This document shows, piece by piece, positions 1-64,000 of a stretch of 64,000 bases of DNA; position 1 is the stretch's first letter; the number at the start of each line of letters is the position of its first letter. The notes beneath the pieces are model-generated. The model searched no databases, was not told where the DNA came from, and was given only the letters and a program-made list of their open reading frames with translations. The position numbers and the translations under genes were made by a program. The stretch comes from Dehalococcoidia bacterium. GTDB lineage: Bacteria > Chloroflexota > Dehalococcoidia > Lucifugimonadales > UBA3495. The stretch covers positions 647,919-711,918 of the forward strand of contig JAJDTP010000005.1 in assembly GCA_022827095.1 (NCBI GenBank), read 5' to 3'.

Positions 1-2
1 CC

Positions 3-161
3 GCCGACAACCCCTTGTTCGACCTGGATAACGTGATCATCACGCCGCACATGGCCGGCCAGAGCCAGGAGACCGCGCTCCGGGCTGCCCACTTCGCCTA
101 CGGCAACATCCTCCGGGTGCTGAACGGTGGGGAAGCGGAGTCGCTGGTGACGCCGGAATAG
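3..161 (+). CDS. C-terminal fragment of a D-isomer-specific 2-hydroxyacid dehydrogenase family protein (gene begins upstream of the window)
   Basis: Frame 3 reads ADNPLFDLDNVIITPHMAGQSQETALRAAHFAYGNILRVLNGGE... The 'ITPHxxG' catalytic-His segment and tail are typical of this NAD-dependent family. Stop TAG at 159-161. Confidence 0.6.
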   Translation, partial: ADNPLFDLDNVIITPHMAGQSQETALRAAHFAYGNILRVLNGGEAESLVTPE

Positions 162-332
162 GCTGACCGTCCAAGTTTGTCAGTCCGGTCCATTGCCACG
201 GGTGCCCCGGCCGTCATTGCGAGCGCAGCGTGGCAAACTCATCGGGGCAGTGAGCGTCTGCACGGGAACGAGATCGCCACGTCGCTACGCTTCCTCGCGA
301 TGACAGAGTAAGGTGGAAAAAGGAGTATCTCC

Positions 333-1115
333 ATGATCTGGTGCCGCTTTGAACTCGAAGGCAAGACCGGCTTTGGCATCGTCGAGGACGGGCGCGTGAC
401 CGAGGTGTGGGGCGACCCGCTCGATGATTACGCGGTCACCAACCATTCCTACCCTCTGGACCAGGTGAAACTTCTGGCGCCCATCAAGCCGGGGATGCTG
501 TACGCCGCCGGGCCGAATTACCGGGGACACGTGGAGGGCATGGCGGCGCGCCGGGGTGCGCCACCTTCGTATCCCGACCGCCCGTCGCCCAACTACCGCT
601 CGGTCCATGCCATCATTGGTACCGAGGAGAACATCGTTGTGCCCGCCGAGTGCTCCGGGGCCGTCCAGCCCGAGGGTCAGTTGGCGGTGGTCATCGGCAA
701 AAAGGCCCGCAACGTGCCGGTCGGCGAGGCGCTGGACCACGTTTTCGGCTACACCATCGGCAACGACATCAGCCAGCGCCCCTGGCAGCAGGCCGACCGT
801 ACCATGTTCCGGGGCAAGAACTGCGACACCTGGAAACCCATGGGGCCGTGGATCGTCACCGACCTTGACCCCAAGGGCTTTCGCATCATCGTGCGCCACA
901 ACGGAGAGGTGTGGGAGGACTTCTTCTCCGCCGACCAGATCTGGGACACCGCCACCTGGATCCACGAGCTGAGCAAGTACGCGACGCTCCACCCCGGCGA
1001 CGTCCTCTGGATGGGCACCGAAGGCGCTGACGGCGATATGTTCCCCGGCGACACCATCGAGGTGGAAATCAGCGGGATTGGCACGCTACGGAACTACGTG
1101 GTGGCGGAGAGGTAA
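333..1115 (+). CDS. Fumarylacetoacetate hydrolase (FAH/HpcE/YcgM) family protein
   Basis: 260-aa ORF with AGGAG 7 nt upstream of the ATG. The translation has FAH-family blocks (QLAVVIGKKARNV, GYTIGNDISQRPWQ, PGDVLWMGT). Confidence 0.85.
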   Translation: MIWCRFELEGKTGFGIVEDGRVTEVWGDPLDDYAVTNHSYPLDQVKLLAPIKPGMLYAAGPNYRGHVEGMAARRGAPPSYPDRPSPNYRSVHAIIGTEENIVVPAECSGAVQPEGQLAVVIGKKARNVPVGEALDHVFGYTIGNDISQRPWQQADRTMFRGKNCDTWKPMGPWIVTDLDPKGFRIIVRHNGEVWEDFFSADQIWDTATWIHELSKYATLHPGDVLWMGTEGADGDMFPGDTIEVEISGIGTLRNYVVAER

Positions 1116-1222
1116 AGGTGGGTGGCGCTCACGACCGCACTATGGAACACCATAATGCAGTTGATGGAGATTGTAGTCTCCGTTCTATAGAACAGTTGGT
1201 CACGGCCAATTCGGTGGCTCGT

Positions 1223-2002
1223 TCATTCTTCAGAATGCTGGACGTCTCCGCCTTGTGGATCGCAGTATCGGAACGGAGTTTGCGCACCCTTCGGCATAAG
1301 TTGTTGAGGAACGCGAGTGTGGACGTATCGCTCCCAAACTTCCGGTTCGGCCGGCTTCCCTTCGAAGCCGATACGGTTTTTGAGAACCGGATCGTCGTCC
1401 CATTCGAATATCCCCGGTTCCCATCGGAGCCATCGGTCAACGTGGTATGCGCCCAAGACTAAGCCGCCGTGTCTGGCCAGTACGAAGTTGTATTGGCTGG
1501 CGCGGTCAAAGCTCATTCGCCAAACACTCCGAACTGCGTCATACACCCCGCGCTCTTGGTAAGTTTTACCCACGGAGATTAATATCAACGGTCGGTCAAT
1601 CACCAATTCCCGGGTATTGTGTTCAATCAAAATTTCTTGGACGTGGCGTACTCCTCGGTCGTTGGACCCTTCACCAGTCATTTGATTTTCTAGGCCCGGG
1701 TAGGCATCTATCAACGCAGCCTCTACCTCTTTGGCTGTACTATCGTCCATGCCGTGCCGGTGAATGATGTGTTGCACCTCCATGCCCAGAGCGTGGATCT
1801 CGTGGATGCGTTGCAACTTTGGATGGGCTCCATCCGGGTCGAACTCGTTGTAGGCGAGGACCCCCTTCACATGGTCAAATACCCGGTCGTTACGGCCTCG
1901 TCCGACGTAGAAAGTTTCGCCGTTACGTGGGTCAACCAGTCTGTATACATAGCATTGGAGCACGGCGGCCGCGTCTCGTGGGAAGGTATCCAGCATCATC
2001 AT
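1223..2002 (-). CDS. GIY-YIG nuclease family protein with an uncharacterised C-terminal domain
   Basis: The N-terminus YVYRLVDPRNGETFYVGRGRNDRVFDH matches the GIY...YIG pattern followed by a conserved Arg. The gene lies in a visibly lower-GC stretch. Confidence 0.7.
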   Translation of the reverse strand: MMMLDTFPRDAAAVLQCYVYRLVDPRNGETFYVGRGRNDRVFDHVKGVLAYNEFDPDGAHPKLQRIHEIHALGMEVQHIIHRHGMDDSTAKEVEAALIDAYPGLENQMTGEGSNDRGVRHVQEILIEHNTRELVIDRPLILISVGKTYQERGVYDAVRSVWRMSFDRASQYNFVLARHGGLVLGAYHVDRWLRWEPGIFEWDDDPVLKNRIGFEGKPAEPEVWERYVHTRVPQQLMPKGAQTPFRYCDPQGGDVQHSEE

Positions 2003-2043
2003 CGGTCGACTCCTTCGGTTGCCCCCGTTTATCTCTTGCTTAG

Positions 2044-2826
2044 CTACGTTTCCTCACGGCGCAGTTCTGCTCTGATGCGGGAGAGTTCGGCTTCCGCGGC
2101 GTTGGCGCGGGTTTCGGCCAGGCTGCGTGCGGCCTGCTCAAGGCTGAGTGCGGCTTCGGCGACGACGCGGGCTTCCTGCTCCCGGTCGGCTCGGGCTTCG
2201 GCGGCAACGCGCTTGTCTATTGTCAGGCCCGTCGCCGGGTTCAGCACGTCAAACAACTCCTCTCCGTCCCAGTAAAACACCACGTCCAGCAATTCGCTGT
2301 GTCCCCGCACTGAACCGCCGTCGCCATACTGCAACGGGTACTCCTCGTACCGGCCCGCCATCAATCGCTCTCCCGCAATCGGCTTGCCATATAGCTCGCC
2401 GCCCGTGGGGTCAAACCGCCAGTACTCTTGTATCTCCAGCCGCTGGTACAGCTCCCGCTTCCAGCCCAAATCGTTCGCCGCCGTGCTCGGCGACGCCACT
2501 TCCATCACGAAGTCCGGCGCCTTTCCGATTTCCCAAATCCAGAAGTTCGGCAGGTTCGCCCTTATCCCCGCGCTATCCACTTCAAAGGCGATGAACAGGT
2601 CAGGCTCGACCCGCCGGTTCCCGTTGGTTATATCGTAGGAAACGAATATCCGGCCCGATATGAACACGTCCGGGCAGTCTTCGTAGCGCTCGTCAAGAAG
2701 ATGCGCGATGCGGCGTATGGGCAGATCTTGCTGCATACTGTCCTCAGCCGGCTCCGGCTCTTCGTAGAAGATGTCGGGCAGCGTGCGCACTTTCCAAGCG
2801 TTGGTGATGATTCGGGTGGCGGCCAT
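2044..2826 (-). CDS. Uma2 (DUF820) family putative endonuclease with a C-terminal Ala/Glu/Arg coiled-coil tail
   Basis: The blocks EPDLFIAFEV...PDFVMEVASPST...LYQRLEIQEYWRFDP follow the PD-(D/E)xK-like Uma2 pattern. Confidence 0.8.
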   Translation of the reverse strand: MAATRIITNAWKVRTLPDIFYEEPEPAEDSMQQDLPIRRIAHLLDERYEDCPDVFISGRIFVSYDITNGNRRVEPDLFIAFEVDSAGIRANLPNFWIWEIGKAPDFVMEVASPSTAANDLGWKRELYQRLEIQEYWRFDPTGGELYGKPIAGERLMAGRYEEYPLQYGDGGSVRGHSELLDVVFYWDGEELFDVLNPATGLTIDKRVAAEARADREQEARVVAEAALSLEQAARSLAETRANAAEAELSRIRAELRREET

Positions 2827-2958
2827 GGGAGAGCCTCCGGGGTGGGGCAGCAGGTTGGGACGACTCGATTATATGCCGCCTTTGCGGCCTCCTCAAACAA
2901 TCGCAGCAGCTAATGGCGGGATGGATGTGAAACGTCGACGGGACGCCGCTCTGATGCC

Positions 2959-5900
2959 TTACCCCGACACATACCCGTTCTTCAAATCCCACGTCGCCGC
3001 GTCCTTGTCCCGCTCGCCCGGCGACCCATATCCGCCACCGCCGGAGGACAGGCAGACGATGCGGTCGCCGGGGTTGACGACTACGCCCACTTCCTTGGAG
3101 CCCAGGACGCGCTCGTCTCCGTTGGACGTTATCTTGTAGTGGTGGGGCAGGCCGTCGTCGGCGCCGAAGAGGCCAAAGGGCGGAACGACGATGCCGTCGC
3201 CGGCAGTGTTGAGCAGGGCGGGGCCTTCGCCCTCGTACACCAGATCGCACACTGCCCCCAGGCCGCCGCGCCACTGCCCCTCGCCTCCGGAGTCGGGGCG
3301 TAGTTCGTGGCGCTGGACGAACAGCGGGAACCGTTCCTCTGTCACCTCGATGCTGGGCGACCGGATCCCGCCGGCCACGTTGATCTCGCCGACGTTGGAC
3401 CAGCCGTCGAAGCCCTCCGAGGCTCCGCCACCGCCCCGCGCCAGGAAGAAGTGCCAGATGAACTGACGGCCGGTCCTCGGGTCCTTGCCGGTGATGGCGT
3501 AGCGCAGACGCCGCGAGAAACCGGCGGACACCGCGCCGGGAATCGCTGGAGCCAGCGCCTTGAATACCGCTTCCACCACCTCTTCGGCGCAGTGGTTGGT
3601 GCTCATGCACACCGGCGCCGGTGGGTTCGCGTTCACGACCAGACCGCGCGGGGCGATGATCTGCACGGGACGCATGGAGCCCTCATTGCGGGCCACGTCC
3701 ATGGGCGCCAGGTACATGATGGCGGCGTGGGCCAGCGACCGCGTGTTGGCGTAGGCGCTGTTGATGAACCCCTCCACCTGCGGGCTGGACTCGCTCAGGT
3801 CGATGGTCAATGAGTCGCCCGCTATCGTGACCTGCGCCCGGATGGGGACCAGCTTGCTATCGAAACCGTCGTCGTCAACGAATGACTCGCCGTGGTAGAT
3901 GCCATCGGGCCAACTGGCGACGAACTGGCGTACCTGCCGCTCGGTGGCGTTCAGTATCTCGGCGACCACGGCCATCAGGCGGTCGGCGCCGTACTCCGAA
4001 AGCAGGTCTCCTATACGCCGGGCGGCCAGCATCACCGAGCCGATCTGCGCGTTCAGGTCGCCCAGGAAATTCTCCGGCTGCCTGACGTTGGCCGACATCA
4101 TCTGGAGCAGATCGTTTCGAGGTACTCCCCGATCGTAGAGCCGCAGCGGCGGTATTCGGAGACCCTCCTGGAAGATCTCGTTGGCTCCGGGGTTGTACCC
4201 GCCGTGAGTGCCGCCGCCCACGTCGCTGTGGTGGGCGCGGTTGACGCCATAAAACAGCAGCCGCCCTTGGTGGAACACGGGCCGGATGATGGTGATGTCC
4301 GGCAGGTGGCTGCCGCCGAAATAGGGGTCGTTCAGAATGAACAGGTCGCCGTCATGGATGTCGTCGCCGAAGTAGTCTCGAACGGCGGCCCCGGCCACCG
4401 GAAGCGCGCTGATGTGAACCGGAATGCCCTCGCCCTGGGCCACCAGCTGGCAGTCGCCATCGAGGATCGCGGTGGAAAAGTCCCGGCTGGAGTTGAGGAT
4501 CTGGGACATGGCCGTGCGCAGCATCGCCTCGGTCATCTCCTGGGCAATGGACTCCAGGCGGTGCTCGACCACCGCCAGGGTAATCGGGTCGGCGTCGGTG
4601 GAATCGGCAGCACCATCCGCTCCGAGTCTCTCGGCCTCCGGGTTGACGGTCAACTCGACGCCGCCCATCGCGTCCACCGCGGCGCGATCGCCGGGAGACA
4701 CGAGGATCGTCGTGAATTCCGATTCAATGATTGCGGGGCCGGGTATTTCCACTCCGGCCGGCAGTGTATCGGCCGCGTAGGTTGGAGTGTCGAGCCACTC
4801 GCCCATGTAGACGCGGCGGGAACCGACGGACGCCGCCTCATCCCCGTCCCCCGGCTGGTCCAGTTGGGCGATGCGCGGCAGCTTGCCGATGGCCGCGACC
4901 CGCAGGGTGACCAGCCGTACCTCCTGGTCTTGCTGGTTGTAGGAAAACAGGTCCTGGTAGCGTTGGTGGAAGTTATCGGTCAGCAGACCGACGAACTCCG
5001 TCACCGGCAGGCTAGGATCGGGCAGCGGCACGGTGACTTCGTAAATTTGGTCCAGGTATCGCATGTCGGCCGAGTACTGGATCTCCACTGCGTCGGGGGT
5101 CACGGCTTGCTCCAGGAGTTTCTCCTGCCCCTGCGTCCCCAATTCGTCCAGGATGGCTCGGAGTTCGTTCAGATCCAGCCGGTCCAGGCTCACCGGATAG
5201 GAGCGGAAGAAATCGTACTTGGTGTCAGTGTTCAGCATCCCGTAGGCGGACAGCACCGGAGCCGACGCCGGTATGTAAACCTTGGCCACCTGCAGCTGCC
5301 GAGCCACCTCCGCGGCATGGAGGCCCGACGCGCCGCCGAATCCCATCATGGTGAATTCACGGGGGTCAACCCCGCGCTGCACCGACATCAGCCTGATGCC
5401 CTCGGCGATCGTGGTGCACACCACCTTGTACACGCCAAAGGCGGCCTCCGCATCGGACAGATTGAGCGGAGAACCGACATGATCCGCGATGGCCCGCATG
5501 GCGGCCGCGGAATCGAGCTTGGCGCGCCCGCCGAGGAAATTGCTTGCATCCAGGTACCCGAGCGCCAAACTGGCATCGGTCACGGTAGGATCGACACCGC
5601 CTTTGGCGTAGCAGGACGGGCCCGGATCCGCGCCCGCGCTGTCGGGGCCGACGTGGAGGATGCCGCCGTCGTCCACCCGGGCGATACTGCCACCGCCGGC
5701 TCCCAGGGTATGGATATCGATCATCGGCGCGGCGATTTTCCAGCCGGCCTCGAACTTCTCGTTAGCAATGTGGGGAACCCCATTCTCGATTAGCGAGATG
5801 TCCGTGCTGGTGCCCCCCATGTCGAACGCTATGATCTTCGGCTCCTCCAGCAGTTGCCCCAGGTAGGCGGCGGCGCTGACGCCTCCGGCTGGGCCGGACA

Positions 5901-6687
5901 GAATCGCCCGTACTGCCATGCGGCTGGAGTCGTCGATTGGCGCCACCCCGCCGTTGGACTGCATGATCAGCACGTCGTTGAGTTGAGGGTACGATTCAAA
6001 CCGTTGCGCCAGGTTGGCGAGATATCGACTGAATACTGGTCCGACGTAGGAGTTGATCACCGTGGTGCTGAGCCGGTCGAACTCCTTGATCTGGGGAATC
6101 ACCTCGTGGGACAGGGAGGCGTACACATCGGGGAACTTACTGCGGACGATTTCGGCGGCCCGCCGTTCGTGGGCCGGGTTCAGGTACGAGAACAGGAAAC
6201 AGACCGCCAGCGCCTCGGCGCCTTCCTGGATCAGGTAGTCTAGCTGTTCCAATAGCGCGGCCTCGTCGAGAGGGACTTCGACGTGACCGCTCGCGCGTAT
6301 CCGTTCCGGAACACCAACCCGCAGATAGCGAGCGGACAGGGGTTCCACGGGAGTCATCCGCAAGTTGTACCGGTCTTCTTTGAGCCCTTCCCGCATCTCC
6401 AGGAGGTCGCGAAAGCCGTCGGTGGTGAGCAGGCCCACCGTGGCGCCTTTCCTTTCCACCAGAGTATTGGTGGCGACAGTCGAGCCATGGATCACCAGGT
6501 CCGTGTTGCCCAGGAATTGCTCCAACGGTAGATCGTATGCGGCCGCGGCCTCTTGCAATCCCGTCATAACTCCCAGCGATGGGTCGTCGGGCGTGGTTTG
6601 TGTCTTGAAGTAGCGCGGTTGCCCGGTCTCGCCCGAAACGACAAAGTCCGTAAAAGTGCCTCCGACGTCTATCCCGATCTTGTACAC
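2959..6687 (-). CDS. Fused hydantoinase/oxoprolinase (HyuA-like N-terminal half plus HyuB-like C-terminal half), 1242 aa
   Basis: The N-terminus MYKIGIDVGGTFTDFV is the classic hydantoinase_A start. The C-terminal half (DPITLAVVEHRLESIAQEM..., SRDFSTAILD...) is hydantoinase_B-like. It is one uninterrupted ORF. Confidence 0.9.
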   Translation of the reverse strand: MYKIGIDVGGTFTDFVVSGETGQPRYFKTQTTPDDPSLGVMTGLQEAAAAYDLPLEQFLGNTDLVIHGSTVATNTLVERKGATVGLLTTDGFRDLLEMREGLKEDRYNLRMTPVEPLSARYLRVGVPERIRASGHVEVPLDEAALLEQLDYLIQEGAEALAVCFLFSYLNPAHERRAAEIVRSKFPDVYASLSHEVIPQIKEFDRLSTTVINSYVGPVFSRYLANLAQRFESYPQLNDVLIMQSNGGVAPIDDSSRMAVRAILSGPAGGVSAAAYLGQLLEEPKIIAFDMGGTSTDISLIENGVPHIANEKFEAGWKIAAPMIDIHTLGAGGGSIARVDDGGILHVGPDSAGADPGPSCYAKGGVDPTVTDASLALGYLDASNFLGGRAKLDSAAAMRAIADHVGSPLNLSDAEAAFGVYKVVCTTIAEGIRLMSVQRGVDPREFTMMGFGGASGLHAAEVARQLQVAKVYIPASAPVLSAYGMLNTDTKYDFFRSYPVSLDRLDLNELRAILDELGTQGQEKLLEQAVTPDAVEIQYSADMRYLDQIYEVTVPLPDPSLPVTEFVGLLTDNFHQRYQDLFSYNQQDQEVRLVTLRVAAIGKLPRIAQLDQPGDGDEAASVGSRRVYMGEWLDTPTYAADTLPAGVEIPGPAIIESEFTTILVSPGDRAAVDAMGGVELTVNPEAERLGADGAADSTDADPITLAVVEHRLESIAQEMTEAMLRTAMSQILNSSRDFSTAILDGDCQLVAQGEGIPVHISALPVAGAAVRDYFGDDIHDGDLFILNDPYFGGSHLPDITIIRPVFHQGRLLFYGVNRAHHSDVGGGTHGGYNPGANEIFQEGLRIPPLRLYDRGVPRNDLLQMMSANVRQPENFLGDLNAQIGSVMLAARRIGDLLSEYGADRLMAVVAEILNATERQVRQFVASWPDGIYHGESFVDDDGFDSKLVPIRAQVTIAGDSLTIDLSESSPQVEGFINSAYANTRSLAHAAIMYLAPMDVARNEGSMRPVQIIAPRGLVVNANPPAPVCMSTNHCAEEVVEAVFKALAPAIPGAVSAGFSRRLRYAITGKDPRTGRQFIWHFFLARGGGGASEGFDGWSNVGEINVAGGIRSPSIEVTEERFPLFVQRHELRPDSGGEGQWRGGLGAVCDLVYEGEGPALLNTAGDGIVVPPFGLFGADDGLPHHYKITSNGDERVLGSKEVGVVVNPGDRIVCLSSGGGGYGSPGERDKDAATWDLKNGYVSG

Positions 6688-6901
6688 CTGCGGCCTCCTG
6701 ATAATGCTGGCAGCGATTGTGCCCGATCAGCAGCATGATACGCCATAGCGGTAGCGTTCCGTACCAGATGGTCCGGCTTTCGACCAGAAACGCGTTCTCC
6801 GCGACCGTCATGGTGCGGAAAATCGGGGTCCTGCGGCGTGCCATGGGCCCACACCGGGCCGACCAAAGGGTTTGCTATACTGGCGCGAAAGGAGGCGGAT
6901 C

Positions 6902-7807
6902 ATGGCGGATTACACTGCATATTTCAACGGCGAATGGGTGCCCTTCAGCCAGGTCAAGATCGACCCCATGGACCGGGGCTTCATTGTGGGCGACGTAATC
7001 TTCGACGTGGCCCGCACCTTCAACGGCAAGAGCTTCCGTATGGAGCAGCACATCGACCGGCTCTACCGCTCGCTCAAGTACGTCCGCATTGACCCCGGAC
7101 TGTCACCGCGAGAGATGTACGACATCAGCGAGGAGGCGATCGCCCGCAACGAACATTTTCGAGAAGAGGCGGGGGATTTCACCATCACTCAGTTCATTAC
7201 CCGTGGTCCGGGAAACTGGTCCCGCGACGCCGGGCCTCCCACAGTTTGCGTGAAGATTTCGGCGGCGGCCTTCGGACGCTACGCAAAGCTGTACCAAGAC
7301 GGGGCCCACGGCGTAATTACTCGTACCCGGAGTTATCCGGTCGATGCGCTCGACCCGAAGGTCAAACACTACAGCCGCATGAACTTCAACCTGGCCGACC
7401 TGGAAGCGGCGGACGTGGATCCTGAGGGCTGGCCCATCCTCACAGACTCCGAAGGAAACCTGACGGAAGGGACAGGCTACAACGTTTTCCTGGTCACTGA
7501 CGGAGTGATCCGCACGCCGGGGGACCGCAACATCCTCCAGGGAATCTCCAGGGGAATGGTGTTCGACCTGGCAGAGCAACTTGAAATTCCCCTGGTGGAG
7601 GAAGATCTCCAACCATATGACATGTACACCGCCGACGAAGCCTTCTTCTCCAGCACCACCCCATGCGTGTTGCCGGTAACCGTCGTGGATAAGAGGGATA
7701 TCGGAGACGGACGGCCGGGGCCGATAGTCCAGCAACTCCTGTCCGCATGGAGTGAGGTCGTCGGGTTGGACATCGTCGACCAAATGGCCCGGTTCGACCG
7801 AGGCTAG
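6902..7807 (+). CDS. Aminotransferase class IV (branched-chain / D-amino-acid aminotransferase family)
   Basis: AAGGAGG lies 6-7 nt upstream of the ATG at 6902. MADYTAYFNGEWVPFSQVKIDPMDRGFIVGDVIFD... is the typical class IV N-terminus. The track ORF starts earlier (6872) but has no RBS there. Confidence 0.85.
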   Translation: MADYTAYFNGEWVPFSQVKIDPMDRGFIVGDVIFDVARTFNGKSFRMEQHIDRLYRSLKYVRIDPGLSPREMYDISEEAIARNEHFREEAGDFTITQFITRGPGNWSRDAGPPTVCVKISAAAFGRYAKLYQDGAHGVITRTRSYPVDALDPKVKHYSRMNFNLADLEAADVDPEGWPILTDSEGNLTEGTGYNVFLVTDGVIRTPGDRNILQGISRGMVFDLAEQLEIPLVEEDLQPYDMYTADEAFFSSTTPCVLPVTVVDKRDIGDGRPGPIVQQLLSAWSEVVGLDIVDQMARFDRG

Positions 7808-7924
7808 GAGGGCGACCAAAGGCGTCAAACTTCTCGGCCGCCGCCCCGTTTGAATGGACCACGGTCCGGGCCGCTGTATTGACCGGATCAACGCGACCAA
7901 CACCCACGCACCGGAGTGAAACCA

Positions 7925-8950
7925 ATGAAATTCGGCATTATGGCCATGCCCCAGCATCCGTCAACGGACTCGGCGACCCAGAGATTCCATGAAACGGTGG
8001 AGTTGACGCGGTTGGCCCGGGACGCGGGGTTCGGTTCGATCGCGTGCGGGCAGCACTTCCTTTCCCCGCCGTACCAGAATCTCCAGAGCATCCCGCTGTT
8101 GGCCCGGTTAGCCGCAGACTCCGGTGACATGCAATTGGTGCTGTCCATCCTGCTGCTGCCCTTGTACTCGCCCGCTGACGTGGCGGAAACGGTGGCGACG
8201 CTGGACGTGATCAGTGAGGGCCGCGTGGTGCTGGGCGTGGGCCTGGGGTACCGCGACATCGAGTATCAGGCGTTCAATGTGGAACGGCGTCATCGTGTGG
8301 GCCGCTTCCTGGAGAGCCTGGAACTCGTGCGCAGACTTTGGACCGAGGACGAGGTCACTTTCCACGGCGAACACTTCAATCTGGACAACGCGACCTGTGC
8401 CATCCGGCCGGTGCAACAACCGCATCCGCCGATTTGGGTTGCGGCCAATTTCGACACGGTGGTCCGCCGAGCTGGCGAACTCGGATTGCCCTGGTTCGTC
8501 AACCCGCACGCCACGCTGGCCACGCTGGAAAGGCAGACGGCCATATACAAGGAGGGCCTGGAGGCGGGTGGCCAGCAGATGCCGGCTGAAATGCCCATCA
8601 TCAAAGAGATGCACATCGCGCCGACCCACGAAGAAGCGGTCCGCAACGCCCAGCCCTACATGGAAGCCAAATATCAAGCCTACGCCGACTGGGGACAGGA
8701 CAAGGCGCTGCCGGGCGAGGAGAACTTCCGCATCCCCTTTGAGGAATTGGCGCGCGACCGGTTCATCCTCGGAAGCGGCGAAGAAGTGATCCAACAGATC
8801 GAAGACCATCACCAGCGCGTGGGCGCCAATCACTTCATGTTTCGGATCTGGTATCCGGGCATGGATGCCCGGATGGCGATGCGCGTCGTGGAGCAGATGG
8901 GCGACAGCGTGATTCCGTATTTCGAAAGCCGATACGGAGTTGAGAACTGA
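7925..8950 (+). CDS. LLM-class flavin/F420-dependent oxidoreductase (luciferase-like monooxygenase family)
   Basis: MKFGIMAMPQHP..., a TIM-barrel LLM pattern. GGAG lies 8 nt upstream of the ATG at 7925. A GTG at 7916 is an alternative start. Confidence 0.8.
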   Translation: MKFGIMAMPQHPSTDSATQRFHETVELTRLARDAGFGSIACGQHFLSPPYQNLQSIPLLARLAADSGDMQLVLSILLLPLYSPADVAETVATLDVISEGRVVLGVGLGYRDIEYQAFNVERRHRVGRFLESLELVRRLWTEDEVTFHGEHFNLDNATCAIRPVQQPHPPIWVAANFDTVVRRAGELGLPWFVNPHATLATLERQTAIYKEGLEAGGQQMPAEMPIIKEMHIAPTHEEAVRNAQPYMEAKYQAYADWGQDKALPGEENFRIPFEELARDRFILGSGEEVIQQIEDHHQRVGANHFMFRIWYPGMDARMAMRVVEQMGDSVIPYFESRYGVEN

Positions 8951-9019
8951 GTCTGCGGTTGACTGTGCCAACCGGCCGTCCATATACTGCTACGGGCCCA
9001 CACTCGGCGAAAAGGCGAC

Positions 9020-10144
9020 ATGCCTGTAACCTCGGCGGGTGCCGGCCGTATGCCGATGAGCAATAAGAAAATCGTCGTAGTCGGCGGCGGTACTGGCAAC
9101 CATACCACCCTGACCGGCCTGCGATCCCGTGAATGCGATGTTACGGCGATCGTCGCAATGACCGATAGCGGCGGAAGCAGTGGCCGCCTGCGCGAAGAGA
9201 TGGGCCACCTGCCGCCCGGGGATCTGCGCCGGTGCCTGATGGCCCTCGCTTCGGACTCCGCGGAATCCAACCTGATGCGCCGGTTGTTCGATTTCCGTTT
9301 CTCCACCGGCGACGGGTTGAACGGGCACAGCTTCGGCAATTTGCTACTGGCTGCGCTGACCGAAGTCACCGGAGACACCATCACTGCCATCGATGAGGCG
9401 GCCCGCATCCTCGGCATCAGTGGCACGGTGCTGCCGGTTACCCTGACGAGGTCCACTCTGTGTGCCAAGCTGGTGGACGGATCCGAGTTGATCGGCGAAT
9501 CGGCCATCGATCTGCGGAGCGACAACCTGGACGTCGCAATCGACTACATTTACCTGGACCCGAAGGCGTATGTGTATCCGCCGGTCCTGGACGCGATAGC
9601 TGAAGCCGACGCCATCGTGCTGGGGCCGGGCGACATTTACACCAGCGTTTTGCCGAACCTGCTGGTAGAAGACGTGGCGCAGGCGATCAATGATTCCGAT
9701 GCCATCAAGGTCCACGTGTGCAACCTCATGACCAAGCCCAACGAGAGCGCCGGGTTCTGCACATCCGATTTCCTGGCTCTCCTCATGGAATACCTGGGCA
9801 CGAGCCAGCCACTGGATTTCCTGCTGGTCAACAACACGCCAGTACCGCCGCGGCTGCTGGAGCGCTACGCCGCGGAAGGCCAGCACCCGGTCGCGGTGGA
9901 CGAGTCGGCCTCTCTGACCATGGTCGGGCGAGTAGTTGACAGGCCGCTGCTGGCCCCCGGCGTGTTCATCCGACACAGTCCAACCGCTCTGGCGGAAGCG
10001 ATTATGGACCTCGTCGACTCGGCGGACCGGGCACGACGCTATACGGCAGCGACGCCGCTGGTGTTTGATTGCGACGACCTCGGCGACGTTCTGGCGCCTG
10101 AAGAAACCATGACGGTCGCTCGCGCCAACGCCGACGGCGACTGA
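9020..10144 (+). CDS. YvcK/GlmR (CofD-like, UPF0052) family gluconeogenesis factor
   Basis: KKIVVVGGGTGNHTTLTGLR...VAMTDSGGSSGRLR is the signature N-terminal block of the YvcK/CofD family. The true start may be an internal Met at 9050 or 9056. Confidence 0.8.
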   Translation: MPVTSAGAGRMPMSNKKIVVVGGGTGNHTTLTGLRSRECDVTAIVAMTDSGGSSGRLREEMGHLPPGDLRRCLMALASDSAESNLMRRLFDFRFSTGDGLNGHSFGNLLLAALTEVTGDTITAIDEAARILGISGTVLPVTLTRSTLCAKLVDGSELIGESAIDLRSDNLDVAIDYIYLDPKAYVYPPVLDAIAEADAIVLGPGDIYTSVLPNLLVEDVAQAINDSDAIKVHVCNLMTKPNESAGFCTSDFLALLMEYLGTSQPLDFLLVNNTPVPPRLLERYAAEGQHPVAVDESASLTMVGRVVDRPLLAPGVFIRHSPTALAEAIMDLVDSADRARRYTAATPLVFDCDDLGDVLAPEETMTVARANADGD

Positions 10145-10161
10145 CCCTTCGGATTACAGGT

Positions 10162-12021
10162 ATGTGCGGAATCGTCGGATACGTCGGCGACCGGCCCGCG
10201 TGGCCCTTGGTCGTTGAGGGTCTGCGCCGCCTGGAGTACCGGGGATACGACAGCGCTGGCGTGGCCGTGCTTGGCCCCGAGTCCGGTTTGCAACTGCGGA
10301 AGACCGTCGGACGGGTGCTGGGGTTGCTCCACGATCCCGATTGCCCGGCTCCAAATGGTTCCGCCGGGCTGGGTCACACCCGCTGGGCGACCCACGGGCG
10401 GCCCTCGGAAGCCAACGCCCATCCGCACACTGATTGCACCGGCCAGATCGCCATCGCGCACAACGGCATCGTCGAAAATCACGTCGAGCTCAGGGCAGAT
10501 CTCCGGCGCAAGGGCCACAGATTCAAGTCGGAAACGGACACGGAGGTTATTTCGCATCTGATCGAGGATGCGATGAATGATGGCCTCAGCCTGCCGGACG
10601 CGATGCTGCACATGAGCGCAAAGGTGCAGGGACCCCAGGCGATCGTAGCGGTGCACGATGGTGACAATGACAACCTGTGCGCTTTGAAACTCGGTAACGC
10701 TGGCGGAGTCGCCGTCGCCCACCACGATGGGCAAGGCATCGTGTCCAGTGATCTGCCGGCCCTGTTGCCCATCGTCGGCCGGCGCGGCTACTTGCCGGTT
10801 CGGTTTCTGGACGACGGCGAAGTTGCGGTAGTAACGCGGCAGGGCATCGCTTTCCTGGATCGGGATGGCGGTCCCATCGACAAGCCGATGCTGCACGTTG
10901 ACCTGGACGACGTGTTGGTGGAGCGGGGCGGTTACCGCCACTTCATGCTTAAGGAAATCATGGAGCAGCCCCAGGCCGTAACCGCCGCCCTGCGGGATCG
11001 CGTGGACTTCAGCCGGGGTCTGGTGACACTGCCCGACCTGGCCGTCACCGATAGAGATCTCTCGGAGGTGAAGCGCGTCGTCCTGCTCGGGTGTGGCACA
11101 AGTTTAAACGCCGCCCACGTGGGACGGCACCTGATCGAGCGCTTGGCCGGCATACCGGCCGAGGCGGAATCGGCTTCCGAGTTTCGTTACCGCGAACCGT
11201 TTCTGGATGCGTCCACCCTGGTGGTGGCCATCGGGCAATCCGGCGAAACCGCCGACACCGTCGCGGCGATGGAGGCGGTCCGAAACAGAGGCGCGCGAAT
11301 GGTGACCATTTGCAACGCCGCCAACAGCCAGGCCACCCGTTTGGCCGACCACGCCCTACTGATGGGCTGTGGCGTCGAGGTGGGTGTCGCAAGCACCAAG
11401 ACCTTCCTTTCCTCACTGACGCTGCTGAATCTGTTGGCAATGCGGTTGGGAACGGCCCGCGGTAACCTGGGCTCATCGAAATCCCGGGAATTGGTTGACG
11501 GACTGGCCAGACTACCGGGACACGTGGCCGAGGCTCTGGAAGCAGGCGAGGAAATCGAGCACGTGTCTCGGCTCTACTACGGTCGGGACCATTTCCTGTA
11601 CTTGGGCCGGGGCATCAACTCGCCGGTTGCCACCGAGGGAGCATTGAAGCTCAAAGAGATCAGTTACATCCACGCCGAGGCCTATGCCGCCGGGGAGATG
11701 AAGCACGGGCCCATCGCCCTGATCGATCACAAGATGCCCACGCTGGCACTGGCTCCGCTCGACGATCTGTACGACAAGATGGGGAACAACATCCAGGAGG
11801 TGAAGGCCAGGGACGGGGAAGTGCTGGCGGTCCTCACCCAGGGAGACGACCGGCTTTCCGGTCTGGTGGATCATGCGATGTTTATCCCGGAAACGCCGCC
11901 GAACCTGACGCCATTGCTCGCCACGGTGCCGCTGCAACTGTTCGCTTACCACATCGCCGTCCGACGTGGCTGCGACGTCGATCAGCCTCGCAACCTGGCG
12001 AAATCCGTCACCGTGGAATAG
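10162..12021 (+). CDS. glmS: Glutamine--fructose-6-phosphate aminotransferase (isomerizing)
   Basis: MCGIVGYVG N-terminal nucleophile Cys, two SIS domains, and a C-terminal ...DVDQPRNLAKSVTVE tail typical of GlmS. Confidence 0.95.
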   Translation: MCGIVGYVGDRPAWPLVVEGLRRLEYRGYDSAGVAVLGPESGLQLRKTVGRVLGLLHDPDCPAPNGSAGLGHTRWATHGRPSEANAHPHTDCTGQIAIAHNGIVENHVELRADLRRKGHRFKSETDTEVISHLIEDAMNDGLSLPDAMLHMSAKVQGPQAIVAVHDGDNDNLCALKLGNAGGVAVAHHDGQGIVSSDLPALLPIVGRRGYLPVRFLDDGEVAVVTRQGIAFLDRDGGPIDKPMLHVDLDDVLVERGGYRHFMLKEIMEQPQAVTAALRDRVDFSRGLVTLPDLAVTDRDLSEVKRVVLLGCGTSLNAAHVGRHLIERLAGIPAEAESASEFRYREPFLDASTLVVAIGQSGETADTVAAMEAVRNRGARMVTICNAANSQATRLADHALLMGCGVEVGVASTKTFLSSLTLLNLLAMRLGTARGNLGSSKSRELVDGLARLPGHVAEALEAGEEIEHVSRLYYGRDHFLYLGRGINSPVATEGALKLKEISYIHAEAYAAGEMKHGPIALIDHKMPTLALAPLDDLYDKMGNNIQEVKARDGEVLAVLTQGDDRLSGLVDHAMFIPETPPNLTPLLATVPLQLFAYHIAVRRGCDVDQPRNLAKSVTVE

Positions 12022-12195
12022 CGCTTCGGCACTCGACTGACCTGCCATCCGCGGCAAAACGCGCCAGCCCACTCCGCGTATTCCCCGACCTCTGCTGTAT
12101 CATGATACTGCTTCGGGTCGCCCGGGCTGGACGTTAGGCCGGCCCAGCGTGTGGTGTTCCGGAGCCGGCGGCACTCGAACAGGAGCCTCATCCAT

Positions 12196-13299
12196 ATGGC
12201 ACGCACCACCGTTCTCGTGATGATTGACGGGCTGGACCCGGAATACCTCGCGGCTTGCCCGACGCCCAACCTTCGGCGGTTTGCGCGAGACGGATTCGAG
12301 GTTACTGGCGGGGGCATGATGCCCAGTGTCACCAACGTCAACAACACGACCATGGTAACGGGTCATTACCCGGCACAGCACGGGATAGTTTCCAACTATT
12401 GGTTGGACCGCCAGGCTGGGATCGAGGAGTACGTCGAGTCCGGCGAGTTCATCTGCGCCGACACCATATTCGCCCAATGCCGCCGACGCGAGGGCCGGTC
12501 GTTGCTGGCGGCGTCCAAGGACAAGCTGCGACGCCTGCTGGGCGACGACACGGATCTGGCCTTCTCTTCCGAACGTCCTACCGCCGCCGCCGTGAGCGCC
12601 GCCGGCGACCCGCCTGACATCTATTCTCTGGAGGTCAACGGCTGGACAATCAACGCAGCTCGGGCGGCCTTGAAAGCGCAGTATTACGATCTGGCGTTCA
12701 TCGCCACCACTGACTACGCGATGCACATGCACGGACCGGAGCACCCGGAATCGCGTCGACACCTCGCGGTCCTCGATGAAGCGCTGGGGCAACTGGTTGA
12801 CGACATCCCCGACGTGCAATTGCTGATCACGGCCGATCACGGAATGTCCGACAAGCGGCGTATGCTGAACCTGCCGGCCGTGCTCCGCAGTCGCGGAATC
12901 ATGGCTCGGGCGGTCCCGATCATCAAGGACCTCTACGTTGTGCACCATTCCAATCTTGGGGGTTGCATCTATCTGCATCTGGATGACACGGCCGCCCTGG
13001 AGGACGCGCTGGGCGTCTTGCGGGAAACCGACGGCATCGAGGAGGCTCTTCCCAGGGACAAGGCGGCGGAGCGGTTCTCCCTGATGGCGGAGCGCATCGG
13101 TGACATCGTTGTCACCGGAGCCTCGGACGTTGTATTCGGCGACCCGGTCGAGGTGACCTTGCCGGCCGGGTTGCGCTCGCACGGGTCCGCCCACGAGCGT
13201 CGGGTTCCGATAATCGGTTACGGCGGGGATTTTGGCGGGTTCGAGTTCCGCGAGAACCGGGACCTGGGCCGCTACGTGTCGGAACGGGTCCTCGGATGA
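12196..13299 (+). CDS. Alkaline-phosphatase superfamily protein (nucleotide pyrophosphatase / phosphonoacetate hydrolase-like)
   Basis: VLVMIDGLDPEYL...MPSVTNVNNTTMVTGHYPAQHGIVSNYW is the metal-site/nucleophile-Thr block of type I phosphodiesterase/PhnA-like enzymes. The ATG at 12196 is preferred over the upstream track start. Confidence 0.75.
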   Translation: MARTTVLVMIDGLDPEYLAACPTPNLRRFARDGFEVTGGGMMPSVTNVNNTTMVTGHYPAQHGIVSNYWLDRQAGIEEYVESGEFICADTIFAQCRRREGRSLLAASKDKLRRLLGDDTDLAFSSERPTAAAVSAAGDPPDIYSLEVNGWTINAARAALKAQYYDLAFIATTDYAMHMHGPEHPESRRHLAVLDEALGQLVDDIPDVQLLITADHGMSDKRRMLNLPAVLRSRGIMARAVPIIKDLYVVHHSNLGGCIYLHLDDTAALEDALGVLRETDGIEEALPRDKAAERFSLMAERIGDIVVTGASDVVFGDPVEVTLPAGLRSHGSAHERRVPIIGYGGDFGGFEFRENRDLGRYVSERVLG

Positions 13300-14237
13300 C
13301 CTCAGAGGAAACGTTGAACACGGTAGAAGTGCGGGCCCCGGCCACGACCGCTAACCTCGGCCCCGGGTACGACTGCCTGGGGATGGCATTGGACTTGTGG
13401 AACACGCTGTCCGTGGAGGTTCTCCCGGAGGGTTCCGAACCGCAAGTGATCGTTTCGGGCGAGGGTGCCGGGGAATTGGATTCCGACACGCAAAACCTGA
13501 CCTATCGGGCCATCGAGTTTCTGTTCAACGAAGCCGATGCTCCGCTGCCGCCGTTGTCGCTGCATTGCGAAAACGCGATACCGCTGAGCCGGGGAATGGG
13601 CAGCAGCGCGGCGGCGATTGCCGGCGGTCTGGTGGCAGGCAACCGCTTGCTTGACGACGTGTTCAGCCAGGACGATCTGCTGGAAATGGCGGCGACCATC
13701 GAAGGGCACCCGGACAACGTCGCCGCGGCCATCCACGGGGGTATGCGGTTGGTGGTCATGGACGACAATCGCATGTACACCGCTCCCATACGCGTGCCGG
13801 CGGATTTGCAGGCGGTCTTGTTCATCCCGGACCGCCGGATCGCAACCGCGGACGCCAGGCGCGTGTTGCCGTCGGAAATTCCCGTCGCGGACGCGGTGTA
13901 CAATATGAGCCGCGCCGCGCTGCTGGTGGCGAGCATGGAGTCAGACCATCCCGAATACCTCAATATCGCCACCCAAGATCGGCTGCACCAACCCTATCGT
14001 CAAACCATTTTTCCGCAGATGAAGGTGATTTTTGCCGCGGCCCAGGCGGCCGGCGCGTTCGGAGTTTTCCTTTCCGGCAGCGGCAGCACGATCCTGGCCT
14101 TTGCCCGTGACCGCGCGATGACGGTTGCCTATGAAATGTTCGACGCGGCACGGCTGGCAGGGGTGGACGGCCGGGTCGAAGTCACTCAGCCGACCGCGCT
14201 GGGAGCGCACGTCATCGGTTACCCCGCCGGCGGGTGA
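13296..14237 (+). CDS. thrB: Homoserine kinase
   Basis: VRAPATTANLGPGYDCLGMAL..., GHMP-kinase motif PLSRGMGSSAAA. The start overlaps the upstream stop as ATGA. Confidence 0.9.
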   Translation: MTSEETLNTVEVRAPATTANLGPGYDCLGMALDLWNTLSVEVLPEGSEPQVIVSGEGAGELDSDTQNLTYRAIEFLFNEADAPLPPLSLHCENAIPLSRGMGSSAAAIAGGLVAGNRLLDDVFSQDDLLEMAATIEGHPDNVAAAIHGGMRLVVMDDNRMYTAPIRVPADLQAVLFIPDRRIATADARRVLPSEIPVADAVYNMSRAALLVASMESDHPEYLNIATQDRLHQPYRQTIFPQMKVIFAAAQAAGAFGVFLSGSGSTILAFARDRAMTVAYEMFDAARLAGVDGRVEVTQPTALGAHVIGYPAGG

Positions 14238-14315
14238 CGGAAACCGACGCCGCGTTTCCGGCTTCGATGTTGATAACATGAGAATCGCCCGCGTTGCAGC
14301 ACGTAAACAGTCCTG

Positions 14316-15545
14316 ATGTCGCTTTACGTCCACAAATACGGCGGTAGCTCCGTCGCCGACGCAGAGAAAATCGTGAACGTGGCGCGGCGCATCGCCACGG
14401 TTTATGACGAAGGTCATCAGATAGTCACCGTGGTTTCGGCAATGGGCGACACCACGGACGAGTTGATTGATCTGGCGCGCACCGTTTCCAGCGAGCCCGA
14501 TCCTCGCGAACTCGATTTCCTGCTGTCCACCGGGGAGCTGGTGTCGATCACGTTGCTGTCCATGGCGTTGCGCAATCTGGGGTACGACGCCATTAGCCTG
14601 AGCGGTCCCCAGGCCGGCATCCGAACCGACAATTCCTACGGCCGCGCGCGGATCAGCCAGGTGGACCCCGAGCGCGTCCGACGGGAACTGGATGCGGGAC
14701 GGTTGGTCATCGTCGCCGGTTTTCAGGGTCTCACGCCCGACGACGATATCACCACGCTGGGTCGCGGCGGTTCGGATACCACCGCTGTAGCCCTGGCGGC
14801 CGCGCTCCGGGCGGACCGTTGCGACATCTACACGGACGTAGAGGGAATCTACACCGCCGACCCGAGAATCGTGGGCAGAGCTGCGAAAATGCCCGAAGTG
14901 GGCTACGAAGAGATGCTCGAACTGGCCGCCGCGGGGGCGAAGATGCACCCCCGGTCAATCGAATTGGGCGCGGTCTATAATGTTCCCATCTACGTGGCGT
15001 CAAGCTTCGTTGACGCTCCGGGAACCCTTATTCATCAAGCATCGGACGAAAGGCAGATGGAAGACCGGATCAAGGTAACTGGCATCGCGTACCAGACAAA
15101 CGTAGCGAAAGTGACCGTTTGCCGGGTGGCCGACCAACCCGGCGTGGCAGCGGCGCTGTTCGAGCCATTGTCCGCTGCCGGCATCAACGTGGACACCATC
15201 GTCCAGAACACGAGCGCGGACCGCACCACCACTGACATCAGTTTCACGGTGACCACGGATGATCTGCCCCGGGCCCTCCGGGTAATGGCTCCCCTGGAGG
15301 CGACGCTGGGAACCGATCAGGTGATCAGCGACCCCACGCTGGCATCGGTAAGCGTGGTAGGGTCGGGGATGCAGAACACCCCGGGTTACGCCTCGCGGAT
15401 GTTTCGCATCCTGGCCGATGGCGGGATCAACATCGACATGATCACGACGTCGGAGATCCGAATCTCGTGCATCATCAATCGGGACCAGGCGCAGGAAGCC
15501 GTCCGCTTGCTGCACCAGGGCTTCGAACTGGACGAGTCCGATTAG
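14316..15545 (+). CDS. Aspartate kinase (with two C-terminal ACT domains)
   Basis: MSLYVHKYGGSSVADAEKI...VVSAMGDTTDELI is the canonical aspartokinase N-terminus; 409 aa. Confidence 0.95.
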   Translation: MSLYVHKYGGSSVADAEKIVNVARRIATVYDEGHQIVTVVSAMGDTTDELIDLARTVSSEPDPRELDFLLSTGELVSITLLSMALRNLGYDAISLSGPQAGIRTDNSYGRARISQVDPERVRRELDAGRLVIVAGFQGLTPDDDITTLGRGGSDTTAVALAAALRADRCDIYTDVEGIYTADPRIVGRAAKMPEVGYEEMLELAAAGAKMHPRSIELGAVYNVPIYVASSFVDAPGTLIHQASDERQMEDRIKVTGIAYQTNVAKVTVCRVADQPGVAAALFEPLSAAGINVDTIVQNTSADRTTTDISFTVTTDDLPRALRVMAPLEATLGTDQVISDPTLASVSVVGSGMQNTPGYASRMFRILADGGINIDMITTSEIRISCIINRDQAQEAVRLLHQGFELDESD

Positions 15546-15563
15546 GCGGCCGTTGGCCGGACG

Positions 15564-16292
15564 GTGATGTCCGATTGCTACCTTTCCGTCGTCATTCCGG
15601 CCTACAACGAGGAAAGCCGACTTCCTGAGACGCTAGAGTCCGTTCGCGCCTATCTCGCCGGGAAGGCCTACCCGTGGGAGATCATCGTAGCCGACGACGG
15701 AAGTGAGGACGCGACCGCGGCCACCGTGTCCCGCGTCCGGCAAACGGACGAACGGGTGAAGCTTCTTCCTTTGCCACATCGGGGCAAGGGTTGGGCGGTC
15801 AAGAACGGGATGCTGGCGGCTCGAGGCGAATACCGTTTTCTGTGCGACGCCGACCTCTCCATGCCGATAGATTTGTTGGACCGCCTGCTGCCCGGCAACG
15901 CGCCAACGTCGGACATCGTCATCGGCTCCCGGGAAGCGTCCGGTGCCCGACGCATCGGCGAGCCGAGACGACGATGGCTGATGGGCCGAGTTTTCAACGC
16001 CATGACTCGCGTGCTGGCCACGCCGGGCATCGCTGACACTCAATGCGGGTTCAAGGTATTCCGCGCCGCCGCCGCTGAGAAGTTGTTTGCGCGGCAGGCG
16101 CTGGATGGCTTCGCGTTTGATGCAGAAGTCCTGTTTCTCGCGCGCCGTTGCGGGTTCAGCGTGGCCGAGGTCGGGATCGACTGGCATTACCGTTCCGAGA
16201 GCAAGGTCCGGCCAATCCGCGATGGATGGCGCACTCTGCGAGACCTCGTCATCATCCGCTACCGATGGTTGTCCGGCTTCTACGAACGGTGA
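15564..16292 (+). CDS. Family 2 glycosyltransferase (dolichyl/polyprenyl-phosphate glycosyltransferase-like)
   Basis: LSVVIPAYNEESRLPETL...IIVADDGSEDAT...CDADLSMP (DxD) is the GT-A fold GT2 pattern. Confidence 0.85.
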   Translation: MMSDCYLSVVIPAYNEESRLPETLESVRAYLAGKAYPWEIIVADDGSEDATAATVSRVRQTDERVKLLPLPHRGKGWAVKNGMLAARGEYRFLCDADLSMPIDLLDRLLPGNAPTSDIVIGSREASGARRIGEPRRRWLMGRVFNAMTRVLATPGIADTQCGFKVFRAAAAEKLFARQALDGFAFDAEVLFLARRCGFSVAEVGIDWHYRSESKVRPIRDGWRTLRDLVIIRYRWLSGFYER

Positions 16293-16456
16293 GATGAGGG
16301 CATTCCAACCGCGCGTTCAAGGCCCGACCCAGCGACATCGACAAATAGCCGAAATCGGCAGTCGCAATAGATTGAACATTCACCGCAGGTGGGTGTAATG
16401 CTATGTCCAGGCATCATTAGTGGTAGGGCTGGGTAGTCGATCGGTGGCGGAGGGCA

Positions 16457-17410
16457 GTGATGATGAATAAGGTGACAGATTTGCAACGTCAAGCGGCGGG
16501 CACCGATGCAACGGGGAGCCGCGCCAGGGCCCAACTGGGCAAACAAGCTATCCGATGCGCACTGAACGGCGAATGGGAAGAGGCCGCCGCGGCAAACCGC
16601 CAGATTCTGGACATCTGTCCCACTGACTGCGAGGCGACCAATCGGTTGGCGAAAGCCCTCATGGAGCTTGGCGACTATCCTGAGGCCCGCAAGATCCTGG
16701 AGCAGCTTCGAGTGCGTTCACCCTCCAACGTCATCGCGCGGAAGAACCTTGCGCGGCTTGACCAGCTGGAAAGCCGGCCCGGAGAACTCGGCTCACAACC
16801 CGCGGCGGCAGGAAAGTCTCCAGACATGTTCATCGCCGAAAGCGGCAAGTCCTGCACCACTACGCTGTGCCGCACGGCTGGTCCACCGGAGGATGCGCCG
16901 GTCAGCGCCGGCGACGTGGTAGTGCTGAAGGCCCAGAACGACGGGATAATCGTCAATGCGTTGGATGGACAATATCTGGGAGCGCTGCGACGGCGGTTGG
17001 GCCGGCGGGTGAACAAACTGATGACTGGCGGCAACCAGTACGACGCGGCCGTGGTCGGGATCGAACCGGACGGGTTGTCGGTGATTCTCCGTGAAACAGG
17101 TCAGGCGCCGGCGCTGCGCCACGTGGTCTCCTTTCCGGCCCAGGTGATCGAACCTTACCGGGCTGAGCCGGCGGCTGAACCTGATGAGTTCAAGCCAGCA
17201 GCGAATGAAGAGCCGGACCCGACTCCGGCGGATGCCATCGATCCTGACGACGCCATAGACCCCGCTGAAACCGCGCTAATGGACATGCCCGATGAAACGC
17301 CGGTTGAGTCGGTAGGAGACGACGACGTTCCAACGTTGGACACCGACGACGATGCGACCGATTGGCCGCCGGTAACCCCACCCTCGGATGACGAGGAGGA
17401 GTGGGAGTAG
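16457..17410 (+). CDS. Hypothetical protein with an N-terminal TPR-like region and a strongly acidic Asp/Glu/Pro-rich C-terminal tail
   Basis: The ORF has coding-like composition. The TPR-like helices read EATNRLAKALMELGDYPEARKILEQL, and the tail reads DAIDPDDAIDP...DDDATDWPP...SDDEEEWE. I do not recognise a family. Confidence 0.55.
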   Translation: MMMNKVTDLQRQAAGTDATGSRARAQLGKQAIRCALNGEWEEAAAANRQILDICPTDCEATNRLAKALMELGDYPEARKILEQLRVRSPSNVIARKNLARLDQLESRPGELGSQPAAAGKSPDMFIAESGKSCTTTLCRTAGPPEDAPVSAGDVVVLKAQNDGIIVNALDGQYLGALRRRLGRRVNKLMTGGNQYDAAVVGIEPDGLSVILRETGQAPALRHVVSFPAQVIEPYRAEPAAEPDEFKPAANEEPDPTPADAIDPDDAIDPAETALMDMPDETPVESVGDDDVPTLDTDDDATDWPPVTPPSDDEEEWE

Positions 17411-17434
17411 CGGCGCGCTGGCCGCGCGGGTGGG

Positions 17435-19114
17435 TCAGGCTTGGCCGGCTCCTCGCGCCCGGGAATCGAGGCTGACCGCCAAACTTGACCGGAAGGGACG
17501 CACGCGGTTGTCCTGGTGCGGGACGCCCATTGGCACCACAAACACTGCTTCCTGTCCGGCGGAGTGTGGCCCGAAAAATTCGACCACGGCATCGTCGAAG
17601 AAGGTGAGGCCGGTGGCTCCCAGCCCCAGAGCGTGACAGGCGAGGTATATCCGGCCGCCGATCATGCCTGCGACGGTTTGCGCCATCCGGTATCCCCGGG
17701 GTCCGAATTCCCGGTCGATCAAGGGCAAGTCGGCCGTGATGAACGCTACCGCCGCAGCGTCAGCCGGAAGCGCCTGCTCGAAACCCAGGTGCCCGGCCGT
17801 TTCGTGGAAATCGCCTTCCTTGAGCAACCGCAACCCGTTGTAGAAGCGATTGTAGTAATAGGCTCCTGAGGCAAGCCCGTCAACCGCGTTTACGATCAGA
17901 TAGACGCTCAGGTAAGGCGAGAACCCGTCCGCGAGATGCGGCGCGTTGATAGGGTTTCCGGCAGCGTCAATGATGGAGCGGAAATCCTCCCACGAGACCG
18001 GGTCAGTGGCAAAGCGTCTGGTCGACCCCCGGGAACGGATGCACTCGCTCAGGGATTGCGCGGTGCGTGACGGGAGGTCCAATTCCCCGTCAAAGCTCCC
18101 ATCGGAGCCGGAACGGAGCGGGCGGAACCCTTCGCCCGTGCCGTCCAATTCGTCCTTGTCGCCGCTACGACCGGGGTCAACGGGCGCATTCCAGTCCGCG
18201 ACGTCCTCGCCGGCTCGCAACCAGGAAGCCAGGTGAATTTCACGCGACAACGGATATTCCAGGGCGCCGACCGCGAGTTCGTTGCTTTCCTGGGGCAACA
18301 TTCCCGGAACGTCACCGGAACCGGGGTTCAACATGCCGTCCGGACTGCCGATCGTCGCCAGCAGGGACGGCGCTTCCTCGATCCCGTCGATCCCGATGTA
18401 CCCGGTAAGCGAACGATCCACGAATCCAAATTTCAGACCTACCGATGTGCCGGCAGCGTTTCCGGTCGCCGCGAGATTGGCAGCAATGGTGCCCAGATCC
18501 CAGTAACAATAGCGGTAGCCCCGCTCCCGGTATTTCCACGCGCTCCGCCAGAACACGGTAGTGAATACCAGGGTTGCCGGGTAGGCGGCGTGATCTTGAG
18601 CGGCGGCGGCCACCCACCGCCGCAGGTCGCCGTTGCGGAGGCGGGCCAGGGTGAAATCAAGAGGGTTGAAGTGGTATACGCCGGCGCGAAGACCGTCCAG
18701 GTCGCCGCAGACCACGTACACCTCGGTTGGATACAAAGCACCGGCGGAGGCGGCCGCACGATAATGCACCTCGCCGTCCCGCAACGTTCTTCGGCGGATG
18801 ACCGCGGCCGCGTGGTAAAGCAGCTCGGCCAACGTTTGCAGAGTCGGCGGCCTTTCCGCGTCCCCGGTTTGGCCGGTCTCGCGGATCGCGCGCAGTGTGG
18901 ACATTTCCTGGCCGGATGACGCGGCCACGTCGGGCAGGGGAATTGCCCGCAAATCGGGATAGACCTTGTACAGTGGGGGCTTGTTGCTGAGGTTGATGTA
19001 TTGGAGCTTGGTGGCGTCGTTGAACGAGGCCGCCAGGTTTGGGCGGTCGGGCGCCTGGTTGGTAACCATGTCTTGCTGTCCTGTTCGCGTTGCGTCTGGG
19101 CGGTCAAAAGGCAC
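17435..19114 (-). CDS. SagB/ThcOx-type dehydrogenase (tandem nitroreductase-fold domains)
   Basis: 559 aa. Two nitroreductase-like halves contain ...RRTLRDGEVHYRAAASAGALYPTEVYVV... and ...SRGSTRRF...SPYLSVYLIV..., typical of SagB-type FMN dehydrogenases. The alternative start at 19069 (MVTNQ) would remove the overlap with folB. Confidence 0.75.
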   Translation of the reverse strand: MPFDRPDATRTGQQDMVTNQAPDRPNLAASFNDATKLQYINLSNKPPLYKVYPDLRAIPLPDVAASSGQEMSTLRAIRETGQTGDAERPPTLQTLAELLYHAAAVIRRRTLRDGEVHYRAAASAGALYPTEVYVVCGDLDGLRAGVYHFNPLDFTLARLRNGDLRRWVAAAAQDHAAYPATLVFTTVFWRSAWKYRERGYRYCYWDLGTIAANLAATGNAAGTSVGLKFGFVDRSLTGYIGIDGIEEAPSLLATIGSPDGMLNPGSGDVPGMLPQESNELAVGALEYPLSREIHLASWLRAGEDVADWNAPVDPGRSGDKDELDGTGEGFRPLRSGSDGSFDGELDLPSRTAQSLSECIRSRGSTRRFATDPVSWEDFRSIIDAAGNPINAPHLADGFSPYLSVYLIVNAVDGLASGAYYYNRFYNGLRLLKEGDFHETAGHLGFEQALPADAAAVAFITADLPLIDREFGPRGYRMAQTVAGMIGGRIYLACHALGLGATGLTFFDDAVVEFFGPHSAGQEAVFVVPMGVPHQDNRVRPFRSSLAVSLDSRARGAGQA

Positions 19115-19478
19115 GCGAGCGGTAGATTTCCACCGCGGCGGCCTCGATTACCGAGCCCTTGATGGGCGGGCGTGGCTTATGCACTCGGACACGTACCGCG
19201 CCTATTTTCGGATGCTGCTCGAGCACCCCCATGGCAATGGCGCCGGCGGCGGACTCCAGCAGGTTGCAGGGTTCGCCTTCCATCACCGCTTTGACCGCCC
19301 GGTAAAGTTCGGTGTAGCTCACCGTGTCTTCCAGGCGGTCGGAGGCTGCCGGCACGCTCAGGTCCAATTCCGCCTCCAGGTCCACGATGAATGGCTGTCC
19401 CAAGCTGCGCTCCTCGGGATTGACCCCGTGGAATCCATAAAATTGGAGGCCGGTCAGAATAATACGATCTGAAGACAT
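19104..19478 (-). CDS. folB: Dihydroneopterin aldolase
   Basis: From the internal Met, MSSDRIILTGLQFYGFHGVNPEERSLGQPFIVDLE... is the canonical FolB sequence. The track ORF extends upstream to 19562, but that extension looks non-coding. Confidence 0.85.
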   Translation of the reverse strand: MSSDRIILTGLQFYGFHGVNPEERSLGQPFIVDLEAELDLSVPAASDRLEDTVSYTELYRAVKAVMEGEPCNLLESAAGAIAMGVLEQHPKIGAVRVRVHKPRPPIKGSVIEAAAVEIYRSRAF

Positions 19479-19629
19479 CACAAAGGCAACGGCCCGACTG
19501 GATCGGCAGTGTTTCGCGTCAGGTGGTTTCTTTGCATGGATGGACGGGAATTTCGGACGCAAAAGATGCCTGTATTCCGGATGTCCCCGGAACGACGAGT
19601 CATAAACCGCTTAAATCGCAACGCTACGG

Positions 19630-20508
19630 TCAATTGGACATGGCCTCAATGGCCGCGGCTTGCGCCAGCAAGTTCTGCGCCCGTTTCACTACGGGCACGT
19701 CCACCATTCGACCGTCAATGGACAGCGAACCCCTTCCGGACGCTTCCGCTTCATCCCAGGCTTCCACCACTCGGCGGGCGTACGCTACGTCATCAGGGTC
19801 GGGTGAGAAGGTCTCGTTGATGACGTCGATCTGCGCGGGATGGATGGCGAACTTGCCCGTGTACCCCATGCGGCGGGCCGCGGCGGCGTCGCTCCTCAGG
19901 CCCTCCGGGTCACGGAATCCCACGAACGGGCCGTCCAGCCCGGCGACACCCGCGGCCCGGGCCGCCACTGCAACTGACGACCGCGCAAAATAGCACTCTT
20001 CTCCGAAGTCGCTGCGGGTGACGCCCATGTCGTTGGTGTAGTCTTCGGCTCCAAATGCGATCCCCACGATGCGCTGGGAGGCTCGCGCCATCTCGTAGAC
20101 GTGGACGATGGCCATCGCGGTCTCGATCCAGGGGATCACCTTGATGCTTCCCGGCTCGACGCCGGCTTTCGTCTCCAACGGCGCCAGCAGTTGGTCAACT
20201 TGCTGCAGATCCCAAGCCGTGTTGCCCTTGCCGATGCTGATGCCGGCCAAATCCGGGCATACCACCGCGGACAATTCGCCGGAGGCCAGTCCAGTGTCCA
20301 GAGCGTTGACCCGCACCATCACGCGTTTGCCGGCCGCGGCAAGACGAGGGACCCATTCCGTTGCCAGCTCGCACGCTGCGGCTTTTTCTCCGGGCGGCAC
20401 CGAGTCTTCAAGGTCAACCATGATGATGTCGGCGTCGAACCCCAAGACGCGCTCCAGCATGTTGGAGCGATTGCCGGGGACAAAAACTATGCTGCGGAGC
20501 AACTGCAC
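19630..20508 (-). CDS. HpcH/HpaI aldolase / citrate lyase beta-subunit (CitE, malyl-CoA lyase-like) family protein
   Basis: LRSIVFVPGNRSNMLERVLGFDADIIMVDLEDSV is the CitE-family N-terminal block. Confidence 0.85.
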   Translation of the reverse strand: MQLLRSIVFVPGNRSNMLERVLGFDADIIMVDLEDSVPPGEKAAACELATEWVPRLAAAGKRVMVRVNALDTGLASGELSAVVCPDLAGISIGKGNTAWDLQQVDQLLAPLETKAGVEPGSIKVIPWIETAMAIVHVYEMARASQRIVGIAFGAEDYTNDMGVTRSDFGEECYFARSSVAVAARAAGVAGLDGPFVGFRDPEGLRSDAAAARRMGYTGKFAIHPAQIDVINETFSPDPDDVAYARRVVEAWDEAEASGRGSLSIDGRMVDVPVVKRAQNLLAQAAAIEAMSN

Positions 20509-20611
20509 TGGAACAAACCTCTGGAGGGAGAGTTTCGGGGTCGGCGGGAATGGATCCGGCGATCTTGGGTGGCCCCAAGCCCAAGCCGTCAGGTGGGCGT
20601 GTGGTTTTGGA

Positions 20612-23407
20612 TCAGAAGTCGCCCCAGGAGTAGCCCGACTTGACGTCCACCTTGAGCGTCACGTCGAGGTCCATTGCGGCCGGCATCTCGTCCATCACCA
20701 GTTCGGTCATCACGGCCATTTCGTCGTCTGGCACTTCGAACACCAGCTCATCATGCACCTGCAGGATCATGCTGGAACGCATCTGCTCGTTGACCATGCG
20801 GGTGCGTACGTTGATCATGGCGATTTTCATGATGTCGGCCGCAGTGCCCTGGATCGGCATGTTGATAGCCATGCGTTCGGCGGCGGCACGAGTGTTGTGA
20901 TTCGTAGACTGGATGTCCGGCAGATAGCGCCGGCGGCCCAACAGGGTTTCCGCGTACATCACGCTCCGGGTCCGCTCCTTCACGGATTCCAGATAATCGT
21001 TGATGCCAGGATACCGGGAAAGGTAGGTATCGATGAAATGCCGTCCCTCTTCGCGGCTGAACCCGGTTTGTTGCGAGATACCGTAGGGACCCAAACCGTA
21101 AATCACGCCGAAGTTGAGTACCTTGGCGATCCGGCGTTGCTCTGCGTCCACGTCGTTGACGGGCACGTCGAACATCTGGCTCGCGGTCGCGGCGTGAATA
21201 TCTTCGCCCCGGCGGAAAGCCTCAAGCAGCGAGGGGTCCTGCGACATGTGGGCCAGTACACGCAACTCGATCTGGGAATAGTCCGCGGACAGCAATTGAC
21301 AACCGGAATCGGCCACAAAGGCACGTCGGACCTGGCGGCCCAATTCCGTGCGAACCGGTATGTTCTGCAGGTTGGGATCGCTGCTGCTGACGCGGCCCGT
21401 CGCTGAACCGGTTTGGTGATATGACGTGTGGATCCGTCCCGTGTTGGAATTCACCATCTCGGGCAGGGCGTCGACGTATGTCGACTTCAGCTTGGATACC
21501 TGGCGGTAGTCGAGGATTTTGTCCACCGCCGGATGCAGGCCCTTCAGCGCTTCCAGCGCGTTGGCGTCGGTGGAATAACCGGACCGCGTTCGCCGCGACT
21601 TGGGCAAACCCAGTTCGCCGAAGAGCAGATCGCTGAGTTGCTTGGGGGAGTTGATATTGACGCTATGGCCGATGGACTCGAACAACTCCGCCTGGATCTG
21701 GTCCAGTTGTTCATGCAGATCTCGGGACATCTCGTGGAGGATGCCCGCGTCCAGGCGGACCCCAGCCCGCTGCATTTCGACCAGCACCGGCACCAGGGGC
21801 AGTTCCACGTCTGCGAACAGGTCTCCCAAGCCCTGGGTCTCCAATGGCGGCTCGAAGTGCCAGCGCAAGCGCAACGTGCAGTCCGCGTCGGCCGCCGCGT
21901 AGGGGGCGCCGTCGGCGATCTCGACCTCGTTGAAGGTTTTCTGCTTGGCTCCCTTGCCGATCAGGTCGGTGATTTCAGTCATTTCCCGACCCAGTATGGA
22001 AAGGGCCAACGGTTTCAACCCCAGCCGATTATTGCCCAGCAGGTGCGCCGCGATCATGGTGTCGTGGTCCACCACCTGGTACGGGTCCACGCCGTAATTG
22101 CTCAGGAGGGTCAGGTCGTAGTTGGCGTTGTGGGCGGATCGCTGGAGACCCTCGGCGGTGAACAGCGGGCGCACCGCAGCCATCACTTCGTCCAGCGGCA
22201 GCTGCTTTCCGGATGTGTGGCCGACCGGAACGTACCACGCCAGCCCGCCGTCGACCGAGAAACTGAGGCCGGCCAATTCGGCCGACATCGGGTCGGTGCC
22301 GCTGGCCTCGGTGTCGAAGGCGAAGGAGCCGGCCTCCCGGATGGCGGCGATCATCGCGTCCAGTTGGTCCGGGGTGTCGACGACTCGATAATCGCTATCC
22401 GCCGGTTCTTCTGTTTCCGAAGCCGCGGGAGTCGACGGACGGGCGGCGCTTTCAGAGGCAGTGGCCCAGGGCGCGTCGGGGGAGGGAACGCGTCCGACGA
22501 TGCTGTGGAACTCCAGCGCAGTCATCAGGGCGACCACCTCGGATCGCTCGTAGTCGCCGAACTTGCTGGCATCGAGGTCCAGGTTGGTCGGGGCATCGCA
22601 TTTGATGGTGGTCAAGAAGCGATATTCGAAAGCCTCGTCCCGGTTCGCCGCGAGGTTGTTCTGCACCCGTTTCTGGGTTATTTCGTCGAGGTGCTCGTAA
22701 ATGCCCTCCAGGGTGCTGTAGTTGCTCAACAGCGTGGTGGCCGTTTTGTCCCCCACCCCGGGCACGCCGGGGATGTTGTCGGATTTGTCGCCGACCAGGG
22801 CTTTGTAGTCTGGTTGCTGTTCGGCGGTCAGGCCGCCGTAACGCGCCGCTAACTCCTCTTCGTCCACGATGCGACGGTCGCGTTCGCTGCTGGCGAGGTC
22901 GACGCGAACCAGGGGAGAGATCAGCTGGAAAGTATCGCGGTCGCCCGTAAGAATCACGGTTGGCACGTGGGCCGCTTCAGCCTGGCGGCACAGGGTGCCG
23001 ATGATGTCGTCGGCCTCAAACCCGGGCATTTCGTAGATGGGCACCGAGAAGGTCGCCATCAGATCTTTGACGCGATCGAACTGGCCACGCAGTTCCGGCG
23101 GCGTCGGCGGGCGCTGGGCCTTGTATTCCGGGAAACGCTCGTGCCGGAACGTCGGGCTCGGAGTGTCGAAAGCAACCGCGACGTGGCTGGGTTGCCACTC
23201 GTTCAGCGCGCGGATGAACACGCTGGCGAACCCGTAAACGCCCGTAACGTCCTCGCCGGTGGTCGAGACCGTGAGGTTGCGGCTCGCGCTGATCGCCCGG
23301 AATGAACGGTGCACCATCGCGTGTCCATCGATCAACAACAGCAGTGGGGAATTCTGATCGCCTGCGGCGAAGGACATCTGCATGGACATCTGGTTGGCGC
23401 TGGACAT
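20612..23407 (-). CDS. polA: DNA polymerase I (5'-3' exonuclease, 3'-5' exonuclease-like and polymerase domains)
   Basis: 931 aa. Pol A motifs are present: LLSADYSQIELRVLAH, RRIAKVLNFGVIYG and QVHDELVFE. Confidence 0.95.
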   Translation of the reverse strand: MSSANQMSMQMSFAAGDQNSPLLLLIDGHAMVHRSFRAISASRNLTVSTTGEDVTGVYGFASVFIRALNEWQPSHVAVAFDTPSPTFRHERFPEYKAQRPPTPPELRGQFDRVKDLMATFSVPIYEMPGFEADDIIGTLCRQAEAAHVPTVILTGDRDTFQLISPLVRVDLASSERDRRIVDEEELAARYGGLTAEQQPDYKALVGDKSDNIPGVPGVGDKTATTLLSNYSTLEGIYEHLDEITQKRVQNNLAANRDEAFEYRFLTTIKCDAPTNLDLDASKFGDYERSEVVALMTALEFHSIVGRVPSPDAPWATASESAARPSTPAASETEEPADSDYRVVDTPDQLDAMIAAIREAGSFAFDTEASGTDPMSAELAGLSFSVDGGLAWYVPVGHTSGKQLPLDEVMAAVRPLFTAEGLQRSAHNANYDLTLLSNYGVDPYQVVDHDTMIAAHLLGNNRLGLKPLALSILGREMTEITDLIGKGAKQKTFNEVEIADGAPYAAADADCTLRLRWHFEPPLETQGLGDLFADVELPLVPVLVEMQRAGVRLDAGILHEMSRDLHEQLDQIQAELFESIGHSVNINSPKQLSDLLFGELGLPKSRRTRSGYSTDANALEALKGLHPAVDKILDYRQVSKLKSTYVDALPEMVNSNTGRIHTSYHQTGSATGRVSSSDPNLQNIPVRTELGRQVRRAFVADSGCQLLSADYSQIELRVLAHMSQDPSLLEAFRRGEDIHAATASQMFDVPVNDVDAEQRRIAKVLNFGVIYGLGPYGISQQTGFSREEGRHFIDTYLSRYPGINDYLESVKERTRSVMYAETLLGRRRYLPDIQSTNHNTRAAAERMAINMPIQGTAADIMKIAMINVRTRMVNEQMRSSMILQVHDELVFEVPDDEMAVMTELVMDEMPAAMDLDVTLKVDVKSGYSWGDF

Positions 23408-23528
23408 TTGGGGTCTCCGTGCGCGGATGAAAGATGAAAGCGGACTCTAGTGGCGCTGCCGACCGTTGCCGCATTATACATGAGCGAGTAACGGGAACGT
23501 TCGGACGCTATGCTACAATGCCCGCGTT

Positions 23529-23846
23529 ATGCCGGTTTACGAATACCGATGCAACGCCTGCGGCCAGCGGCAATCGCGCCTCGTGTTCAGTTGGACGCCG
23601 GCCGGCACCATCGCGTGCAACGGGTGCGACTCGGAGGACCTGACCCGTTTGGTGTCCGGGTTCTCCTTCCACCGCTCGTGGGGCGACAGCCTGAACTGGA
23701 TGCCCGACAACGCCGCTGCGGACCTGGACGACAGCCACATCGGTAGTATCGACGGGCACATGGGTCGTATGAGCGAGGCGATGGGCGGCCAGGTTACGCC
23801 CGAATTTCACGAACACCGGCACGAGATTACCCATCCCGATCCCTGA
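23529..23846 (+). CDS. FmdB-family zinc-ribbon protein (CxxC...CxxC), copy 1
   Basis: MPVYEYRCNACG...CNGC is the FmdB/'CxxC_CxxC_SSSS' N-terminal ribbon; 105 aa. Confidence 0.75.
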   Translation: MPVYEYRCNACGQRQSRLVFSWTPAGTIACNGCDSEDLTRLVSGFSFHRSWGDSLNWMPDNAAADLDDSHIGSIDGHMGRMSEAMGGQVTPEFHEHRHEITHPDP

Positions 23847-23906
23847 ACGGCCAGTGGTTTTGTCCGACCACCCGGGCCGGTTTCAACACGGGATCTCACG
23901 ACCATC

Positions 23907-24242
23907 ATGCCCATTTACGAATACCGCTGCCGACAGTGCCAGCAGATCTCCTCGATCTTCGTGCGCTCGATCAGCTCGCCTTTGGCGCCGTCGTGCCAGA
24001 GCTGTGGGAGCGAAGAGGTGGAACGGCGCATGTCTACCTTTGCGATGGGCAAGACCACCGGAGACGTGCACAACGCGCACTCGATGGACAGCAGTTCTCG
24101 GGATTACTACAGTGACCCCCGCAACATTGGGCGGCACGTGGAGGAGTCTTTTGCTCGCCACGGCGTGGACATGCCCGCTTCGGTGCGTGAATCAATCGAC
24201 TCGGCACGCAGCGGCGAGGCGCCCAAAGGATTGGACTTGTGA
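23907..24242 (+). CDS. FmdB-family zinc-ribbon protein, copy 2
   Basis: MPIYEYRCRQCQ...CQSCGS; 111 aa. Its stop overlaps the next gene's GTG start (GTGA). Confidence 0.75.
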   Translation: MPIYEYRCRQCQQISSIFVRSISSPLAPSCQSCGSEEVERRMSTFAMGKTTGDVHNAHSMDSSSRDYYSDPRNIGRHVEESFARHGVDMPASVRESIDSARSGEAPKGLDL

Positions 24243-25216
24243 CAGACGAGCAACGCAATTCCACACCGGACCTGTTGTCGGCGCTAGTCGCGTGCCTTGA
24301 CGGCATGGTGGCTTCCGACGCGCTTCCCGAAGGTTTGATGCGTGGGGAGATCGGGTGGTTGGGAGACGGTTTCAGCGACCCCAATCGGGCCTCCACCGCG
24401 CCTTATGCCGTCCAGGGTCGCCGCCGGGCGCTGGAAATGTCCGACGCCGCACGAGGCTTGCTGGACGTGCTGGACGCAACCCAGGGGATCCCTGCCGATG
24501 GGGCACTGCAGTTGCGCCGCGCTCTGGACGACGCGGCGGCGCGGATCGGCGCGGCGATGCGCCGGGAGCAGGCGGGCCGGATCCGCGGCCTGTACGTGAT
24601 CATCGACCCCGAGGTAACGGGCGGCCGCGACCCGCTGGAAATCGCCCGCGCCGCCGTGAACGGCGGGGCCCGCATGTTGCAGTTGCGCGACAAGTTGCGG
24701 GACAAGGGAGAACAGTTGCCGTTGGGCATCGCGCTGCGCGACCTGTGCGCCGCCAACGACGGCCTGCTGATTGTCAACGATCACGCTGATTTGGCCGCTG
24801 CGCTGGGTCCTGAGCACGTGGGCTTGCACGTGGGACAAACGGATCTGCCCGTGGCCGAGGCAAGGAAAATCCTGGCGCCCGGGCAGGTGTTGGGCCGATC
24901 CAACCGCGAGATTGACCTGATCGTCGAGTCGCAAGAAATGGGCGCCGACCACGTGGCATTCGGCGCGATGTATACGACGACCACGAAGCAGGTAACTCGA
25001 GCGCCCCAGGGACCGGAACGCTTGAAGCAGGCCCGCGCCGCTGCAAACGTGCCCCTAGTGGCCATCGGCGGGATCACGGCGGAGAATGTCGCGCCGGTCG
25101 TGGAAGCCGGCGCGGACGCGATTTGCGTCACCGCTGCGGTGGGTAGCGCGGCGGAACCCGAGGCCGCGGCGGTAGCGCTGACCGAAGCGATACGTGCGGC
25201 CGGCGGGCAAGTTTAG
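24239..25216 (+). CDS. thiE: Thiamine-phosphate synthase with an N-terminal extension of about 115 aa of unknown function
   Basis: The C-terminal ~210 aa (GLYVIIDPEV...MLQLRDK...IVNDHADLA...HVGQTDL...VAIGGI) is canonical ThiE. I do not recognise the first ~115 aa. Confidence 0.85.
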   Translation: MTDEQRNSTPDLLSALVACLDGMVASDALPEGLMRGEIGWLGDGFSDPNRASTAPYAVQGRRRALEMSDAARGLLDVLDATQGIPADGALQLRRALDDAAARIGAAMRREQAGRIRGLYVIIDPEVTGGRDPLEIARAAVNGGARMLQLRDKLRDKGEQLPLGIALRDLCAANDGLLIVNDHADLAAALGPEHVGLHVGQTDLPVAEARKILAPGQVLGRSNREIDLIVESQEMGADHVAFGAMYTTTTKQVTRAPQGPERLKQARAAANVPLVAIGGITAENVAPVVEAGADAICVTAAVGSAAEPEAAAVALTEAIRAAGGQV

Positions 25217-25227
25217 CCGGAACCGTT

Positions 25228-25860
25228 ATGCCCACGCGTTATGCTCCACACCTGACCGCTCTGTCCAACCAGGCGGTTGAAGAACTCAGCGCCAGGCACC
25301 GCGCCCGGGAGCAGGCCCTCGGCGTGTCGCGGCAGGTTATCCGGAACTCGGCCAACGCCATCCGGGCGGTGCACCGCAACGATTTCGACGAAGCGAGGCG
25401 ACTGATTGCTGAGGCGGCTGCCCGGCTCGATGAAACCCGTAACATACGCACCGAGAACCCCGAGATTTATTACGCCGGGTTCTTGTCCGATGCGCGTAAG
25501 GAATTCACCGAGGCGAACATAACGTTGGCGGTGATTTCCGGAGGAGACATACCAGACGCCGAGTCCCTGAACATGGACCCACCAGCCTATTTGAACGGCA
25601 TGGCAGAGGTCATCGGCGAACTGCGCCGTTACATCCTGGACGCCTTGCGGCGCGACGACACCTCCCGATGCGAAGAGCTGATGGAGTTGATGGACGAGAT
25701 TTACGGTATCCTGGTTACCGTCGATTTTCCCGAGGCTGTCACCGGCGGCCTGCGCCACAGCACGGACGCCATGCGCGGGGTATTGGAGCGCACCCGGGGC
25801 GACCTGACGATCTCCCTGCAGCAGCGCCGCCTGGAACAGCGCCTGACGGGTCTGACCTAG
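25228..25860 (+). CDS. Translin-family protein
   Basis: 210-aa all-helical ORF. The pattern SRQVIRNSANAIRAVHRNDFDEARRLI...YAGFLSDARKEFTEA...YLNGMAEVIGELRRY resembles the translin/TRAX helical repeats. Assigned from memory of the family pattern. Confidence 0.55.
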   Translation: MPTRYAPHLTALSNQAVEELSARHRAREQALGVSRQVIRNSANAIRAVHRNDFDEARRLIAEAAARLDETRNIRTENPEIYYAGFLSDARKEFTEANITLAVISGGDIPDAESLNMDPPAYLNGMAEVIGELRRYILDALRRDDTSRCEELMELMDEIYGILVTVDFPEAVTGGLRHSTDAMRGVLERTRGDLTISLQQRRLEQRLTGLT

Positions 25861-25946
25861 CGGGCCCGCCTTCGCGTGGAAGGTGACGCTTTGAACGTCA
25901 GGTTCCAGACCCACGAGCCTATCGCGATCGGATTGCGCATCCGGCC

Positions 25947-26663
25947 GTGATTGCCGCCCGCTGGCGCAATGTGGTGATCCTTTCCTGGCCAGTGGAAGAT
26001 GGCCTTTTGGTTCCCTTTTTGCCCGACGGTTTGGCACTGGACCGCTGGCACGGCACGGCCTACATCAGTCTGGTTTGCCTGTTCATGGAAAACCTGCGAG
26101 TGCTGGGTTTGCCGACTGTCCCGCGCAAATTTGCGGAGCTCAATCTGAGGTTCTACGTGCGGCAAGCCCATGGTAGCGATGACCGTAAGGGCGTCGTGTT
26201 CCTGAGGCAGATGGTTTCCAGTCGTTTGGTCGCGTTTGCCGGCCGGGTTTTGTTCCGAGAACCGATGCTGGCTATCCCAATGACTTACAAATGTGGGCCT
26301 CCAGAACGGGAGGATCAACGGGATCGGCAGCGTGTCTACTACCATTGGGTAGATGGCGGTCATGACGGCGGCCTGCGGGTCACCGCCGACGGGCACAGCT
26401 ATTTTGCCGAGCCGGGCTCGCTGGATGAGTTCCTTACTGACCGCCACTGGGGTTACAACCGCACATCCGGCGGCCGTCTTCGGGCGTATCGAATTTCCAG
26501 AGAGCGGTGGCCGCTGGTTCCGGTCATTGACCATGAATTGAGATGCGATCCTGAATCCCTGTACGGGCCGGGAATCGGAGGCGTCATGGCCGACCCGGCG
26601 CCATCGGTCCTGCTGGCGCTGGGTTCGAAGACCCAAGTGCACCTACCGGCCAAATTGAGATAG
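25947..26663 (+). CDS. DUF2071 (YqjF-like) family protein
   Basis: WRNVVILSWPVEDGLLVPFLPDGLALDRWHGTAYISLVCLFMENLRV...LNLRFYV matches the DUF2071 N-terminal pattern as I remember it. Confidence 0.6.
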   Translation: MIAARWRNVVILSWPVEDGLLVPFLPDGLALDRWHGTAYISLVCLFMENLRVLGLPTVPRKFAELNLRFYVRQAHGSDDRKGVVFLRQMVSSRLVAFAGRVLFREPMLAIPMTYKCGPPEREDQRDRQRVYYHWVDGGHDGGLRVTADGHSYFAEPGSLDEFLTDRHWGYNRTSGGRLRAYRISRERWPLVPVIDHELRCDPESLYGPGIGGVMADPAPSVLLALGSKTQVHLPAKLR

Positions 26664-26755
26664 TCCGGCCAAGTTGAGATAGTTCACTCGCCGTTGTTAG
26701 AATGCTGTATCGTACGTCCATCCCGTGAAGCGGAGATGGGCCAGGCAGGATTGGA

Positions 26756-27793
26756 GTGGTTGACGCAGCGCCCCGAGCGGCCATACATACGATTCCCGAT
26801 TCGCTGGACGCAATCGAAGAGTGCTACCGGCGAGGTTGGACCGACGGCTTGCCAGTCGTGCCGCCCACCGCCGACCGTGTCCAGGTGATGCTGGAAGCGG
26901 TGGGACTGGAGCCGGGCCATGTGCTCGGAGAAGTTCCGGTGCGGCGCCGGGCGCTGACGGCTGAACAGGCCGCGGCTAATGCCGTCATGGCCGGCTGTCT
27001 CCCGGCCTATTTCCCCATCGTGCTGGCGACCATGCGGGTTCTGTTCGAGCACGACCCTAATTGCATTCACGAAGTGTCCGCGGTTACCAACTCCACCGGT
27101 TTGATGGTTGCGGTCAATGGCCCGATCCGGCGGGAGATCAATCTGAACTGCACCGACAACCTGTTCAGTCCCGGCAATCGCGCCAACTCAACCATCGGGC
27201 GGGCGCTGCGCTTGATCTTGATCAACGTGTTCGAACAAAGGCCCGGCTTGCTGGACCGGGGGTGCATGGGCAGCCTGACCAAATTCGGCGTGGTTTTCGG
27301 CGAGGATGAAGAAAACAGCCCATGGGAGCCGTTCCACGTCAGCCAGGGATTTTCGGCCGAGCAATCCACGGTAACCGTGGCAACGATCCAGGATCCGTCC
27401 ATGCACAGCAACCGATACGGCTCCAACGCCGAGAGCCTGCTGGATTCCATCGCCGACGGAATGGCGTCGCACGGCTTGGCCGCTTACTTCGGACGCAATA
27501 TCAAATGGGTATGGATCGTAGGGCATTGGCATTCTGAACGGTTGGCACGGCAGGGCTGGACCCGAACCGACATGCAGGAGTATGTGTACGAGCGCTCCTG
27601 GCGGTCCGCCGGCCAGCTGAAGCGCCTCGGCATGGCCACCGGCGCCGTCCAGCCCGGGGATGACGACGAGCGGCGCATGACCGTCGCAGGCCCGGACGAT
27701 ATATTGATTTTTAAAGCCGGCGGGGACAGCGGCATGTACAGCGAACTCATTATGAATTATTACGGGGTTCCCGCCGAGATCGGCGTCATCTGA
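26756..27793 (+). CDS. Conserved hypothetical protein (345 aa) immediately upstream of the putative selenoprotein
   Basis: Long ORF with coding-like composition (…RGWTDGLPVVPPTADRV…AANAVMAGCLPAYFPIV…). I do not recognise a family. The GTG start at 26756 is uncertain. Confidence 0.6.
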   Translation: MVDAAPRAAIHTIPDSLDAIEECYRRGWTDGLPVVPPTADRVQVMLEAVGLEPGHVLGEVPVRRRALTAEQAAANAVMAGCLPAYFPIVLATMRVLFEHDPNCIHEVSAVTNSTGLMVAVNGPIRREINLNCTDNLFSPGNRANSTIGRALRLILINVFEQRPGLLDRGCMGSLTKFGVVFGEDEENSPWEPFHVSQGFSAEQSTVTVATIQDPSMHSNRYGSNAESLLDSIADGMASHGLAAYFGRNIKWVWIVGHWHSERLARQGWTRTDMQEYVYERSWRSAGQLKRLGMATGAVQPGDDDERRMTVAGPDDILIFKAGGDSGMYSELIMNYYGVPAEIGVI

Positions 27794-27823
27794 CGCTTCC
27801 GACTGTCGGACAAAGGAGTTTTC

Positions 27824-28396
27824 ATGGCGACGCAAAACCTGCCTACGGTGCAACTGGTCGACCCCACCGGCTTTGATCCCGGCGAGACTCCCTTGGTCAT
27901 GGCGGCCCGTCCGGTCGACCTCCGTGGCGGACGCCTGGGTCTGCTGGACAACTCCAAGGCCAATGCGGACGCGATCCTGTGGGCCATTGCCAATGCCCTG
28001 AACGACGAGTTTGAGTTTGCCGACATCTTCTACACCCGCAAGCACAGCTCATCTCTGCCGCCTCATCCCGAGGTGTTGGCCGACCTCCACCGTAACGCCG
28101 ATTTCGTCATAGCCGGCGTCGGCGATTGAGGGGGATGCTCGTCGGGCAGTTTGCACGACGGAATCACCTTGGAGCGCCAGGGCATCCCGGCGGCGACCAT
28201 CATCACCACCGTGTTCGCCAACACCGCCCGCGCTTACACGCGACTGATGGGCGTGCCCGATTTCCCGTACCTCATGTGCGCGCACCCGATCGGCAACCTC
28301 ACCGGCGACGATTTGCAGGAACGCGCACGACTACTGACACCCCAGGTTCGCCGCCTGCTCGCTAACGGGGATTTGGCGCGGGCGGAAACCGCCTGA
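27824..28396 (+). CDS. Putative selenoprotein (UxxC motif, in-frame UGA at 28127-28129), 190 codons if read through; resembles what I recall as the 'UGSC family (seleno)protein'
   Basis: AAAGGAG RBS then ATG at 27824. The ORF stops at a TGA that is in frame (offset 327 nt) with ORF 28151..28396, which has only a TTG start and no RBS. Read-through gives ...FVIAGVGD-U-GGCSSGSLHDGITLERQGIPAATIITTVF... A hairpin begins 10 nt after the UGA. Confidence 0.65.
28139..28161 (+). promoter_or_regulatory. Candidate bacterial SECIS hairpin
   Basis: u-CGUCG-G-GCA-[GUU]-UGC-A-CGACG-g. There is a 5-bp lower stem (28140-44/28156-60), a 1x1 internal loop, a 3-bp upper stem and a G/U-containing apical loop. 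It starts 10 nt 3' of the UGA, the spacing expected for bacterial SECIS elements. Confidence 0.4.
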
Positions 28397-28413
28397 CCGC
28401 GCCGTAGTGCAAC

Positions 28414-30231
28414 ATGCCCGGGATCGGGGACATTTTCCGCAGGTTGACGCGTCGCTCCCAGGCGTCGGAGCCGGAGCAGGCTGAAACGTTCGAGGCCAGA
28501 ACCGATGTGACGCCACCGGACCCGCCCGATTTAGCGCCCCCTGAACCGCTTGCCTGGGAGCACGAAGATGCCGCCCCTGAGCTAGCTTCCACCTCGGAGC
28601 TGGAAGACCTGCGGTTCTCGTCGCCCGAAGAACCGGCTTCATCGCAGGCGGCGTTTGACGATCAACCGCCGCGTGAAACGTTGATTTCCGCACCTCTCGA
28701 ACCGCAGGTGAGTTTCGCGCCTGACGGACGGGATGGCAGTAACGTGGGCGTACTTGATCCGCCATTCGTCGATATCGGGGACGATGTCCTGGTTGACGAC
28801 CCGCTTTTGCTGGTTTGCCCGTATTGCGGAACGGAGGGGCAACGGGTCGGCGCGCGCTGCGCCAACGAGCGATGTAACCGCGTCATCGTGCGTCTGCCGC
28901 CCTGGGCACAACACCGGCGGCACAGTTGGCTGACACGACGTCTTTCGTGGCGACGCATCGTCGCTGCGTGCGTCGTCGCGCTGCTAATCGTTTTCGTGAT
29001 CTGGATCAACTACCCGTTTGCGCCCGACCCGGTCGTGTTGTTCAAGAAGACCCAGACGCAGTTGACCATTGACGCGGGTCCAGGTTCGTGGACTGGTGTC
29101 GGCAGGGATCTCCGGCACAGCCGGCGAGTGGACATTGGACCGCCACCGCCTTCCGGTCAGATGAGGTACTGGAACTTCGACGTTCCCGGGGACCCGTTGC
29201 TATCGGAGCCCGTCGCACAGGACACGCACGTGTACGTAGGTTCGTCAGAAGGGATGTACGCCTTGTCCCATGCGGATTTGTCGTTTATCGAAAAGTGGGA
29301 AGGCGACACGCCGGGTCGGATAACTGCCGGAGCCTCTGTGGTCGGTTTGTATCTCTTCTTTGGGAGCACAGACCACACCGTCAGTTCGTGGAACGCATTT
29401 GACGGCCAGGTGCGCTGGAGTTTTCCCACCGCTGACACGGTTGAAACCGCCCCCGTGGTGTCGGATGGCCTGGTGTACATCAGCTCAGGGGAGAGTTGGA
29501 TCTATGCCCTGGATGCTCACAACGGAGTGTTGATCTGGAAAAAGCAGCTGGATAGCAACGCCAGCGATGCCGCCACTATTCACGACGGCAAGCTGTTCAT
29601 TGGCGACGAGAAGGGAGTGTTCTACATTTTGTCCGCCCGAACCGGCCAGGAATGGTTCCGTTTCCGAACCCCGCGAGCCATCAGCGGATCACCCGTGGTT
29701 TCCGAAGATGGGGAACGCGCGTATTTCAGCGCGGGTGGCCAGTTGTACGCCGTGGAAGCGACCCGCCGCGAGATACCAGGTCTCTATCAATTCAAACAGT
29801 TGTGGGCTCAGCTGTGGCTCTGGCAGGTGCCCGGGGTTCCGCGACCAAAGGGACAGCAAGGGGGACTATGGCGGTTCACGCCCGAAAACCCGCTTCAAGG
29901 GATCAAGAGCAGCCCGACGCTGGTCGACGACGCCGGTGGCGGCACGTTGTACGTCGGAGGACACGACAACAATGTCTACGCGCTGAACGCCATAACGGGC
30001 GACCTTTTGTGGACTTTCCAGACGGAAAATGCAGTGTGGGCTTCGCTCCTGGCCATTAAAGACCACCTGATCGTTGGCGACGAATCGGGTTTCCTGTATT
30101 CGCTGGACCGGCTGACCGGGGTTGAGAATTGGAGGATGAACCTCGGGTCTGCGATCATGATCCCGCCGGTCGTGAGCAACGGATTGCTGATCGTACGGAC
30201 CGCCGACGGCAACGTGTATGGAATCGAATAG
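28414..30231 (+). CDS. Membrane-anchored PQQ-like (BamB-type) beta-propeller repeat protein with a cytoplasmic acidic/Pro-rich region and a zinc ribbon
   Basis: The N-terminal ~150 aa are low complexity. They are followed by CPYCGTEGQRVGARCANERCNRV (4 Cys) and one TM helix (IVAACVVALLIVFVIWI). Repeated YVGS/YALD/LIWK/G.LY.L motifs typical of PQQ-like propellers come after that. Confidence 0.8.
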   Translation: MPGIGDIFRRLTRRSQASEPEQAETFEARTDVTPPDPPDLAPPEPLAWEHEDAAPELASTSELEDLRFSSPEEPASSQAAFDDQPPRETLISAPLEPQVSFAPDGRDGSNVGVLDPPFVDIGDDVLVDDPLLLVCPYCGTEGQRVGARCANERCNRVIVRLPPWAQHRRHSWLTRRLSWRRIVAACVVALLIVFVIWINYPFAPDPVVLFKKTQTQLTIDAGPGSWTGVGRDLRHSRRVDIGPPPPSGQMRYWNFDVPGDPLLSEPVAQDTHVYVGSSEGMYALSHADLSFIEKWEGDTPGRITAGASVVGLYLFFGSTDHTVSSWNAFDGQVRWSFPTADTVETAPVVSDGLVYISSGESWIYALDAHNGVLIWKKQLDSNASDAATIHDGKLFIGDEKGVFYILSARTGQEWFRFRTPRAISGSPVVSEDGERAYFSAGGQLYAVEATRREIPGLYQFKQLWAQLWLWQVPGVPRPKGQQGGLWRFTPENPLQGIKSSPTLVDDAGGGTLYVGGHDNNVYALNAITGDLLWTFQTENAVWASLLAIKDHLIVGDESGFLYSLDRLTGVENWRMNLGSAIMIPPVVSNGLLIVRTADGNVYGIE

Positions 30232-30257
30232 ACGTCCATCCGACGACTGTGCCAGCG

Positions 30258-30300
30258 AAAACGCCCCCGGCCGCGCACACGGCCAGGGGCGTTTCTGGTT
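30258..30300. terminator. Bidirectional intrinsic terminator between convergent genes
   Basis: A 9-bp stem AAACGCCCC (30258-66) / GGGGCGTTT (30285-93) encloses an inner GGCCG/CGGCC stem. It is followed by TTTCTGGTTT on the + strand and preceded by an A-run (a T-run on the - strand). Confidence 0.6.
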
Positions 30301-30317
30301 TCGTTTGGATTGAACGA

Positions 30318-31298
30318 TCAGTAGAGGTGGCAGGATACCCGGTGACCCGGCGATACCTCTTTTTCTACCGGCGCCTCTTCGGAACACTGCGGCATCGCAA
30401 AGGGGCAGCGGGGATGGAACCGGCAGCCGCTGGGCGGGTTGATTGGCGAGGGAACCTCGCCCTGGAGCACTATGTCTTCCCGAATCAGGTCCGGGTGAGA
30501 TGGGAGCGCAGCCGAGAACAGCGCTTTGGTGTAGGGATGCAGCGCGTTGTTGTAAAGTTCCTCGGTCTCGGCGTATTCAACGATTTGGCCCAGGTACATG
30601 ACCGCGGTCTGGTGCGCCATGTATCGGACCGTGGCCAGGTTGTGTGCGATGAGCAGGTAGCTGACGTTGTACTGCTCCTGAAGATCCTTGAGAAGGTTCA
30701 TGACCTGGGCGCGAATGGACACGTCCAGCGCGGAGACCGGCTCGTCCAGAACGATCAGCTTGGGGTAGGACACCAGCGCCGAGGCGACCGCGATCCTCTG
30801 TCTCTGGCCGCCGCTAAACTCGTGGGGATAGTTGTTGGCCTGTTGGGAGTGCAAACCGACCTGAGCCAGCACCTCGGAGACGCGGTCGTTTTTCTCCTGG
30901 GTGGTCACATTGCGGTTGACCACCAGCGGCTCGGAAACGATATCGCGCACCCTCATTCGGGGGCTGAGCGAAGACCAGGGATCCTGGAAAACGGCCTGTA
31001 CGGTGGTTCGGTATTCCTGGAGTTGGGAGCCCCGGAAGGTGTTGATGTCCTCGCCGTCAAGCAGGATTTCGCCATCTGTGGGCCTTTCCAGGCGCAGCAG
31101 GAGCTTGCTGGTGGTGGTCTTGCCGCAACCCGATTCACCCACCAAGCCCAGAGTTTCGCCCTGTTTGATGTTGAACGAAATCCCGTCCACGGCCTGCACG
31201 TAGCCGATGGTCTTCATCAAAATGAGACCCTTGGTAACCGGAAAATATTTTTTCAGGCCGGTGACTTCCAGAAGGTTATTGTCAGTAGCGACTGCCAT
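30318..31298 (-). CDS. Peptide/nickel-type ABC transporter ATP-binding protein (OppF/DppF-like)
   Basis: Walker [10 protein letters not shown], signature [12 protein letters not shown], Walker [13 protein letters not shown], and a C-terminal oligopeptide-type extension ([12 protein letters not shown]). Confidence 0.9.
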
Positions 31299-31351
31299 CG
31301 TGGTCGGGACCTCCTCTACAGGGAATTACTGATTGTGGTGGTGCGCGCAAT

Positions 31352-32395
31352 TTATCCGGTCGTCCCGGTCGGCGCCACGTATTCCGCAATGGGTGTTCCT
31401 TCCCAGTCGGAGTGAAGCGCCCAGCAGTCCGCGTGATGCGCCTCCGCGAGTTGGATGGACGTGGGATATGTTTCCAGACACCGGTCGGATACGTACGGGC
31501 ATCGCGGCGCGAAGCGGCAGCCCTCGGGCAGGTTGGACAACAACGGCGGCTGCCCTTCGATCGAGTACAGGCGGTCGACCCGTTCCTCCAGTTTCGGCAC
31601 GGAATTGATCAGCGCCTGGGTGTAAGGGTGCGCCGGGCGGCTGAAGATGTCCCGGACGTCGCCCTGTTCGATGATCCGGCCCGCGTACATCACAGCCACG
31701 CGGTCGCACATGCGGGCCACAACGCCGAAGTCGTGGGTGATGAAGATGATCGCCAGCCCGGTCTCCGCCTGGATTTCCTTTAGCAACCGAAGGTATTGCA
31801 GCTGAATCGTCACGTCCAGTGCGGTGGTGGGCTCGTCAGCGATGATGATGCCGGGCTCACACGACATGGCGATGGCGCCCACCACGCGCTGCTTCATTCC
31901 ACCCGACATCTGGTGCGGGTAGTCGTCCAGCCGGCGTTCCGGCGCAGCGACGTTAACCTTTCGCAACGCGTCCACCGCCCGGCCCAGCATGGAGCTCTTA
32001 TTTTCGCGGTGGGCGATGCCTAGCGCTTCGCGCAACTGGTTGCCGATGGTGAACACAGGATTGAGCGAGGTCTGCGGGTCCTGCAGGATCATGGAGATCT
32101 GCCGACCCCGGACGTCGCGCATTTCGTCTTCGCTTTTCTGAAGGATGTCCTCGCCGTTGAGGACAATTTCACCTTCTACGATTCGGCCGGCCGGCCTGGG
32201 GACCAACCGCAACAGGGACAACGCCGTCATGGTTTTGCCACAGCCCGATTCACCCACGATACCCAGGGTCTCTCCCTTCTTCAGATCGAAGGATATCCCG
32301 TCGACGGCCTTGACCGTGGCCGCTCGAGTGAAGATATAGGTCTTGAGGTTGTTGACCTCTAGGATGGTATCGGTGGCAGTTTGTACAGCGGTCAT
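31352..32395 (-). CDS. Peptide/nickel-type ABC transporter ATP-binding protein (OppD/DppD-like)
   Basis: [34 protein letters not shown]-terminal [20 protein letters not shown] upstream of the ATG. Confidence 0.9.
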
Positions 32396-32639
32396 GGCAG
32401 CATTCCCCTCTGCATTGGTTGGTCGGCCTGGTGGCCGGTGTCGCTAAGGTGTGTTGGTTGTGCTGTCGAACGTAGCGTCGTCCAACTCAGGGGTTGAAGG
32501 CGGTTACCTCGAATCCAGTATCGCCCGGTTTTGACGAGCGTTCACCGAAGTCGTGGTGTCGCTGGATTGTACCAGTAACCACCAGCGTCGGCGAGAGCAC
32601 AAAAGTGTCGCAGGTTAGATGGGCTCGGTTCTCCTGGGC

Positions 32640-33737
32640 CTATACATTCCGCAGCTTCGGGTCCAGCCGGTCCCGCAGCCAGTCGCCGAGCAGGTTCATG
32701 GACAACACGGTTAGAACGATGGCCAGGCAGGGGAACATGAAGATCCAGTATGAACTGGTGATAACCTCCCGGCCGTCCGCCGCCATCAATCCCCACGCGG
32801 GATTGGGCCGCGGTATGCCGGCCCCAAGGAAGCTCAACGTGGCCTCCAGGATGATGACGTGCCCCACCTCCAGCGTTGCCAGCACGATCACCGTGTTGAA
32901 AACGTTGGGGAAGATATGCTTCATCATGATGCGCAAGTTGGAAGCGCCGGCTACACGGGCCCGATCGATGAAGTCCCGCTCGCGGATTGCCAGTGCCTCG
33001 CCGCGAATGACACGGGCGTAGCGGGCCCACAGCAGTAACGCGATCACGATGATAACCGTGCTGAACCCGGAACCTATGGCAACTACTAGCGTGAGCGCCA
33101 ACAGGATCGACGGAAACGCCAGCTTGATGTCCACGATGCGCATCAAAACGGCGTCGAGAAAGCCGCCGCGGTACGCTGCGATCATTCCCAGGCCGGTGCC
33201 CAGGATGCCCCCCAGCAGGATAGCGAGGCAGGAAACCGCCAGGGAGATGCGGGCGCCGTGCATCATGCGGCTAAGCACATCCCGGCCCTGCTTATCAGTT
33301 CCAAAGGGGTACTCCCAACTGCCGCCCTCCTCCATGCGAACCACGGTCTCGCCGAGGTCGACCTCGCCGTTTCCGTTAGCGTCGACCAAGTTGGCGACGC
33401 CAGTATTAAGGTTGCGACGGGCGTTGTTGATGCTGATTTCATTGGGGTTTTTGTCGCGCACCCGCTGCACCACCACCTGGCTGGTTTCGCGGTCCCGAAC
33501 CCAACCCGGCGGCTCCAGCGCACGGTCCAGATCACCAATCGTGCTGTCGTGGGGAGACAGCACGTCGGCGAAGATTGCCGGTATTACCAGCAGAAAGACC
33601 AGGATGAACATAGGGATTACCGGCAATCGGCGGAGTTCGCTCCAGATTCGACCGGCGGATAGACCGCGAGTCCCGGCGGCGACCCCGGCCGCCGCTCCGG
33701 CAGGTCCTCCCGGCGGCGCGCTTGTTTGAACAGCCAT
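32640..33737 (-). CDS. ABC transporter permease (OppC/DppC-like)
   Basis: Multi-TM ORF with the binding-protein-dependent transport EAA-type block (IRERDFIDRARVAGASNLRIMMKHIFPN). Confidence 0.9.
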   Translation of the reverse strand: MAVQTSAPPGGPAGAAAGVAAGTRGLSAGRIWSELRRLPVIPMFILVFLLVIPAIFADVLSPHDSTIGDLDRALEPPGWVRDRETSQVVVQRVRDKNPNEISINNARRNLNTGVANLVDANGNGEVDLGETVVRMEEGGSWEYPFGTDKQGRDVLSRMMHGARISLAVSCLAILLGGILGTGLGMIAAYRGGFLDAVLMRIVDIKLAFPSILLALTLVVAIGSGFSTVIIVIALLLWARYARVIRGEALAIRERDFIDRARVAGASNLRIMMKHIFPNVFNTVIVLATLEVGHVIILEATLSFLGAGIPRPNPAWGLMAADGREVITSSYWIFMFPCLAIVLTVLSMNLLGDWLRDRLDPKLRNV

Positions 33738-33804
33738 CAGTTTCTCCCCTCAAGCTTTCCGAAATCATGATCGGGTCGGCATGGAACCGGCGAAGCTCCT
33801 TGAT

Positions 33805-34725
33805 CTATTGGTTGTAACGGATGCGCGGATCGACGTAGGCGTAGGTGATGTCGGTGATGATGTTGATCCCGACGTACAGCAGCGCGAACAGCATGACCAC
33901 GGCCTGCACCACGATATGATCCTTCGAGTTGATGGCTTCGATCACCATCAGACCCAGCCCAGGCCAGGCGAAAACGGTTTCGATGACCACGGAGCCCGTG
34001 ATAAGGATCGCAAAGATCAGGCTGAAGTACGTCAGCGGGCCGATGAGTGCGTTTCGGAAGCAGTGCTTCCACACGATCTTCCATTCGGGGATGCCTTTGA
34101 TGCGGGCGAGCTTCACGTACTCCGTATCCAGCACGTCCAGCATCGAAGATCGGGTCAACCGCATGATCGCCGCCACGTTGTAGTAGCCCAACGCGAAGCC
34201 GGGCAGAATGATATGTTTGATGCCGCCTTTGCCCGACGTCGGCAGCCAGCCCAACTGGACGGCAAACACCCACATTAAAATCAGGCCCACGGCGAAGGTC
34301 GGCGCCGACTGACCTAATATGGCGAACATCTTGCCACCGGCATCGAACCAGGAGTCTTTTTTCACCGCCGATAAAACCCCGATGGGGAAGGCGATTATCC
34401 CCGTGACCACCAGGGCGAACGCCGAAAGCTGAATAGTGGCCGGCAACCGTTCCGCAATCAGCTCGAGCACCGGCCGATCCCAGCGGAAGGACACTCCCAA
34501 GTCGCCGGTCAGCAGGCGCCGCATATAGGTGAAGTACTGGACATGGAGGGGCTTGTCGAGGCCCCAGCTTTGGCGCAGTCGTTCGATCTGCTCTTTGCCG
34601 GCCTCGTCGTCCAGGATGGCTGCCAGCGGGTCGCCCGCCACACGTGACAGGGCGAAGACGATGAGGCTGATGACGAAGACCGCCAACAGTCCTTGCAATA
34701 TCCTCAGCACGATAAATCGTTGCAT
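33805..34725 (-). CDS. ABC transporter permease (OppB/DppB-like)
   Basis: MQRFIVLRILQGLLAVFVISLIVFAL... is the canonical OppB/DppB N-terminus. The EAA block reads YVKLARIKGIPEWKIVWKHCFRNA. Confidence 0.9.
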   Translation of the reverse strand: MQRFIVLRILQGLLAVFVISLIVFALSRVAGDPLAAILDDEAGKEQIERLRQSWGLDKPLHVQYFTYMRRLLTGDLGVSFRWDRPVLELIAERLPATIQLSAFALVVTGIIAFPIGVLSAVKKDSWFDAGGKMFAILGQSAPTFAVGLILMWVFAVQLGWLPTSGKGGIKHIILPGFALGYYNVAAIMRLTRSSMLDVLDTEYVKLARIKGIPEWKIVWKHCFRNALIGPLTYFSLIFAILITGSVVIETVFAWPGLGLMVIEAINSKDHIVVQAVVMLFALLYVGINIITDITYAYVDPRIRYNQ

Positions 34726-34822
34726 GATTCTGACCCCACTTACTGTCCCGTCGGTATCGCGGTATCCGTAGATCCCCCCGAATCTTCAATGTGCGGCAAT
34801 TGCCAGACCACGCGGGCATGCG

Positions 34823-36757
34823 CTATTCACGTACACCCTTCACATATTCCAAGTAGATGAATGTCCCGTTGTTGGGGCCAAGGAAGACGTACTCGGCCAC
34901 CACATCCGGGTCAATGGTGGCGCTGATGGGAAGCGTCCAACCAGGGATCACGCCAACCTGCTCGTAGATCTCGTCCGAGACTTTCTGCCACAGATGGGTT
35001 GCGTCGGACTCATTCAAGGCGCGGAGAGCTTGCTCCTTGTAATTCTGGATATCGTCGCTGGTGTACATGCGGAAGAACCGTTCCGCGCTGTAGTAGAAAT
35101 GGACGCGCGTGTCGATGGGCGCCGCGGGACCGCGGTGCGGGTAGATGCAGCAGTCGGTGTTAAGGCCGCGATACTCGTTGCGCCAGTTGGAGAACTCAAT
35201 GGGCTCGATCGTCGGGTCCAACCCGATCTGCGACCAGTAGGCTGACATGGCCTCCAGCATGTCTGGGATCTCGGGAACGCCGCCCAGTGGGTACGAAATC
35301 ACCCGGAAGGAGAAGCCGTTGGGGAAGCCGGCTTCAGCCAACAGCTGTTTCGCCGCCTCGGGGTCGTAGCCGTAATATTCGTCCCACTTGGCTTCCCATG
35401 CCGGGTTGTATCCGGCCGGGAAGTCGGGCACGATACCGCCGATCCAGTGGTGTTCACCGGCGCCCCCAAAGATGGCTTCGTTGATGGCGTCGCGGTCAAT
35501 CGCCTTGTTCATGGCGATGCGTACCGTGCGACCGGTATCGCCGGGAATGCTCCACGGCAATTCTTCGTCGCGATGGCCCACGATGTCGTAGTCTTCCACA
35601 TACCCTTCCGGCGTCTCGCCCGTGGAGTAGTACAAGCCGCCAAAGATCGCCCAGGCCATCGTGGCCGTGACCGATGAGTCGACGACCTCAAGTCCGTCAT
35701 CTATGGCATCCTGCAGGAGCGCCCGGTTCACCGAGCCGATATGCGCCTCCCGAGCCTGCATGACCGCAAGGCGCGTGGCGGGTTCGCGAATGTCCTTGAT
35801 CTCGATTTCACTGAAATCAGGATCAACGCGCCAATGGTCGTATTCGACCTTGGACCATTCCCAGCCGACGCCCTCTTCAAAACTCACGTATTCGTAGGGA
35901 CCGGTCCGGGCGGATTTCTCCGCCACGAGGTCCCGGCTTGCCAGGCAGTAACCCAGGTCCAGACCTGCTTCATTGTTGCCGTAGTCTGCCGCGCCATTGG
36001 GGCAGGCCTGGTCCCATTGAGCCTTGCTGCTGATGGGCATGCCACGGAACCCGGACAGCCAATAGACAAAGTCCACGGCGGGGCGTTTCAGCATCCGCAT
36101 GTTCAGCTCGTAGTCGTTCACAATGTCCACAGCCGCACCCGGGTTGGACCGGAAATAGTCCGAATAGGAAGCACGACAATCGGGATTGGTGTAGTAAGCG
36201 AGAGAATGTTGCACGTCCTCAGCGGTGAACTCGCCCCAATCGTCATGCCATTGGACGCCCTGGCGCAACTTGAAATTCCAGATCATTCCGTCATCCGAAA
36301 TGCTCCATTCCGTAGCCAAAGTCGGTTCATACTCACCGTCATAACGGTTCGCGTCAATCATGAATTCCATGGACATGCGGTAATTCACCACGCCCGAACC
36401 GGTCACCTCGCAGTCCAGCATCGACTCCAGGGACGGCGGGTCCAGCACCACGATGAGCCGTTCCGAAACCAGTTCTCCTTCCTGTTGGACCGGCGGGGCA
36501 GTTGGCCTGGGCGTGGATTCCAGCACCGACGCGCGCTGCGTCGGGGTGGGCAGGGCTCCGGTAGCAACCGGCGTATTAGTCGCCCGCACTACCGGGGTAT
36601 TGGTGGGGGCTTCCACCTGGGGAGCCGCAGTTGCCGGTGCCTGCTGCACCGGTGCAGCAGTCTCTTCGGCCCCGCCACACGCCACCAGGAAAACCGTAAG
36701 GGTCAAGGTTGCGATCAAAGCGATGGCCGGAAGTTTCAAATGTCGTCTGATTGACAT
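34823..36757 (-). CDS. ABC transporter substrate-binding lipoprotein, family 5 (peptide/nickel type), paralog 1
   Basis: From the internal Met, MSIRRHLKLPAIALIATLTLTVFLVACGG is a signal peptide plus lipobox. A Thr/Pro/Ala-rich linker follows, then an SBP_bac_5-like body. It is highly similar to the next gene. Confidence 0.85.
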   Translation of the reverse strand: MSIRRHLKLPAIALIATLTLTVFLVACGGAEETAAPVQQAPATAAPQVEAPTNTPVVRATNTPVATGALPTPTQRASVLESTPRPTAPPVQQEGELVSERLIVVLDPPSLESMLDCEVTGSGVVNYRMSMEFMIDANRYDGEYEPTLATEWSISDDGMIWNFKLRQGVQWHDDWGEFTAEDVQHSLAYYTNPDCRASYSDYFRSNPGAAVDIVNDYELNMRMLKRPAVDFVYWLSGFRGMPISSKAQWDQACPNGAADYGNNEAGLDLGYCLASRDLVAEKSARTGPYEYVSFEEGVGWEWSKVEYDHWRVDPDFSEIEIKDIREPATRLAVMQAREAHIGSVNRALLQDAIDDGLEVVDSSVTATMAWAIFGGLYYSTGETPEGYVEDYDIVGHRDEELPWSIPGDTGRTVRIAMNKAIDRDAINEAIFGGAGEHHWIGGIVPDFPAGYNPAWEAKWDEYYGYDPEAAKQLLAEAGFPNGFSFRVISYPLGGVPEIPDMLEAMSAYWSQIGLDPTIEPIEFSNWRNEYRGLNTDCCIYPHRGPAAPIDTRVHFYYSAERFFRMYTSDDIQNYKEQALRALNESDATHLWQKVSDEIYEQVGVIPGWTLPISATIDPDVVAEYVFLGPNNGTFIYLEYVKGVRE

Positions 36758-36844
36758 GCTCTCTCCGAAGTTCTCGTCCCGTTGGAAATTTTTGGCCTGA
36801 TCGGCATACGGCAGCGGCGGATGCAACTACCCAATAGCGAAGGC

Positions 36845-36874
36845 AATATAGGAAAATTGGTCAAGCCGAGTCAA
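36845..36874 (-). promoter_or_regulatory. Sigma-70-like promoter for SBP paralog 1
   Basis: The minus strand reads TTGACT-N18-TATATT (-35 at 36874-36869, -10 at 36850-36845), about 90 nt upstream of the start codon. SBP paralog 2 has the same architecture upstream. Confidence 0.5.
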
Positions 36875-37116
36875 ACGTGCCATAAGGATAATTATGTACG
36901 AAAACCGTAACGAATTGACAAAACTTCGCCATAACACGCAATGTGATTGCGAAAAAGATCACAAAATGACAGTGATGGTTGCGGGATGCTAACGGCCTGT
37001 CATCACCATAATCAATACATAATATAATCAATTACGATGTATCAGTGTCAGCGATAATGCGATCGCCGTGAGAGCTTCCAATAATACGGTGCCATGGTTC
37101 GCGTGATCCGATACGC

Positions 37117-37155
37117 GGCCCCTGGCGCCACGATTTAGGCGCAGCGTCAGGGGCC
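37117..37155 (-). terminator. Stem-loop about 25 nt downstream of the SBP paralog 2 stop (possible terminator)
   Basis: GGCCCCTG/CAGGGGCC (8 bp) plus an inner GCGCC/GGCGC (5 bp). No clear U-tract follows on the minus strand. Confidence 0.4.
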
Positions 37156-37179
37156 ACTGTCAGGACATGAGGAGCGGCT

Positions 37180-39108
37180 CTACTCGCGCACGCCCTTCAC
37201 GTATTCGAGGTAGATGAAGCTGCCCTGGTTCGGGCCCAGGAAGACGTACTCGGCCACCACGTCCGGGTCGATGGTTGCGCTGATGGGCATCGTCCATCCG
37301 GGGATGGTTCCCACTTCGTAGAAGATTTCGTCAGAAACCTTCTTCCAGTCCGTGGTAGCGTCGGCCTCGTTCAGGGCTCGCAGAGCCTTGTTCTTGTGCT
37401 CCTGGATGTTGTCGCTGGTATACGCCCGGAAGAACCGCTCGGCACTGAAGTAGAAGTGCACGCGAGTGTCGATGGGCGCCGCAGGTCCCCGGAACCCGTA
37501 GATGCAGCAGTCCGTGTCGAGGCCGCGGTAGTGGTTCCGCCAGTTTGAGAATTCGATGGGATCCAGCTCCGGCTCGAGGCCAATTTCAGACCAGAACTTG
37601 GCCATGGCTTCCATCTGGTCGGGCAGTTCCGGCACGCCACCCAGGGGGAACACCGGCACACGGAAGGAGAACCCTTCCGGATATCCGGCCTCGACCAGCA
37701 ATTCGCGGGCCTTGTCCGGGTCATACCCGTAGAGGTCGTCCCATTGGGCCTCCCAGTCGGGGTTGAAACCGCCGGGGAAATCAGGCACCAGCGTGGCAAC
37801 CCATTGCCGCCCGCCAACGCCACCGTAGATGGCTTCGTTGATCTGGTCACGGTCGATGGCCTTGTTCATCGCCATGCGGACCAACTTGCCGGACTCGGTC
37901 GGCTCGTTCCAGGGCATCATTTCGTCACGCGCGGCCACAATGTCGTAGCTCGTCCGGATCTCGGCCTGGTCTTCCGCGGACACGTCGGTGGGCACGCCAG
38001 CCTCTCCGGTGGAGAAGTACATCCCGCCGAACAGGGCAAAAGCGGTAACCGACCGGACGGAACTGTCCACCACCTCGAGGCCGTCATCGACAGCATCCTG
38101 GATCAAGGCCCGGTTGATGGTTGCGATGTGGCCTTCGCGAGCTTGCATGATGGCCAGGCGCGTGGCGGACTCGCGCACATCCTTGATTTCGATCTCGGCG
38201 AAATCGGGGTTGACGCGCCAGTGGTCGTAGTCCACTCGACGCCATTCCCAGCCCACGCCTTCTTCGAAGCTCACGTATTCGTATGGGCCGGTACGGGACG
38301 ATTTTTGCGCGACCGCGTCCCGACTTTGAATGCAATAGTTCAGGGGCAGGCCGGCTTCGTTGTTTCCGTAATCGGCTTCGCCGTTCGGGCAGTTTTGATC
38401 CCACTGGGCCTTGCTGCTGTGCGGGATGCCCCGGTAGCCGGAGTACCAGTAGATGAAGTCGACGGCGGGGCGGCGCTTCATATGGATGTTCACTTCGTAG
38501 TCGTTGACTATTTCCACCTCGCCGCCCGGGTCACTGCGGAAGTAGTCGGAGTAGGAGGCGCGGCAATCCGGGTTGGTGTAGTACGCCATGGAGTGCACCA
38601 CGTCCTGGGCGGTGAACTCGCCCCAGTCGTCATGCCAGCGGACGCCCTGGCGGAGCTTGAAGTTCCAGGTCCGGCCATCGTCACTGATGCCCCATTCCGT
38701 CGCCAGCATGGGTTCGTATGACCCGTCGAAGCGGCTGGCGTCCACCATCCACTCCGCGGACATGCGGTAATTGAGAACGCCGGAACCGGTTACCTCGCAG
38801 TCCAGCATCGACTCCAGCGAGGGCGGGTCTGCTACCAGGATCAGCCGGTCTGTCCCCAGTTCCCCTTCGGTATCGGGAGCCAAGGTTGGCCGGGGCGTGG
38901 CCTGTAGCACAGACGCGCGTTGCGTTGGGGTGGGCAACGCGTCCCCGGCAGTCGGTGTGTTGGTCGCCCGTACCTGTGGAGCCGCAGTTGGCTGTTCAAC
39001 CGGAGCGGGGGGCTCCTCAGCACCACCACAGGCCACCACCACTGTGGCACACGCCAGTGCGGCGATCAATGCGATATTCGGAAATTTCAAGAACCATTTC
39101 GCTCGCAT
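37180..39108 (-). CDS. ABC transporter substrate-binding lipoprotein, family 5, paralog 2
   Basis: MRAKWFLKFPNIALIAALACATVVVACGG (lipobox). GGAGA lies 7 nt upstream of the ATG at 39108. The body is collinear and highly similar to paralog 1 at both protein and nucleotide level. Confidence 0.85.
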   Translation of the reverse strand: MRAKWFLKFPNIALIAALACATVVVACGGAEEPPAPVEQPTAAPQVRATNTPTAGDALPTPTQRASVLQATPRPTLAPDTEGELGTDRLILVADPPSLESMLDCEVTGSGVLNYRMSAEWMVDASRFDGSYEPMLATEWGISDDGRTWNFKLRQGVRWHDDWGEFTAQDVVHSMAYYTNPDCRASYSDYFRSDPGGEVEIVNDYEVNIHMKRRPAVDFIYWYSGYRGIPHSSKAQWDQNCPNGEADYGNNEAGLPLNYCIQSRDAVAQKSSRTGPYEYVSFEEGVGWEWRRVDYDHWRVNPDFAEIEIKDVRESATRLAIMQAREGHIATINRALIQDAVDDGLEVVDSSVRSVTAFALFGGMYFSTGEAGVPTDVSAEDQAEIRTSYDIVAARDEMMPWNEPTESGKLVRMAMNKAIDRDQINEAIYGGVGGRQWVATLVPDFPGGFNPDWEAQWDDLYGYDPDKARELLVEAGYPEGFSFRVPVFPLGGVPELPDQMEAMAKFWSEIGLEPELDPIEFSNWRNHYRGLDTDCCIYGFRGPAAPIDTRVHFYFSAERFFRAYTSDNIQEHKNKALRALNEADATTDWKKVSDEIFYEVGTIPGWTMPISATIDPDVVAEYVFLGPNQGSFIYLEYVKGVRE

Positions 39109-39198
39109 ATGCATTCTCCAAGGATTGTTTGGTACGAAATCCTCACACCTGTGCGGCCACCGGAAACGGCGGCACACCCCCCTGCGATTTGCGTTCGC

Positions 39199-39228
39199 AA
39201 TATAAGCAATATCAATTGCAGCCGTCAA
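39199..39228 (-). promoter_or_regulatory. Sigma-70-like promoter for SBP paralog 2
   Basis: The minus strand reads TTGACG-N18-TATATT (-35 at 39228-39223, -10 at 39204-39199). Confidence 0.5.
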
Positions 39229-39418
39229 TCAGCGCAAAAACAATTATCGTTACGGTAAACGATATAAATATAGTGATATATGATGGAAATCGGTAATAAC
39301 GTTCGGAATTCGGGATGAACACGAGGTCGGCATTACGAGTTGAAGGTACATTTGCATTGCTGTTGCGAATATGTAATATAACGTCTGGTGATGTATCGGA
39401 GCCAGCGATAACCATAAT

Positions 39419-39463
39419 GCCGTACCGGCGTTGCGCTGTATGCGGGCGCAACGCCGGTACGGC
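39419..39463 (-). terminator. Perfect 18-bp hairpin downstream of the LLM gene (intrinsic terminator candidate)
   Basis: GCCGTACCGGCGTTGCGC (39419-36) / GCGCAACGCCGGTACGGC (39446-63) with a 9-nt loop, 30 nt past the stop codon at 39493. AT-rich sequence follows on the minus strand. Confidence 0.6.
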
Positions 39464-39492
39464 CGACGAGAGTTGGTGGCCAGCAGGCGAAA

Positions 39493-40338
39493 TTACATGA
39501 CGGCTTCCGCAATCCGGTCGATTTCGTCGAGGGCACTGGCATTGGTCGTGTCCCCCAGCCTGATGATCACGCGGTTGGCGCCAGCGTCTTCGAAGCGGGA
39601 GAGCGTATCGCGATCCGGCGCCTGACCGAATACCGTGATGTCGATACTGGATGGATCCCGGCCCGAGGCCTCGGCCAGTTCGTCAATAGCAGCCTTGCCG
39701 GCTGCGATCTGGTCGGGGCTTGCCGCGGTGGGCATCCAGCCGTCACCCCATCGGGCGACGCGGCGAAAGACGTTGCGCGCGTTGCCGCCCAGCAGCACCG
39801 GAGGGCCGCCCTCCTGGGCGGGTTTCGGATTGCACTGAACCGGCGGGAAGTCGTAGTACTGGCCGTGGTACTCCGCGGCGTCCTGGGTCCACAGCGCGCG
39901 CATCACCTCGATGGCCTCGCGGGCCTGAGTCCACCGGTGGTCGAAATTGCCGCCCATGATTTCGGTTTCCTCGCGCAACCATCCCGTGCCGATGCCCAGG
40001 ATGAATCGGCCACCGGAAAACCTGTCGAGGGTCGATATGGCCCCGGCGAGGACCAGGGGGTTGCGTTCTGGGATGAGCGTAATGCCCGTGCCCAACTTGA
40101 TCCGGCTCGTCACCGCCGACGCCCGGGCGAGCCCTATATAAGGATCTCCCATGTCCGCCATGTACGGGGGAATGGAGCCGTCCGGCGAACCGGGATATTT
40201 CGATTCGGAATGGACCGGCATCACCGGATGCTCGGGTAGCCATATTGACTCGAACCCGGCGCTTTCAGCCCGCGCAGCGATATCCGCCACGTCTATCGAG
40301 TTGGTCGAGATTGACATATTCAAGCCGATGTCCATCAT
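39493..40338 (-). CDS. LLM-class F420-dependent oxidoreductase
   Basis: MMDIGLNMS...AESAGFESIWLPEHPVMP...LGTGITLIPERNPLVLA...GRFILGIGTGW is the LLM/F420-dependent pattern. GGAGG lies just upstream of the ATGATG at 40338/40335. Confidence 0.8.
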   Translation of the reverse strand: MMDIGLNMSISTNSIDVADIAARAESAGFESIWLPEHPVMPVHSESKYPGSPDGSIPPYMADMGDPYIGLARASAVTSRIKLGTGITLIPERNPLVLAGAISTLDRFSGGRFILGIGTGWLREETEIMGGNFDHRWTQAREAIEVMRALWTQDAAEYHGQYYDFPPVQCNPKPAQEGGPPVLLGGNARNVFRRVARWGDGWMPTAASPDQIAAGKAAIDELAEASGRDPSSIDITVFGQAPDRDTLSRFEDAGANRVIIRLGDTTNASALDEIDRIAEAVM

Positions 40339-40492
40339 TGCCTCCAGGTTCAGCAGCGAATCCCGCGTTGGGCCGGGATGATAGCACTGCGCCCGACGCG
40401 CGTCCATGCGGCGTGAACGCCCCCGATGATATACTTTCGAATGGACTTATCTTCTTAACAGTCAATGCACGTTCATAATCAGGAACCCTGCT

Positions 40493-40882
40493 ATGCCCTT
40501 GTACGTAATGCTTGCCAGCTTCACGGGTCGCGGCCGGCGAATGGGCCAAGACAACCCCAACCTGCTGAGCGACGCCGCGAATGATGCGGAAACGCCCACC
40601 AGCAAGGTGCTGACCCAATACGCGGTGCTGGGACGCTACGATTTCGTCATCATCACCGAAGCCGAGGACAACCAGTCCGCAGCCAGGCTGTCGCTGGATC
40701 TGGGGGTGCGCGCCGGCTTGAATATCGAAACGCTGCCGGCGCTGCCTATTGGTGTCCTGTCCGATGAGGAACACATCAGCATTTTGCGGGATGTAGCGGT
40801 AGCCCTCAACGTCCCGGGCGGTCCTGACGATGCCGGCGAGGAAACCGACGATTCCTGGCGGCTGCCTGACGACCCGGACTGA
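40493..40882 (+). CDS. GYD domain-containing protein
   Basis: [14 protein letters not shown]...[29 protein letters not shown] follows the GYD-family pattern; 129 aa. Confidence 0.7.
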
Positions 40883-40912
40883 ACGTCAGCTAAACCGAAG
40901 GCGGTAACCCGA

Positions 40913-41710
40913 ATGGCCGATGTGCGCCCACCCACCGTAATGACCATCGCCGGCTCTGACTCGGGTGGCGGCGCCGGCATCCAGGCGGACTTGAAAACAT
41001 TTTCCGCGCTGGGGGTGTTTGGCACGTCCACGCTCACGGCGATCACCGCTCAAAACACCGTGGGAGTCAGCGCGGTACACGAGATCCCTTCCGACGTCAT
41101 TGCCGCGCAAATCGACGCGGTGGTTACGGACATCGGAGCCGACGCGGTCAAGACCGGCATGTTGTCCTCCAGCGAGATCGTCGAAACGGTCGCCGAAGCC
41201 ATCCGACGGCACGGCATCGAGTACCTGGTGGTTGACCCCGTGATGGTCGCGAAGAGCGGCGACCGTCTTCTCCGGGAGGAAGCAATCCAATCGATCTGCA
41301 ACTCGCTGATACCGCTGGCGGCGGTGGTCACTCCCAACATTCCCGAAGCCGAAGATTTGACCGGGCTCAGTATCGAGTCCGATGACGATGTTCGGGAAGC
41401 TGCGATGCGGATCGTGGCCATGGGGGCGCGTTCCGTAGTAGTCAAGGGTGGCCACCGGGACGGTCCGCCCACCGACGTTCTGTACGACGGCAGCGAATTC
41501 CTGGAATTCACGACGGATCGCATCCCGTCAACGAACACCCACGGGACCGGTTGTACCTTCGCGTCCGCGGTGGCGGCCGGGCTCGCCCATGGCTTGGAGG
41601 TGTCCGCGGCAGTGGGTCAAGCGAAAGACTACGTGACCGCCGCCATCCGCGCGTCGTATCCGATCGGACAGGGTCATGGCCCCCTGCACCATTTCCACGC
41701 GTATTGGTGA
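40913..41710 (+). CDS. thiD: Bifunctional hydroxymethylpyrimidine kinase / phosphomethylpyrimidine kinase
   Basis: [27 protein letters not shown]...KTGML...[12 protein letters not shown]...[11 protein letters not shown] is canonical ThiD. Confidence 0.9.
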
Positions 41711-41806
41711 AATCGGCGCTGCGCTATAATTCGGATTCCAATCAGGTTTTTGGGTTTTCTGCCATCTTGCGGGCCCATCCGCACTCTACGATGAGGTAGT
41801 ACTGCC

Positions 41807-44800
41807 ATGCCAACTTTTGACGTGGTTTCCAGCCGGGTCAGTTTCCCGGAGCTCGATGCCGAGATCCTCGATTACTGGAAGGAGCGCGACGTCTTCCGCC
41901 GGTCCATTGACGACCGGCCCGACGCTCCCCTCTTCATGATGTACGAGGGCCCGCCCACCGCCAACGGCAGCCCCGGCATCCACCACGTTCTGGCCCGCGT
42001 GTTCAAGGACGTCATCTCCCGCTACCGAACCATGAAAGGCTGCCGGGTGATCCGCAAGGGAGGCTGGGATACCCACGGCCTGCCCGTGGAACTGCAGATT
42101 GAGCAGGAGCTTGGCCTGTCGTCCAAGCGGGAGATCGAAGAATTCGGCATCGCCGAGTTCAACCGGCGTTGCCGGGAGAGCGTTTTCCGGTACGTCAAAG
42201 AATGGGAGGTGATGACGGACCGCATCGGTTACTGGGTCGATATGGACGATCCCTACGTGACCCTGGAAAACGATTACATCGAGACCGGCTGGTGGATACT
42301 CAAACAGTTGTGGGACCGCGGCCTGCTTTACCAGGACCGGCGTGGTGCTCCCCACTGCCCGCGCTGCGTCTCCAGCCTGTCCTCGCACGAGGTGGCCCTG
42401 GGGTACCGGGAGAACACGCCCGACCCGTCTACCTTCGTGACCTTCGAGGCGACCGAATGGCTTGATGGCGCGACGCCCGAGATTCCTTTCTACTTCTTGG
42501 CGTGGACCACGACACCGTGGACGTTGCCCGGCAACACCGCCCTGGCGGTCAGCGCCGATGCGGATTACTCAATCGTTGAAACCACCAATAGCGCGGGCGA
42601 GACGGTCCGGATGGCGCTGGCCACCGCGCTGCTGGGCATCCTGCACGATGATTACACCGTGACGCGCGAGGTGAAAGGCAGCGACCTGATTGGCCTGTCC
42701 TATCGCCCGCTTTACGACGCCTCCGAATACGGCACGCTGATCCGCCAATTCCTGGCGAACGAAGACGGGCAGATCTCCCTGGAAGACGTCGACTCCTACG
42801 CGACGAGGGTCGTATCGGCCGACTTCGTGAGCATGGACGACGGCAGCGGAATCGTGCATATCGCCCCGGCCTTCGGCGACGAAGACCTGGGCCTGGGTCG
42901 CGAGCACCAACTGGCGTTCGTGCAGCCCGTCGACCTCCAGGGGGTTATCACCGGCAGCTATCCCTTTGCCGGCAAGTTCGTGAAGGACGCCGACCCGGAA
43001 ATCCTTGCCGACCTCGAATCCCGCGGCCTGCTGTACCACCAGGGCGTTTACCGCCACACCTATCCGTTCTGCTGGCGTTGTGACACACCGCTGCTCTACT
43101 ACGCGAAGACCTCGTGGTACATCCGGACCACCGCGGTGAAAGACCAATTGGTAGGCAACAACTCCCGGATCAACTGGTATCCCGAGCACATCCGGGAGGG
43201 CCGGTTCGGGGAATGGCTGCGCAACAACGTGGACTGGGCAATCTCCCGGGAACGCTACTGGGGGACCCCGATACCCATCTGGCAATGCGACGTGTGCGGA
43301 GGGATGGATTGCGTCGGCGGTGTGGAGGAATTGTCGCAGCGATGTGGGCGGGCACTGGATGATCTCGATCTGCACCGTCCTTACGTTGACGACATGGCCT
43401 GGCCGTGCCAATCCGATGGCTGCGATGGCATGATGCGGCGCATTCCCGAGGTGATGGACTGCTGGTTCGACTCCGGCATGATGCCGTTGGCCCAATGGCA
43501 CTACCCGTTTGAGAACCGCGACATCGACACGGACGGCCGGCTGCCCGCCGACTACATCTGCGAAGCCGTCGACCAAACCCGGGGCTGGTTCTACAGCCTG
43601 CACGCCCTTTCGACCCTGCTCAAGGACGACGTTGCATACCGGAACGTAATCTGCCTCGGGCTGATCCTGGACGGGCGCGGCCGGAAGATGAGCAAGCGAC
43701 TGGGGAACATCGTCGAACCGGACAGCATCCTGGACGCCCACGGCGCAGACGCGCTGCGGTGGTACCTGTTCACCGCGTCGCACCCGGGCGAACCGCGGCG
43801 CTTTTCCGACCGACTGGTGCAGCAGACGCTCCGCCAGGTGCTGCTCACGCTGTGGAACGTCTACTCCTTCTTTACCAACTACGCGAACATCGACGAATTT
43901 GAGCCGTCGCAGATACCCGAAGGGTGGCGCCCTGAAGCCGAGTTGGACCGCTGGATCCTGGCGGAGCTCAACCAACTGGTACAGGTCGTGGACGATCACC
44001 TGGACAACTACAATCCCACCGACGCGGGTCGCCGGGTCGCCGAGTTCATCGACGTGCTCTCGAACTGGTACGTCCGCCGCTCTCGCCGGCGTTTCTGGAA
44101 GTCCGAAAACGACGCAGACAAGCTCGGCGCATACGCGACGCTATACAGTTGTCTGACCACGGTTGCCCGGCTGATGGCGCCGCTGGCTCCCTTCGTGTCG
44201 GAGCAGATGTACCGCAACCTGGAGTTGCGCTACCAGCCCGACGCGCCCGACAGCGTGCATCTATCCGCCTACCCGGTGGCCGACGATTCGCTGATCGACC
44301 GTCCCATCATGGACGCGACCCGCCTGGCGATCCGCGTGTCCAGCCTGGGCCGGGCGGCCCGCAGCAAGGCTGGCCTCAAGGTGCGCCAGCCTTTGGCCGA
44401 AGTCGTGGTCAAAACGCGAACGGATGCTGAGTTGCAATACCTGGGCCAGGTGCGCCTCCAAATTCTTGAAGAGTTGAACATCAAGGAATTGCGGCCGGCG
44501 GAAGGCGCTGGGGACCTCTATGTCCAGGCCCGGGAGTTGGCGGACGATGATGGCGACGCGGTGGTTTCAGTCGCCGGCTATTCGGCTGCCCTGGACTCCG
44601 GCTACATGGTGGCGGTGGACGCTCGCATTTCGCCGGAACTGGCCGACGAGGGGCTGGCTCGCGAGTTGGCCCACCGGATCCAGAACCTGCGCAAGGGCGC
44701 CCGTTTCGAGATCACCGATCGCATCGTCACCTATTACGACGGCCCCGATGACGTGGCCCGCGTAATGGCCGTGCATGGCGACTACATCAAGCAGGAAACC

Positions 44801-44911
44801 CTGAGCGACGACCTTCTGGATTCGGTTCCGGAGGACACCGCGAAATCCGAGACGGCGCAGATCGAAGGCATGGAAGTCACGCTCGGCGTGCGCCGCTTGA
44901 ACGGTGCCTGA
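41807..44911 (+). CDS. ileS: Isoleucine--tRNA ligase
   Basis: 1034 aa. HIGH-type PGIHHVLA and KMSKRLGN (KMSKS) motifs, plus the CP1 editing-domain block WTTTPWTLPGNTA. Confidence 0.95.
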   Translation: MPTFDVVSSRVSFPELDAEILDYWKERDVFRRSIDDRPDAPLFMMYEGPPTANGSPGIHHVLARVFKDVISRYRTMKGCRVIRKGGWDTHGLPVELQIEQELGLSSKREIEEFGIAEFNRRCRESVFRYVKEWEVMTDRIGYWVDMDDPYVTLENDYIETGWWILKQLWDRGLLYQDRRGAPHCPRCVSSLSSHEVALGYRENTPDPSTFVTFEATEWLDGATPEIPFYFLAWTTTPWTLPGNTALAVSADADYSIVETTNSAGETVRMALATALLGILHDDYTVTREVKGSDLIGLSYRPLYDASEYGTLIRQFLANEDGQISLEDVDSYATRVVSADFVSMDDGSGIVHIAPAFGDEDLGLGREHQLAFVQPVDLQGVITGSYPFAGKFVKDADPEILADLESRGLLYHQGVYRHTYPFCWRCDTPLLYYAKTSWYIRTTAVKDQLVGNNSRINWYPEHIREGRFGEWLRNNVDWAISRERYWGTPIPIWQCDVCGGMDCVGGVEELSQRCGRALDDLDLHRPYVDDMAWPCQSDGCDGMMRRIPEVMDCWFDSGMMPLAQWHYPFENRDIDTDGRLPADYICEAVDQTRGWFYSLHALSTLLKDDVAYRNVICLGLILDGRGRKMSKRLGNIVEPDSILDAHGADALRWYLFTASHPGEPRRFSDRLVQQTLRQVLLTLWNVYSFFTNYANIDEFEPSQIPEGWRPEAELDRWILAELNQLVQVVDDHLDNYNPTDAGRRVAEFIDVLSNWYVRRSRRRFWKSENDADKLGAYATLYSCLTTVARLMAPLAPFVSEQMYRNLELRYQPDAPDSVHLSAYPVADDSLIDRPIMDATRLAIRVSSLGRAARSKAGLKVRQPLAEVVVKTRTDAELQYLGQVRLQILEELNIKELRPAEGAGDLYVQARELADDDGDAVVSVAGYSAALDSGYMVAVDARISPELADEGLARELAHRIQNLRKGARFEITDRIVTYYDGPDDVARVMAVHGDYIKQETLSDDLLDSVPEDTAKSETAQIEGMEVTLGVRRLNGA

Positions 44912-44917
44912 TCGGGC

Positions 44918-45730
44918 ATGCCGGAACTACCCGAGGTCGAAAACACCCGCCAGTATCTGCTCCGCTCAGGTCTGGCGGGCAGACGTTTGGGCGCGCCGGA
45001 AATCACTTGGGGCAAAACGGTCCACGAGCCCTCGGTGGGCGAGTTCATCGAGGGCGTCGCCGGGCGATGTTTAACGGACCTCCAACGGCGGGGCAAGTAT
45101 CTGATCGCACCGTTGGACGACGACCAGTTCCTGGTCATGCACCTTGGCATGACGGGCAGCCTGCGTATCCACGATGCCCGCCGTGAACCGCCTCCCATGG
45201 TTCGGCATACCTTCCCGCTGGACGATGGGCGGGAGATGCGCTTCATCGATCCCCGCAAGTTCGGCCACCTTTGGCTGCTTCCCGACCCGTCGGGGGCGAT
45301 GCGCAAAATGGGACCCGAACCGTTGGAGCCGGCGTTTACGGTTGACTTACTTGCCAGCGTCCTGGCCGGCCGGAAGGCTCCGATCAAGGCTTTGCTGCTC
45401 GAACAATCGGTGATTGCCGGCTTGGGCAATTTGTACGCCGACGAAGCCTTGTTCCTGTCTGGAATACACCCGGAACGGGCCGCGAATGATCTTGGGGAAG
45501 ACGAAACCAGCGCGTTGCACGCCGCAATTGTCCGGGCGTTGTCCCATTCCGTGGCCGCATACGCGGCCGCACGGGAGGCTGAGTGGCCCGACCCGCCTAT
45601 CGCCCTGTCGCCATGGACGATTCCCAGAGCAACCGATGAGCCCTGTCCCCGATGCTCTGGGGCGATGGCGATGATTCGGGTGCGCGGACGCAGTTCGTGG
45701 CACTGCCCGCTTTGCCAGCCAGCCCGATAA
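44918..45730 (+). CDS. mutM: Formamidopyrimidine-DNA glycosylase (Fpg/MutM)
   Basis: MPELPEVE N-terminus and a C-terminal zinc finger CPRCSG...HCPLCQ. It starts 6 nt after the ileS stop. Confidence 0.9.
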   Translation: MPELPEVENTRQYLLRSGLAGRRLGAPEITWGKTVHEPSVGEFIEGVAGRCLTDLQRRGKYLIAPLDDDQFLVMHLGMTGSLRIHDARREPPPMVRHTFPLDDGREMRFIDPRKFGHLWLLPDPSGAMRKMGPEPLEPAFTVDLLASVLAGRKAPIKALLLEQSVIAGLGNLYADEALFLSGIHPERAANDLGEDETSALHAAIVRALSHSVAAYAAAREAEWPDPPIALSPWTIPRATDEPCPRCSGAMAMIRVRGRSSWHCPLCQPAR

Positions 45731-45826
45731 GGGCAGCTCGGGGCGTCGACGTTGCAGTCTCCGCCACCGTGTCGAATCGGCCCGTGCACGCGCGATGCAA
45801 CTGCCGATGGCGGGATCGGCGGTTTG

Positions 45827-45856
45827 TTGACGGCATGGCAATTCCGCCCGTAAACT
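45827..45856 (+). promoter_or_regulatory. Candidate sigma-70-like promoter for the 45952 gene
   Basis: TTGACG (45827-32), 18-nt spacer, TAAACT (45851-56). Confidence 0.35.
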
Positions 45857-45951
45857 GTGATTTGTAAGCGGATTTTACCGCCGGGAAAACTGCCGGCTAT
45901 CCGCGTTGATGGCTTACAAGATACGGCAATTGTCGTTGGAGGCTTTTTATC

Positions 45952-48063
45952 ATGGCCGGTTACCGCAAGCATGAAGCGCAGGAATGGGCCTGGCAAAGTT
46001 TGAAGGGGCAATGGACCACGCTGGTCACGCCCTTCACGCCGGACAACCAGGTGGATACTGAAGGTCTCCGCCGGAACATTCGTCACGTTCAGAGCCTGGG
46101 CGTACGCGGCGGCGGCTGCACCTGGAACATGGGCGAATTCTGGAGCCTGACCGAGGGCGAGCGCCGCCTCGTAATGGACACGGTGGCCGACGAAGCGGCC
46201 GGCCATTGGCTCATCGGCGCCCACGTCACCGACACCTCCCTGCGTGAGAGTATTGCGCTGGCCCAGCACGCCGAACTCCGGGGTTTCGACCTCCTGATCA
46301 TTGCTCCCTCGTACATGGTGACCAAGACCGAGGACCAGGTCGTCGATTTCGTGCGCCAGGTCGCCGACAACACCGAATTGGCGATGATGTTCTACAACTC
46401 TCCCCAGTTCGGCATCACCATCAGCCCCCAGGGTCTGAAGCGGTTGTGCGCCATCCCCAACGTGGTTGGTGTAAAGGAGGCCAGCTTCAACCAGCAGATT
46501 TCCATCGAAACCCACCTGCTGGTCGGTCGCGACGCGATAATCAGCACGCCGGACGAGTGGATATTCCACAAGGCCCGGGAGTTGGGCTTCCACCAGCAGG
46601 TGATGTTTGCCAACACGTCCGACTGGCGGTTCGACACGCCGCGCCACAACTACTACACCCAGTTCATCGACCGCGCCACCACGGGTGACTTGGATGTGGA
46701 CTTCTACAACCACTACCTGAAGGACATCAAAGCGCTGTCCGACAAGTGGTGGGGCGGCACCATGAAAAAGACCGGCGGCGCGCTCCCCGTCGCCATGTGC
46801 AAGGCGTGGGGCGAGATGATGGGCATGGCCGGCGGAAGCGTCCGCGCGCCTTTGCAGGACCTGACCCACGAAGAGAAGTCCGAACTGTGGAGCGAGTTGG
46901 AGCCTTTGCTTCCTCGTGCCGGCGCCCCGGCAGAGCCAGCCCGCGAGGTAATCCACGGCCGCCCGCATGCGCCGTGGCTCAACGGCAACGGCGTCCGTGA
47001 CGGCCGGAGCGGGCTTTCCGAGTCGGGCATGATGCTGCTGGTGAGCGCCCAGAACAAGGCCGAGGCGATGGAAGCGGACCGGGGCGGCGCCGACATCATC
47101 GACCTGAAAAACCTCCAGGAAGCTCTGGTGGGCTCGGCTCATCCCAGCCTCGTTCGGGAAGTACGGGAGATCATCTCGCCGGAAAAGCACGTGAGCGTTA
47201 CTCTGGGCGTCGTTCCCAACCAACCGGGCACCGTCGCCATGGCGGTGCACGCCGCCGCGTTGATGGATGCGACTTCGGTCAAAGTCGGGTTCCAGGTCGC
47301 GGACTACGAAACCGCCGTTGAGGTGCTGCGGGAATCCCGCGCCGCCATCGGGAACGCGGATACCAAGCTGATCGGCTCCCTGTTCGCCGACAACCTGCTG
47401 TTCGAGGGCGGACTCGATCCCCACCTCATGGTCAGGCTGGCTATCGACGGCGAATGCGACGGGTTCCTGATTGACACCCTGACCAAGGACGGCCGCAACC
47501 TGTTCGACTTCATGCCCGAGCCGGTGCTGCGGGATATGGTCATGCACGCGAAACAGGAAGGACTGAGCACCGCGCTGAGCGGACACTTGAAGCTGGAGAA
47601 CCTTGACGAACTGGCGCGCATCAACCCGGATATCGTCGGCGTTCGCGGCGCCGTGTGTTCCAGCGGAGAGCGAGATCGCGCCGTCGCCTGGGAAGCCGTG
47701 GCCTATTTCAAGGAGCAACTTGACCTGCGCAAGAGCGGCGTGATCGACGTGCGCGCTCCCGTGGGCGTTGCCCCGGGTGGCAACGGGTACGCCAATGGCA
47801 ATGGCAACGGCAATGGACAGGGCAGCGGTTGGACCGTTATCGATGGCCGAGGCAAGAACTGCGCTGGAGTCATCGCCGCCCTGAGCCGCCAGATGGAGTA
47901 CGACCGCACTTCATTTATCGAGGCCATACTCCACGACGCCCTGAACATCTATGACGTCGTCTATTGGGCCGAACAGGCCGGGCATCGCCTGCTGACCCAG
48001 CGCAAGGAAAACGACGGCACCCTGCGCGTGCTGATCGAGCCCTACGGCAACGGCAATCACTGA
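45952..48063 (+). CDS. Tri-domain fusion protein: DapA/NAL-family class I aldolase (aa ~1-320), MfnB-type (5-formylfuran-3-yl)methyl phosphate synthase (DUF556, aa ~360-590), Gly/Asn linker and a TusA-like domain (aa ~627-697)
   Basis: GGAGG RBS then ATG. The DapA-like part has MFYNSP (Tyr148) and VVGVKEAS (Lys175). The MfnB-like part has MLLVSAQ...GGADIIDLKN (Asp384/Lys386), SVKVGF (Lys444), FLIDTLTKDGRNLFDFM (Asp508), ALSGH and DIVGVRGAVC. The tail reads WTVIDGRGKNCAGVIAAL...GTLRVLIEP. It is a single uninterrupted ORF. Confidence 0.85.
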   Translation: MAGYRKHEAQEWAWQSLKGQWTTLVTPFTPDNQVDTEGLRRNIRHVQSLGVRGGGCTWNMGEFWSLTEGERRLVMDTVADEAAGHWLIGAHVTDTSLRESIALAQHAELRGFDLLIIAPSYMVTKTEDQVVDFVRQVADNTELAMMFYNSPQFGITISPQGLKRLCAIPNVVGVKEASFNQQISIETHLLVGRDAIISTPDEWIFHKARELGFHQQVMFANTSDWRFDTPRHNYYTQFIDRATTGDLDVDFYNHYLKDIKALSDKWWGGTMKKTGGALPVAMCKAWGEMMGMAGGSVRAPLQDLTHEEKSELWSELEPLLPRAGAPAEPAREVIHGRPHAPWLNGNGVRDGRSGLSESGMMLLVSAQNKAEAMEADRGGADIIDLKNLQEALVGSAHPSLVREVREIISPEKHVSVTLGVVPNQPGTVAMAVHAAALMDATSVKVGFQVADYETAVEVLRESRAAIGNADTKLIGSLFADNLLFEGGLDPHLMVRLAIDGECDGFLIDTLTKDGRNLFDFMPEPVLRDMVMHAKQEGLSTALSGHLKLENLDELARINPDIVGVRGAVCSSGERDRAVAWEAVAYFKEQLDLRKSGVIDVRAPVGVAPGGNGYANGNGNGNGQGSGWTVIDGRGKNCAGVIAALSRQMEYDRTSFIEAILHDALNIYDVVYWAEQAGHRLLTQRKENDGTLRVLIEPYGNGNH

Positions 48064-48105
48064 TCACCGTGAGCCAACCCGGCGGCACAATCAACGATTA
48101 TCACC

Positions 48106-48127
48106 GGGGCGGGAGTGATCCCGCCCC
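48106..48127 (+). other. GC-rich hairpin 43 nt after the fusion-gene stop (weak terminator candidate or RNA-stability element)
   Basis: GGGGCGGGA-GUGA-UCCCGCCCC, a 9-bp perfect stem. No U-tract follows directly (AAACGATTCCCCTTTC). Confidence 0.4.
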
Positions 48128-48257
48128 AAACGATTCCCCTTTCTGGTTCGTTGACCCGGTTTTCGGCCCGCCATATAATCCCCGCAGACCGACGCCAAGC
48201 GGGATACGCCGCGAATTCTAGTGCCCGCTCCAATGGCGTCGGCGTTGGAGGGCTGAT

Positions 48258-49178
48258 ATGGCTCGTTTCGACTACCTGGAGCCGCAATCGTTGGATGAGG
48301 CGCTCGGGATGCTGGAGAAGCACGGCGCCAATTCACGATTGGTGGCTGGCAGCACCGATTTCCTGGTCCGCTGGCGCACGGGTGTTTGGCGACCCGAGAT
48401 TGTTGTGTGTATGCAGCACGTTCCCGGATTGGATGGTTTGCATTTCAACGATGACGACGGCCTGTCCATCGGCGCGATGACCACGGTGCAGGACATCGAG
48501 CAGAATAGCATCGTTCGGTCGCGTTACCCCGCGCTGGCGGCCGGGGCCACCGCCTTCGCCGGCGTGCAGGTACGCAATCTCGCCACCGTGGTCGGCAACG
48601 TGTGCAACGCCTCGCCGGCGGGCGACACCCTGCCCGCGTTGCTGGCTTACGACGCCCAATGTCGCATAGTGGGTTCAAATGGGGAGCGCTGGCTCCCGCT
48701 CACCGAAGTGTTCGTGGGGCCGGGTCAAACCGCCCTGGCCGCCGGCGAGATCATGACGGAGATCCGGTTGCCGACTCCGCCGCCGAACTCCGGCGGACTG
48801 TACATCAAGCACAGCCCGCGCGGCGCGATGGACATATCAGCCGTAGGCGCGGCTTCGGTGGTGAGCATCGGATCCGACGGGAACTGCGCGTCGGTCCGGA
48901 TCGCGCTGGGCGCGGTTGCCCCGACGCCGATGCGGGCCTTTGGCGCCGAGGGCCGTTTGGTTGGTCAGCCCCCGACCGACGACAATGTCGCCGAATCGGC
49001 GCGGTTGGCGGCCCAGGCGTCACGGCCCATCGCCGATGTGCGCAGCGGCGCTGAATATCGCCGGGAAATCGCCCAGGTTCTTGCCGAACGCACCCTGCGA
49101 CACGCCGCAGACACTGCCGTCGGAGGCGTAGCCGACTTTGACGATATCCGCCGATTGGCCGTTCAGACCACCTGGTAA
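48258..49178 (+). CDS. Xanthine dehydrogenase/CO dehydrogenase family FAD-binding subunit (CoxM-like)
   Basis: FDYLEPQSLDEALGML...RLVAGSTDFLV...VRNLATVGGN-like block (VRNLATVVGNVCNASPAGD). Confidence 0.9.
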   Translation: MARFDYLEPQSLDEALGMLEKHGANSRLVAGSTDFLVRWRTGVWRPEIVVCMQHVPGLDGLHFNDDDGLSIGAMTTVQDIEQNSIVRSRYPALAAGATAFAGVQVRNLATVVGNVCNASPAGDTLPALLAYDAQCRIVGSNGERWLPLTEVFVGPGQTALAAGEIMTEIRLPTPPPNSGGLYIKHSPRGAMDISAVGAASVVSIGSDGNCASVRIALGAVAPTPMRAFGAEGRLVGQPPTDDNVAESARLAAQASRPIADVRSGAEYRREIAQVLAERTLRHAADTAVGGVADFDDIRRLAVQTTW

Positions 49179-49199
49179 CCGGCCCGCGAGGTTGATGAC

Positions 49200-49676
49200 A
49201 TGAAACAGCCGCTCAATCTGAACATCAACGGCGAAAACCGGCTGATGCTCGTGGAACCATACTATTCCCTGCTGGATTGCCTGCGCGACGAAGCGCAGTT
49301 GACCGGCGCCAAGAAGGGCTGCGACGAAGGCGACTGCGGAGCCTGTACCGTGTTGATGGACGGCAAACCAGTGACTTCCTGCCTGGTGTTGGCCCACAGC
49401 GCCCACGATGCCGCCATCACTACCATCGAGGGTCTGGCTGGCGTGGATGGTCTCAGTCCCGTCCAGAAGGCATTCGTGGAGCACGGGGGCCTGCAGTGCG
49501 GGTTCTGCATCCCGGGACTGATCATGTCGGCCACGGGGTTCCTGCAGGACAATCCTGACCCAACCGAGGAGGACGTCCGCTTCGCCATCGGCGGCAATTT
49601 GTGCCGGTGCACGGGCTATCAACGAGTGGTTGAAGCGGTCATGGCCGCGGCCCAGGAAATCAGGGAAACCCGCTGA
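49200..49676 (+). CDS. (2Fe-2S)-binding subunit of a molybdenum hydroxylase (CoxS-like)
   Basis: GCDEGDCGACTV and CGFCIPG...GNLCRCTGY cysteine clusters; 158 aa. Confidence 0.9.
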   Translation: MKQPLNLNINGENRLMLVEPYYSLLDCLRDEAQLTGAKKGCDEGDCGACTVLMDGKPVTSCLVLAHSAHDAAITTIEGLAGVDGLSPVQKAFVEHGGLQCGFCIPGLIMSATGFLQDNPDPTEEDVRFAIGGNLCRCTGYQRVVEAVMAAAQEIRETR

Positions 49677-49710
49677 TCGTTTCGCTCCGCCAGCGATGGA
49701 GGCAGATACA

Positions 49711-51993
49711 ATGACAACGCAATTCAAAGTTTTGGAGCGCAACCACCCTCGCGTCGATGCGCACGACAAGGTCACCGGGCGTGCCGCCTACGCCTCTGAC
49801 GTGTACCTGCCCGGCATGTTGGCCTGCAAACTGCTGCCCAGCACGCGAAACCATGCCCGAATTGTCCGGCTGGACATCAGCAAGGCGGCCTCCCATCCGG
49901 GCGTCAGGTGTGTCATCACCGGCACGGATTTTCCCGACATCCGGTACGGCTCCGGCGCGCTGCGGGACAGGTACGTCATGCCGCGCGAGGTGGTCAACTT
50001 CGTGGGTGAGCCCATCGCCGCGGTGGCCGCGGACGACGAAGCGACGGCGCAGGAAGCCATCGAGTTGATTGAGGTCGAATACGAAGACTTGCCGTCCGTG
50101 GTCAATCCGCTAACCGCCATCGGTTCGGACGCGGCCACGGTGCACCCGGAACTGGAAGAATACGAGGGGTACGGGTTCACGCTGGGGCACAACGTCAGCA
50201 CTCTGCTGGACGCTGACCGGGGCGACGTCGACCAAGCGTTCCGCGACGCCGACGTAGTGGTGGAGGACGTTTATCGCTCCCAGGGGATCAACCAGGGTTT
50301 CCTGGAGCCCATGGCTTGCGTAGCCGATGTGGAAGCCAACGGCCGTCTGGTCGTCTACGCATCCACACAGGGCCCATACCAGATCCGCGCCGCGTTGGCC
50401 GGCGTGCTTGAAGTTCCGGTGTCGCGAATCCGGGTGGTCCCCATGGAACTGGGCGGCGGTTTTGGGGCCAAATTGCGGCTGGCGTTCGAGGCTTTCCCGG
50501 CGCTACTGGCGATGAAAACGGGCCGACCCGTCAAATTGGTCAACACCCGCGAGGAAGTGTTCACCATGAACGGCCCGCGGCTTCCGGTGACCAACTACAT
50601 CCGGTCGGGCGTCATGCGCGATGGCACGATTACCGCCCGTGAAGCCTACACGATCTTTGACGTGGGGGCGTATCTGGGCGCCGGTCCCAACTCCGGGATC
50701 GGTCACGGCATCGGAGCCTACCGGGTGCCCAACTTCCGACTGCGTTCCTACGGCGTTTACACCAATAAGATTTACGTCGGTTCGTACCGCGCTTCTGGCG
50801 TGGCCGACATGACCTTCGCCGTGGAATCCCACATGGACCGCATCGCGCATGAAATCGGGATGGACCCATACGACCTGCGCGTGAAGAATGCCCTGCGCGA
50901 GGGCGACGTCTCCGTTAGCGGAGCGGTAGTACCCACCAACGGGCTGATGGAAACGCTCGAGGCCATCAAGGAAAAGATCGACTGGCCGCGAGACCTAGAA
51001 GACGGCCACGGCGTGGGTCTGGCGCTGTGCGAGTGGAGGAGTGGCAGCGGCCCGTCCACGGCGTCGATCAGCGTCAACGACGACGGCACGGTGAGCCTGC
51101 TCACGGGTTCCGTTGACATCTCTGGCAGCGATACCTCCCTGGCGGCTATCGCCGCGGAGGCCCTGGGTATACCAATGGACCAAGTGGTGGTAGCCAAGCG
51201 CGACACGGACCTGGCGCCATACACCGGGCAGTCCGGCGGCAGCCGCATCGTGTACAGCCAGGGCACCGCGGTGCAACGCGCCGCCGAGGACACGGTCCAA
51301 AAGCTCGTTGCCCTGGCCGCGGAACGACTGGGTGTCCCTGAAGAAGCTCTGGACTGCGAGGATGGTCGAGTCTACGTCATGGACAACGAACCGCAGGGAC
51401 TGACGTTCGCGCAACTGGCGGCCGCAAGCATCACGTCACGCGGCGGCCCCATCATCGGCACCGCGTCGCTGTCCAGCATGCCATACACCCCGGTATTCGC
51501 CGCCCAGGCAGCCGAGGTCAAGGTCGACCGCAAAACCGGGCAGGTCAGGTTGCTCCGCTACATCCAGGCCCAGGACGTGGGGACTCCGATCAATCCCATG
51601 GCCGTGGAAGGGCAACTGGACGGGGGGGTCGTCCAGGGGATTGGCCGCGCCCTGACGGAGGATCAGCAGTTCGACCCGGAAACTGGCGCGGTCCGCAATC
51701 CCTCGTTTGCCTCGTATCTGATGCCGTTGGCAATCGACCTGCCGGAACTGGAGAACGTGCTGATCAACGTGCCGGCGCCCGATGGGCCGTTTGGAGCCCG
51801 GGCCGTGGCCGAACCGCCGGGCTTTGGTCCGCCGGCCGCCATCGCCAACGCGGTGTACGATGCGGTGGGCGTGCGTATCAAGGAGTTGCCGCTGTCGGGC
51901 GAACGTGTGCTCTCCGCGTTGAACGGCCAGAACGCGGACATCGATTTCGACGTGGATGCGCTTCGCCGCGCCGAGGGTATAGCCGCCGACTGA
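49711..51993 (+). CDS. Molybdopterin-binding large subunit of a xanthine dehydrogenase/aldehyde oxidase family enzyme (CoxL-like)
   Basis: GGAGG lies 8 nt upstream of the ATG at 49711. RVDAHDKVTGRAAYASDV is the typical N-terminus. Other family blocks: GGGFGAK, SYRASG, AEPP. The active-site loop is not the CODH form I VAYRCSFR type. Confidence 0.9.
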   Translation: MTTQFKVLERNHPRVDAHDKVTGRAAYASDVYLPGMLACKLLPSTRNHARIVRLDISKAASHPGVRCVITGTDFPDIRYGSGALRDRYVMPREVVNFVGEPIAAVAADDEATAQEAIELIEVEYEDLPSVVNPLTAIGSDAATVHPELEEYEGYGFTLGHNVSTLLDADRGDVDQAFRDADVVVEDVYRSQGINQGFLEPMACVADVEANGRLVVYASTQGPYQIRAALAGVLEVPVSRIRVVPMELGGGFGAKLRLAFEAFPALLAMKTGRPVKLVNTREEVFTMNGPRLPVTNYIRSGVMRDGTITAREAYTIFDVGAYLGAGPNSGIGHGIGAYRVPNFRLRSYGVYTNKIYVGSYRASGVADMTFAVESHMDRIAHEIGMDPYDLRVKNALREGDVSVSGAVVPTNGLMETLEAIKEKIDWPRDLEDGHGVGLALCEWRSGSGPSTASISVNDDGTVSLLTGSVDISGSDTSLAAIAAEALGIPMDQVVVAKRDTDLAPYTGQSGGSRIVYSQGTAVQRAAEDTVQKLVALAAERLGVPEEALDCEDGRVYVMDNEPQGLTFAQLAAASITSRGGPIIGTASLSSMPYTPVFAAQAAEVKVDRKTGQVRLLRYIQAQDVGTPINPMAVEGQLDGGVVQGIGRALTEDQQFDPETGAVRNPSFASYLMPLAIDLPELENVLINVPAPDGPFGARAVAEPPGFGPPAAIANAVYDAVGVRIKELPLSGERVLSALNGQNADIDFDVDALRRAEGIAAD

Positions 51994-52019
51994 TCTGGAT
52001 TCCAAACGGCTGGAATCGG

Positions 52020-52045
52020 CAGGGGCGGGCGCAGGCTCGCCCCTG
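52020..52045. terminator. Hairpin between convergent genes (a second hairpin lies at 51998-52017)
   Basis: CAGGGGCG/CGCCCCTG 8-bp stem with a 10-nt loop, preceded by a GATTCCA/TGGAATC 7-bp stem. Confidence 0.45.
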
Positions 52046-52058
52046 TCGAGTCCTCAGC

Positions 52059-52478
52059 TCAGTCGGCCCGGCCGTATACGTGCGATGGCTCCACCAGCAC
52101 CGCATAGCGGCGGTCGTCCAGCATGGCCTGGTCATATTCCGGCCAGTTGGGGTGCTCTTCGCCGGCAGCGGTGCGGTACACGTCGCGCAGGGTTTCCCGA
52201 TACTCGTCGGCCGAAACCTCGCCGACTCCCACCAGCCTGGCCTCGCCTTCCAGCACTAGGAAGTTCCGCCAATCGCCGGTGCCCACCAGGATCGTGCAAC
52301 GAGGGTTCCGCCGGAGATTGCGGAGCTTGGCACGGTCGGCGGTCGTCGTAAACGCTACGCCCTCCCCGTACAACCCGCACGTCACGATGCTCATTTGGCC
52401 GGCGCCGTTTCGACGAAAAGTCGTCAGGGCGCCGTTGTGGTTAGAGGTCAAGAATTGGCGTTGCGCTTCGGTTAGCAT
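52059..52478 (-). CDS. PPOX-class (pyridoxamine 5'-phosphate oxidase-like) probable F420-dependent enzyme
   Basis: 139 aa. LTSNHNGALTTFRRNGAGQMSIV...RAKLRNLRRNPRCTILV is the typical split-barrel PPOX pattern. Confidence 0.75.
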   Translation of the reverse strand: MLTEAQRQFLTSNHNGALTTFRRNGAGQMSIVTCGLYGEGVAFTTTADRAKLRNLRRNPRCTILVGTGDWRNFLVLEGEARLVGVGEVSADEYRETLRDVYRTAAGEEHPNWPEYDQAMLDDRRYAVLVEPSHVYGRAD

Positions 52479-52529
52479 CGGTTGCTCCTTTGGGTGGGCT
52501 GAACGCCACGAGTCAACATTTTGGAGTAA

Positions 52530-55097
52530 TCAGCTTAGCCAGAACTGGGAACCGTCGGAGGTTTTGAGCACCTCGATCCGGACCGGGAACAGGTCCTTGA
52601 GCTCGTCCAGGTGCGTGATGACAATGATCTTGTCGAAATCCTCTTGGATGGACGCGATGGCGTCCACGATGCGCTCCCGCCCGGCGGCGTCCTGAGTGCC
52701 GAAACCCTCGTCTATGAACAGGGTGGGCAGGGGAAGGCCCATACGCTGCGCCAGGACCTTGGATAAGGCGATGCGGAGCGCAAGGTTGATGCGGAAAGCC
52801 TCGCCGCCGCTGAACAGGTCATAGCTTCGGGACCCCAATTCGTCGCTGACCAGGATGTCCAGGGTTTCGCTGACGTTACCGGATTGGCGCACGCGCTGGG
52901 TCTCCAGCTTGACCGCCAGCCGGCTGTCCGTCATCCGACCAAGCAGAAGGTTGGTCTCGGCTTCGATCCGGGGCACGGCGGCGTCGATGAGCATGGCCGG
53001 GACGCCGCTGCGTCCAAACGCGCTGTAAAGATCGGCATAGATACCCTGCTCAGCGGTTGAGGAGGAGCGACGTCCTTCCAGAGCGTCAATCTCGTCCAAG
53101 TAGGAAACTCGGCGCTCGGCGTCACCCTGCAATCTCCCCTTCCGCGCCAGGAGAGCGTCGCGATCCCTGAGAAGGTCCGCCAGGACTTGCTCCGCTTCCG
53201 CCGCCTCCCGCTCTTTATCGGGCAGGTCTGTCAACGCCGATCGAGCGCCATCCAGAACCGCCTGAGCGCTCTGCAACTCTTCGTTGAGCCGGGTTAGTTG
53301 GTTCCTGGCCTGGGTCAGCGACGCCTCGTCGTCGGGGAGACGCACGCGCGCGTCCTCCAGCCGTCTCAGCTCGTGCTCCCAGTGTTGCAACGAGCGGGCC
53401 TTCACCGTGGCTTCTTCAAGACTCCGTTCATCGTATCCCAATTCCTGTACGGCCGTTTCCACATCGGCCAAAGCGCCTCGCTGTTCAATTGCGAAATTTT
53501 CCCCGGACAGCGCCTTTTGCGACTGCTTCAGACGGGGAAGCGATGTTGCCAACTGCCGGGCGGCTTCTTCGCACTGGCGCTGCTCCTGTTCCAGGCGACC
53601 GCGTTGTTGCTGGAGGCGCTGCTGTCGTTGGGCAAGGGCGGCGTCCCGATGTGAGATCCCGGCTTGGAGGTTTTCGAGTCGGCTGCGCATATCGCCCAAA
53701 GATTGCCTGATCTCATCGTGGCGAGTGAGCTTCGCCTGGATCTCCGTTTCATACCAGGCCGAAATATCCTCGCAGGCGTCGACGCTGAGCGGGGTGCGGC
53801 ACAACGGGCACACAGCGTCCGCCGTCTCCATATCCTTTTGCCTGGCCCGCAGTTCCTTACCTTCAGCGATGCAGCGTTCCAGATCGGCCTGCGCAAGGGC
53901 AATGTCGCGCTGCAGATCAGCGGACTCGACGACCTTCGCCTCCAGGAGGGACCGCTCCTTGGCGACGGCCGATTCATTTTCGGCCACCGCCAACAGTTCC
54001 TGGGCGATCCCTTCGGTGCGACCTGCAGCCGGGCGCAGGACGTCGTCGACGTGCCGTTGCAACTGCGTCGCTTCGGCAGAGAGTTGTGCCCGAGCCTGCT
54101 CGATGGTCGATTGCAACTCGCTACGGCGGTCACGCAGTCGGTCATACTCAGACCGTGAGGCTTGCAGACGTTCCATGTTGGTCTGGGCCGCATCCAGTTG
54201 CCGGGCCCCGGCGCTGATTTCTCCGGCGCGATCCTCCAGCGCGCGAGCGTTTTGGATGCGTTCTGCAATGGAAGTGGCGGCGGCTTCGGCATGTTCAACG
54301 TCGGCGCGGAGAACGTCGATGCGACGACCCGCGGCGGCGGCTTCCACCTGCTTTTGGCGCAATGCGGAGACCGCGTCCCGCAACTGCCCTGCGTTTGCAG
54401 AATCCACCTCTATCTGTTGGCCCAGCCGTTGCAGGCGCGCGTCTATCGCCAGCAGTTCCTCGGTGGGATCGGGGATGGATTCCAGCAGACTCTGATTTTG
54501 CGCCAATGCTCCTTCCGTGCGCACCACTTCCGATTGCCAGTGGTCTCTCCGGCCGGCGGCGGATACTTGCAGGGTTTCGTAGAGGCTGAGGTCCAGGACG
54601 GACGACAGGACCGCCTTTCGTTCCGCAGGCGTCTTACGCGTGAACTCGTCCGAGCGGCCCTGCAGCAGAAACGCGGTATTCACGAAGGTGGTGTAGTCCA
54701 TCCCCACCAGGCTCTGGATTTTCCAGTTTGTATCGCGAACCGAATTGCCGCTTATGGATCGCGGTTGACCGGCGTCGTCCAGGATGAACAGGTCCACTTC
54801 GGTGCGACCCTGTCCCGTGCTGCGCCGTCGGCGGATTACCCGGTGCTCCTGCCCCTGGGCCAGAAAGTCCAACTCGACCCGGCACTCCGACTCGCCGTAG
54901 GCGATCAGGTCGTTGTGGTTCTGGGTTCCGGTGCGTGCCTGTCCCCAAAGACACCACGTCATCGCGTCCAGCAGGGCTGATTTGCCATGGCCGTTGGCTC
55001 CGCATAGGCACGCGACGTGGATGCCGCGCAGGTCCAACGGCGGCACATCATCTCGGTAGCAAAGGAAGTTGCGGACCGAAAGCCTGAGGGGGATCAT
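52530..55097 (-). CDS. sbcC: SbcC/Rad50-like SMC-family ATPase (exonuclease SbcCD C subunit-like)
   Basis: MIPLRLSVRNFLCYRD...LCGANGHGKSALLDAM (Walker A), long coiled coil with a CPLC zinc hook, and a C-terminal LFSGGEAFRINLALRIAL...LFIDEGFG (signature/Walker B). Confidence 0.8.
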   Translation of the reverse strand: MIPLRLSVRNFLCYRDDVPPLDLRGIHVACLCGANGHGKSALLDAMTWCLWGQARTGTQNHNDLIAYGESECRVELDFLAQGQEHRVIRRRRSTGQGRTEVDLFILDDAGQPRSISGNSVRDTNWKIQSLVGMDYTTFVNTAFLLQGRSDEFTRKTPAERKAVLSSVLDLSLYETLQVSAAGRRDHWQSEVVRTEGALAQNQSLLESIPDPTEELLAIDARLQRLGQQIEVDSANAGQLRDAVSALRQKQVEAAAAGRRIDVLRADVEHAEAAATSIAERIQNARALEDRAGEISAGARQLDAAQTNMERLQASRSEYDRLRDRRSELQSTIEQARAQLSAEATQLQRHVDDVLRPAAGRTEGIAQELLAVAENESAVAKERSLLEAKVVESADLQRDIALAQADLERCIAEGKELRARQKDMETADAVCPLCRTPLSVDACEDISAWYETEIQAKLTRHDEIRQSLGDMRSRLENLQAGISHRDAALAQRQQRLQQQRGRLEQEQRQCEEAARQLATSLPRLKQSQKALSGENFAIEQRGALADVETAVQELGYDERSLEEATVKARSLQHWEHELRRLEDARVRLPDDEASLTQARNQLTRLNEELQSAQAVLDGARSALTDLPDKEREAAEAEQVLADLLRDRDALLARKGRLQGDAERRVSYLDEIDALEGRRSSSTAEQGIYADLYSAFGRSGVPAMLIDAAVPRIEAETNLLLGRMTDSRLAVKLETQRVRQSGNVSETLDILVSDELGSRSYDLFSGGEAFRINLALRIALSKVLAQRMGLPLPTLFIDEGFGTQDAAGRERIVDAIASIQEDFDKIIVITHLDELKDLFPVRIEVLKTSDGSQFWLS

Positions 55098-55220
55098 CGT
55101 ACCCCGATTTTATCACCGGCCCGCTGGCGCAGATCCGACCCCGACATGGTCTGCGCGGCCTGCCGCGAAAGGCTCAGGAGTTGGCAGTGATACAATTTTT
55201 GACGAGGAAACGTAAAAACG

Positions 55221-56012
55221 ATGCCACCTGCTTATGATAAATCCGCCAAGGGAACCGGACCCGTCATAGTTGTTGAGGAACTGCGAAAGCGATACGGAGA
55301 CATCCAGGCGGTTGACGGTATATCCTTCGAGGTCGAGCGCGGCGAGGTATTCGCCCTGCTGGGCCCAAACGGGTCCGGCAAGACCACCACCGTCGAGATC
55401 ATCGAGGGGATGCGTTCCGCCGACAGCGGACGCGCCACCGTCGCCGGCATCGACGTCAGCCGCAACCCCAAGGCGGTGAAGCAGCACATTGGCGTGCAGT
55501 TGCAGAGCAGCGCCTTCTTCGAGCACCTCAAACTCGCCGAGCTGCTCCGGATGCTCGGAAGCATTTACCGGGTCAAAGTCGATCCGGAACCACTGCTCGA
55601 AGCGGTGGACCTGGGCGAGCGGAAGTCTGCGTCGTTTCGCACGCTTTCGGGCGGACAGAAGCAGCGGTTCGCCATCGCGGCCTCGCTGGTCAACGACCCG
55701 GACGTGGTGTTCCTTGACGAACCGACCACCGGGTTGGATCCCCAGGCGCGGCGGTTGATCTGGGACCTGGCCAAGTCGTGGAAACAGGAAGGACGCACCG
55801 TGGTCCTGACCACTCATTATATGGAGGAGGCCGAGGAACTGTGCGACCGGGTGGCGGTGATGGACAGCGGGAAAATCATTGCCATGGCGTCTCCGGCTCA
55901 ATTGATCGACCAGTTGATCTCCCGGGGTTTCCATCGGGAACAGGAAGTGCGGTTGGCGACGCTGGAGGACGTGTTCCTTGACCTCACCGGCCGTTCGCTG
56001 CGGGAGTTTTAG
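55221..56012 (+). CDS. ABC-2 type exporter ATP-binding protein
   Basis: GPNGSGKTT, LSGGQKQRFAIA, VVFLDEPTTGLD; 263 aa. Confidence 0.9.
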   Translation: MPPAYDKSAKGTGPVIVVEELRKRYGDIQAVDGISFEVERGEVFALLGPNGSGKTTTVEIIEGMRSADSGRATVAGIDVSRNPKAVKQHIGVQLQSSAFFEHLKLAELLRMLGSIYRVKVDPEPLLEAVDLGERKSASFRTLSGGQKQRFAIAASLVNDPDVVFLDEPTTGLDPQARRLIWDLAKSWKQEGRTVVLTTHYMEEAEELCDRVAVMDSGKIIAMASPAQLIDQLISRGFHREQEVRLATLEDVFLDLTGRSLREF

Positions 56013-56013
56013 G

Positions 56014-57093
56014 ATGCTCGCACGGCCGGCCGTCCATCTCACCTGGTGGTCCATAAAGATGTGGGCGCGGGACCGCGCGGCCATGTTCTGGACGTTCTTT
56101 CTGCCGCTGGTCATCATGGTGATCTTCGGGCTGTTGAACTTCGGAGAATTGGGCAAGGTAGATGTTGGGATCGTGGACCACGCCGACAGCGACACGTCGC
56201 GGGCGTTTATCGATGGTCTAACCGAGATCGACGCGCTGCGCATTGCGAAGGGCGACGCCGCCGACGAGCGCGCAGCCCTGGCCGACGGGAAACGAGACCT
56301 GGTGATAGTCCTGCCGGCGGACCTGGGCTCGGCTCCGGGCGGCAGCCAAATCACCGCCTGGTACCATGGGAGCCGGCAAACCGAAGCGCGGTTGGGCTTG
56401 ACGGTCATCCAATCCGCAGTGGACAGGTTGAATTTCGCCATCACCGGCGCGGAGCGAGTGGTCACGCTGACCGAAGAGTCGGTGGAGGCGCGGGACCTGG
56501 GCTACATCGATTTTCTGATGCCCGGGGTGATCGGAATGGCGATCATGCAACTGGGGTTGTTCAGCGTGGCGTTCAGTTTCGTGACGATGAAACGGGAGGG
56601 CGTGCTGCGCCGGCTGCTGGCAACGCCGCTGGAGCCGACGTCGCTGCTGATAGCGCAGGTGATTACCCGGCTGATTGTCGTTGTCATCCAGACGGTGATC
56701 CTGGCCGCGGTGGCGGTGTTCCTGTTCGGCGCGGAGTTCGCCGGCAACTTTTTTGCCGTGTTGTTGGCGGCTGCCATGGGTGGCGCGGTGTTTCTGGCGA
56801 TGGGGTTCGCCGTGTCCGGGTGGGCGCGCACGGAGCAGCAGGCGGCGCCGCTGGCGAACATCGTGTCGCTGCCCATGATGTTTTTGTCTGGTGTATTCTT
56901 TTCCCGGGACGTCCTCCCCGGCGTCCTGCAACGGATCACGGATTTTTTGCCGTTGACCTATCTGGTCGAAGCCATACGGGGCATGACCGTGGAAGGGGAT
57001 ACGGTTTTAATGCAATGGCCAAACTTTCTGGGCTTGGCGGTTTGGCTTGTGGTAGCGTTCATCATCGCCAATCGTACGTTCCGCTGGGAATGA
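56014..57093 (+). CDS. ABC-2 type transporter permease
   Basis: The ATG at 56014 is 1 nt after the ATPase stop. It has an N-terminal TM helix, a large extracytoplasmic loop and a C-terminal 5-TM bundle, which is the ABC-2 membrane-domain pattern. Confidence 0.85.
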   Translation: MLARPAVHLTWWSIKMWARDRAAMFWTFFLPLVIMVIFGLLNFGELGKVDVGIVDHADSDTSRAFIDGLTEIDALRIAKGDAADERAALADGKRDLVIVLPADLGSAPGGSQITAWYHGSRQTEARLGLTVIQSAVDRLNFAITGAERVVTLTEESVEARDLGYIDFLMPGVIGMAIMQLGLFSVAFSFVTMKREGVLRRLLATPLEPTSLLIAQVITRLIVVVIQTVILAAVAVFLFGAEFAGNFFAVLLAAAMGGAVFLAMGFAVSGWARTEQQAAPLANIVSLPMMFLSGVFFSRDVLPGVLQRITDFLPLTYLVEAIRGMTVEGDTVLMQWPNFLGLAVWLVVAFIIANRTFRWE

Positions 57094-57141
57094 CATTACC
57101 AATCTTCAAGACGAGCGCCGAGACTGCGGGAGTGTGCCGGG

Positions 57142-58467
57142 ATGTTTGACAATCTGACCGAGCGATTGACCGGGATTTTCAGCCGTTTGCAGGGCAAGGG
57201 CCGGCTGACTGAAAAGGACATCGACGACGCGCTGGGGCAGGTGCGACGTTCGTTGCTCGAGGCGGACGTGAATTTCCGTGTCGCCCGGGAGTTTGTGGCG
57301 ACAGTCAAAGAGCGCGCGCTGACGGGCGAGGTCCTGGAAAGCCTGTCGCCGGGTCATCAGGTGGTCAAGATCGTCCACGAGGAATTGACCTCCGTATTGA
57401 GCGCGGGAGACCACCGGCTCACGCCAGCCAGCCAGTTGCCGTCGGTGCTGATGCTGGTGGGATTGCAGGGGTCCGGCAAGACCACCACGGCCGCCAAGCT
57501 GGCGCTGCAGATGAAACGGCAGCAACACAGCCCGATGCTCATCGCCGCCGATCTGCGCCGCCCGGCGGCCATCGCCCAACTGCAATCTCTGGGCAACCAG
57601 TTGGACATACCGGTGTATTCCGAGGAGCCGGGTTCCGCCACTCCGGCCAGCGTGGCCATCGCGGGCGTCAAAAGGGCTACCGACTTGGCGTTGACGTGGG
57701 CCATCGTGGACACCGGCGGGCGTCTGCACATCGACGACGAATTGATGGCAGAACTGGAAGAGGTGAAGAAGGCGGTCTCGCCGTACCAGACCATCCTGGT
57801 GGTGGACGCGATGACCGGCCAGGACGCGGTCAACGCGGCGGAGGAATTCCACCAGCGGGTGGGACTGGACGGGCTGATCCTGTCCAAGATGGACGGCGAC
57901 GCCCGGGGTGGCGCGGCGCTGTCGGTGACCAAGGTCACCGGCGTACCGATCAAGTTCATCGGAACCGGAGAGCGCAGCGACGCGCTGGAGCAATTCCACC
58001 CGGACCGCATGGCATCGCGGATCCTGGCCATGGGTGATGTGCTGACGCTGATCGAGCGCGCCCAGGAAGCCGTGGACGAGGAGAAGGCTAAGGAACTCGA
58101 ACGCAAGATGCGCACGGCGTCTTTCACACTGGACGATTTTCTCGATCAGATCCAGGGCGTGAAAAAGATGGGCGGCCTGACTTCGGTGATGGAAATGATG
58201 CCCGGATTGGGCCGGCAATCCAAGAAGATGCAGGGCCAACTGGACGAATCAGAACTGAAGAAAACCGAGGCCATCATCCGCTCAATGACGCTGGAGGAAC
58301 GGGAAAAGCCGGAGATCATCAAGGGCAGCCGACGCCGGCGCATCGCGTTGGGCAGCGGCACCAATCCGTCGGACGTCAATCGGGTGCTCAACCAGTTCAA
58401 GCAGACCCAGCGGCTGATGCGCCAGTTTTCCAACAACCCCAAGGGGCTGATGCGGATGCTGCGCTGA
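57142..58467 (+). CDS. ffh: Signal recognition particle protein
   Basis: MFDNLTERLTGIFSRLQGKGRLTE..., GLQGSGKTTT, DTGGRL, and a Met-rich M domain. Confidence 0.95.
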   Translation: MFDNLTERLTGIFSRLQGKGRLTEKDIDDALGQVRRSLLEADVNFRVAREFVATVKERALTGEVLESLSPGHQVVKIVHEELTSVLSAGDHRLTPASQLPSVLMLVGLQGSGKTTTAAKLALQMKRQQHSPMLIAADLRRPAAIAQLQSLGNQLDIPVYSEEPGSATPASVAIAGVKRATDLALTWAIVDTGGRLHIDDELMAELEEVKKAVSPYQTILVVDAMTGQDAVNAAEEFHQRVGLDGLILSKMDGDARGGAALSVTKVTGVPIKFIGTGERSDALEQFHPDRMASRILAMGDVLTLIERAQEAVDEEKAKELERKMRTASFTLDDFLDQIQGVKKMGGLTSVMEMMPGLGRQSKKMQGQLDESELKKTEAIIRSMTLEEREKPEIIKGSRRRRIALGSGTNPSDVNRVLNQFKQTQRLMRQFSNNPKGLMRMLR

Positions 58468-58477
58468 TGATGGCCCG

Positions 58478-59410
58478 CTAGGAACCGGCAATCCGGCCGG
58501 AACGGAGCGCCGCGAACAGGTACGACGTAGCGTACGAGCGCCAGGGAGCCCAGCGTTCGGAGAAATCGAGCAGTTGGGCGTCATCGATCTCCGTGCCGTC
58601 GAAGTACAGACTGCTGACGGTTCGGCGCAGCGCGAGGTCACCGACGGGGAACCCGTCGGGACGAGCCAGGGCGCGGACCAGCACCCACTGCGCGGTCCAC
58701 TGGCCGACTCCCCGTATGGCCACCATGCGCTTCACGACCTCGTCGTCTTCGAGGTCATGCGTGCTCGCAAAATTGTCGCCCGAGTCCACGGCGCCTCGTG
58801 CGATGCCCTGGATGTACTCCGCCTTGCGGTAACTCAGCTTGAGCTGGCGCAGGTCCTCCACTTCGGCGGTCGCCAGGGATTCCGCGCGGGGGAAGGCATA
58901 CCACTCCCGGTCGGCGATCGTCGCGCGAACACCATAATTCTCGACCAGCAGGCTGCGGATGATCCGGGAAACGTTGGTTGCGATCTGCTGTCCCAAGACG
59001 GCCTGGACCAGCGCCTCGTAAACCGTCGCGGTTCGCGTGTTGTGGTACCCGTAGAAATCACCGACGACATCGGCCAGCACCGGATCCCCGCTTACGGAAT
59101 CGTAAAAGGGGCCCAGGTCCTGGTCGCAGCCGAGGAGCCAGGTGATCTGCTCCGCCGCTTGAGCCACGTCGGTGTCGGTGAGGTCCTCCCCGGTCAACTC
59201 TAGCGACAACTCCGGTTGGTCCACCGAGCCGACCGACCGCACATTCGCCAGGGCGGCGGTTTCGCCCAGATCCAGGAGCCTGGTGTAGCAGCCATCGACG
59301 TACTCCTCGGTTTTGAACTGCTGCTCACGGGAATAATTGGGTTGCCCGGCGGTCAGCTCAAAGTCGTAGGGCGGGATGGGCCGCACGGTGGTGACGAGGG
59401 TGGATTCCAT
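58478..59410 (-). CDS. DNA-3-methyladenine glycosylase 2 (AlkA-like, HhH-GPD) family protein
   Basis: HhH-GPD pattern: AVLGQQIATNVSRIIRSLL..., IRGVGQWTAQWVLVRAL...FPVGDLAL. The start overlaps the upstream stop as ATGA. Confidence 0.8.
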   Translation of the reverse strand: MESTLVTTVRPIPPYDFELTAGQPNYSREQQFKTEEYVDGCYTRLLDLGETAALANVRSVGSVDQPELSLELTGEDLTDTDVAQAAEQITWLLGCDQDLGPFYDSVSGDPVLADVVGDFYGYHNTRTATVYEALVQAVLGQQIATNVSRIIRSLLVENYGVRATIADREWYAFPRAESLATAEVEDLRQLKLSYRKAEYIQGIARGAVDSGDNFASTHDLEDDEVVKRMVAIRGVGQWTAQWVLVRALARPDGFPVGDLALRRTVSSLYFDGTEIDDAQLLDFSERWAPWRSYATSYLFAALRSGRIAGS

Positions 59411-59997
59411 CAGATTTGCACCTCACCAAGGTTGGAGTACCGAGCGCCGCGCGGCGTCAGCACGCTGCGGTACAACCGAACATTATCGGGACGCCAGCTA
59501 CGGATAGCCGGGAGCCTGGCCCCGGACACGGTATCGGATATCGCCTGCCGCTGCCGCGCGTTGATCCGATCACGCACTCGTCCGAGGGTCAAGTGCGGGC
59601 GGAACGGGCGGCCGTCCATGGACCAGCCCAAACCGGAGACCGCCTGTTGAGCACGCCGGTGCAGGTCTTCCAGACCTTCGGCGCCACCCGAAACTCCCGC
59701 CCAAATCACCCGTGGGTTCCGGCCGCCGGGAAAAGTTCCCAGGACCGATAAAGAAAGGAGCGGGGAGCTGGCGCCAGCGAAATTCTCGGCCATGGCGTCC
59801 AGTATTCGGGGCACTGCACGAGAGTCGGTAGCCCCGAGGAATTTCAAGGTCAGATGAATGCCATCGGGGGAAACCCAACGCACACCGTCGGGGAGTGCCC
59901 TGCTCAAATCCGTAATGGTTGCGCCAAGTTGCCCGATCCACTCGTCGGGCAACGGCAGCGCGATGAACGTGCGTAGGGTTTCCGAGCCGGCGGTCAC
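59410..59997 (-). CDS. thpR: RNA 2',3'-cyclic phosphodiesterase (2H phosphoesterase, ThpR/LigT)
   Basis: Two HxT motifs (HLTLKFLG, HLTLGRV). The GTG at 59997 forms a GTGA overlap with the upstream stop, so I prefer it to the track's longer ORF start at 60042. Confidence 0.75.
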   Translation of the reverse strand: MTAGSETLRTFIALPLPDEWIGQLGATITDLSRALPDGVRWVSPDGIHLTLKFLGATDSRAVPRILDAMAENFAGASSPLLSLSVLGTFPGGRNPRVIWAGVSGGAEGLEDLHRRAQQAVSGLGWSMDGRPFRPHLTLGRVRDRINARQRQAISDTVSGARLPAIRSWRPDNVRLYRSVLTPRGARYSNLGEVQI

Positions 59998-61379
59998 AAC
60001 GTTAACTCGGTGCGCCAGCGATTCAGCTCCCGGTACCACCACGCCAAATCATCCAGGGAATAACGCGCGTTGGCCGGGCTGGGATTGGGCAGAACGAACA
60101 CCCGGCTGGCGCCGATGACCAGTTCCTGTCTGCCCAGTTCGAGGTTGCCGGCGTTTTTGATCCCTTCCCCGTGCCGAAGATAGGCGCGATAGGCCGTCAG
60201 GCCGTGGAAGCAGGCGATGCGCGGAGCATGACGCAGCAGCTTCTCGCGCAGAGCCGGAGCGTCTCGGCGGTAGTCGGCGGCGGTAAGGCCGGATGCCTGG
60301 CTGGTGGGCCGCTTGACCACATCTGTAAAGCCGACGCCATCCGCCAGCAGCGCCGCGTCGTCGTCCGGGCCCACGGGTCGCCCGACGAGTTTGGCGGCGG
60401 ACACGGCCGGCCAGAAGCGGTTGCGCGGGTTCGCGAAGTAGTGGCCAGCCTGGATCGAGCGGGTTGACGGGTTCAGGCCGACCAGGACGATGTCCAGGCC
60501 AGGCCTGAGATGGTCGGGCAGCGTTTGCAGCGGTAGGCTGCCGGCAGTTACCAGGAACGACGCGTTGCTGCCCATGATGGCGTCAAGATCGTCCTCCGGC
60601 AGGCCAGATGACCGGACATAATCTATGACCCGGCGATGGGTGAGCAGCGGGTAATCCGTCCCGAAAAGGATCCGGTCGGCGCCGGCGGTCATGGCGGCGG
60701 CCGCGATTGCCGTCGGCCGATACAGAAAGGGCAGCGCGGCGGTGTCGTACCAGACGTTTTGCAGAGCCTCGGCCACCTCCGGCATTGCGGCGTAGAAGGG
60801 GAGACCACCGCCCAGATGTGCGAAGACGATGCGATTTTCCGGGAAGTTAGCGGCGAATTTCAGCAAGCCGGGGGGCGTGGTAGAGCCCTTACCCGGGTAC
60901 TGATGTCCCACTGGTTCCGATGCGTGAACCACGATCGGCGCGTTGCGGGCGCGCAGCAGCGCCATCAGCGGGGCCATGACGACAGCGTCGCTGATGTCGA
61001 ACCGCTGGCTGTCGGCATGAATTTCGCCGATGCCGGTGGCTCCGGCGTCCAGGCAACGGGAAGCCTCGCGGACGGCTGCATCTCCCCACGCCGGGTTCAC
61101 GGATGCGAAGGCAATGATGCGGTCCGGATGGTTTGCGGCGGCCTGGAGCAGGTAATCGTTTGCTTCCGCGGCAAGGTCCGGGTCTGTCCACCCGAATCCC
61201 ATAGCCACTGCTCGGTCGATTCCAGCGGTATCCATGTCGCGCAGCAGCGTTTCCGCGTCGGCGAAACGGCCGCCGGGTTCAGGAAACAGCGCGGCATACG
61301 TGGCATCCCGGGCGGCCAGTTCATCGTGGCGGGAACCGAAATCGGGCGGAACAACGTGGCAGTGGCTATCAACAATCAT
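59994..61379 (-). CDS. Fusion protein: amidohydrolase_2-type metal-dependent hydrolase (N-terminal ~275 aa) plus Mug/TDG-family mismatch-specific uracil-DNA glycosylase (C-terminal ~175 aa)
   Basis: The N-terminal part has MIVDSHCHVV (HxH), VVHAS and ILFGTDYP. The C-terminal part has VGLNPSTRS...FANPRNRFW and VLPNPSPANA, matching the Mug GINPG...NRFW and LPNPSG motifs. The ORF extends upstream to 61475, so the start is uncertain. Confidence 0.8.
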   Translation of the reverse strand: MIVDSHCHVVPPDFGSRHDELAARDATYAALFPEPGGRFADAETLLRDMDTAGIDRAVAMGFGWTDPDLAAEANDYLLQAAANHPDRIIAFASVNPAWGDAAVREASRCLDAGATGIGEIHADSQRFDISDAVVMAPLMALLRARNAPIVVHASEPVGHQYPGKGSTTPPGLLKFAANFPENRIVFAHLGGGLPFYAAMPEVAEALQNVWYDTAALPFLYRPTAIAAAAMTAGADRILFGTDYPLLTHRRVIDYVRSSGLPEDDLDAIMGSNASFLVTAGSLPLQTLPDHLRPGLDIVLVGLNPSTRSIQAGHYFANPRNRFWPAVSAAKLVGRPVGPDDDAALLADGVGFTDVVKRPTSQASGLTAADYRRDAPALREKLLRHAPRIACFHGLTAYRAYLRHGEGIKNAGNLELGRQELVIGASRVFVLPNPSPANARYSLDDLAWWYRELNRWRTELTL

Positions 61380-61532
61380 CGGGGGGTTCCCAGCCTGGGA
61401 CCGGTCTGAATTCGTTGCACCAGTATAGCCGACCGATTCGCCAAGGCAGGGATCGGCAACGGATAGAGTTGTCACCGTCCGCCTGGATAATCAGAGCATA
61501 TTCATTATCGCTTCGTCGACTGAGCAGACCCT

Positions 61533-62462
61533 ATGGCCCGGCCAAGCCCGCTTTGGGACTTATGGACAGGGTTACGGGGCGGGAATATAATCTTGGCGGC
61601 TCGCATTATTATCTCTTTCTATATCGCAGGTGGCGTTTTGGCAGCAGTCGACCAACCCCTACAAACCGTTGAGGAGATGCGGGCAACGTCCCTGCAACTG
61701 AGACGCGACAGCCTGGAGATGATCTACGGCGCCGGGAGCGGACATCCCGGAGGTTCGCTGTCGGAAATCGACATCCTGGTGGCCCTCTATTTCGGCGTGA
61801 TGCGGTACGACGCGAACGATCCGGCATGGTCGGGACGGGACCGGTTCATCCTCAGCAAGGGCCACGCCTCACCCGGATTTTACGCGACGCTTTCAATGGC
61901 CGGCTACTTCGGCCGAGAGGAGCTTTCCTCCTATCGGAAGACCGACGGCCTGTTGCAGGGCCACGCCCACCCCATGACGCCGGGGGTCGAGATGAACTCG
62001 GGCTCGCTGGGCATGGGGCTGTCCTTCGCGCTGGGTCATGCATTGGCGGCCCGGCTGGACGGAAAAGACTACAAAGTCTATGCGCTGCTGGGGGATGGCG
62101 AGTGCCAGGAGGGCGAGGTGTGGGAAGCGGCAATGTCGGCGGCGCACCACCGGGCCAGCAACCTGACGGCCATCGTAGACCGCAACCGCATCCAGAACGA
62201 CCGGTTCACCGACGAGGTGATGACGCTTGAGCCCCTGGCGGACCGTTGGCGCGACTTCGGCTGGAATGTCATAACGTGCGACGGCCACGAGCACGCTGAG
62301 GTTTTGCGAGCGCTGGAAACCGCATCGGAAGGCGGGCCGACAGCGATAATCGCCAACACCGTAAAGGGGAAGGGCGTCAGCTTCATGGAAAACAATCCCG
62401 CCTTCCACGGGCGAGCGCCCAATGCTGAAGAATACGAAGCGGCACTCAAGGAGCTGGCGTGA
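61533..62462 (+). CDS. Transketolase, N-terminal (TPP-binding) subunit
   Basis: GSGHPGGSLSEIDILVALY...GHASPGFYA...GSLGMGLS...LLGDGECQEGEVWEA. The real start is probably internal (TTG at 61638 or ATG at 61677). Confidence 0.85.
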   Translation: MARPSPLWDLWTGLRGGNIILAARIIISFYIAGGVLAAVDQPLQTVEEMRATSLQLRRDSLEMIYGAGSGHPGGSLSEIDILVALYFGVMRYDANDPAWSGRDRFILSKGHASPGFYATLSMAGYFGREELSSYRKTDGLLQGHAHPMTPGVEMNSGSLGMGLSFALGHALAARLDGKDYKVYALLGDGECQEGEVWEAAMSAAHHRASNLTAIVDRNRIQNDRFTDEVMTLEPLADRWRDFGWNVITCDGHEHAEVLRALETASEGGPTAIIANTVKGKGVSFMENNPAFHGRAPNAEEYEAALKELA

Positions 62463-63409
62463 TGGCGACACAACGGGCATCCGCGGCCACGCGGGAAACC
62501 TACGGCCGGACCCTGCTCACCATGGCGGACGACCACCCGGACATTGTGGTCCTGGGCGGCGATCTGAACGTGTCGACGTTCGTTCATCTCTGGCGGGACC
62601 AGTATCCGGAGCGGTTCTTCGACTTTGGGCCGGCTGAGCAGAACATCGTTGGGGTCGCGGCCGGGCTGGCCGCCGCCGGAAAGGTGCCCTTCGTCAGCAC
62701 GTTCAGCGTGTTCGGCACGGGGAGGCCCTATGACCAGTTGCGGGTGCTGATTTCGCAACCGTCGTTGAACGTCAAACTCGTTTGCACCCATGCGGGAATC
62801 CTCACCGGAGAGGACGGCATGTCAGCCCACGGGATCGAAGACCTGTCCCTGATGTGCTCCCTTCCGTCTTTCACCGTGATCACGCCGGCCGACGCCCCCG
62901 AAACCGAGCAAGCGGTGCGGGCCGTCGCCAGCACACATGGGCCGGTTTACGTGCGGCTGCCGCGAGCGGCCACGCAGATCGTGCACGACAACGAATACCA
63001 ATTCAGCATCGGCGCGGCGGACGTGATGAAGTCGGGCGGCGACGTTGCCATCATCGCCATGGGGTCGTTGGTGGCGCCGGCACTGGATGCCGCCGACAGC
63101 CTGGCTGGCCAGGGTATCGACGCCCAGGTAGTCAATCTGCACACGCTGGCCCCGGCCGACGAATCGGCCATCATTGCCGCGGCGCAGGAGACCGGAGCGA
63201 TTGTGACCGCCGAAGAGCACTACGTGCACGGGGGACTGGGCAGCGTGGTGGCCGGTGTCTTGGCGCGGAACTGTCCGGTTCCGGTGGAGATGGTCGCGCT
63301 GCACGGCTACACCAGTTCCGGCCCGGCCAACGAACTGATGGAGAAGAACGGGCTGACGGCGGCCGGTGTAGAAGCGGCAGTTCACCGGGTGCTCAAGCGC
63401 AAAGGGTAA
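62459..63409 (+). CDS. Transketolase, C-terminal (pyrimidine-binding) subunit
   Basis: RETYGRTLL...DLNVST...FFDFGPAEQNIVGVAAGLA...EDGMSAHGIED. The start overlaps the upstream stop (GTGATG). Confidence 0.9.
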   Translation: MMATQRASAATRETYGRTLLTMADDHPDIVVLGGDLNVSTFVHLWRDQYPERFFDFGPAEQNIVGVAAGLAAAGKVPFVSTFSVFGTGRPYDQLRVLISQPSLNVKLVCTHAGILTGEDGMSAHGIEDLSLMCSLPSFTVITPADAPETEQAVRAVASTHGPVYVRLPRAATQIVHDNEYQFSIGAADVMKSGGDVAIIAMGSLVAPALDAADSLAGQGIDAQVVNLHTLAPADESAIIAAAQETGAIVTAEEHYVHGGLGSVVAGVLARNCPVPVEMVALHGYTSSGPANELMEKNGLTAAGVEAAVHRVLKRKG

Positions 63410-63450
63410 GACGCAGCGCTCAGCGCGTCGCCTGGCGCTAATCCAAATGT

Positions 63451-63481
63451 AACGGCCCGGGGATCTGCCTGGGCCGTTTTT
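63451..63481 (+). terminator. Intrinsic terminator after the transketolase genes
   Basis: AACGGCCC (63451-58) / GGGCCGTT (63471-78) stem followed by TTT. Confidence 0.6.
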
Positions 63482-63512
63482 CGACAAAGGGTTCAGCTCG
63501 ACCAGGACTCCA

Positions 63513-63863
63513 TCAGGCTCCGGAACCGGGGGGCGACAAAGGACCGTGTCCCCGTCCGTTGCCGTTGCCGCCGGAATAATCGTCGTAGCCGGCGTTGCTG
63601 AACACCCGAATTTCGTTGCCCTGAAAGACGTGGAAGTGATGGGTATCGCGCTCGGTGCCCACGGTGTTCAGCATATCGGCATCGATGTCGGACAGGATTT
63701 CCTCGATCTGTTCAGGGGTGACGCTGGGGGTGACGCACACGGCGACATGGGCCAGACCGGGCATGAAGTGGGTGTCGATCCGACCCACGGGCTGCTCGCC
63801 GTCGAGGATGAGATATGCCTCAGACTGAGGGGTGCGTACTTCGCGTTCGTAGTCGAAGGGCAT
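63513..63863 (-). CDS. Hypothetical protein (116 aa) with a Gly/Asn-rich tail
   Basis: The ORF starts 9 nt downstream of the proA stop on the same strand and has coding-like codon usage. I do not recognise a family. Confidence 0.45.
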   Translation of the reverse strand: MPFDYEREVRTPQSEAYLILDGEQPVGRIDTHFMPGLAHVAVCVTPSVTPEQIEEILSDIDADMLNTVGTERDTHHFHVFQGNEIRVFSNAGYDDYSGGNGNGRGHGPLSPPGSGA

Positions 63864-63872
63864 CGGTCCGTT

Positions 63873-64000
63873 TCACCCGCGAATCTGCCCGTTACCGCGG
63901 ACAATCCATTTGTAGGAAGTCAGCTCGCGGAGCCCCAGGGGGCCACGGGCGTGGAATTTGTCGGTGCTGATACCAACCTCGGAGCCAAAGCCGAACTGGG
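63873..64000 (-). CDS. proA: 3' end of glutamate-5-semialdehyde dehydrogenase (gamma-glutamyl phosphate reductase); gene continues beyond the window
   Basis: The reverse-strand translation [41 protein letters not shown] matches the conserved ProA C-terminus (...[21 protein letters not shown]...). Confidence 0.75.

What the first reader, a model, noticed from the sequence alone, without database searches (positions are those of the whole stretch)
27824..28396. In-frame UGA with a U-x-x-C motif and a downstream hairpin: probable selenoprotein split into two ORFs by the track
Seen in sequence:
- ORF 27824-28129 has a good AAAGGAG RBS and ends at TGA 28127-28129.
- ORF 28151-28396 is in the same frame (offset 327 nt), begins only at a TTG, and has no RBS.
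- The 21 nt between them are also open. Read-through gives a 190-codon product: ...NADFVIAGVGD-U-GGCSSGSLHDGITLERQGIPAATIITTVFANTARAYTRLMGVPDFPYLMCAHPIGN...
- The UGA sits three residues before a Cys (U-G-G-C), the classic redox Sec/Cys pair spacing.
- Ten nt after the UGA a hairpin forms (CGUCG-G-GCA-[GUU]-UGC-A-CGACG, 28140-28160) with G/U in the apical loop.

Established knowledge: bacterial SECIS elements are stem-loops beginning about 11 nt 3' of the UGA. UxxC/CxxU motifs are typical of redox selenoproteins.

From memory (not checked), there is a catalogued 'UGSC family (seleno)protein' of about this length. The ERxGIP...I.T segment also recalls the GrdB/PrdB-type reductase selenoprotein fold. 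The function of this family is, as far as I know, unknown.
Basis: partly seen in the sequence, partly recalled or inferred. Interest (0 to 1): 0.7.

Follow-up and report, generated by a model that had tools for sequence, protein, structure and literature searches.

The report
UGSC selenoprotein gene split by annotation
This is one gene for a 190-residue selenocysteine-containing protein of the known but functionally uncharacterised UGSC family, wrongly split at its UGA codon, and it always travels with an unannotated 345-residue partner gene.

Summary
ORFs 27824-28129 and 28151-28396 are one gene. Reading through TGA 28127-28129 gives a 190-aa protein that matches Pfam PF24696 across both halves and passes the NCBIfam NF041046 'UGSC family (seleno)protein' cutoff.

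- **Codon conservation:** 146 related loci keep TGA at this column. Full-length homologs carry Cys there.
- **Translation:** both halves are under similar purifying selection (dN/dS 0.16 upstream, 0.20 downstream).
- **Hairpin:** synonymous sites are frozen only over hairpin 28140-28160. Cys-type genes encoding nearly the same peptide vary freely there.
- **Genetic code:** TGA is otherwise the window's commonest stop codon.
- **Not verified:** the Sec machinery. It is absent from the window and documented only for a related MAG.

The family has been known since about 2005-2008, so the selenoprotein call is routine.

New here:
- The upstream 345-aa gene (26756-27793; no Pfam, NCBIfam or PDB match; at least 7,988 relatives) is adjacent in 79 of 80 genomes and fused to UGSC in at least 10 protein clusters.
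- The UGSC model is flavodoxin-like, not thioredoxin-like.
- Cys-type systems add a NifU-like CxxC domain.

The suggested GrdB/PrdB link found no support. Function remains inferred: a redox Sec/Cys subunit of a two-component enzyme.

The parts
26674..26703 (+). Promoter-like site (TTGAGA-18-TAGAAT with an upstream TG) between the DUF2071 gene and the partner gene. It may be the operon promoter.
   Evidence: Consensus scan only: 10 of 12 matches. Tentative.
26756..27793 (+). Partner gene. It encodes a 345-aa uncharacterised protein with the motifs GWTDGLPVVPPT and NAVMAGC. Cys81 is the only universally conserved Cys. The gene ends at a TGA stop, 30 nt before the UGSC start.
   Evidence: - No Pfam, NCBIfam or PDB-sequence hit.
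- At least 7,988 relatives, all 'hypothetical'.
- Adjacent to UGSC in 79 of 80 genome loci and in Cys-type loci, in either gene order.
- Fused to UGSC in at least 10 protein clusters.
- AF2 model pLDDT 86.8, with no PDB structural neighbour.
- Conserved residues.
27813..27819 (+). Shine-Dalgarno sequence AAAGGAG, 4 nt upstream of the ATG.
   Evidence: Read directly from the sequence.
27824..28396 (+). Complete UGSC-family selenoprotein gene: 190 codons plus a TGA stop at 28394-28396. Sec is residue 102.
   Evidence: - Translation.
- PF24696 at 178.5 bits over residues 11-179.
- NF041046 at 129.6 bits against a cutoff of 125.
- dN/dS about 0.16 upstream and 0.20 downstream of the UGA.
28127..28129 (+). 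In-frame UGA read as selenocysteine (U102). It is the first residue of the U-G-G-C motif encoded at 28127-28138.
   Evidence: - TGA in 146 related loci; TGC in 15 metagenome loci.
- Cys in 37 of 39 full-length homologs.
- It is the only internal TGA among 45 window genes, although 23 of them end in TGA.
28136..28162 (+). Codons +3 to +11 after the UGA, where synonymous sites are frozen. This marks an RNA-level constraint overlapping the coding sequence.
   Evidence: - Normalised synonymous entropy 0.15 vs 0.76 +/- 0.17 for the rest of the gene.
- TGC-type homologs encoding nearly the same peptide vary freely here.
28140..28160 (+). Putative bacterial SECIS hairpin: a 9-position stem (CGUCG-G-GCA / UGC-A-CGACG) with one internal G.A mismatch. 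The apical loop GUU lies at 28149-28151. The stem starts 10 nt, and the loop 19 nt, after the UGA.
   Evidence: - Part of the MFE fold.
- 87.8% of cells paired vs 22-51% with slid partners.
- Four pairs and the G-U-N loop are invariant in 85 distinct sequences.
- Pair changes that keep the stem: G-C to G-U to A-U at pair 15-33, and G.A to U-A or G-U at pair 19-29.

Best explanation
Window 27824-28396 is a single gene for a 190-residue UGSC-family selenoprotein.

**Shown**
- UGA at 28127-28129 is decoded, not used as a stop.
- The residue at that position is the Sec/Cys position of a conserved D-(U/C)-G-x-C-S-S-G motif.
- An RNA hairpin at 28140-28160 is under selection only in the UGA-type genes.

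**Inferred from established knowledge of bacterial Sec insertion**
- The hairpin is a SECIS element. It recruits SelB carrying Sec-tRNA(Sec) to the ribosome paused at UGA, so that selenocysteine is inserted.

**Shown by structure model**
- The protein is a flavodoxin-like parallel alpha/beta domain.
- Sec102 sits immediately after strand beta3, at the N-cap of helix alpha3. Cys105 is in the first turn of that helix. This is the geometry of a redox-active CxxC pair.

**Shown by comparative genomics**
- The gene forms a two-gene unit with the upstream 345-aa protein (26756-27793). The two are also found fused in one polypeptide.

**Inferred, and the least certain step**
- The two proteins form one enzyme.
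- The partner binds an anionic small-molecule substrate. It has several invariant Arg residues and a universal Cys81/His259/Asp/Glu set.
- The Sec102-Cys105 pair cycles between selenolate/thiol and selenenylsulfide, supplying or removing reducing equivalents, possibly through a mixed Se-S bond with partner Cys81.
- In Cys-type versions a NifU-like CxxC domain is added, perhaps as an extra redox relay that the more reactive Sec makes unnecessary.
For: **Identity**
- PF24696 matches across both halves.
- NF041046 scores above its cutoff.

**Decoding of the UGA**
- TGA is kept at the column in 80 of 80 genome loci and 64 of 79 metagenome loci where the column could be read, with the frame intact afterwards.
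- Cys occupies the column in 37 of 39 full-length homologs.
- Codons +1 and +3 keep Gly and Cys while using several synonymous codons.
- dN/dS is 0.20 downstream and 0.16 upstream.
- TGA ends 23 of 45 other genes in the window, and no other gene has an internal TGA.

**SECIS**
- Synonymous sites are frozen exactly over the hairpin.
- The apical stem and G-U-N loop are invariant in 85 distinct sequences, with structure-preserving changes.
- No such freeze exists in 22 distinct TGC-type sequences.

**Lineage uses Sec**
- Dehalococcoidia bacterium UBA1141, the source of locus L067, is listed with 49 selenoprotein genes (PMC13326102).

**Fold**
- AF2 pLDDT 89.8 for a Cys-type homolog.
- Nearest PDB folds are flavodoxin, WrbA, TIR and lumazine synthase.

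**Partner link**
- Adjacent in 79 of 80 genome loci.
- Adjacent in Cys-type loci with unrelated neighbourhoods.
- Upstream on the same strand in 148 loci, with a median gap of 38 nt.
- At least 10 fusion clusters.
- Universal Cys81.

**NifU-like third part**
-.
Against: - No selA, selB, selD or tRNA-Sec lies in the window. No tRNA-Sec lies in the 60 related loci scanned. The genome's Sec trait is therefore unverified.
- The hairpin is not significant in the single sequence (z = -0.84).
- Part of the pairing potential follows from the peptide itself. TGC-type genes pair at 6.4 of 9 stem positions on average.
- There is essentially no covariation, because the stem hardly varies. Six of 9 pairs never vary, and shuffles match the observed counts.
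- The structure model is of a 44-46% identical Cys-type homolog, not of the window protein.
- The redox and complex-formation steps have no direct evidence. Flanking genes give no consistent pathway.
Confidence: 0.88

Rival explanations
1. The TGA is a genuine stop. The locus would then be a pseudogene, or a split gene whose C-terminal part is made separately from the TTG at 28151.
For: - Public gene callers annotate a 101-aa ORF and a separate 75-aa ORF, both hitting PF24696.
- Codon +8 is TTG or GTG in TGA-type genes, and both can serve as start codons.
- No Sec machinery lies in the window.
Against: - A pseudogene would not keep TGA and an intact, purifying-selected downstream frame in 146 loci.
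- Codons +1 to +7, between the TGA and the TTG, encode the most conserved motif of the family (G-x-C-S-S-G-S).
- Codons +1 and +3 vary synonymously while keeping Gly and Cys.
- No conserved Shine-Dalgarno sequence precedes codon +8. The GGGGGA there changes to GGCTCC or GGCGCC in other clades.
- A split would remove the U/C of the U-x-x-C pair, which is Cys in uninterrupted homologs.
Confidence: 0.04
2. The UGA is read through, but not as selenocysteine. Either the organism reassigns TGA (to Trp or Gly), or a near-cognate tRNA inserts Cys or Trp, helped by the downstream hairpin.
For: - Two database homologs were translated with W at this position.
- Sec machinery is not demonstrated for this genome.
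Against: - TGA terminates 23 of 45 genes in the window, and no other gene has an internal TGA, so the code is standard.
- The column alternates only between TGA and Cys codons. This is the signature of Sec/Cys pairs.
- The family is a catalogued selenoprotein family.
- The hairpin's position and G-U loop fit a SelB-type element.
- A MAG carrying a TGA-type copy of the gene is recorded as selenoprotein-rich.
Confidence: 0.04
3. Rival for the function only. The U/C-x-x-C motif is a ligand site for a metal or an Fe-S cluster, or a persulfide/perselenide carrier. The module would then traffic a cofactor or sulfur/selenium rather than catalyse a substrate redox reaction.
For: - A NifU-like CxxC domain is encoded next to, or fused with, Cys-type UGSC proteins.
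- The motif D-U-G-x-C-S-S-G-S is a Gly/Ser-rich loop at a helix N-terminus, a typical anion- or cofactor-binding nest (model).
- The weak top structural hits of the partner are Fe-S hydro-lyases (class I fumarase, CyuA).
- From memory: HesB/IscA-like selenoproteins exist.
Against: - The structural hits have TM about 0.26, which is noise.
- Only one partner Cys is universal, too few to ligate a cluster alone.
- TGA-type loci lack the NifU-like gene.
- Sec/Cys pairs with x-x spacing at a helix N-cap are most often redox pairs (established knowledge).
Confidence: 0.2

Closest known systems
UGSC family (seleno)protein (NCBIfam NF041046; Pfam PF24696). This is the 'UGSC-containing protein' of Zhang and Gladyshev (PLoS Genet 2008, PMC2398784).
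   Same: - Passes both family models.
- Same length class.
- Same U-G-x-C motif at the same column.
- Same Sec/Cys alternation.
- Same aquatic and marine uncultured-bacteria distribution.
   Different: - The motif here is U-G-G-C rather than U-G-S-C.
- The literature calls the fold 'likely Trx-like', but the model is flavodoxin-like with no Trx-fold hits.
- The obligatory 345-aa partner is not named in the reviews read. The 2008 paper mentions a fusion to an 'Unknown_1' domain, which may be the same protein, but that figure is an image and could not be compared.
Bacterial SECIS elements (for example E. coli fdhF), recognised by SelB
   Same: - Stem-loop within the coding sequence immediately 3' of the UGA.
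- Stem begins 10 nt, and the apical loop 19 nt, after the UGA.
- G then U at the first loop positions.
- One internal non-paired position in the stem.
- Conserved only in UGA-type genes.
   Different: - The loop is only 3 nt.
- There is no Rfam match.
- SelB binding was not tested.
- The comparison criteria for fdhF and bSECISearch are recalled from memory.
GrdB / PrdB selenoprotein subunits of glycine and D-proline reductases (Pfam PF07355)
   Same: - UxxC-type Sec motif (PMC2398784 Table 2).
- The Sec subunit works with a second, larger subunit encoded alongside.
- Both are abundant in marine metagenomes.
   Different: - No PF07355 hit for any of 40 UGSC members, even at E <= 10.
- The partner has no Pfam hit at all, so it matches no PrdA/GrdE-type model at the thresholds used.
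- The contexts are aerobic catabolic neighbourhoods, not Stickland fermentation.
Thioredoxin-fold CxxC/UxxC oxidoreductases (Trx, DsbA, Prx-like selenoproteins)
   Same: Two redox-capable residues two positions apart, with the first at the N-cap of an alpha-helix.
   Different: The sheet is all-parallel beta-alpha-beta, of flavodoxin/Rossmann type. No Trx-fold protein appears among the top 50 PDB matches, and there is no Trx-family Pfam hit.

Membership tests
UGSC family (NF041046 / PF24696) | Whole-protein score above the curated cutoff of the family models | tested here: met
   With U replaced by C, NF041046 scores 129.6 bits against a cutoff of 125. PF24696 scores 178.5 bits against a cutoff of 25, over residues 11-179 and spanning the UGA.
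UGSC family (NF041046 / PF24696) | U/C-G-x-C motif at the conserved column, with Sec or Cys in homologs | tested here: met
   The window has U-G-G-C. TGA occupies the column in 146 loci, and Cys in 37 of 39 full-length homologs.
Bacterial selenoprotein gene (SelB/SECIS-dependent) | Stem-loop starting about 11 nt 3' of the UGA, with G/U in the apical loop | tested here: met
   Hairpin 28140-28160, with a 10-nt spacer and loop GUU. The loop is GUU, GUG or GUC in all 85 distinct sequences.
Bacterial selenoprotein gene (SelB/SECIS-dependent) | Hairpin under selection as RNA (conservation beyond coding need, or covariation) | tested here: met
   Synonymous entropy is 0.15 vs 0.76, and TGC-type controls show no freeze. 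Covariation proper is nearly absent, with one G-C to A-U change and a few G-U pairs.
Bacterial selenoprotein gene (SelB/SECIS-dependent) | selA, selB, selC (tRNA-Sec) and selD present in the same genome | not testable with these tools
Lineage-level support only: the UBA1141 MAG (locus L067) is listed with 49 selenoproteins.
Bacterial selenoprotein gene (SelB/SECIS-dependent) | Selenium actually incorporated at the UGA | not testable with these tools
   Needs 75Se labelling or mass spectrometry.
Thioredoxin-fold oxidoreductases | Trx fold (mixed sheet, beta-alpha-beta-alpha-beta-beta-alpha) | tested here: not met
   The AF2 model of homolog P0204 is an all-parallel beta-alpha repeat. The top 50 Foldseek PDB matches are flavodoxin, WrbA, TIR and lumazine synthase, with none of Trx fold.
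GrdB/PrdB reductase selenoproteins (PF07355) | Match to the GRDB family model | tested here: not met
   0 of 40 UGSC members hit PF07355 at E <= 10.
GrdB/PrdB reductase selenoproteins (PF07355) | Shared three-dimensional fold | not testable with these tools
   No GrdB or PrdB structure appeared among the PDB matches, and no AlphaFold DB library was available.

The most novel reading that the evidence does not exclude
UGSC and the 345-aa partner, plus a NifU-like CxxC domain in Cys-type versions, form a previously undescribed two- or three-component Sec/Cys-dependent enzyme.

- The selenoprotein subunit is flavodoxin-like, not thioredoxin-like.
- The catalytic subunit belongs to a very large family (at least 7,988 sequences) with no model in Pfam or NCBIfam and no PDB structural neighbour.
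- Replacing Cys by Sec may make the NifU-like relay dispensable.

This would give one of the most abundant orphan selenoprotein families of aquatic metagenomes a defined partner, and so a route to its substrate.
Probability: 0.45. Interest if true: 0.55.

Novelty: new member of a known kind. Interest (0 to 1): 0.33.

Why it matters
- **Annotation:** the public record of this gene, and of well over a hundred orthologs, is truncated at the UGA. The calls are 101-aa and 75-aa ORFs, so the active-site half is lost.
- **Biology:** UGSC has been among the most abundant selenoprotein families in ocean and freshwater metagenomes since 2008, yet it has no known function. Three results turn an orphan into a testable two-component system:
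  - It is tied to a specific, unannotated 345-aa protein by adjacency in either gene order across phyla and by natural fusions.
  - It is not a thioredoxin-fold protein.
  - Cys-type versions carry a NifU-like domain.
- **Limit:** none of this is surprising enough to change how selenoproteins are understood.

Tried and rejected
1. **GrdB/PrdB relationship.** No PF07355 hit for any of 40 members.
2. **Thioredoxin fold.** Not supported by the model or by Foldseek.
3. **Sequence-level PDB relatives.** None for UGSC or the partner with single sequences. With profiles, UGSC gave only marginal hits (E >= 0.03). The partner hit de novo designed TIM barrels over 45 residues, which I judge spurious.
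4. **Partner fold.** The best match is class-I fumarase at E = 9e-3 and TM 0.26, which is not a real match.
5. **Three-Cys Fe-S site in the partner.** C23, C132 and C170 are not conserved outside the Sec-type clade. Only C81 is universal.
6. **Second read-through joining partner and UGSC.** The partner's TGA stop is in frame with UGSC in the window. Across loci the frame is shared in only 44 of 148, and the stop is TAG, TGA or TAA, so this is coincidence.
7. **Other TGA-interrupted genes in the window.** All other same-frame ORF pairs are separate genes with their own starts.
8. **tRNA-Sec near related loci.** None in 60 loci.
9. **Rfam.** No match in the window.
10. **Covariation test.** Uninformative, because the stem barely varies.
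11. **Pathway from flanking genes.**
    - TGA-type loci share no recurrent neighbour.
    - Cys-type loci sit among TctC/Bug transporters, UbiD, MmgE/PrpD, CoA ligase/transferase and acyl-CoA dehydrogenase genes. This suggests carboxylic-acid catabolism but no specific reaction.
13. **Comparison with the 2008 'Unknown_1' fusion domain.** The supplementary figure is held only as an image.
Full report
**1. The observation**

- AAAGGAG lies at 27813-27819, followed by ATG 27824. That frame ends at TGA 28127-28129.
- The ORF list gives 28151-28396 in the same frame, starting at TTG.
- Translating 27824-28396 yields one internal stop at codon 102 and the terminal stop. The product reads ...NADFVIAGVGD*GGCSSGSLHDGITLERQGIP....
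- The hairpin CGUCG-G-GCA[GUU]UGC-A-CGACG occupies 28140-28160 and is part of the minimum-free-energy fold of 28127-28180.
- On its own this hairpin is not remarkable. Its free energy is -17.6 kcal/mol with z = -0.84, and 35 of 200 shuffles fold as well.

**2. Family identity**

With U replaced by C, the read-through product matches two curated family models.

- Pfam PF24696 (UGSC) matches at E = 1.6e-52 over residues 11-179. The match runs across the UGA and uses 169 of 172 model positions.
- NCBIfam NF041046, 'UGSC family (seleno)protein', scores 129.6 bits against a curated cutoff of 125.

The family was described as the 'UGSC-containing protein'. It was among the most abundant selenoprotein families of the Global Ocean Sampling data, with 255 Sec forms against 21 Cys forms (PMC2398784). 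Recent reviews still list it as functionally uncharacterised (PMC13188914 and PMC9312934).

**3. Is the UGA decoded?**

The related sequences say yes.

- **First protein search.** Nine of the 12 retrieved homologs end exactly at ...G(V/I)GD, at the same stop. One has W at that position, from TGA translated under another code, and continues in frame. One has Cys there.
- **Genome scan.** A scan of 185,579 species genomes returned 80 loci. Nearly all are Dehalococcoidia/Chloroflexota MAGs, with three Candidatus Entotheonella and one Binatia. The closest are 97-98% identical. All 80 have TGA at the column, with the frame conserved afterwards.
- **Metagenome scan.** It added 64 TGA-type and 15 TGC-type loci.
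- **Profile search.** Among 39 full-length proteins, the column holds Cys in 37 and W in 2.
- **Selection.** Against the window sequence, median dN/dS is 0.20 for codons +13 to +75 after the UGA and 0.16 for the 70 codons before it. Both halves are translated in this frame.
- **Codons right after the UGA.** Codon +1 is Gly in 77 of 77 sequences using four codons. Codon +3 is Cys in 77 of 77 using both codons. Translation therefore continues directly past the UGA and does not restart at the TTG.
- **Genetic code.** TGA ends 23 of 45 genes in the window, and the UGSC gene is the only one with an internal TGA. The genome does not reassign TGA.
- **Sequencing error.** The same TGA in 146 independent assemblies excludes an error.

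**4. The hairpin as a SECIS element**

The evidence for an RNA-level constraint is frozen synonymous sites, not covariation.

- **Frozen sites.** In a codon alignment of 77 distinct orthologs, normalised synonymous entropy averages 0.15 over codons +3 to +11, against 0.76 +/- 0.17 elsewhere. This is the lowest 9-codon window in the gene. For example, Ser+5 is always TCG, Gly+6 always GGC and Ser+7 always AGT.
- **Pairing.** On 53 distinct sequences the nine stem positions are paired in 87.8% of cells, against 22-51% when partners are slid. Six pairs never vary, so shuffles match the observed values and covariation is uninformative.
- **Larger set.** With 85 distinct sequences from 146 loci, pairs 17-31, 20-28, 21-27 and 22-26 are invariant. 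The loop is GUU (61), GUG (22) or GUC (2).
- **Structure-preserving changes.** Pair 15-33 shows G-C (57), G-U (4) and one A-U double change. The internal G.A mismatch becomes U-A in a divergent clade (21) or G-U (2).
- **Natural control.** The 22 distinct TGC-type sequences encode nearly the same peptide (CGSCSSGS.LDG) but use varied codons and fold inconsistently. Their MFE is -8.2 +/- 3.5 against -10.4 +/- 1.1 kcal/mol (p = 5e-4).
- **Caveat.** Part of the pairing potential is a by-product of the peptide. TGC-type sequences still pair at 6.4 of 9 positions.
- **Fit to bacterial SECIS elements.** The stem starts 10 nt and the loop 19 nt after the UGA, with G then U opening the loop. This fits what I recall of bacterial SECIS elements (from memory, not tested). 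Rfam has no matching model.
- **Upstream codon.** The codon before the UGA is GAT in 77 of 77 TGA-type genes, whereas TGC-type genes use GAT and GAC.

**5. Sec machinery**

This is the main gap.

- ARAGORN finds no tRNA in the window.
- Forty-five ORFs were scanned against Pfam or NCBIfam. None is SelA, SelB or SelD.
- The region is ordinary chromosome. It carries PolA, IleRS, Ffh, GlmS, aspartate kinase, Fpg, a CoxLMS-like Mo hydroxylase and a peptide ABC transporter.
- No tRNA-Sec lies in 60 related loci.
- The rest of the genome could not be reached.
- Lineage-level support exists. BSepDB lists Dehalococcoidia bacterium UBA1141, the source of TGA-type locus L067, with 49 selenoprotein genes, and another Dehalococcoidia MAG with 46 (PMC13326102).

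**6. The partner gene**

The gene immediately upstream (26756-27793, 345 aa) is linked to UGSC by adjacency and by fusion.

- **No annotation.** It has no hit in Pfam, NCBIfam or PDB sequences. Yet it has at least 7,988 relatives, all 'hypothetical' and without a precomputed Pfam domain. The 120 best listed are 61-99% identical and include proteins named from Chloroflexi, Entotheonella, Binatia, Methylomirabilota and Rokubacteria.
- **Adjacency in genome loci.** tblastn of the window's neighbours against the 80 genome loci shows that all other neighbours are shared only by close relatives (31-40 loci). The partner lies directly upstream of UGSC in 79 of 80.
- **Spacing.** Over both scans it is upstream on the same strand in 148 loci, with a median gap of 38 nt.
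- **Cys-type loci.** In Cys-type loci with quite different surroundings, a 345-360-aa no-Pfam protein again abuts UGSC, in either order. It is about 41% identical to the window's partner (E = 1e-76 to 1e-82).
- **Natural fusions.** An exhaustive profile search found 3,788 UGSC representatives at E <= 1e-3. Among the best 150, about a dozen proteins of 502-657 aa carry UGSC at the N-terminus. Ten of these have a C-terminal partner domain (27-41% identity, E = 1e-34 to 1e-65).
- **Interpretation.** Conserved adjacency in both gene orders plus fusion is strong evidence that the two proteins work together.
- **Conserved residues.** Across Sec-type, Cys-type and fused partners the universal residues include D30, G31, C81 (in A-G-C), R149, D167, E183 and H259. 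The other cysteines of the Sec-type clade (C23, C132, C170) are not universal.

**7. A third component in Cys-type systems**

- Many Cys-type loci encode an approximately 80-aa CxxC protein directly after UGSC.
- It is also found fused, as UGSC-small domain (P0255, P0265, P0300) and as small domain-UGSC-partner (P0348).
- P0300 matches Pfam NifU (PF01106) at 32.4 bits against a cutoff of 27.
- tblastn finds no copy in the window or in any TGA-type locus.

**8. Structures**

- **UGSC.** The tool would not accept the U-to-C window sequence. A natural Cys-type homolog, P0204, was modelled instead, with the window halves included in the alignment.
  - P0204 is 44-46% identical to the window protein.
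  - The model has pLDDT 89.8 and pTM 0.85.
  - It is a beta-alpha repeat with a parallel sheet.
  - The Sec-equivalent Cys94 follows strand beta3 (residues 86-92) and caps helix 95-110. The second Cys lies in the first helical turn.
  - The nearest PDB folds are flavodoxins, WrbA, TIR domains and lumazine synthase (TM 0.35-0.5, E >= 1e-3). No thioredoxin-fold protein appears. The literature's 'likely Trx-like fold' is therefore not supported, although the CxxC-at-helix-N-cap geometry is redox-like.
- **Partner.** The model has pLDDT 86.8 and pTM 0.87. It has no real PDB neighbour. The best is class-I fumarate hydratase at E = 9e-3 and TM 0.26.
- **Profile searches of PDB sequences.** These gave only marginal or spurious hits.
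- **GrdB/PrdB.** No UGSC member hits PF07355.

**9. Mechanism**

- **Shown.**
  - This is one gene whose UGA is decoded.
  - The UGA column is a Sec/Cys position.
  - An RNA hairpin is selected only in UGA-type genes.
  - The gene is obligately associated with the partner.
- **Inferred from established Sec biology.** The hairpin is a SelB-binding SECIS and the inserted residue is selenocysteine.
- **Inferred from geometry and family patterns.**
  - Sec102 and Cys105 form a reversible selenenylsulfide.
  - They serve the partner, which probably binds an anionic small molecule.
  - In support, the partner has many invariant Arg residues, and Cys-type loci sit among TctC/Bug transporters, UbiD, MmgE/PrpD, CoA-ligase/transferase and acyl-CoA dehydrogenase genes.
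- **Pathway.** Flanking genes of divergent TGA-type loci share nothing, so no specific reaction can be named.
- **Rival function.** A metal, Fe-S or persulfide-carrier role is kept alive by the NifU-like domain.

**10. Verdict**

- The finding is real and correctly interpreted. As a selenoprotein call it is a new member of a catalogued family and a routine annotation error.
- The public call for this very sequence is a 101-aa ORF (P0207).
- The added value is the partner and fusion evidence, the non-Trx fold, and the Cys-type-only NifU-like component. Together these make the orphan family experimentally approachable.

Noticed in passing
L087:8562-8813; also L129, L131, L138, L142-L144, L149, L152, L158, L166, L168, L169, L171; proteins P0255, P0265, P0300, P0348: A NifU-like CxxC domain of about 80 aa (PF01106, 32.4 bits in P0300) is encoded directly after, or fused to, Cys-type UGSC genes. 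It is absent from the window and from every TGA-type locus. This suggests that Sec and the extra CxxC domain may be alternatives.
   Followed up: partly
window 28124-28126 and orthologs: The codon before the Sec UGA is GAT in 77 of 77 TGA-type genes, although GAC also encodes Asp. TGC-type genes use both. There may be a nucleotide-context requirement 5' of the recoded UGA.
   Followed up: no
L048/L049/L066 (JAPNTN01), L056/L068 (NVWX01), L046/L065 (CAZVRK01), L054/L060 (JAKUQE01), L070/L077 (CAYVIG01): Several single MAGs carry two or three diverged copies of the partner-UGSC pair. The module has therefore expanded into paralogs within genomes, perhaps with different substrates.
   Followed up: no
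window 45952-48063 (+): A 703-aa protein combines an N-terminal DapA/KdgD-like aldolase region with a C-terminal region (residues 360-590) matching (5-formylfuran-3-yl)methyl phosphate synthase (MfnB-like). MfnB is an enzyme of methanofuran biosynthesis, which is unexpected in a Chloroflexota genome.
   Followed up: no
window 17435-19114 (-): A 559-aa SagB-family peptide dehydrogenase (two matched stretches) sits next to a TPR protein (16457-17410). No precursor peptide or cyclodehydratase was looked for. It may be part of a RiPP-type system.
   Followed up: no
window 59994-61475 (-): A 493-aa protein has a Mug-type G/U mismatch glycosylase domain only in its C-terminal third (residues about 312-490). 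The first 310 residues or so have no family match.
   Followed up: no
window 2959-6687 (-): A single 1,242-aa polypeptide joins hydantoinase/oxoprolinase A and B. Nearby are a class IV aminotransferase, an F420-dependent LLM oxidoreductase (7916-8950) and CofD (9020-10144), so the organism appears to use cofactor F420.
   Followed up: no
window 28414-30231 (+): A 605-aa PQQ/BamB-like beta-propeller protein starts 18 nt after the UGSC stop. It accompanies the pair only in close relatives (35 of 80 loci), so it is probably not part of the conserved module.
   Followed up: partly
window 27791-27823: The partner gene's TGA stop and the 30-nt spacer are in frame with UGSC. Across 148 loci the frame is shared in only 44, and the stop is TAG, TGA or TAA. 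This is coincidence, not a second read-through.
   Followed up: yes
window 2044-2826 (-) and L042:8149-8934: A Uma2-family putative endonuclease gene occurs in the window. An Uma2-family gene also lies directly upstream of the partner-UGSC pair in an unrelated locus. This is probably chance.
   Followed up: no

Follow-up and report, generated by a model that had tools for sequence, protein, structure and literature searches.

A single open reading frame (ORF) of an ocean/sponge SAR202 bacterium encodes a real single-chain protein made up of an aldolase-type domain, a MfnB-family domain and a TusA-fold domain. This ORF is the one-chain form of a conserved module that, in non-methanogenic archaea, is also encoded by separate neighbouring genes. 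It occupies positions 45952 to 48063 on the plus strand of the window, the 64,000-nucleotide stretch of DNA that was analyzed, and runs from an ATG start codon through 703 codons to its stop codon without an internal stop. Each of the three domains keeps a key catalytic or functional residue of its parent family. The domain assignments of a first-pass annotation, along with every motif and residue number that it quoted, were reproduced on re-reading and by Pfam searches, the TusA part being secured at the family level. That annotation was also unaware of any described protein with this architecture. No characterized protein with this architecture and, in a literature search, no published description of the three-component module was found, but the fusion is common in databases (>500 sequence clusters), where it is annotated only generically.

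Upstream of the ORF, a GGAGG ribosome-binding site is read from the sequence at 45938..45942 (+), with the ATG 9 nt further on, and GGAGGCT is almost invariant across 14 aligned upstream regions. Approximately 95 nt before the start codon, a consensus scan identifies a candidate promoter-like site at 45827..45856 (+), consisting of TTGACG, an 18-nt spacer and TAAACT; both hexamers are kept upstream in most aligned SAR202 relatives, as consensus matches only. No TPP or other riboswitch was found upstream of the ORF.

More than 500 independent full-length homologues, counted as sequence clusters, share the architecture at 68–95% identity, and 73 loci with it are present in public genome assemblies, labelled mostly Dehalococcoidia, SAR202 or Chloroflexota. 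Among 1.84 billion representatives, the fusion falls into a single cluster at 50% identity, beside the split forms P0123 and P0124. When the homologues are aligned, the three domains appear as long runs of invariant columns, and the two linkers are free in length. An assembly chimera or frameshift joining separate genes, which the first-pass annotation had flagged for checking, is ruled out by these homologues and loci: split versions do exist in other lineages, but the same uninterrupted ORF recurs in hundreds of independent assemblies, complete chromosomes among them, the aligned linkers are in frame with length changes of whole codons, and GC content by codon position follows the genome's usual pattern.

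The N-terminal domain (residues 1–324; 45952..46923, +) is an atypical domain of the Schiff-base (class I aldolase) type that derives from DapA, as judged from PF00701, alignments to DapA and an AlphaFold model. Pfam places PF00701 (DHDPS) at residues 18–315 (E 9e-29, 100.5 bits versus a cut-off of 22.1), and the predicted structure (pLDDT ~95) superposes on many DHDPS/NAL structures at a TM score of ~0.87 in Foldseek. Like members of the DapA/NAL superfamily, the domain combines a (beta/alpha)8 barrel with a C-terminal helical domain and keeps the Schiff-base lysine, both tyrosines and the G-E of GxxGE; by profile, its nearest solved relatives are DapA proteins (122 bits). Lys175 (nt 46474–46476), within VVGVKEAS (171–178), Tyr148, within MFYNSP (146–151), and Tyr121 align with DapA Lys161, Tyr133 and Tyr107. 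None of the three varies among 20 fusion-family sequences (alignment A1), and Lys175 is still invariant once distant stand-alone subfamily members are added (alignment A6). The DHDPS/NAL hallmarks reported for the domain hold for the Schiff-base lysine and the tyrosine, but the counterpart of GTTGE lacks its Thr pair, and the DapA arginine is missing too. In the parent family, the G-[ST]-[ST]-G-E motif binds the alpha-keto-acid carboxylate. Here, W58-N59-M60-G61-E62 stands in place of GTTGE and the Ser/Thr pair is gone, with DapA G43/T44/T45 replaced by W58, N/G/A59 and M60; position 59 is N, G or A among orthologues, and W58, G61 and E62 are invariant. DapA Arg138, which binds the aspartate-semialdehyde carboxylate, has its position occupied by Phe153 in alignments to DapA structures. 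Two further features set the domain apart from DapA: 17 extra residues at the N terminus and QQVMFANTSDWRFD, a long segment that is invariant. The domain falls in a wider "W-x-x-GEFW" subfamily whose stand-alone members are 26–43% identical, and it scores below every NCBIfam equivalog cut-off: 71.5 bits versus 206.15 for DapA (TIGR00674), 37 versus 390 for KD(P)G aldolase (Arch_KDGaldase), 71.8 versus 281 for NanA, 72.9 versus 374 for KdgD and 93 versus 278 for PRK03620.

The middle domain (residues 357–604; 47020..47763, +) is a MfnB-family (PF04476) TIM barrel of a module-type clade, identified by Pfam, phmmer, Foldseek and clade analysis. PF04476 (4HFCP_synth) matches residues 362–584 (E 6e-55, 186.9 bits versus a cut-off of 22.4), phmmer finds MJ1099 at E 1e-42, and the predicted model superposes on 4rc1 with a TM score of 0.94, an rmsd of 1.2 Å and 38% identity in Foldseek. 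Asp384 and Lys386 (nt 47107–47109) within GGADIIDLKN (378–387), Lys444 within SVKVGF (442–447) and Asp508 within FLIDTLTKDGRNLFDFM (505–521) are invariant in the fusion family and the archaeal clade. They are equivalent to Asp25, Lys27, Lys85 and Asp151 (MJ1099 numbering), which we take to be the catalytic set of MfnB. Apart from the fold and these residues, the domain shares with MfnB (MJ1099; PDB 4rc1/4u9p) the further core residues K155, R208, C212 and R217; the quoted motif DIVGVRGAVC lies at 560–569.

Despite these similarities, its sequence marks the MfnB-type part as a distinct subfamily of the MfnB/4-HFC-P-synthase family. The module-type clade is tight, with a mean identity of 67% inside the clade versus 34% to 62 other PF04476 representatives, and it bears the signature KNLQEALVGS. 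Eight positions are replaced in the clade (P29L, L34V, A36S, A73V, Y83S, L88F, Y122F and A186S; MJ1099 numbering), and the clade-specific residues occur there at a frequency of 0–13% in the 62 other representatives. The domain misses both MfnB equivalogs (186.6 versus 341 bits for NF002573 and 179.4 versus 304 bits for NF002575); MJ1099 itself scores 424.8 and 323.7 bits, and archaeal module-type members score 184–228 bits on NF002573. Unlike MfnB, the module-type part is always followed by a TusA-like part, is usually accompanied by an aldolase-like part and occurs in non-methanogens. The match to archaeal MfnB, described earlier as almost motif for motif, is therefore accurate for the four catalytic residues but not for the domain as a whole, which belongs to a separate clade with eight replacements and scores below the equivalog cut-offs. 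Because eight otherwise conserved positions are replaced in the clade, the product of the MfnB-type part may be no furan at all.

The C-terminal domain (residues 625–700; 47824..48051, +) is assigned the TusA fold from Pfam, AlphaFold and a family profile. Its own score is weak: PF01206 (TusA) matches residues 629–696 of the whole protein at E 6e-4 with 20 bits, and the isolated small domain with 25.6 bits, versus a cut-off of 28.6. However, 12 of 14 members of the small-domain family match PF01206 at E < 0.01 (best 4.9e-9), a precomputed PF01206 match is present on many homologous fusions, and the profile of the family finds the Thermoplasma TusA-like structure 1pav (E 3e-5) with the cysteines aligned. 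The AlphaFold model has the topology beta-alpha-beta-alpha-beta-beta, with predicted strands at 627–631, 655–660, 679–685 and 691–696 and helices at 637–650 and 663–675. The weak score is thus rescued by the family matches, the profile match to 1pav and the predicted topology, and the TusA assignment stands. Cys637 (nt 47860–47862), the first residue of helix 1 in the model, lies in NCAG (636–639) within DGRGKxCAG; it is the same in all bacterial and archaeal members and lines up with the TusA cysteine. The CPxP motif, here C-A-G-V, is absent from all 14 aligned members, all of which have C-[A/S/K/T/R]-G. The family alignment and the 1pav profile match accordingly bear out the description of a cysteine at the usual TusA helix-1 position with CPxP lost. 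The domain is like TusA/SirA proteins (PF01206; e.g., Thermoplasma Ta1170, PDB 1pav) in size, fold and the helix-1 N-terminal Cys after D-G-x-G, but unlike them it pairs with a triose-phosphate enzyme and has C-[A/K/T]-G-[V/I/A] in place of CPxP.

Two linkers connect the domains. Linker 1 (residues 325–356; 46924..47019, +) is predicted to be disordered (AlphaFold pLDDT < 50 at 325–341 and 345–356), and its length and sequence vary among homologues, appearing as the gapped, variable columns 326–395 of alignment A1. The gene boundary of the split forms coincides with this linker. The Gly/Asn-rich linker 2 (residues 605–624; 47764..47823, +) is likewise predicted to be disordered (pLDDT < 50 throughout), and its length differs widely among homologues. 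Part of it is encoded by an imperfect hexanucleotide repeat, (GGCAAY)n, at 47778–47816 (TRF). The microsatellite-like repeat of the first-pass annotation is genuine, but the peptide that was quoted corresponds to nt 47779–47829, one codon later than given. Disordered, length-variable linkers, as predicted here, would be compatible with a tethered carrier domain.

The three parts also occur unfused. In the split forms, which come from metagenomic contigs, the aldolase-like gene lies directly upstream of a MfnB+TusA gene, the two genes either overlapping by 4 bp (ATGA) or lying 12 nt apart, with an AAGGAG ribosome-binding site in the spacer. Thermoplasmata carry three consecutive genes in the order MfnB, TusA, aldolase-like, and in other archaeal-clade contigs, an aldolase-like gene lies next to, and converges on, MfnB and TusA genes or a MfnB+TusA fusion. 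The aldolase-like genes of the archaea are orthologous (50–54% identity) and share the motifs WNMGEFWSL, FYNSPQFG, KEASFN and QQVMFANTSDWRFD. Marsarchaeota- and Thermoprotei-type loci have MfnB-TusA without an adjoining aldolase-like gene; in Marsarchaeota, the aldolase-like gene is present elsewhere. Gene order thus varies by lineage: SAR202 has the aldolase-like part at the front, Thermoplasmata at the end. The TusA part directly follows MfnB in all loci of sufficient length, and MfnB-TusA is the module's constant core. As a single chain or as two or three genes, the parts stay together in SAR202 and its Chloroflexota relatives and in Thermoplasmata and archaea related to them, and so constitute a conserved three-component module. 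The proposal that the parts act together is strongly backed, as the genes remain neighbours in split and unfused forms from unrelated lineages.

The best explanation, which we favour tentatively, is that the Cys domain and the aldolase-type domain process a reactive carbonyl produced by the MfnB-type domain. The MfnB-type domain would bind two triose phosphates, with Lys386, Asp384, Lys444 and Asp508 driving MfnB-type chemistry between an enzyme-bound methylglyoxal enol and dihydroxyacetone phosphate. The product would be a six-carbon carbonyl phosphate of high reactivity, 4-HFC-P or a variant of it. On this product, the tethered TusA-like domain may act through Cys637, which would carry it covalently on its thiol or donate sulfur to it from a persulfide; we know of no precedent for a TusA fold as a thiol aldehyde carrier. 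The aldolase-type domain, through Lys175 and Tyr148, could then act on the same product with a second carbonyl partner, forming a C–C bond, cleaving one or carrying out an elimination. It would act downstream of, or alongside, the MfnB-type domain instead of supplying glyceraldehyde-3-phosphate (GAP), and the end product would be a putative metabolite or cofactor precursor, not necessarily methanofuran. We infer this order of steps, gene order differing between lineages. The neighbourhoods of module loci are heterogeneous, and across those read, no consistent partner genes point to the end product. The AlphaFold model, too, shows no confident packing of one domain against another (pTM 0.56).

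A rival reading draws on some of the neighbourhoods. In it, the MfnB-type enzyme might combine its two bound triose-derived species, methylglyoxal enol and DHAP, to a 6-deoxy-5-ketofructose-1-phosphate-like ketone rather than a furan, and the DapA-derived enzyme might condense this ketone or a fragment of it with L-aspartate semialdehyde, replacing the archaeal DKFP-forming and ADH-synthase steps to 3-dehydroquinate and aromatic amino acids. At L097–L099, the three module genes adjoin a convergent operon with aspartate kinase, Asd, chorismate synthase, EPSP synthase, an archaeal shikimate kinase (TIGR01920, 183 bits versus 126.85) and DHQase/shikimate DH, in which stops and starts overlap between aspartate kinase, Asd and AroC. 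At L091, Asd and aspartate kinase share a strand with the aldolase-like gene, L104 has homoserine kinase inside the MfnB-TusA gene string, marine SAR202 has aspartate kinase and ThrB 4 kb from the module, and prephenate dehydratase adjoins both split forms. DapA, to which the aldolase-type part is closest, uses aspartate semialdehyde as its natural electrophile, and loss of the Thr pair would suit a methyl-ketone donor. DKFP derives from methylglyoxal and a fragment of DHAP and is then coupled to aspartate semialdehyde by ADH synthase (PMC4162585); MfnB handles a methylglyoxal enol and a DHAP species (PMC11365854), exactly the two species behind DKFP. The archaeal DKFP/ADH-synthase entry (MJ1585, MJ0400 and MJ1249) resembles the module only in how it works, by class I aldolase chemistry on methylglyoxal- and DHAP-derived units (PMC4162585, PMC11365854), and possibly in the use of aspartate semialdehyde, given the one archaeal lineage with the module beside the aspartate kinase–Asd–aro operon. 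Unlike the module, it uses DeoC/FbaB-type aldolases, not PF04476 or PF00701, and the link consists of neighbourhoods in few lineages. The shikimate operon is a neighbour in one lineage only and is convergent rather than co-transcribed; within the window, no aro gene lies near the fusion, and aspartate kinase and ThrB are 30 kb away. Moreover, DapA Arg138 is Phe153 here, aspartate-family neighbours may merely reflect descent from dapA, and the Cys domain is left without a role. For these reasons, the aspartate-semialdehyde route appears unlikely.

It is also improbable that the TusA-like domain inserts sulfur, with a Cys637 persulfide donating to the MfnB-type carbonyl product to yield a thiol, a thio-sugar or an S-heterocycle. 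The analogy would be to the ThiG-ThiS thiazole synthase: ThiG is a Schiff-base TIM barrel whose substrate is a sugar phosphate derived from a triose, and its partner ThiS is a small carrier of sulfur. The likeness is one of general analogy; unlike the Cys-bearing TusA fold here, ThiS is a beta-grasp protein with a C-terminal thiocarboxylate, the two systems are unrelated in sequence, and a ThiF-type activating enzyme is absent near the module. The invariant cysteine aligned with the TusA persulfide cysteine, the retained fold and D-x-x-G-x-x-C context and the constant position of the TusA part straight after MfnB all fit sulfur donation. So do the CysD (296 bits versus 195) and CysN-like GTPase genes beside the aldolase-like gene at L091 and a ThiD gene, which in the window and in relatives of 73% identity or more lies 4 kb upstream of the fusion. 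However, CPxP is lost in all members, the CysDN adjacency is limited to one lineage, and ThiD is separated from the fusion by housekeeping genes and lies inside general genome colinearity; the lack of an upstream riboswitch also speaks against this reading. No cysteine desulfurase, rhodanese, DsrE or ThiF/MoeB-type partner is present in any neighbourhood read, and because no cysteine desulfurase, rhodanese or DsrE lies near any locus, a sulfur-carrier role is unsupported.

The first-pass annotation instead placed the aldolase first: the aldolase-type domain would cleave a 2-keto-3-deoxy sugar acid of the KDPG/KDG type and hand GAP to the MfnB domain, which would make 4-HFC-P for a methanofuran-/methylofuran-type cofactor, with the TusA-like tail as a sulfur-carrier or, in the form weighed here, a regulatory module. 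Catalytic residues are kept in both large domains, and DHDPS/NAL enzymes share their superfamily with KD(P)G aldolases. However, nothing points to KD(P)G-type cleavage, with the archaeal equivalog far below its cut-off and DapA the nearest solved relative by profile. GAP is a central metabolite and needs no dedicated source, and since, in addition, the carboxylate-binding Thr pair is lost and MfnB-TusA also occurs without an adjoining aldolase-like gene, the aldolase-type part is unlikely to be a GAP supplier; the aldolase-to-MfnB direction has no specific support. The MfnB-type clade, with its own replacements, falls under the NCBI MfnB cut-offs, and the invariant Cys has no role in such a scheme. 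As the annotation had noted, further methanofuran genes are absent nearby: no mfnA/C-F, fwd, fhc or ftr gene was found in ~13 distinct neighbourhoods, comprising the 64-kb window and flanks up to 10 kb. H4MPT/methanofuran-linked genes are reported in Chloroflexi and non-methanogenic archaea (PMC5020050), in line with this scheme, but our literature search found no link between SAR202 and methanofuran. Taken together, we regard this scheme as quite doubtful.

Fusion or clustering for co-expression or assembly only, with unrelated reactions or a purely structural or regulatory TusA-like part, would fit the heterogeneous neighbourhoods and a model without confident inter-domain packing (pTM 0.56), but it is very improbable, as the three parts have stayed associated in two domains of life through independent fusions and fissions, the Cys motif does not vary, and both enzyme parts have diverged from their parent families.

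Under the preferred explanation, in which a MfnB-type carbonyl is passed to the Cys and aldolase-type domains, a further and rather speculative extension is that the module is a new pathway entry shared by SAR202 and aerobic non-methanogenic archaea. A MfnB-type carbonyl, a TusA-fold carrier or donor and a DapA-derived coupling to, for example, aspartate semialdehyde would be its three elements. If true, these organisms would either reach the dehydroquinate precursor of aromatic amino acids by a non-orthologous route or make a new cofactor that contains a furan or sulfur.

The fusion is encoded by an uninterrupted ORF of 703 codons (45952-48063, + strand) that begins with ATG, is preceded by a GGAGG ribosome-binding site, and has a GC content by codon position (0.65/0.43/0.83) typical of genes in the window. 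Promoter-like hexamers at 45827-45856 are conserved upstream; the upstream alignment reveals only this promoter and the ribosome-binding site, and a search of 45000-49000 for a riboswitch or other known RNA that could name a ligand gave no Rfam match (E up to 0.1). On the opposite strand, a 978-aa ORF (44782-47718, −) runs antisense to Fpg and to the greater part of the fusion gene; it misled a gene caller that takes the longest ORF, and was rejected as a high-GC artefact. Pfam places DHDPS (PF00701) on residues 18-315 (E 9e-29), the 4-HFC-P synthase or MfnB family (PF04476) on residues 362-584 (E 6e-55), and TusA (PF01206) on residues 629-696, the last match being sub-threshold in the window protein (E 6e-4, 20 bits vs a cut-off of 28.6). 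Apart from that weaker match, these results bear out the three-part ORF described in the first-pass annotation, whose motifs and residue numbers (Tyr148, Lys175, Asp384, Lys386, Lys444, Asp508, and Cys637) are all right. A 73-sequence alignment yielded an AlphaFold2 model (mean pLDDT 89.9) in which three confident domains (1-324, 357-604, and 625-700) are joined by two linkers (325-356 and 605-624) predicted to be disordered. The second linker is partly encoded by an imperfect (GGCAAY)n microsatellite-like repeat (47778-47816); the Gly/Asn peptide noted earlier is indeed encoded in part by this repeat, but occupies nt 47779-47829, starting one codon later than first given.

The fusion is real and widespread. 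At least 500 homologues emerged when 5.8 billion proteins were searched. The top-ranking 120 are all full length, 68-95% identical, and equipped with the same domain set, a number of them carrying a precomputed TusA match. Among species-representative genomes, the fusion is encoded at 73 loci, nearly all from Dehalococcoidia, SAR202, or Chloroflexota MAGs; several lie on complete chromosomes, and the product of one is ~99% identical to the window protein. This shared full-length architecture rules out the assembly chimera or frameshift raised in the first-pass annotation, and the numbers show that the fusion is no rarity. A 20-sequence alignment of the family contains long invariant runs in all three domains, including every catalytic residue and DGRGKxCAG. 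Both linkers (alignment columns 326-395 and 648-720) are low-complexity and grow or shrink from one homologue to another in steps of whole codons; for example, P0097 and P0115 have PVT-type repeats, and P0033 has gained ~70 residues of Gly/Asn/Ser. Database names are generic only ("dihydrodipicolinate synthase family protein," "UPF0264 family/DHDPS"). In the literature searched, no paper describes the fusion architecture or the module, joins MfnB with DHDPS, or joins UPF0264/DUF556 with this architecture, in keeping with the initial impression that no such protein had been described. Nor does any paper found there join SAR202 with methanofuran or formylmethanofuran; mentions of tetrahydromethanopterin in SAR202 papers are assumed to be F420-dependent reductase-type annotations.

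The central domain belongs to PF04476, a family known so far only for the reaction with which methanofuran and methylofuran synthesis begins. It aligns with MJ1099, the characterised archaeal MfnB (E 1e-42), with the equivalents of Asp25, Lys27, Lys85, and Asp151 all kept, and its predicted model superposes on MJ1099 with a TM score of 0.94 and an rmsd of 1.2 Å, which upholds the initial assignment of this segment to MfnB/DUF556. However, module-type sequences form a separate, tight clade, with a mean identity of 67% inside it and 34% to 62 other family representatives, which are on average 39% identical among themselves. Eight replacements set the clade apart (P29L, L34V, A36S, A73V, Y83S, L88F, Y122F, and A186S in MJ1099 numbering), at positions conserved in 71-94% of the 62 others, where the replacement residues almost never occur. 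Similarly, the loop after the catalytic Lys reads KNLxE(A/M)x(V/I)GS in module-type sequences and KNPxEGSLGA in the others. On the NCBI MfnB equivalog, module-type domains score 184-228 bits, below the cut-off of 341, whereas MJ1099 scores 425. The intact catalytic core, the low equivalog score, and the replacements together identify the domain as a PF04476 member, not demonstrably an MfnB equivalog, and to judge from the sequence its product may differ from that of MfnB. A sulfonate substrate (sulfolactaldehyde) was set aside because the DIVGVRGA and A-L-x-G segments shared with MJ1099, probably phosphate-binding loops, are conserved. MfnB itself is reported to hold two triose phosphates, one of which loses its phosphate to yield an enzyme-bound methylglyoxal enol while the other is isomerised to DHAP, and the two are then joined and cyclised; the enzyme is a hexamer (PMC11365854).

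The N-terminal domain has a predicted DHDPS/NAL fold, and its closest solved structures by profile are those of DapA, with which it shares the Schiff-base Lys (Lys175) and both Tyr residues (Tyr148 and Tyr121). Unlike DapA, it has lost the Thr pair and Arg138: the G-T-T of GTTGE is replaced by W58, N/G/A59, and M60, and Phe153 stands at the Arg138 position. In DHDPS/NAL enzymes, this Thr pair binds the pyruvate carboxylate and joins the proton relay. DapA typically assembles as a tetramer. The domain falls below all NCBIfam equivalogs. Structural neighbours could not name the subfamily, as Foldseek and the family profile return generic DapA, NAL, and YagE, with no preference for hydratase-aldolase or KD(P)G-aldolase. 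It lies within a wider "W-x-x-GEFW" subfamily whose stand-alone members are 26-43% identical to it. One such member, P0136 (38% identical), is encoded at locus L082 (1-5570) between genes for an Fe-S protein and an ABC solute-binding protein, a putative transporter-linked cluster; outside the module, members of this subfamily possibly belong to catabolic clusters.

In the model, the third domain has the beta-alpha-beta-alpha-beta-beta topology found in TusA, and its helix 1 begins with Cys637. PF01206 is matched by 12 of 14 members of the TusA-like family, the best solved match of which is the Thermoplasma TusA-like protein 1pav. The module's domain shares its fold and Cys position; however, the CPxP motif of TusA is lost, being replaced by C-[A/K/T]-G throughout the family.

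The same parts also occur unfused. When 1.84 billion 50%-identity representatives were scanned exhaustively with HMMER, the fusion fell into one single cluster. The aldolase-like part stands alone in P0123 (331 aa, 64% identical) and the MfnB+TusA part in P0124 (330 aa, 61% identical), and two lineages (GC 30% and 64%) carry the aldolase-like gene directly 5ʹ of the MfnB+TusA gene, separated by a 12-nt spacer with an AAGGAG ribosome-binding site or joined by an ATGA stop/start overlap. These are genuine two-gene versions of the fusion. Small ORFs 3ʹ of the split genes (103 and 93 aa in L074; 122 aa in L077) were rejected as extra components, since the lineages do not share them and the window lacks them. 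In a third form, from soil, a 256-aa MfnB-type gene is followed by a separate 90-aa TusA-like gene. The 256-aa protein has nearly a thousand relatives, the named ones from non-methanogenic archaea (Thermoplasmata, Marsarchaeota, and Thermoprotei).

At archaeal loci, the MfnB, TusA, and aldolase-like genes may be consecutive on the same strand (L088-90, L097-100, L111-114, and L105), or a convergent aldolase-like gene may accompany separate MfnB and TusA genes (L094-96) or an MfnB+TusA fusion (L091-93). Marsarchaeota- and Thermoprotei-type loci carry MfnB and TusA without an adjacent aldolase-like gene, and Marsarchaeota encode the aldolase-like protein elsewhere (P0395). The MfnB-TusA adjacency holds in every locus long enough for judgement. 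The archaeal aldolase-like proteins are 50-54% identical to the N-terminal domain of the fusion over their full length and share the motifs WNMGEFWSL, FYNSPQFG, KEASFN, QQVMFANTSDWRFD, and KYWGELMGMAGG; by these sequence criteria they qualify as its true orthologues. The archaeal MfnB-type parts are 60-62% identical to that of the fusion, and the TusA-like parts ~30%, with the Cys conserved. Overall, the bacterial and archaeal parts are 30-62% identical (the enzymes 50-62%), which indicates inter-domain transfer of the whole module. The fusion thus exemplifies a conserved module of three components that exists as three genes, as 2+1, as 1+2, or as one chain. Such variation in fusion state is classic evidence that parts function together, and the three parts very probably act in one process.

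Other genes were observed beside MfnB-TusA at Marsarchaeota- and Thermoprotei-type loci lacking an adjacent aldolase-like gene. A Chlor_dismutase-family (PF06778) gene adjoins the pair in L084-L087 (6197-6910, −), L103 (4572-5330, +), L104 (12507-13268, +), and L110 (9165-9866, −), lying divergently upstream or downstream on the same strand depending on the locus, and MoeA is also nearby in L104 and L110. In Marsarchaeota loci, an 82-aa Cys-containing ORF (KCKKCG...LCGHRH; L085 8013-8261, +) directly follows the TusA-like gene; it has no Pfam family in the precomputed gene table.

Within SAR202, relatives of at least 80% identity share a colinear order of luciferase-like monooxygenase, ThiD, IleRS, and Fpg upstream of the fusion, and CoxM/S/L-type hydroxylase and SbcC downstream. 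This is ordinary genome colinearity, not functional evidence. The ~65%-identity clade, which includes SAR202-labelled loci, instead has acetyl-CoA synthetase upstream, spermidine synthase and SAM decarboxylase downstream, and aspartate kinase and homoserine kinase 4 kb from the fusion. Neighbours thus differ between the clades, and SAR202 as a whole shows no conserved partner gene. The fusion behaves as a self-contained unit. Directly 3ʹ of it in the window are the three genes of a CoxM/CoxS/CoxL-type molybdenum hydroxylase (FAD, 2Fe-2S, and Mo subunits; 48258-51993, +). A functional tie, such as a furoyl-CoA-dehydrogenase-like role, was rejected because this gene order is kept only among relatives of at least 80% identity, in which the housekeeping genes IleRS, Fpg, and SbcC are equally conserved, and is absent from the 65% clade. 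A strong promoter-like site also precedes the hydroxylase genes (48151-48179, an 11/12 sigma-70-like match), separate from that of the fusion.

Elsewhere in the window, two luciferase-like monooxygenase genes and CofD (2-phospho-L-lactate transferase, F420 biosynthesis) at 7916-10144 (+) and 39493-40407 (−) agree with the expansion of flavin/F420 enzymes described for SAR202. At 12151-15545 (+), the gene for a PhnA-like homologue of phosphonoacetate hydrolase (201 bits vs a cut-off of 407) is followed by homoserine kinase and aspartate kinase genes, which lie 30 kb from the fusion. A SagB-family dehydrogenase gene (17435-19114, −; TIGR03605, 155 bits vs 78) overlaps a 152-aa ORF (19104-19562, −), and the two may be part of a peptide-modification locus. 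The window also holds a fused hydantoinase A/B (oxoprolinase-type, 1242 aa; 2959-6687, −) adjoined by class IV aminotransferase and fumarylacetoacetate-hydrolase-family genes, and an oligopeptide-type ABC transporter cluster (30318-39228, −) with two ATPases, two permeases, and two large family-5 solute-binding proteins (667 and 682 aa).

As a tentative order of events, one that could well prove otherwise, the MfnB-type domain would make a reactive six-carbon carbonyl phosphate (4-HFC-P or a variant), the tethered Cys domain would work on this product as a carrier or sulfur donor, and the aldolase-type domain would carry out the Schiff-base step that follows, using a second carbonyl substrate. 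Four considerations favour this order: GAP and DHAP should not require a supplier of their own, the core that never varies is MfnB-TusA, the carboxylate-binding Thr pair is gone from the donor site of the aldolase-type domain, and long, variable, disordered linkers would suit a swinging carrier.

The most interesting alternative is an aspartate-semialdehyde route. Directly adjoining the module in one archaeal lineage is an operon for aspartate kinase, Asd, chorismate synthase, EPSP synthase, archaeal shikimate kinase, and DHQase/shikimate dehydrogenase, and four further contexts place Asd with aspartate kinase, homoserine kinase, or prephenate dehydratase close to the module. In archaea, the route to aromatic compounds begins with aspartate semialdehyde and DKFP, the latter derived from methylglyoxal and a DHAP fragment (PMC4162585), the very species that MfnB handles. 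However, the shikimate link is convergent and was seen in one lineage (a single metagenome scan, made to extend the L098 shikimate operon in search of AroA'/AroB', gave 9 loci), the Arg with which DapA recognises aspartate semialdehyde is missing, and the aspartate-family neighbours may merely reflect descent from dapA. A role for the Cys in sulfur insertion is suggested by the TusA homology and, in one lineage, by co-directional genes for CysD (296 bits vs a cut-off of 195) and a CysN/EF-1alpha-like GTPase immediately 5ʹ of the aldolase-like gene (L091 7467-9505, −), themselves preceded by HAD, Asd, and aspartate kinase genes; CPxP is lost, however, and no neighbourhood read contains a sulfur-relay partner. 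The direction proposed in the first-pass annotation, in which KD(P)G-type cleavage feeds GAP to MfnB for methanofuran, lacks specific support: on the aldolase-type domain, the KD(P)G-aldolase model reaches 37 bits vs a cut-off of 390, and, beyond what had been noted for the window, none of the neighbourhoods read contains any other methanofuran gene or a formyl-methanofuran gene. Mere co-expression and an assembly artefact are both very unlikely, given that other lineages keep the same three parts together in genuine split, unfused, and variously fused versions.

All three folds are already known, and the module is not categorically new. What is new is the joining of a distinct MfnB-type clade with a distinct DapA-derived subfamily, the pairing of a TusA fold with a triose-phosphate enzyme, and the spread of the module across SAR202 bacteria and aerobic archaea. 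A distinct, well-conserved branch of PF04476 is tied to two unexpected partners, in hosts (among them SAR202, Thermoplasmata, and Marsarchaeota) that, to our knowledge, are not known to use methanofuran. With all three activities in one SAR202 polypeptide, a single recombinant protein allows a direct test. SAR202 is reported to be abundant in the dark ocean (PMC5395668) and to live as a sponge symbiont (PMC6306507). The evidence points to a so far unrecognised metabolite or cofactor derived from triose phosphates as the business of the module, in which the TusA fold may also have found a new use.
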